From Salinivirgaceae bacterium (lineage in GTDB: Bacteria; Bacteroidota; Bacteroidia; Bacteroidales; SZUA-534), in NCBI GenBank assembly GCA_024405635.1, contig JAKSOL010000034.1:1-14170 (forward strand): a stretch of DNA of 14,170 nucleotides, in the 5' to 3' direction. The notes below the pieces were generated by a model. The model did no database searches and had not been told where the DNA came from. It saw only the letters and a program-made list of their open reading frames with translations. The translations under genes were made by a program, and so were the position numbers. Below, one piece after another: positions 1 through 14,170 of the stretch (position 1 is its first letter; every line of letters begins with the position of its first letter).

Positions 1-113
1 GCAGCGGCGTAATAACCATTGAAGGCAACGACCTAAAAGCTGGCATGTACCTTTACTCGCTTTTGGTTAACGACCAACTAATTGACACCAAACGCATGGT
101 GCTAACTTTCTAA
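1..113 (+). CDS. 3' end of a protein with a T9SS type A C-terminal sorting domain (partial, runs off the left edge)
   Basis: Not in the ORF track. Frame 3 reads SGVITIEGNDLKAGMYLYSLLVNDQLIDTKRMVLTF then TAA (111-113). The L-x-x-G-x-Y motif and terminal TKRMVL match the T9SS type A CTD pattern. Confidence 0.8.
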   Translation, partial: SGVITIEGNDLKAGMYLYSLLVNDQLIDTKRMVLTF

Positions 114-126
114 TATTGTGAGAAGT

Positions 127-2247
127 ATGAGAAAGATTTTGACAATTATGTGCTTGCTTGGTGTCTTTTTGCACCAACAAAGTGCATTTGCAGAGTATGA
201 TATTTCGTTTTATCAAAACGATAACCGTTGTACGTACTATGCTCATTTTGAATTACCAAACTTCACAATTGCTGATACTAGCCTTTATGCTTTGGATAGT
301 AATGGAGAAGCTACTAATGCAATATTGTATTCAACCATTTGTGGACTCGATAGCATGACGTGGCTTTGTTTAAAAAGTGGAACTCCATCGCTGCCATGTT
401 ACACTATAACTCTGCCAATAACAAAAGACGCAAGCAATTTTGAATTGACAAGAATACTTGAACGAGGCGATAGCATTAAATCGTTGGTTCTGTCACGGCA
501 ATTGTATCCCGAAGGTTATCCCGATGTTCAACCCAACAATGATTATTACAATTGTGACGAAAATATTGTAATACAACCATTTGTGGTTGATACATTTACA
601 ACATACGGATTAGACGGCGTAACAATAGCAATTTGTCCATTTGCGTATATCCCCAAAAGCAATAAGTTGTACTATCAGCCAGTTATTGATTTTCAATTCT
701 CATTTGCTACTTCAACAGAACAATTTGGAACAAACGAAGAAGTTGATGCCGAAGCGTATGAACATATCAAATCGCTATTTGATTGTTTCCCAAGTAGAGG
801 AGCAAAAGGACAACCCGAAGAGATGGATGCCTTAATAAATCTATTTTCATTTATTGCGCATTTAGCTACAAATACATACACTTTGGCTGGTCATCATTGT
901 CCTTATGTGTCTTGTGTTGAAGAATATAGATATAGTACAAATGCAGAACATACAGAAAACCGTGACACAAAGATTTTGGTAGTTAGCCACAAGAAGTATG
1001 TACAAAAAATGAAGGACTACACAATGTATAAACGATATCAAGGTTATACTGTAGGTCTTGTTAAAGTGGATAGTATTAAAAAGGAAAATCTATACTCTTA
1101 TTTAAGAGCATTGTACTCGAAAGGCATCGCTCCAAAATATGTATTATTGGTAGGTAATGAAAATGAAGTTGAATGTTTTGGCGACAAATCAGGTGATGAC
1201 CCGCATGACCCACCAACCGATTTTCCCTTTTGTTATTCAGGCGACTATTCTGGACATACCGATTACCATATAGGTAGGTTCTTTCCAAGTGATTCAGTTG
1301 ATAACATCATTTATCAAACAATGTGTTCAGAGCAGAACTATACAAACCTTGATAGGTGCGTACTAAAAGTAACAGGTGTTGGAAATGCTATGTGGTTTGG
1401 ACATTTTCTTCTGAAAAATGTAGAATTTCATGGTGTAGAAGAACACCATTGTGATAGACAGAGTGAATCTGTATTTAAAGAATACATAGGCAAAGAACCT
1501 TATTGGCTTCTATTATACAATGGGCATGGTAATGATGATGGTAATTGCCCTGCAAAAGGATTAGATGCAGAATATGAAGATTGGCACAATGAACAAGTAG
1601 AACCAACTAATACACTATTTCCAATAATGTTTTTTCAAGCTTGTAAGAATGGGAGTTACAAAAGTGAAGGATTTGGAGTAAATTCGCAGAATAATATATG
1701 TTCTGCATTTATTGGAGCATCAACAAACACAGGTGCTCGATGGGGACAAATGATAATAAACAAAGCTTTTGATAACGGAGATAAAACATCGTGGAAAAAA
1801 AAAGAGAGACTTGGTGATTTCCTCGACCATGCTAAGATGTATGCTTTTGAGAGCAAAAAGAAAAATAAAAACAAAAATTCAAAAATATTAGTATGGGTAA
1901 CAGGTAAAATGGAAGATTGGGGCTGGATAGATGCAGGATTGGATGATGATAATTTATCAAATAACAAAGATGGAGTAAAACGATTCAACCTATTTGGCGA
2001 CCCATCATTATTATACCGCGGAATGTCGTTTGAAAATCTTACATTTGAAACGGAGAATTGGTATAGCATTCTATATTATAGAGCCAAAACCATTAGTACT
2101 GGCGATAACACAAAAGTAACTTGCAAACCAAAATCTGATGTCAAATTAGTTGCTAGCGAAAAAATATCATTAAAACCTGGCTTTAAAGTTGAAAAAGGAG
2201 CGACATTTAAAGCAGAAATTGTAAAACAATATGATTATGAAAAATAA
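127..2247 (+). CDS. Secreted gingipain-like cysteine peptidase (family C25, clan CD) with N-terminal prodomain and a small C-terminal beta domain
   Basis: Signal peptide MRKILTIMCLLGVFLHQQSAFA (ATG 127 preferred to GTG 118). Propeptide-like ICPFAYIPKSNKL. C25 motifs KYVLLVG, TDFPF, HIGRF, YNGHG (His codon 1525-1527), FQACKNG (Cys codon 1642-1644) and NLFGDPSL. Ends with ISLKPGFKVEKGATFKAEI. Confidence 0.85.
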   Translation: MRKILTIMCLLGVFLHQQSAFAEYDISFYQNDNRCTYYAHFELPNFTIADTSLYALDSNGEATNAILYSTICGLDSMTWLCLKSGTPSLPCYTITLPITKDASNFELTRILERGDSIKSLVLSRQLYPEGYPDVQPNNDYYNCDENIVIQPFVVDTFTTYGLDGVTIAICPFAYIPKSNKLYYQPVIDFQFSFATSTEQFGTNEEVDAEAYEHIKSLFDCFPSRGAKGQPEEMDALINLFSFIAHLATNTYTLAGHHCPYVSCVEEYRYSTNAEHTENRDTKILVVSHKKYVQKMKDYTMYKRYQGYTVGLVKVDSIKKENLYSYLRALYSKGIAPKYVLLVGNENEVECFGDKSGDDPHDPPTDFPFCYSGDYSGHTDYHIGRFFPSDSVDNIIYQTMCSEQNYTNLDRCVLKVTGVGNAMWFGHFLLKNVEFHGVEEHHCDRQSESVFKEYIGKEPYWLLLYNGHGNDDGNCPAKGLDAEYEDWHNEQVEPTNTLFPIMFFQACKNGSYKSEGFGVNSQNNICSAFIGASTNTGARWGQMIINKAFDNGDKTSWKKKERLGDFLDHAKMYAFESKKKNKNKNSKILVWVTGKMEDWGWIDAGLDDDNLSNNKDGVKRFNLFGDPSLLYRGMSFENLTFETENWYSILYYRAKTISTGDNTKVTCKPKSDVKLVASEKISLKPGFKVEKGATFKAEIVKQYDYEK
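1975..2004 (+). repeat. Repeat A copy 1 (encodes VKRFNLFGDP)
   Basis: gtaaaacgattcaacctatttggcgaccca matches 2834-2863 at 27/30 nt. All three differences are synonymous. Confidence 0.95.
2164..2214 (+). repeat. Repeat B copy 1 (encodes ISLKPGFKVEKGATFKA)
   Basis: Matches 3032-3082 at 44/51 nt and 16/17 aa. Confidence 0.95.
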
Positions 2248-2752
2248 AACTCTTATATCACTTTTTTTATTGTGTTCAATTCTTCTTTGTGGGTGTTGGC
2301 ATTCTCACGATGATTACGATTTCGAAGAAGAAATGCGTTTTTTTCCATATGTGGATAATTCTAAACTAAAAATGACCAACGAGAAAGACTCTACTATAAT
2401 TATTGTTGAATGCGCAGATGCAAGTATTGGTTGCGACAAACGTACTTCAATATTTTTCACTTCTCGAACATCCAAACCTTTGTTAAAAAACGGAGTAGAT
2501 AAAGAAGTTGGCAGATTGAGGTTAAAATTGCGTTTTACAAAAAAAGAATTGCAGTCTATTTCTCTTGAATATTTAGATTTTAAATTTAGGTATCGAAAAA
2601 ATGAAAATGAAGAAATTTTATCTAAAATAGATTTAAAGAGAGATACTGTAGTATTTCCTTTTAGTGGGTGTATGGATTTAGTCTTTGCTAAAGACAAAGG
2701 TTTACAAGAAATAAGAACATTTGATGGTAATATTTGGACTCTAATAGAATAA
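2237..2752 (+). CDS. Hypothetical lipoprotein 1, overlapping the peptidase stop (candidate cognate inhibitor or partner)
   Basis: MKNKTLISLFLLCSILLCGC is an SPII-type signal ending in Cys. The start (ATG 2237, alternatively 2231) overlaps the last codons of the C25 gene. Paralogous to 3130-3639. Confidence 0.8.
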   Translation: MKNKTLISLFLLCSILLCGCWHSHDDYDFEEEMRFFPYVDNSKLKMTNEKDSTIIIVECADASIGCDKRTSIFFTSRTSKPLLKNGVDKEVGRLRLKLRFTKKELQSISLEYLDFKFRYRKNENEEILSKIDLKRDTVVFPFSGCMDLVFAKDKGLQEIRTFDGNIWTLIE

Positions 2753-2784
2753 TAACCCCCACACAACTTTACTTATACCCACTC

Positions 2785-2823
2785 AACCCCAGCAACCGAG
2801 CTAAATTCAGTTGTTGGGGTTTT
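2785..2823 (+). terminator. Intrinsic terminator-like hairpin 1 (repeat of hairpin 2)
   Basis: aaccccagcaaccga-gctaaat-tcagttgttggggtt followed by a T-rich stretch, about 30 nt after the lipoprotein 1 stop. Confidence 0.7.
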
Positions 2824-2833
2824 GTATTTGGAG

Positions 2834-2863
2834 GTAAAACGTTTCAATTTATTTGGCGACCCA
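2834..2863 (+). repeat. Repeat A copy 2
   Basis: gtaaaacgtttcaatttatttggcgaccca, 27/30 nt to 1975-2004. Confidence 0.95.
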
Positions 2864-3031
2864 AGTATGGTTACCAAAGGTTATAATATAAAAACGCTTA
2901 AATTTGCTACAAGCGAAAACATTAATGTTGGTAACATTTATTATAAGGTGATTAATACAATAGACACCAACAATGAAAAAATTGTAGTTGATAGCAAAAA
3001 CTCAAAACTGACATTTATTGCTGGCAATAGC

Positions 3032-3082
3032 ATATCATTAAAGCCTGGCTTTAAGGTTGAAAGTGGTGCAACGTTTAAAGCA
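3032..3082 (+). repeat. Repeat B copy 2
   Basis: atatcattaaagcctggctttaaggttgaaagtggtgcaacgtttaaagca, 44/51 nt to 2164-2214. Confidence 0.95.
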
Positions 3083-3129
3083 ACCATTGATCCTTCAATA
3101 ACTAACGTTGAAATTGAATATTAAGGAAT

Positions 3130-3639
3130 ATGAAGAAAAAAATCTTAATACTATTTGCCCTTTTAGGAATAATAATGTGTTCTTGTCTCAAAGAATATCC
3201 ACCATCTGAAATACCAGAAAAATACTCGCAATTCTTCCCTTATTATTATGGACAAAAAGTTTTGTTCAAGAGATCTACGGATACTGTTGTAGTGGAATTT
3301 TTTCTTTTCAACCAAATTAAGAAAGAATGTCATGGGGACGGATGGTATGTAAATATTAATGGAGATGTACAATGGATAAACAATGTAAATAAAGAAAAAA
3401 AACAATATTATAGGGCATACTTAAATTTTAAATACTGGGACAACAAAGACGTTGGGTATTTTGATATTGATTATAGTGGTGGTGACAATGTAAAATTACA
3501 AGACACCATTATTTTACTACGAGGCAATAATAAAAATAATGGATATGCTATTTTTGTCAAAAATAAAGGTTTAGTTGAAATAAAATATCCTGCAGATCAT
3601 TATTATTGTCCAAATGAAATTATGACACTAATAGAATAA
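3130..3639 (+). CDS. Hypothetical lipoprotein 2, paralog of lipoprotein 1
   Basis: MKKKILILFALLGIIMCSC is an SPII-type signal. Shares FFPY, F-x-K-x-KGL-x-EI and terminal TLIE* with lipoprotein 1. The last 12 nt (ctaatagaataa) are identical. Starts 5 nt after the orphan stop. Confidence 0.82.
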   Translation: MKKKILILFALLGIIMCSCLKEYPPSEIPEKYSQFFPYYYGQKVLFKRSTDTVVVEFFLFNQIKKECHGDGWYVNINGDVQWINNVNKEKKQYYRAYLNFKYWDNKDVGYFDIDYSGGDNVKLQDTIILLRGNNKNNGYAIFVKNKGLVEIKYPADHYYCPNEIMTLIE

Positions 3640-3664
3640 CCATCCCAATTTTGCATTAAAACTT

Positions 3665-3706
3665 AAACCGCCAGCAACCGTACCCATTCAGTTGTTGGCG
3701 GTTTTT
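3665..3706. terminator. Intrinsic terminator hairpin 2, possibly bidirectional, between convergent genes
   Basis: aaaccgccagcaac...gttgttggcggttttt lies between the lipoprotein 2 stop (3639) and the dGTPase stop (3726). Confidence 0.8.
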
Positions 3707-3725
3707 GTTTGAGGAAAGCCGTTTT

Positions 3726-5072
3726 TTAAATAACAAGTGAGTTGTGGTCGCCTTTAATAAAGCGGTAAAGGTCCATTGCGTAAAGGTCGGTCATGCCCGA
3801 AATAAAGTCGATTATTGAGCGAGCTTGGTCATATACCGAACCATCGTTCTTTTTGTACTGGTCGGGAACAAGTTGAAGTAGTTTTTCGGAGTAGCCCGAT
3901 TCTGGATTGAGCGAGGCGCCTAAAAATTCCTCCACAAGCGTTTTAAGCACGTTGTAGCCAGTTATTTCAACCTCAACCACCGAACGGTTGTTGTATATTT
4001 TTTTCTTCGATAAAAGCCCGCTATCTTCAACCGATTGGTTAACTAACTCTGGCAAGTGTTTGGTAAGCGCACCACTAAACGAACCATTCATAATGGCGTT
4101 GTAGTTGTTAAGAAAAACTTCTGATGAGCGAATGGTAAGATGATTTATGGCCGATGCTCGTAAAAAGGCAATTTGTTCGTTCTCGTCGGTTACAACGTTT
4201 GAAATTTGCTGCAGTTTAGTGAGCAGTTTGCGGCGGTTGTCGCCATCAAAAAAACTAATCAATATGTCGGTAGTTTCTTGTTTCGACAAGATGCCAAGTT
4301 TGTGAGCATCTTCAATGTCCATAATTAGATAAGCAATGTCGTCGGCTGCTTCAACTAAATAAGCAAGTGGGTTGCGAGCATACACATCGTTTGCGGCATC
4401 AATGGCTGTTAGTCCAGTTTGTTGAACTACTGATAAAAAATGTTCGCGCTCCGATTGAAAGAAACCATACTTGTTTTTTTTGGTTCGTTGAGTTGAGGGA
4501 AATGGATATTTTATCATGGCCGAAAGGCAAGCGTAGGTCATTGAAAAACCGCCTGTTCGGCGACCATTAAATTGGTGAGTAAGCAAACGTAAAAGGTTTG
4601 CATTGCCCTCAAAGTTAGTCAAATCAAGCCATTGAGCCTCAGTCATTTGGTTGCGTAGTTCAATGCCTTTGCCGTTTTCAAAGTAGTTCGATATGGCGTT
4701 TTCGCCCGAGTGTCCAAACGGAGGATTGCCAAGGTCGTGAGTTAAGCAAGCTACCGATACAATGGTGCCAAGTTCGTCAATAAGTGGGCGTATTTTTTCG
4801 GGCTCGTTGCTTTTAATGTCGCGCGCCACAATATTGCCAAGCGAACGGCCAATGCTTGCTACCTCAAGACTGTGGGTGAGGCGGTTGTGTACAAACACAC
4901 TTCCAGGCAACGGAAAAACTTGTGTTTTGTTTTGCAGCCTGCGAAAAGGCGAACTAAAAATAATGCGGTCGTAATCGCGTTGAAATTCGGAACGGATTAT
5001 TTCAAGGTCTAGTTCCTTTTCGGGTTTGTCTTTGCCAAAGCGGCGCGACGATAATAGTTGTTCCCACTCCAT
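3726..5072 (-). CDS. dgt: Deoxyguanosinetriphosphate triphosphohydrolase (dGTPase, HD superfamily)
   Basis: Motifs FQRDYDRIIFSSPFRRLQNKTQVF, HNRLTHSLEV, HDLGNPPFGHSGE, FEGNAN, EAADDIAY and DFISGMTDLYA. Confidence 0.95.
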   Translation of the reverse strand: MEWEQLLSSRRFGKDKPEKELDLEIIRSEFQRDYDRIIFSSPFRRLQNKTQVFPLPGSVFVHNRLTHSLEVASIGRSLGNIVARDIKSNEPEKIRPLIDELGTIVSVACLTHDLGNPPFGHSGENAISNYFENGKGIELRNQMTEAQWLDLTNFEGNANLLRLLTHQFNGRRTGGFSMTYACLSAMIKYPFPSTQRTKKNKYGFFQSEREHFLSVVQQTGLTAIDAANDVYARNPLAYLVEAADDIAYLIMDIEDAHKLGILSKQETTDILISFFDGDNRRKLLTKLQQISNVVTDENEQIAFLRASAINHLTIRSSEVFLNNYNAIMNGSFSGALTKHLPELVNQSVEDSGLLSKKKIYNNRSVVEVEITGYNVLKTLVEEFLGASLNPESGYSEKLLQLVPDQYKKNDGSVYDQARSIIDFISGMTDLYAMDLYRFIKGDHNSLVI

Positions 5073-5683
5073 TAGTCTAATTCATTTTGTAAGGTTTTTC
5101 GCTGAAAAAGCAACAGATAAAACATTCCGCAGGTTATGGCAGAGTCGGCAAAGTTGAATATTGGGCGGAAAAATATAAACTCTTCGGTAGGGCGAAATGG
5201 CGACCAAGCTGGCCAATGAGCCTGAATGATTGGAAAGTAGAACATATCGACAACTCGGCCTTGCAAGAAACTAGAATAGCCTGTTCCCCAAGGCACAAAT
5301 TGAGCAATGTTGTAAAGGCTTGAGTCGAAAATCATGCCATACAAAGCGCAGTCGATAAGGTTGCCTGCAGCGCCAGCAAGAACAACCGATACTGCTACAA
5401 TATAACCTGTTGGCATATTACGTTTAACTAGTCGGTAAAGGTAGTAGCTAAGGGCGGCAATGGCCACAATGCGAAACGAGCTGAGCAAATATTTGCCCAC
5501 AACGCCAAAAAACTGAATACCGAAGGCCATGCCGTTGTTTTCGGTAAAATGAATAATGAACCAATTGCCAAGCACGTGTATTTCTTGGCCAAGCATCATG
5601 TGGGTTTTAATCCAAATTTTAATAATCTGGTCGATGGCCAGAATTAAAACAACAATCAGAATAGGCAGTTTACCTTTGTTCAT
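5072..5683 (-). CDS. lspA: Lipoprotein signal peptidase (signal peptidase II)
   Basis: DQIIK, NNGMAFG, GAAGNLID, GRVVDM and FNFAD motifs, with several hydrophobic segments. The stop overlaps the dgt start by 1 nt (TAATG). Confidence 0.95.
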   Translation of the reverse strand: MNKGKLPILIVVLILAIDQIIKIWIKTHMMLGQEIHVLGNWFIIHFTENNGMAFGIQFFGVVGKYLLSSFRIVAIAALSYYLYRLVKRNMPTGYIVAVSVVLAGAAGNLIDCALYGMIFDSSLYNIAQFVPWGTGYSSFLQGRVVDMFYFPIIQAHWPAWSPFRPTEEFIFFRPIFNFADSAITCGMFYLLLFQRKTLQNELD

Positions 5684-5696
5684 ATTGTAATTGTAA

Positions 5697-5739
5697 AACA
5701 GCCGTAAAACACCACAGTTTAGGGCATTTTACGGCTGTT
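5697..5739 (-). terminator. Stem-loop between the DksA-family gene and lspA (weak terminator or mRNA stabiliser)
   Basis: Perfect 13-bp inverted repeat aacagccgtaaaa / ttttacggctgtt with a 17-nt loop and only a short U run. Confidence 0.55.
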
Positions 5740-5758
5740 GATTTTTGTTAGTAGTAAA

Positions 5759-6148
5759 TTACTTTTTTTGGTTCAGTTTAGCCTCAACGCTCAAAGTAGC
5801 GTGTGGAACAGCACGAAGTCGTTCTTTTGGAATCAATTTGCCAGTTTCGCGGCAAATGCCGTAGGTTTTATTTTCGATGCGAATTAAAGCGGCTTGCAAG
5901 TTTTGAATAAACTTTTCTTGGCGTTGGGCCAATTTGCCGGTTTCTTCGCGCGACAAAACATTTGCACCTTCTTCCAACACTTTAAAGGTTGGCGACGTGT
6001 CGAGTGTGTCGTTGCCGTCTTGGTGAGCAAGTGTGTTTTTAAGAGTGATGTACTCTTTTTTTGCTTGTTCAATTTTGGCCAGAATTAATTGTTTAAATTC
6101 TTCCAATTCCTCATCAGAGTATCTGGTTTTTGTTTGTTCTTCATTCAT
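5759..6148 (-). CDS. TraR/DksA family transcriptional regulator (Bacteroidota type)
   Basis: Coiled coil followed by ALIRIENKTYGICRETGKLIPKERLRAVPHATLS. It lies directly upstream of lspA, as is usual in Bacteroidota. Confidence 0.92.
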   Translation of the reverse strand: MNEEQTKTRYSDEELEEFKQLILAKIEQAKKEYITLKNTLAHQDGNDTLDTSPTFKVLEEGANVLSREETGKLAQRQEKFIQNLQAALIRIENKTYGICRETGKLIPKERLRAVPHATLSVEAKLNQKK

Positions 6149-6252
6149 GGTTTCAGATGTTTTTTGTGGTGCGTAAAAATATGTTTTTTGATTTTTTACG
6201 AACTAAAGGCTGAGTTATAATATACAATACTTATGAACACTTGGCGAATTTG

Positions 6253-6283
6253 AAAAGCTAAGTTGAGCAAGGCTTGTTACAAA
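6253..6283 (-). promoter_or_regulatory. Candidate Bacteroidota sigma-A promoter for the dksA-like/lspA/dgt operon
   Basis: The minus strand reads TTTG-N19-TAGCTTTT, against a consensus of TTTG-N19-21-TAnnTTTG (one mismatch). Confidence 0.35.
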
Positions 6284-6316
6284 AAAACCGCCTTACAAAG
6301 GCTGCAAGGCGGTTTT
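6281..6316 (-). terminator. Intrinsic terminator after the M16 peptidase
   Basis: aaaaccgcctt...aaggcggtttt stem with A7 on the + strand (U7 on the - strand), about 25 nt after the stop. Confidence 0.85.
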
Positions 6317-6341
6317 AATTATTTTAAGTAAGCAACAAGTG

Positions 6342-9167
6342 TTATTCGGCTTTTGGCATCATAACAACTTCAACAACGTTGCCAGCATCAACAAGTTTTT
6401 GCAAAGTTGCGCGTACAGTTTCGGCAGTTACTTTTTTCACTTCGTCGATGTACTTGCCAGCGTAGTCAAAGCCTTCAACAAAGAAAATCTTCATATAAAT
6501 AAGCCAAGCATCGTTGTCTTCAAGCGAAACTTCAAATTGTTTTTGGTAACCTTCAAGTGTTTTTTGAAGGTCGTCGGCGCGTGGTCCATCTTTCAAAATG
6601 GTTTGAATTTCGTCGTGAATAATTGCCAACAAGCGAGTTTCTTTTTCAGGATCGGTGTCAAATACCATGCGGAGCATAGCTTGGTTGTTAAACGAAGGGA
6701 AAAGATTGAAGTTGCTGCTTGTGCTAACTCCGTACGAACCACCTTCGCGTTCGCGAATGCTTTCCAAGTAACGAAGATCAAGAATGTCGGCAATGGTGCT
6801 AAGGTTAAGCAAGTTTGCAAAGTTTTGCTCAAATGTAGCAGAGTAAACTATTACGTTAGTTGCCGTTTTGGTTTCCATTTGACGATTAAAGGTGTTGTTT
6901 ATTTTGCCTGAAGCGATAGGAGTTTTTGGATCAACAGGTTTTTCAAGTTTTTTGGTTCGAGGCAAACCGCCAATCCATGTGCAAATTTGTTTTTGAGTTT
7001 CAGGATCGTCAGGATTAATGTTACCAACAAACATGAATGTAAAGTCGGCAGCATTGGCAAAACGCTCTTTGTAAATTTCGATTGCTCGTTTTTGGTTAAG
7101 CAATTTTAATTTGTCGATAGTTATTATGCTCGATTCGATGCGAGCGTTGTGGTTGTAAAGAGTAGCGTAAAGGCTGTCGGTTAATTCGGCACGGGGATTA
7201 GCGTTGCGGTTAGCAAGCGACGATTCGGCCATTTGAATAAACGAAGAATACAAGTCGTCGTCGGTGCGTGGCGCGGTAAAGTATAGGTAGTTAAGTTGCA
7301 ACATGGTTTCAAAATCCTTAACCGATGAGCCACCGTAAATACCTTCGGTTAGTTCGTCGATTGAAGGATAAGCCGATGCTACTTTACCAGCCAATATTTT
7401 TTTCAATTTGGTTGGTGTGAAGTTTCCTACACCATTGTTTTTTACAACATCGCATGCAAGATTGGCATTAACCAAATCGGTTGTGTTATACAAAGCGGTG
7501 CCACCAAAACTGATTGACTGCATAAGTATTTGGTCGTTTTTGTTGGTGGTTGGTTTAATAACAACGCGAGCGCCGTTGCTCAATAGCCACTCGGTGGTTC
7601 CGTATTGTGGGTTTTTAGTAGTTTTTTTAATCTTTCCTGCTTTTGGAGTTTTTGCAACCAAAGGTTCGTCAATCACCTCTTCTTTTGGAGCTTCAATTTC
7701 CATTACCATCACCTCGGCAATAATTTGTTTAACCTCCTCATCTGAAGGTATTTGCACTTTGTCGTTTTCGGGCAATTGCATACCAACAATCATATTCTTG
7801 TTGCTAAAGAACATGGATGGAGTTAGTTGGTTTATTTCGTCGGCCGAAATTTGAGACAACAAGCCTTTAAGGAAATCGTATTCCCAAGCTATGCCTGGAA
7901 TAGGTTCAGCGTCGGTAAAGTTTCTTTGGTACTCGTCGGTAAACGCGCCTGTTTCGCAATTGTTGCGTTCGTTGTAAGCTTTTTCAATTGATGCTAAAAT
8001 GTTGGCACGAGCAATTTCGAGTTCCGAAGTGGTGATGCCGTAACGGCGAAGTCGCTCACCCTCAATAAGCAAGGCTTTTAGTGCCTCTTTTTCTTGTCCT
8101 TCTTTGGCAGTTGACGATAATTCAAACTCGTCTTCGATGCAGAATTGAGTGCCTTTGTAAGCATTGGCATAAACAAAAGGAGATTCTGGTTTTTGAGTCA
8201 ACTCTCTCAAACGATTGTTCATCACTTGATTAACAATTCGGTTTACGGTTGAAAATAAGTAACCAATGTTACTGTTACGAATTTCGGCAGGTAGTTGGTC
8301 TAAAGTGTTAACTACAAACACTTCAGAAGTGCGAGCTTCTTTGTCGGAAACAATGGCAACTCGTGGTTCGTCGTGGCGAGCAACACCAAAATAAGGGCGC
8401 TCACCGCGATTTACGCGTGCTGGAACAGTGTCCCAATATTGTTTAATTTTTTCAACCATTTGATCGGCATCAATGTCGCCAACTACAATAATGCCTTGCA
8501 AATCGGGTCCGTACCATTTTTTGTAATAGTCGCGCAAAGCTTGATGCTCAAAGTTTACAATAACGTTTGTGTCGCCAATAATGTCGCGAGTAGAGTATTT
8601 TGAGTCAAAAAAAGCTTTTGCAATAAAGCCCATCGATAGGCGCCAACTTGCGGTGCGGCGAGTACGCCACTCTTCGCGAATAACGCCACGTTCGGCATCA
8701 ATTTCTTCGGGCAATAGGTTAAGGTTGCACGACCAGTCGAGCAGCACCATTAAAGCCGAGTCGGTTACTTGTGTGCGTGTTGTTGGTACATTTTGTAGGT
8801 AATAAACTGTGCGGTCCCACGATGTGTAGGCGTTAATGTCGGCGCCAAAGGTTACGCCGTTTGAGTTAAAGTAGTTTATAATGCCTTTGTCAGGAAAGTG
8901 TTTTGTACCATTAAAAGCCATGTGTTCCAAAAAGTGAGCAAGGCCGTTTTGGTTGTCTTCTTCAAGAATAGAGCCTACTTTTTGAACAATGCGGAATTCG
9001 GCACGTTGTTTTGGGTATTCGTTGTGACGTACGTAGTAGGTTAGTCCGTTGGCAAGTTGGCCAACTCTAACTGCTGTGTCAACTGGCAATGGTTGAGGCA
9101 TCATTTGAGCCTTGGCTGTAGTGGCTAGCATAGCAAGCATCAGCATAGCCGAAAAAGTTCGTTTCAT
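6342..9167 (-). CDS. M16 family zinc metallopeptidase (PqqL-like, exported)
   Basis: Signal peptide ending AKA/Q, LANGLTYY, the inverted zinc motif HFLEH, NAYTS, ERGVIREE and IREREGGSYG. 941 aa. Confidence 0.95.
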   Translation of the reverse strand: MKRTFSAMLMLAMLATTAKAQMMPQPLPVDTAVRVGQLANGLTYYVRHNEYPKQRAEFRIVQKVGSILEEDNQNGLAHFLEHMAFNGTKHFPDKGIINYFNSNGVTFGADINAYTSWDRTVYYLQNVPTTRTQVTDSALMVLLDWSCNLNLLPEEIDAERGVIREEWRTRRTASWRLSMGFIAKAFFDSKYSTRDIIGDTNVIVNFEHQALRDYYKKWYGPDLQGIIVVGDIDADQMVEKIKQYWDTVPARVNRGERPYFGVARHDEPRVAIVSDKEARTSEVFVVNTLDQLPAEIRNSNIGYLFSTVNRIVNQVMNNRLRELTQKPESPFVYANAYKGTQFCIEDEFELSSTAKEGQEKEALKALLIEGERLRRYGITTSELEIARANILASIEKAYNERNNCETGAFTDEYQRNFTDAEPIPGIAWEYDFLKGLLSQISADEINQLTPSMFFSNKNMIVGMQLPENDKVQIPSDEEVKQIIAEVMVMEIEAPKEEVIDEPLVAKTPKAGKIKKTTKNPQYGTTEWLLSNGARVVIKPTTNKNDQILMQSISFGGTALYNTTDLVNANLACDVVKNNGVGNFTPTKLKKILAGKVASAYPSIDELTEGIYGGSSVKDFETMLQLNYLYFTAPRTDDDLYSSFIQMAESSLANRNANPRAELTDSLYATLYNHNARIESSIITIDKLKLLNQKRAIEIYKERFANAADFTFMFVGNINPDDPETQKQICTWIGGLPRTKKLEKPVDPKTPIASGKINNTFNRQMETKTATNVIVYSATFEQNFANLLNLSTIADILDLRYLESIREREGGSYGVSTSSNFNLFPSFNNQAMLRMVFDTDPEKETRLLAIIHDEIQTILKDGPRADDLQKTLEGYQKQFEVSLEDNDAWLIYMKIFFVEGFDYAGKYIDEVKKVTAETVRATLQKLVDAGNVVEVVMMPKAE

Positions 9168-9243
9168 ATTGTTTTTAGATTTAGTTTTTATCGTTTCTAT
9201 AGACGCAGAAGAATTTAGTTTGCTACACTTTTTTCGAAAAAAA

Positions 9244-10155
9244 TTATTGCATGTAACTGGCTTGTATGAATTGTAATTGCTGCATCAACATTTTGGTTTT
9301 TTTCATATCGAATCCAACTTGAAAAGAGGTGTTTATAGGTTCGGCATAAATGGCTTGAATTTCCATTTGGCGGTGGTTGTCAAAGTCGAGCCTCATGCTT
9401 GGCAAGTAGGGTTTCATTTGGTCGGTGTTGTGCATCATTTTGTCGGCAAAGTCGGGCTTTATGTTGCAACCGCAAGCGTTGGCCGCTGCAATGGTTTCGC
9501 ACATAAGGTCGTAAACCAAGGTGTGGGTGTAAGTGTTTTGCATCAGTTGGTCGGTGGTGGTGTTTAAAGCCACGCATAAACCGTTGAATGGAATATTCCA
9601 AACCAATTTTTTCCAACGAGCCTTATTAAGGTCGGGGGTTATTTCGGTTTCGATGCCAGCATTTTGCAAGTCGGAGCTAAGTTGCTGCATATCGTTGGTT
9701 TGACCGCGGAAAATGCCAAGGGTGAGTTTGCCATAGTCAAGGTGACGAATGTGCCCAGCTCCTATTTTGTTGCTACAAATAAATGCCATTGCTCCCACAA
9801 TGTTTTGTGTAGCAAAATGTTGTGCAACTATTTGCTCTTGGTTTAGCCCGTTTTGTATTAAAACAATGGTTGAGTTTTGGTTTACAATTGGAGCAAGCAA
9901 TTGTGGTAAAAGGTGGTTTTGTGTGGTTTTTAGGCACACAAGCACAACATCGCACTTGGGCATTTGCTTGGCATCGGAGTATGCATTTACATTGTTGAGG
10001 CTAAAGTTGCCAAGAACCGATTCTATTTGTAAACCGTTGGTTTTAACGTGATTATAATCGGTGTGAAATAGAAAATGTACTTCAGCTCCTGACTGAACCA
10101 ACTTGCTACCGTAGAATAGTCCTATGGCACCAGCGCCAACAATAGCATATTTCAT
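9244..10155 (-). CDS. panE: 2-dehydropantoate 2-reductase (ketopantoate reductase) family protein
   Basis: Start reassigned to ATG 10155 (MKYAIVGAGAIG, Rossmann motif). Also CLKT, QNG, WKKLVWN, PSMRLD and a conserved Glu (ME). Confidence 0.88.
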   Translation of the reverse strand: MKYAIVGAGAIGLFYGSKLVQSGAEVHFLFHTDYNHVKTNGLQIESVLGNFSLNNVNAYSDAKQMPKCDVVLVCLKTTQNHLLPQLLAPIVNQNSTIVLIQNGLNQEQIVAQHFATQNIVGAMAFICSNKIGAGHIRHLDYGKLTLGIFRGQTNDMQQLSSDLQNAGIETEITPDLNKARWKKLVWNIPFNGLCVALNTTTDQLMQNTYTHTLVYDLMCETIAAANACGCNIKPDFADKMMHNTDQMKPYLPSMRLDFDNHRQMEIQAIYAEPINTSFQVGFDMKKTKMLMQQLQFIQASYMQ

Positions 10156-10160
10156 AAGTT

Positions 10161-11498
10161 TTATTTTAGCAGTTTTTGTATTTCGGGCTGATTGAACAAT
10201 GGAGCCCAAAGAGCCTCGGCTGCATATTGTTTAGCTTGTTTAAAGCCCATTTGAACAGCTTTTTGGTAGTTAGCAACCATGTCGGTGCGGTTGTTTACCA
10301 AAAGGTTGTAACGAGCTTTCATAAGGTAAACATCAGAGTTGTTTGGGTCAACAATTTCGTAAACAGCTATTTTCTTTTCGGCTTTTTCGGCCTCTTCGTT
10401 CATAATATTGTTGCTAGCAAGCGAAAAAGCTGCCATGCTCAAATAAGCTTTAAGGCGGTGGCTGGTAAGCGATACTTGCAAGTCGGTGCTATTAATGCTT
10501 TTGTTAAAGTTTTCAATCTCGGTGCGCCACCAATCAAGGTCGCGTGTGTCAAACGAGCTTATGAATTTGCTACGTAGCTGAATTTCTTTTGTAGCAAGAT
10601 TTTGGATTTGGCGTAATTGTTGAGCATATTTTGGGTCGGCATAAAGAGCAGTTACATAACTAGCCATACCGTTGTCAGACATAAGTGAGCCAAACATGCT
10701 TTCGGTGCGGTTAACTAGTTCAGCAGCAGCAATTTGGTCGCCAGCTGCTAGTGCATCAGTAATGGCATTGCATTGAGTGTCGTAAAGGTTTTGCAACCAA
10801 TTTTGGTCAACATCTTTTTTACCATATCGCATGGCGTTTACTTCAATAGGTTCAATGGCTTTTTCAAAATCTTCGGTCGATGGCCATTGGTGTTTTCCGC
10901 TGAAAACAACTAGCGAGTAATCAATATCGAATTGGCTAAATGCTGCAATGGTTTGTTTCATTTCAAGGTAGTTAAAGTCTTTGTCGCCAACCATACCTAC
11001 AAAGCAGAAGGTGGAGTCGGGTTCAACTTGAGGAATTGAACCAGCACCGCAAGCCACTACACCGCTAATAACAGGATTGCCAACACCATAAAGAGTAGCT
11101 AATTTGGCACCGCCCGAAAAGCCAGCTAAGTAAATGCGGTTAGGGTCGGCATTAAGTTGCTTGGTAGCCTCGTTAAGCAAAGCTGCAACAATGTCGCCTA
11201 CACTGCCAGCCGATAAACCATTGTGCAAGTCGTTGCTACCCATAAGCATATAGCCATATTTGTCGGCCAATGGTGCGTAATTTTCAACTGGGGTTTTGCC
11301 ATCGCAGTGCGAGTCGAAAAAGATAATGATAGGCAAGTTGCCGCTAGCTTTGGCAGGTTGATAAAAGGTGTACGATACATTGTTTTTTTCGGCACAAGTG
11401 TTTTGTTGCACTTTGCCCGATAGTTTCACTTTGTCGCTATTACAAGCTGTAAGCATGGTAAGAGTTGCTACAGCAATTGCTAGAATTTGCTTTCTCAT
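10161..11498 (-). CDS. Lipoprotein with an alpha/beta-hydrolase (esterase-like) domain and a helical/TPR-like C-terminus
   Basis: Lipobox LTAC. RIYLAGFSGG is a GxSxG nucleophile elbow, with candidate Asp (GDKDF) and His (GKHQWP). The C-terminal DPNNSDVYLMKARY...YQKAVQMGF is TPR-like. Confidence 0.8.
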   Translation of the reverse strand: MRKQILAIAVATLTMLTACNSDKVKLSGKVQQNTCAEKNNVSYTFYQPAKASGNLPIIIFFDSHCDGKTPVENYAPLADKYGYMLMGSNDLHNGLSAGSVGDIVAALLNEATKQLNADPNRIYLAGFSGGAKLATLYGVGNPVISGVVACGAGSIPQVEPDSTFCFVGMVGDKDFNYLEMKQTIAAFSQFDIDYSLVVFSGKHQWPSTEDFEKAIEPIEVNAMRYGKKDVDQNWLQNLYDTQCNAITDALAAGDQIAAAELVNRTESMFGSLMSDNGMASYVTALYADPKYAQQLRQIQNLATKEIQLRSKFISSFDTRDLDWWRTEIENFNKSINSTDLQVSLTSHRLKAYLSMAAFSLASNNIMNEEAEKAEKKIAVYEIVDPNNSDVYLMKARYNLLVNNRTDMVANYQKAVQMGFKQAKQYAAEALWAPLFNQPEIQKLLK

Positions 11499-11532
11499 AT
11501 TTTGAAATAATTAGTAACGGTTTAATAAAACG

Positions 11533-11542
11533 TGCGAATATA
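11533..11542 (-). promoter_or_regulatory. Candidate -7 promoter element for the hydrolase/panE operon
   Basis: The minus strand reads TATATTCGCA, one mismatch from TAnnTTTG, about 35 nt upstream of the ATG. Confidence 0.35.
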
Positions 11543-11837
11543 GATTTTTTAAGCGACAGGACGAGGTTTTTAGTTGTTTGATTATTGCTAACGATTAAAT
11601 CTACAGCCTTGTTGTTTAATGGCACTACTTAGTTGTGCTGTCTGTATTTTACAAAAACCTATTTGCTCCACACACCCAAGTAGTTTGTAAACAATCAAAT
11701 AATAAGATGTTTAATAACAAAAAACTGAATATGAGTACGTTGTTTGCCTATAAAAGCAAACGCAGTTTTTTGTTTTTCTGCTTTTTCAAGTTCAGTGTGG
11801 TTGGTTTTGGGTTGTATATAAAGTATAATGATATGAT

Positions 11838-11874
11838 AAACAAAAATCCCCAACCTGAAACCAGATTGGGGATT
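11838..11874 (-). terminator. Intrinsic terminator after ddh
   Basis: The minus strand reads aatccccaatctg-gttt-caggttggggatt-tttgttt. The single non-Watson-Crick pair is U-G on the minus strand only. Confidence 0.85.
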
Positions 11875-11898
11875 AGAACATTCAATAATCAAAATTCT

Positions 11899-12801
11899 TT
11901 ATACCAAGTGGCGAATCAACTCCTCGCGGTCGCCATAAAGCATATCAATAACAGGTATTTCAACCATTGTGTAAGCACCTGGTTTTTGTTTCATTGCAGC
12001 ACGAGCCACATTAACCAAAACTTGTGCAGTAAGAGCTGGGTTGTTAATCTTCATGTTAAACTCAAACAATTGGTTGTGAGTTTTACCTGACACACCTTTG
12101 CGCACAAGGTTAACACCATGGCCAACATCGTTAAGTGCATCAACACTCTCAACTTGCATTACGTGAGTTTCGTCGCTTGCAAAATATGGGTCAGCTTTAA
12201 TTGCTTTTGTAACCTCAGCAAGGTCAGCACCCTCTTCCAACTCTACATAAACCATACGGCGGTGAATACCCTCGCCCAATGGAATAGTCATTGAAAGAGC
12301 ATCTTTAACACCCTCTTTTGAACGTACACAAACCGAGTGGCCCATTGAACGGCCTGGACCAAAATTGGTATAACTCAAACCTTTTGGAGCAAGACTCTCC
12401 ATCAAAGTACGTACAATTGAGTCTGATCCTGGATCCCAACCAGCTGAAATAATTGACACTGCATTGTTCTTTTTTGCAACAGCATCAAGCGAACGACGCA
12501 AATCAATAATTTGTGTGTGAATATCAAAACTGTCAACAGTATTAATACCAAGTTCAAGGCACTCTTTTGCATAAACCTCAACACTGCGAGTTGGAGTTGC
12601 AAGAATAGCAACGTCAACATCTTTCAACTCTTTTATCGATTTTACCACTTCGTAGTTTGCCAACTCGGCTGGTTTATTTTCAGCACCATTACGGCGAACA
12701 ACACCTGCTATTTCAAAATCGGGTGCAGTTTGCAATGCATCCATCACGTAGCGGCCAATATTTCCATAGCCCACCACTGCTGCTCTTAATTTCTTTTCCA
12801 T
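11899..12801 (-). CDS. ddh: meso-diaminopimelate D-dehydrogenase
   Basis: VGYGNIG, NTVDSFDIH, AGWDPGSDS, TNFGPGRSMGHS, HRRMVY, GHGV and NNPALTAQ. Confidence 0.95.
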   Translation of the reverse strand: MEKKLRAAVVGYGNIGRYVMDALQTAPDFEIAGVVRRNGAENKPAELANYEVVKSIKELKDVDVAILATPTRSVEVYAKECLELGINTVDSFDIHTQIIDLRRSLDAVAKKNNAVSIISAGWDPGSDSIVRTLMESLAPKGLSYTNFGPGRSMGHSVCVRSKEGVKDALSMTIPLGEGIHRRMVYVELEEGADLAEVTKAIKADPYFASDETHVMQVESVDALNDVGHGVNLVRKGVSGKTHNQLFEFNMKINNPALTAQVLVNVARAAMKQKPGAYTMVEIPVIDMLYGDREELIRHLV

Positions 12802-13009
12802 ATATTTCTTCGTTAAATTTTTACTGCAACAAAGAAAAATAGAAGATTTTCAACCTGCAAAGCAAAATGCCTTTTTGCCATAACGATACGAAACACACGT
12901 ATTTTCTTTAAAAGATTAAAGTTGATATAACTAACTATCAGACTTTTATAAATCACTTGCAAAAGTTTACACATACTATTTAAATGCAAATAGCACTCAA
13001 AGCATTTTT

Positions 13010-13042
13010 TTTGCAATAATGTTACACTTATAGATATTTTTG
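13010..13042 (+). promoter_or_regulatory. Bacteroidota sigma-A promoter for the polyprenyl synthetase gene
   Basis: TTTG (13010-13013), N21, TATTTTTG (13035-13042) is a full consensus match, 21 nt upstream of ATG 13064. Confidence 0.6.
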
Positions 13043-13063
13043 GGGAAAATAAACTATAGTACG

Positions 13064-14038
13064 ATGTCCGATTTGCAAACCATTAGAAAACCCGTTGCTA
13101 CCGAACTCGAAAAATTTCAGCCATATTTCAGCAATTTTCTAAAAAGCAACTCTAAGTTGCTCAATATCATTATATTCTACTTGCTGAAACAAAAAGGCAA
13201 ACAAATTCGTCCTCTACTGGTTTTCTTAAGTGCTAAAATGTTTGGCACAGTTTGCGACAAAACATACCAAGCTGCCGCCTTTATTGAAATGATGCACACT
13301 GCATCGCTTGTTCACGACGACGTGGTTGATGAATCAGACATGCGCCGCGGTTTTTGGTCAATCAATGCAATTTGGAAAAACAAAGCATCGGTTTTGCTTG
13401 GCGACTTTTTATTAGCCAAAGGTTTACTATTAGCTGTCGATAACCAAGGTTACGATTTGCTTCAAATAGTATCGCAAGCCGTTGAAGAGATGAGCGAAGG
13501 CGAATTGCTACAAATGGAAAAAGCACGCCACCTAAACATAACTGAACAAGATTATTACCAAATAATTCGCCAAAAAACTGCTGCTCTTATGGTAGCATGC
13601 ACCAAAGCTGGAGCTTGTTCAGTTGGAGCATCGGAGTCTGATATGCAAAAGATGGCCGACCTTGGCGATTGTATGGGCAAAGCCTTTCAAATTCGCGACG
13701 ATCTTTTTGATTATGATGCTTCTGCACAATCGGGCAAACCTGTTGGCAACGACATTATTGAGCGCAAAATGACACTGCCTCTTATTTACTCGCTAAACAA
13801 TTGTTCCAAATCTGACCGACGACATATTATTAAACTGATGCGCAAAAAGCAAAAATCGCCTACCGATGTACAACAAGTTATTGATTTTGTAATGGCGCAC
13901 AATGGTGTTGAATACGCTCGTCAACAAATGAAAAACCTTTCAGACAAAGCACTGCAAATATTAGCAACCTTGCCACAAAACGAGGCAAACCAATCGTTGG
14001 TTGACATTGTGTCCTACATTGTCGATCGTAAAAAATAA
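13064..14038 (+). CDS. ispB: Polyprenyl (octaprenyl-type) diphosphate synthase
   Basis: GKQIRP, HTASLVHDDVVDESDMRRG (FARM), GDFLL, KTA, FQIRDDLFD (SARM) and GKPVGND. ATG 13064 is preferred because TTG 13040 lies inside the -7 element. Confidence 0.9.
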   Translation: MSDLQTIRKPVATELEKFQPYFSNFLKSNSKLLNIIIFYLLKQKGKQIRPLLVFLSAKMFGTVCDKTYQAAAFIEMMHTASLVHDDVVDESDMRRGFWSINAIWKNKASVLLGDFLLAKGLLLAVDNQGYDLLQIVSQAVEEMSEGELLQMEKARHLNITEQDYYQIIRQKTAALMVACTKAGACSVGASESDMQKMADLGDCMGKAFQIRDDLFDYDASAQSGKPVGNDIIERKMTLPLIYSLNNCSKSDRRHIIKLMRKKQKSPTDVQQVIDFVMAHNGVEYARQQMKNLSDKALQILATLPQNEANQSLVDIVSYIVDRKK

Positions 14039-14170
14039 ATCTTACCATAGTTCTGTATCAACAACACAGCAACAATTGGCTTAAAAAGTTCACTACTTTT
14101 TTAAGCTAACATATCATTATTAACGCGAGTTCGATATAAGCAAATAAGCAAATCAGTAAAATAGAACAAG

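Follow-up and report, generated by a model that had tools for sequence, protein, structure and literature searches.

The window analyzed here, a 14,170-nt stretch (positions 1 to 14,170 of contig JAKSOL010000034.1) of the genome of a Salinivirgaceae gut bacterium (GCA_024405635.1), raises the question of why the gene for a gingipain-like peptidase should be followed by a further copy of its own 3′ end. The locus is a C25 peptidase operon, downstream of which lie orphan copies of its 3′ end (the last peptidase domain, the lipoprotein gene, and the terminator). Its layout resembles that of toxin/immunity cassette arrays, but on a protease and a probable inhibitor. As the best reading, to which we give about an even chance, we propose by analogy a protease/inhibitor locus of the KLIKK-peptidase/potempin type with recombining orphan cassettes.

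A Gingipain-Like Peptidase With a Coathanger Tail

The intact gene (127..2247, forward strand) encodes a C25 cysteine peptidase of 706 aa from the ATG at 127 (with an alternative GTG at 118), comprising, in order, a signal peptide, a prodomain-like N-terminal domain (∼aa 20–194), a catalytic domain (∼aa 280–631), and a tail. The catalytic domain has the His of a GHG motif (His467, at 1525–1527) and the Cys of a QAC motif (Cys506, at 1642–1644). Profile searches recovered gingipain R (1cvr, E 2.4e-28) and gingipain prodomains (5mun, E 1e-4; 4ief_A, E 7.6e-3), and fold matches, obtained with a poor model (pLDDT 43), include RgpB (Z 10.4), Kgp (Z 10.2), and the Kgp prodomain (Z 9.8). Similar to the gingipains RgpB and Kgp of Porphyromonas gingivalis (PDB 1cvr, 4ief, 4rbm, 5mun), this protein combines a prodomain with a C25 catalytic domain containing a His/Cys dyad, followed, past the ...FGDPS motif, by a small beta domain. 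Its sequence is strongly diverged from theirs (the match of the catalytic domain to Pfam PF01364 has an E-value of only 1.7e-15), and, unlike them, it has neither a T9SS C-terminal domain (CTD) nor haemagglutinin/adhesin domains; Pfam and NCBIfam searches found no T9SS CTD in the window C25 protein and no Por_Secre_tail match. The post-catalytic domain also differs, being Ig-like in the gingipains and a 3-coathanger stack here.

This tail (tail 1; 1975..2247, forward strand) starts at VKRFNLFGDPS, the motif that closes the gingipain catalytic domain (...FGDPSLLVRT in RgpB, by alignment to 1cvr), and continues into the coathanger stack (NF045639, 33.1 bits, cut-off 26; genome match at 2128–2220). 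This domain is already catalogued (NCBIfam "3-coathanger stack") and rather conserved, and it occupies the place that the Ig-like domain has in gingipains; the tail is structural and not an effector, and toxin-like activity is not indicated for it. Coathanger-type modules are found in C25, trypsin-like, S8, and M6 peptidases.

Two Tandem Modules in the Window

The gene for lipoprotein 1 (2237..2752, forward strand; 171 aa, alternative ATG at 2231), whose start overlaps the C25 stop codon, encodes a signal peptide with lipobox Cys20 and ends in IWTLIE. Its AF2 model is an all-beta barrel (pLDDT 69.7), for which the best solved-structure matches are generic barrels only (Z 7.2), and no Pfam or NCBIfam family was matched. 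The first module closes with a terminator-like hairpin (CCCCAGCAAC...GTTGTTGGGG plus a T-run; 2785..2821, forward strand; −22.2 kcal/mol, z −3.7). Right after the T-run, orphan tail 2 (2822..3124, forward strand) opens with the junction TATTTGGAGGTAAAACG, common to orphans on contigs C33 and C34, and continues with RFNLFGDPS... and a 3-coathanger stack (NF045639, 50.1 bits), in an open frame without a catalytic domain or signal peptide. It is followed by lipoprotein 2 (3130..3639, forward strand; 169 aa, ending in IMTLIE) and by a hairpin homologous to the first (3665..3706, forward strand; −27.1 kcal/mol, z −5.6; inverted repeat I1). Both hairpins fold far better than shuffled sequence.

The original prediction of two tandem homologous modules (about 1975–2833 and 2834–3714), each with a VKRFNLFGDPS tail, a lipoprotein ending in TLIE, and a homologous hairpin, and only the first fused to a catalytic domain, was borne out in each of these parts. 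The direct repeats lie in register, 859–887 nt apart, and include 92 nt at 74% identity and 30 nt at 90% across the VKRFNLFGDPS codons, with the lipoprotein C-terminus and the hairpin matching as well; the two tails share 41 of 85 residues (48%, E 2e-23). Each lipoprotein has a signal peptide with a lipobox Cys, but the two align significantly only at the N-terminus (18 of 56 residues identical, E 2e-6) and at the C-terminal KGLxEI...TLIE, the mature proteins being 22% identical. Divergence begins immediately 3′ of the hairpin 2 T-run, which marks the end of the array, and beyond it lies a convergent HD-domain (dGTPase-like) gene (3726–5072; Pfam HD and HD_assoc).

Orphan Modules in the Same Genome

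Modules of the window's type are present on four more contigs of the genome, a pattern far beyond chance. Across at least four loci, the genome holds three full C25 genes with fused tails, seven orphan tails (these in four loci), one short remnant, and ten complete lipoprotein genes; a lipoprotein gene fragment is also present. The architecture is one of repeated cassettes, as first suggested, rather than the product of a one-off deletion. A 3′ element of ∼75 nt, including the hairpin, is kept after all ten complete lipoprotein genes and after the fragment on C10.

Five intact orphans share one homologous junction, the terminator T-run followed by LYLEVK(Q)RFNLFGDPS, and the frameshifted fourth orphan on C33 (C33_4o) has the same protein start; around FNLFGDPS, full genes and orphans have exact matches of 26–28 nt in common. 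The expectation that orphans start near NLFGDP holds for these copies, but not for C26_2o, the C36 remnant, and an orphan in another genome (G295), each of which has its own breakpoint. The module borders are the RFNLFGDPS codons, at the edge of the catalytic domain, and the lipoprotein C-terminus with the terminator.

Mosaic Assortment Between Conserved Borders

Inside these borders, the modules combine tail types and lipoprotein types in a mosaic fashion. Copies C33_1F and C33_3o share 90–98% nucleotide identity across the tail and lipoprotein N-terminus, ∼45% in the lipoprotein center, and 80–95% at the lipoprotein C-terminus, and the best-matching partner shifts segment by segment along the modules. 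Protein P0155 matches the window C25 peptidase at 93–100% over the first 240 aa, 35–70% in the catalytic part, and 84–88% in the tail. Lipoprotein 2 has 52% identity with the lipoprotein that follows the first C34 orphan and 68% with P0002 from another assembly, with the first 53 aa identical and the remainder diverging. The sharpest variation is in the lipoprotein center, and the catalytic domain also varies between assemblies, whereas the tail, originally taken for the main variable part, is a known domain whose copies share 35–94% identity and whose C-terminal half is nearly invariant (GFKVEKGATFKA). The lipoprotein itself is a member of a large unnamed beta-barrel family, and is fast-evolving and probably surface-exposed.

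As known from protein records and short, low-depth metagenome contigs rather than contiguous loci, the same tails occupy the expressed position in one assembly and the orphan position in another. A match of an orphan tail to a full-length gene elsewhere was found for C33_2o, which shares 84 of 90 residues (93%) with the C-terminal end of P0156, a full-length C25 protein of 732 aa from another assembly. Tail 1, in turn, is joined to an orphan-type junction in 161-nt contigs from samples X4 and X5 (1 mismatch over 126 and 96 nt), and its sequence forms the first 43 aa of an orphan-sized 67-aa ORF in another assembly (P0163). No recombinant was seen within one population.

A Candidate Protease/Inhibitor System

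We propose that modules move via homologous recombination at the conserved borders, and that an incoming 3′ end would replace or displace the resident one, so that the orphans would act as both record and reservoir. By analogy with potempins, the lipoprotein would bind the peptidase encoded with it, in all likelihood as an inhibitor that is anchored in the outer membrane and shields the cell's own surface, and the hypervariable center of the lipoprotein would supply contact loops that track the equally mosaic catalytic domain. If so, orphan lipoproteins would add protection against variant peptidases from related strains.

KLIKK peptidases belong to disparate classes and have a similar C-terminal extension. 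In the excerpted description of the KLIKK/potempin system of Tannerella forsythia, a secreted peptidase and a small beta-barrel outer-membrane lipoprotein form tight two-gene units, like here; potempins are beta-barrel lipoproteins co-transcribed with peptidases, their signal peptides are near-identical and their mature parts strongly divergent, as in the window lipoproteins, and orphan small lipoproteins exist there too (PMC9890683). Set against the same excerpts, the lipoproteins here are larger (156–217 aa, versus 98–132 aa for mature potempins) and lie downstream of the peptidase, a reversed gene order, and the arrays of peptidase 3′ fragments seen here have no mention for potempins in that text (PMC9890683). 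A further difference from KLIKK peptidases is that the window C25 peptidases have no T9SS CTD, and therefore an outer-surface inhibitor may never meet the peptidase. Neither sequence nor fold searches matched the lipoproteins to potempins or to another known inhibitor.

At 11 loci examined in other genomes, relatives of the lipoprotein adjoin T9SS peptidases at three and lie directly 3′ of T9SS-CTD proteins at five (two C25, one M12, and two in which no peptidase domain was found). A partner role for the lipoprotein would fit this placement, the overlap of its start codon with the C25 stop, an independent orphan of a CTD fragment and a lipoprotein in G295, and the surface export signal in three of ten lipoproteins. 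In three further C25 loci with a coathanger tail, the family lipoprotein is absent. This absence, the gene order, reversed relative to potempins, and the six of 11 relatives that adjoin no peptidase speak against an inhibitor.

At the CdiA, Rhs, and MafB polymorphic toxin loci, an intact gene precedes 5′-truncated copies of its own 3′ end, and every copy is linked to a small gene. As here, the orphans in those arrays start at a conserved domain-border motif and match full-length gene ends in other strains. In contrast to those systems, the exchanged C-terminus here is no toxin but a conserved structural domain, the product of the linked gene is an exported lipoprotein instead of a cytoplasmic or periplasmic immunity protein, and the pairing is not strict, with the lipoprotein and the catalytic domain as the variable parts. 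Acquired interbacterial defence (orphan immunity) arrays are linked to recombinases or mobile elements, whereas no recombinase is nearby here and the protective role is hypothetical. In the excerpted accounts of gut Bacteroidales, such arrays hold rapidly evolving orphan protective genes and can protect against effectors absent from the own cell; they counter T6SS effectors, whereas the arrays here sit at peptidase loci (PMC12247911, PMC10470768).

Alternative Explanations

The original prediction of interchangeable cassettes stands as far as their recurrence goes, but it also took the tail for a variable unit specific for its cognate lipoprotein, in the way that a CDI or Rhs C-terminus is matched by its immunity protein. 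In one such scheme, a CTD-less peptidase would dock through its tail onto the lipoprotein, which would act as surface anchor or receptor. We consider such pairing unlikely. Tail and lipoprotein are always adjacent and duplicated jointly, with even the solitary C36 lipoprotein having the last tail codons upstream; CTD-less C25 proteins would need another route to reach or stay on the surface; and tail and lipoprotein identities correlate over nine modules (Mantel r 0.50, p 0.011), although linkage alone would yield this correlation. The congruence expected of cognate partners is contradicted by clear mismatches, with tails 82% and 94% identical accompanying lipoproteins 23% and 44% identical, and an identical tail paired with a lipoprotein at 68%: tail and lipoprotein do not co-vary strictly. 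Nor can the tail encode much specificity, given its nearly invariant C-terminal half, and peptidases of other classes also have this domain ahead of their CTD, with no family lipoprotein found at the seven loci that hold them.

We likewise doubt that the orphan tails are functionless by-products of duplication and selection acting on the lipoprotein gene, without any cassette switching. A copy of that gene would drag along the 3′ piece of the upstream gene because its start region lies there, and beside every lipoprotein start the tail's 3′ end shows high conservation in DNA. Remnant lengths vary, from a full tail in six orphans and a shorter start in C26_2o to ∼17 tail codons before the C36 gene and, in G295, an independent orphan made of a lipoprotein and a CTD fragment (∼64 codons of the T9SS CTD). 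Damage affects two of the seven orphan tails, with a frameshift and a following IS in C33_4o and the loss of the start in C26_2o; these two, together with the C36 remnant, fit hitch-hiking as well. Against this explanation, five orphan tails are open over ∼85 codons with synonymous sites saturated and pN about one third of pS (orphan–orphan pairs: pS 0.72–0.78, pN 0.24–0.27). Intact orphan tails are under purifying selection, a signal that could date from a time when they sat in full genes. Furthermore, the same tails are fused to full genes elsewhere, and vice versa, and the sharp identity steps are unlike in-place divergence.

That a surface lipoprotein varies as an antigen or receptor under host antibody or phage pressure, with no relation to peptidase control and a historical C25 linkage, we regard as very improbable. 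Such variation would fit the hypervariable lipoprotein center between conserved ends, which recurs in the G295 lipoproteins (pN/pS 0.70 in the center, 0.18 at the C-terminus), the K-(D/E)2 surface export signal directly after the Cys in three of ten lipoproteins (as defined in the excerpted text of PMC5080379), the many family members that stand alone, and the recording of runs holding the window sequence as animal gut and faeces metagenomes. However, all copies have the same orientation, each with its own terminator, and no recombinase or invertible promoter was seen within the window; several lipoproteins would be expressed simultaneously, not singly, and the overlap of lipoprotein start and peptidase stop argues for a functional link.

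An assembly artefact, in which a repeat was collapsed or the metagenome-assembled genome is chimeric, is extremely improbable even though the genome is split into 36 contigs and contigs end inside these loci (the C26 start, the C34, C33, and C10 ends, and the window start), since the modules, with tails 48% and lipoproteins 22% identical, cannot be collapsed copies, related proteins are present in other assemblies, and contigs of a second assembler (Logan, run X1) tile 113–5200 with 0 differences, a 102-nt contig bridging the lipoprotein 1 3′ end into tail 2 (2778–2879). As X1 may be the very sample behind the window assembly, this tiling tests the assembler alone.

Upstream of the array, the 3′ end of another gene (3..113, forward strand; protein end ...VITIEGNDLKAGMYLYSLLVNDQLIDTKRMVLTF), cut by the contig start, recurs on contigs C16, C22, and C33. 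A paralogue of 338 aa (L023:47-1060) matches PF13884 (Peptidase_S74, endosialidase chaperone; E 5e-15) and has a T9SS type A sorting domain (TIGR04183, 29.1 bits, cut-off 23).

Tandem Modules Downstream of a Gingipain-Like Peptidase Gene

The window encodes a C25 (gingipain-like) peptidase of 706 aa with a signal peptide (127-2247), followed by two tandem homologous modules, of which only the first is fused to the peptidase; this is the arrangement that the original prediction had described, and it was right in every detail. In module 1, the post-catalytic domain of the peptidase, from RFNLFGDPS onward (here termed the tail), is followed by the gene for lipoprotein 1 (2237-2752), which starts within the final C25 codons, and by a hairpin with a T-run (2785-2821; -22.2 kcal/mol, z -3.7). 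Module 2 opens straight after this T-run with an orphan tail, i.e., one without a catalytic domain (2822-3124, an open frame reading LYLEVKRFNLFGDPS...), and continues with the gene for lipoprotein 2 (3130-3639) and a hairpin homologous to the first (3665-3706; -27.1 kcal/mol, z -5.6). The modules contain in-register direct repeats, 859-887 nt apart. The two tails are 48% identical (E 2e-23), and the similarity between the two lipoproteins is confined to their N- and C-terminal ends. Scores against the NCBIfam model NF045639 (GCX_COOH; cut-off 26 bits) are 33.1 bits for tail 1 and 50.1 bits for tail 2, and 10 of the 11 matches to this model in the window's genome lie above the cut-off. The rest of the window (3726-14170) consists of ordinary chromosomal housekeeping genes (an HD-domain dGTPase-like protein, signal peptidase II, a DksA/TraR zinc finger, an M16 peptidase, ketopantoate reductase, a diaminopimelate dehydrogenase-like protein, and polyprenyl synthetase), with no mobile-element genes seen.

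The sequence of the window protein places it in peptidase family C25: the catalytic domain matches PF01364 (E 1.7e-15; 57.6 bits against a cut-off of 23), and a profile of eight relatives matches gingipain R (1cvr, residues 7-348) at E 2.4e-28. The catalytic dyad of the family is present as His467 (GHG; codon 1525-1527) and the Cys (QAC; codon 1642-1644) that follows an invariant Ala505, and the same residues are found in the C25 proteins on two further contigs of this genome (C33 and C26). With the eight-relative profile, the N-terminal domain resembles the gingipain prodomains of Kgp (5mun, E 1e-4) and RgpB (4ief_A, E 7.6e-3), with no match to Pfam Propeptide_C25; a poor structural model (pLDDT 43.3) has RgpB (Z 10.4), Kgp (Z 10.2), and the Kgp prodomain (Z 9.8) as its fold matches. 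The end of the catalytic domain (...RFNLFGDPS) aligns with that of RgpB (...FGDPSLLVRT), and the 87 residues that follow constitute the NF045639 "3-coathanger stack" domain, which occupies the place of the gingipain Ig-like domain. Neither this protein nor the C33 C25 protein matches the type IX secretion (T9SS) C-terminal sorting domain (CTD) models Por_Secre_tail and TIGR04183 at E ≤ 1, whereas relatives in four other genomes (G295, G254, G050, and G048) do carry a T9SS sorting domain. In the C25 protein of G254 (L051:1147-3387, G254:C13), Phe is aligned at the position of the catalytic Cys (...SFAFNS vs. ...FQACKN); this protein may be inactive, or else misaligned at that position.

Module Copies Across the Genome

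Tail and lipoprotein profiles, run against all 36 contigs of the genome (2.66 Mb), identified three tails fused to C25 catalytic domains (on C28, C33, and C26, the last truncated by the contig start) and seven orphan tails (one on C28, three on C33, two on C34, and one on C26), together with ten complete lipoprotein genes and a C-terminal lipoprotein fragment at the end of C10. With this many copies, the array is not a one-off deletion between full-length C25 genes. A tail remnant of ∼17 codons (SGFKVEKGVKFKAVIKN) sits just before the start codon of a solitary lipoprotein gene on C36 (C36:55966-56570), and a more divergent family lipoprotein of 212 aa (E 9e-16) is encoded on the minus strand ∼2.5 kb past the C26 array (C26:4916-5551).

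The borders of the modules are conserved. All ten complete lipoprotein genes, and the C10 fragment, finish in ...TGGACNCTAATAGAATAA-like sequence, behind which comes a conserved 3′ element of ∼75 nt that includes the hairpin. Where one module adjoins the next, the T-run leads straight into the orphan start, TATTTGGAGGTAAAAC(AAAG)GTTCAAYYTATTTGGNGAYCC, and past the final module of an array similarity ends immediately after the T-run. The expectation that orphans would start repeatedly near NLFGDP is borne out: five intact orphans share a single junction (RFNLFGDPS) in the DNA alignment, and the orphan counted fourth on C33 (C33_4o) has the same protein start, but is frameshifted and then followed by an IS element. 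In the C26 orphan (C26_2o) the start is shorter, and the hairpin directly adjoins FNLLGD.

Several contig ends fall within these loci, and the true arrays may therefore be longer. The IS element behind the frameshifted C33 orphan encodes a DDE transposase and reaches the contig end (C33:127700-129249); the lipoprotein C-terminus and hairpin at the end of C10 (C10:60446-60541) may be its other side. The end of C34 overlaps by ∼55 nt with four other contig ends, that of the window among them.

Variable Parts, Mosaicism, and Probable Exchange

The tail had been proposed as the variable part of the system, paired with a cognate lipoprotein; in the comparison of copies it is not the main variable, and tail and lipoprotein do not co-vary strictly. 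Tail identities range from 35 to 94%, with a nearly invariant C-terminal half (ISLKPGFKVEKGATFKA). Tail and lipoprotein identities are correlated across nine modules (Mantel r 0.50, p 0.011), a correlation that adjacency alone would produce. Individual comparisons are clearly mismatched, with tails 82% identical beside lipoproteins 23% identical, 94% beside 44%, and, for two proteins from another assembly (P0158 and P0002; the longest contig recorded for each is 74,209 nt), a tail 100% identical beside a lipoprotein 68% identical, in which the first 53 residues are unchanged. The catalytic domain is itself mosaic between assemblies: P0155, a protein from another assembly, shares 93-100% of its N-terminal 240 residues with the window C25, a figure that drops to 35-70% across much of the catalytic part and stands at 84-88% for the tail. 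The fast-changing parts are thus the centre of the lipoprotein and the catalytic domain.

Orphan tails retain the mark of selection on protein sequence. Between pairs of orphans, synonymous sites are saturated (pS 0.72-0.78) and pN is just 0.24-0.27, over ∼85 codons without a stop codon. Along the modules, similarity changes abruptly: the fused C33 module (C33_1F) and a C33 orphan module (C33_3o), compared in 60-nt windows, are 90-98% identical from the tail into the beginning of the lipoprotein gene, fall to about 45% in the lipoprotein centre, and return to 80-95% at the 3′ end, and the best partner of a module differs segment by segment. We conclude that these are a family of 3′-end modules with conserved borders, mosaic and under protein-level selection, occupying both expressed and orphan positions.

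Several matches link fused and orphan positions, within this genome and beyond it. The second C33 orphan tail and the C-terminus of P0156 (a C25 protein, full-length at 732 aa, of another assembly) agree at 84 of 90 residues; the fused tail 1 of the window is 82% identical to the C26 orphan tail; and the first 43 residues of P0163, a 67-aa open reading frame from another assembly, match tail 1 exactly. In two other samples (X4 and X5), Logan contigs of 161 nt carry tail 1 attached to a junction of the orphan type, with a single mismatch over 126 nt and 96 nt, respectively, which is suggestive only, as these contigs are short and of low depth (3-4). At the FNLFGDPS codons, full genes and orphans share exact matches of 26-28 nt, and non-adjacent orphan junctions share exact matches of 29-44 nt. 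Such lengths are near the minimum for efficient homologous recombination, and they fit occasional, not programmed, exchange. Recombination at the FNLFGDPS border and at the border formed by the lipoprotein end and terminator would shift modules between full genes and orphan slots, presumably both within and between strains. We regard this account of the architecture and its exchange, in preference to simple decay, as probably correct.

Other explanations for individual features fared less well. In run X2, window positions 2959-3480 have no contig cover, and a loose end at 2886 resembles the tail type of P0159 (a protein from another assembly); replacement of module 2 in that strain was considered and set aside, since a contig with this shared junction could stem from a paralogous locus and a cover gap proves nothing. 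Read-through from a preceding lipoprotein into the orphan tail is contradicted by the reading frames, which agree at two of the four junctions checked, with stop codons between. Integron-like cassettes were dismissed, the hairpins looking like plain terminators with T-runs and no recombinase being encoded within the window. As for separate transcription of the lipoproteins, the Bacteroidetes -7 promoter motif, TAnnTTTG, has no conserved position upstream of their starts.

A Large, Unnamed Lipoprotein Family

The window lipoproteins have a signal peptide and an invariant Cys, and no Pfam or NCBIfam model covers their family. Run against 1.84 billion representatives, a 28-member profile matched 1887 clusters at E ≤ 0.001, of which 500 reach E ≤ 1e-10; among the 150 matches listed, nearly all are about 160-240 aa long (the exceptions being 111 and 259 aa), and of ten clusters looked up two were named, both as "hypothetical protein". 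Neighbours in the ESM Atlas are likewise unnamed Bacteroidota clusters. An AlphaFold2 model (pLDDT 69.7) is an all-beta barrel, for which Foldseek returned nothing at E ≤ 0.001; the solved structures matched by VIA are generic barrels (best Z 7.2), with no potempin listed, and the profile matched PDB chains at E ≤ 1 only through signal peptides. In 3 of the 10 lipoproteins the lipobox Cys is immediately followed by K-(D/E)2, described as a Bacteroidetes surface export signal (PMC5080379).

In a FastTree phylogeny, the lipoproteins of the genome fall into three distinct clades, each supported. With IQ-TREE, a single clade of the ten own sequences and six close relatives from other assemblies, a group named after viewing the tree, was not rejected (p-AU 0.48), and a clade of own sequences alone was rejected (p-AU 2.5e-29), trivially, because strain relatives nest inside it. 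The tree would accommodate one or several origins of the genome's copies alike, and we make no claim of multiple origins.

Occurrence in Other Genomes

Among 11 loci with full-length lipoprotein relatives in other genomes of the order, five have the lipoprotein gene directly after a gene for a protein with a T9SS CTD (two C25 peptidases, in G295 and G254, one M12-type metallopeptidase, in G271, and two proteins in which no peptidase domain was found); such a neighbour is absent at the other six. One of these genomes, G295, from another family of the order, has an orphan of its own (L049:7439-9098, G295:C1), comprising the last ∼64 C25 codons (part of the CTD) and a second lipoprotein gene. At the nucleotide level the gene fragment is 84-97% identical, and the lipoprotein gene 44-57% in its centre and 82-88% at its end; for the lipoprotein pair, pN/pS is 0.70 centrally and 0.18 C-terminally. 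This orphan is independent of the window's array, and its pattern is the same as in the window's genome. The G271 locus (L046:5964-13317, G271:C7) is an island of nine consecutive small signal-peptide/lipoprotein genes (156-210 aa) around the M12-type T9SS metallopeptidase, two of the nine belonging to the family studied here.

A scan with the tail profile matched 28 of 401 genomes, the window's own included. Elsewhere all 37 matches lie in open frames of 285-2485 aa, and in the window's genome 7 of 10 are in frames no longer than 122 aa; among the genomes searched, orphan-tail arrays were therefore found only in the window's lineage. A single-query search with lipoprotein 2 gave no match in 40 related genomes, 24 of them from the same family. 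A locus search with the tail alignment gave 216 pattern matches in genome contigs and 418 in metagenome contigs, none of them confirmed, in a search that may leave out records close to the window's genome.

At seven further tail-bearing loci (L059-L065, in G050, G048, G268, G188, G228, G052, and G034), three C25 peptidases, three trypsin-like (S1) peptidases, one S8 subtilase, and one CTD protein without an assigned class are encoded. In the C25, S1, and S8 peptidases the coathanger lies between the catalytic domain and the CTD; the module is thus commonly placed ahead of the CTD in T9SS peptidases, whatever their catalytic class among these several. None of the seven has a lipoprotein of the studied family at E ≤ 0.01, but behind each of the three trypsin-like genes there is a small open reading frame that is lipoprotein-like and unrelated to the family. 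In the window's own genome, a 613-aa M6-family metalloprotease (HEMFH motif; C22:20477-22315, L057:678-2516, minus strand) also ends in a 3-coathanger stack; what follows it is not a lipoprotein of the family but a protein of 191 aa that weakly matches a T9SS sorting domain.

Comparison With Known Systems

The KLIKK peptidases of Tannerella forsythia are described as co-transcribed with potempins, beta-barrel lipoproteins of the outer membrane that act as inhibitors of the linked peptidase and shield the surface of the producing cell, with near-identical signal peptides and very divergent mature parts; orphan small lipoproteins are also noted in that species (PMC9890683). The window resembles this system in having a small secreted lipoprotein in a tight unit with a peptidase gene, its start overlapping the C25 stop, but differs in gene order (the lipoprotein gene is downstream of the peptidase, the potempin gene upstream), and no sequence or fold match to potempins was found in the searches above. 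The resemblance lies in gene content, which cannot show membership. By analogy, a potempin-like inhibitory role for the lipoprotein is plausible, if somewhat short of probable.

The array had also been likened to the orphan modules of CDI, Rhs, and Maf systems. The orphan layout supports this, in that 5′-truncated copies of a 3′ end start from a conserved motif, each with a small linked gene (seven orphans). The rest of the analogy does not hold: the tails match no toxin family in Pfam or NCBIfam and all belong to one family (NF045639), and the strict cognate co-variation of C-terminus and partner is missing. The locus is a combination of two kinds of arrangement already known, an operon of a protease and a lipoprotein partner and an array of orphan cassettes. 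Such arrays had been thought undescribed for C25 peptidases; our literature search, with most subscription journals outside its coverage, turned up no account of peptidase 3′ ends arrayed with lipoproteins.

A more far-reaching analogy, which we consider unlikely, is with polymorphic toxin-immunity systems, of which this would be a protease/anti-protease counterpart in gut Bacteroidota. Each strain would secrete C25 peptidases of its own type, mosaic in their catalytic domains, against the surfaces of its rivals; the hypervariable lipoproteins of the outer membrane would serve as the corresponding shields; and orphan shields, gathered together with the 3′ ends of the donors' peptidases, would be an acquired defence as well as a reservoir for re-arming the cell's own gene by recombination at the FNLFGDPS border. 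If so, the ∼1900 lipoprotein clusters of the family would together make up a sizeable class of surface peptidase inhibitors that has gone unrecognised.

If the reading that we prefer, of a potempin-like peptidase-inhibitor locus with exchangeable 3′-end modules, is true, it would extend the orphan-cassette logic of contact-dependent toxins to a secreted protease and its lipoprotein, give a large unnamed Bacteroidota lipoprotein family a testable function, and imply that the potempin principle, until now described as exclusive to Tannerella forsythia, is widespread across several catalytic classes of T9SS peptidase. Three peptidases and ten lipoproteins in one genome are a natural panel for protease-inhibitor specificity, and if the reading fails, the locus is still a clear case of recombination-driven diversification at a peptidase locus.

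Export and the Upstream S74 Protein

We know of no way out of the periplasm for C25 proteins that have no CTD. The gene upstream of the window C25, the end of which occupies positions 3-113, encodes a protein with an S74 chaperone domain that itself carries a T9SS sorting domain. The situation in G295 is reversed, with a CTD on the C25 protein and none detected on the S74 protein. The S74 protein and the C25 peptidase may form a complex that shares one export signal, a lead from two lineages only. Genes of this type (Peptidase_S74, endosialidase chaperone, with T9SS type A) occur in at least four copies (window 3-113, L023:47-1060, L058:1456-2520, and L057, at the end of C22), and sit directly upstream of CTD-less secreted peptidases, two of them C25 and one the M6 metalloprotease.
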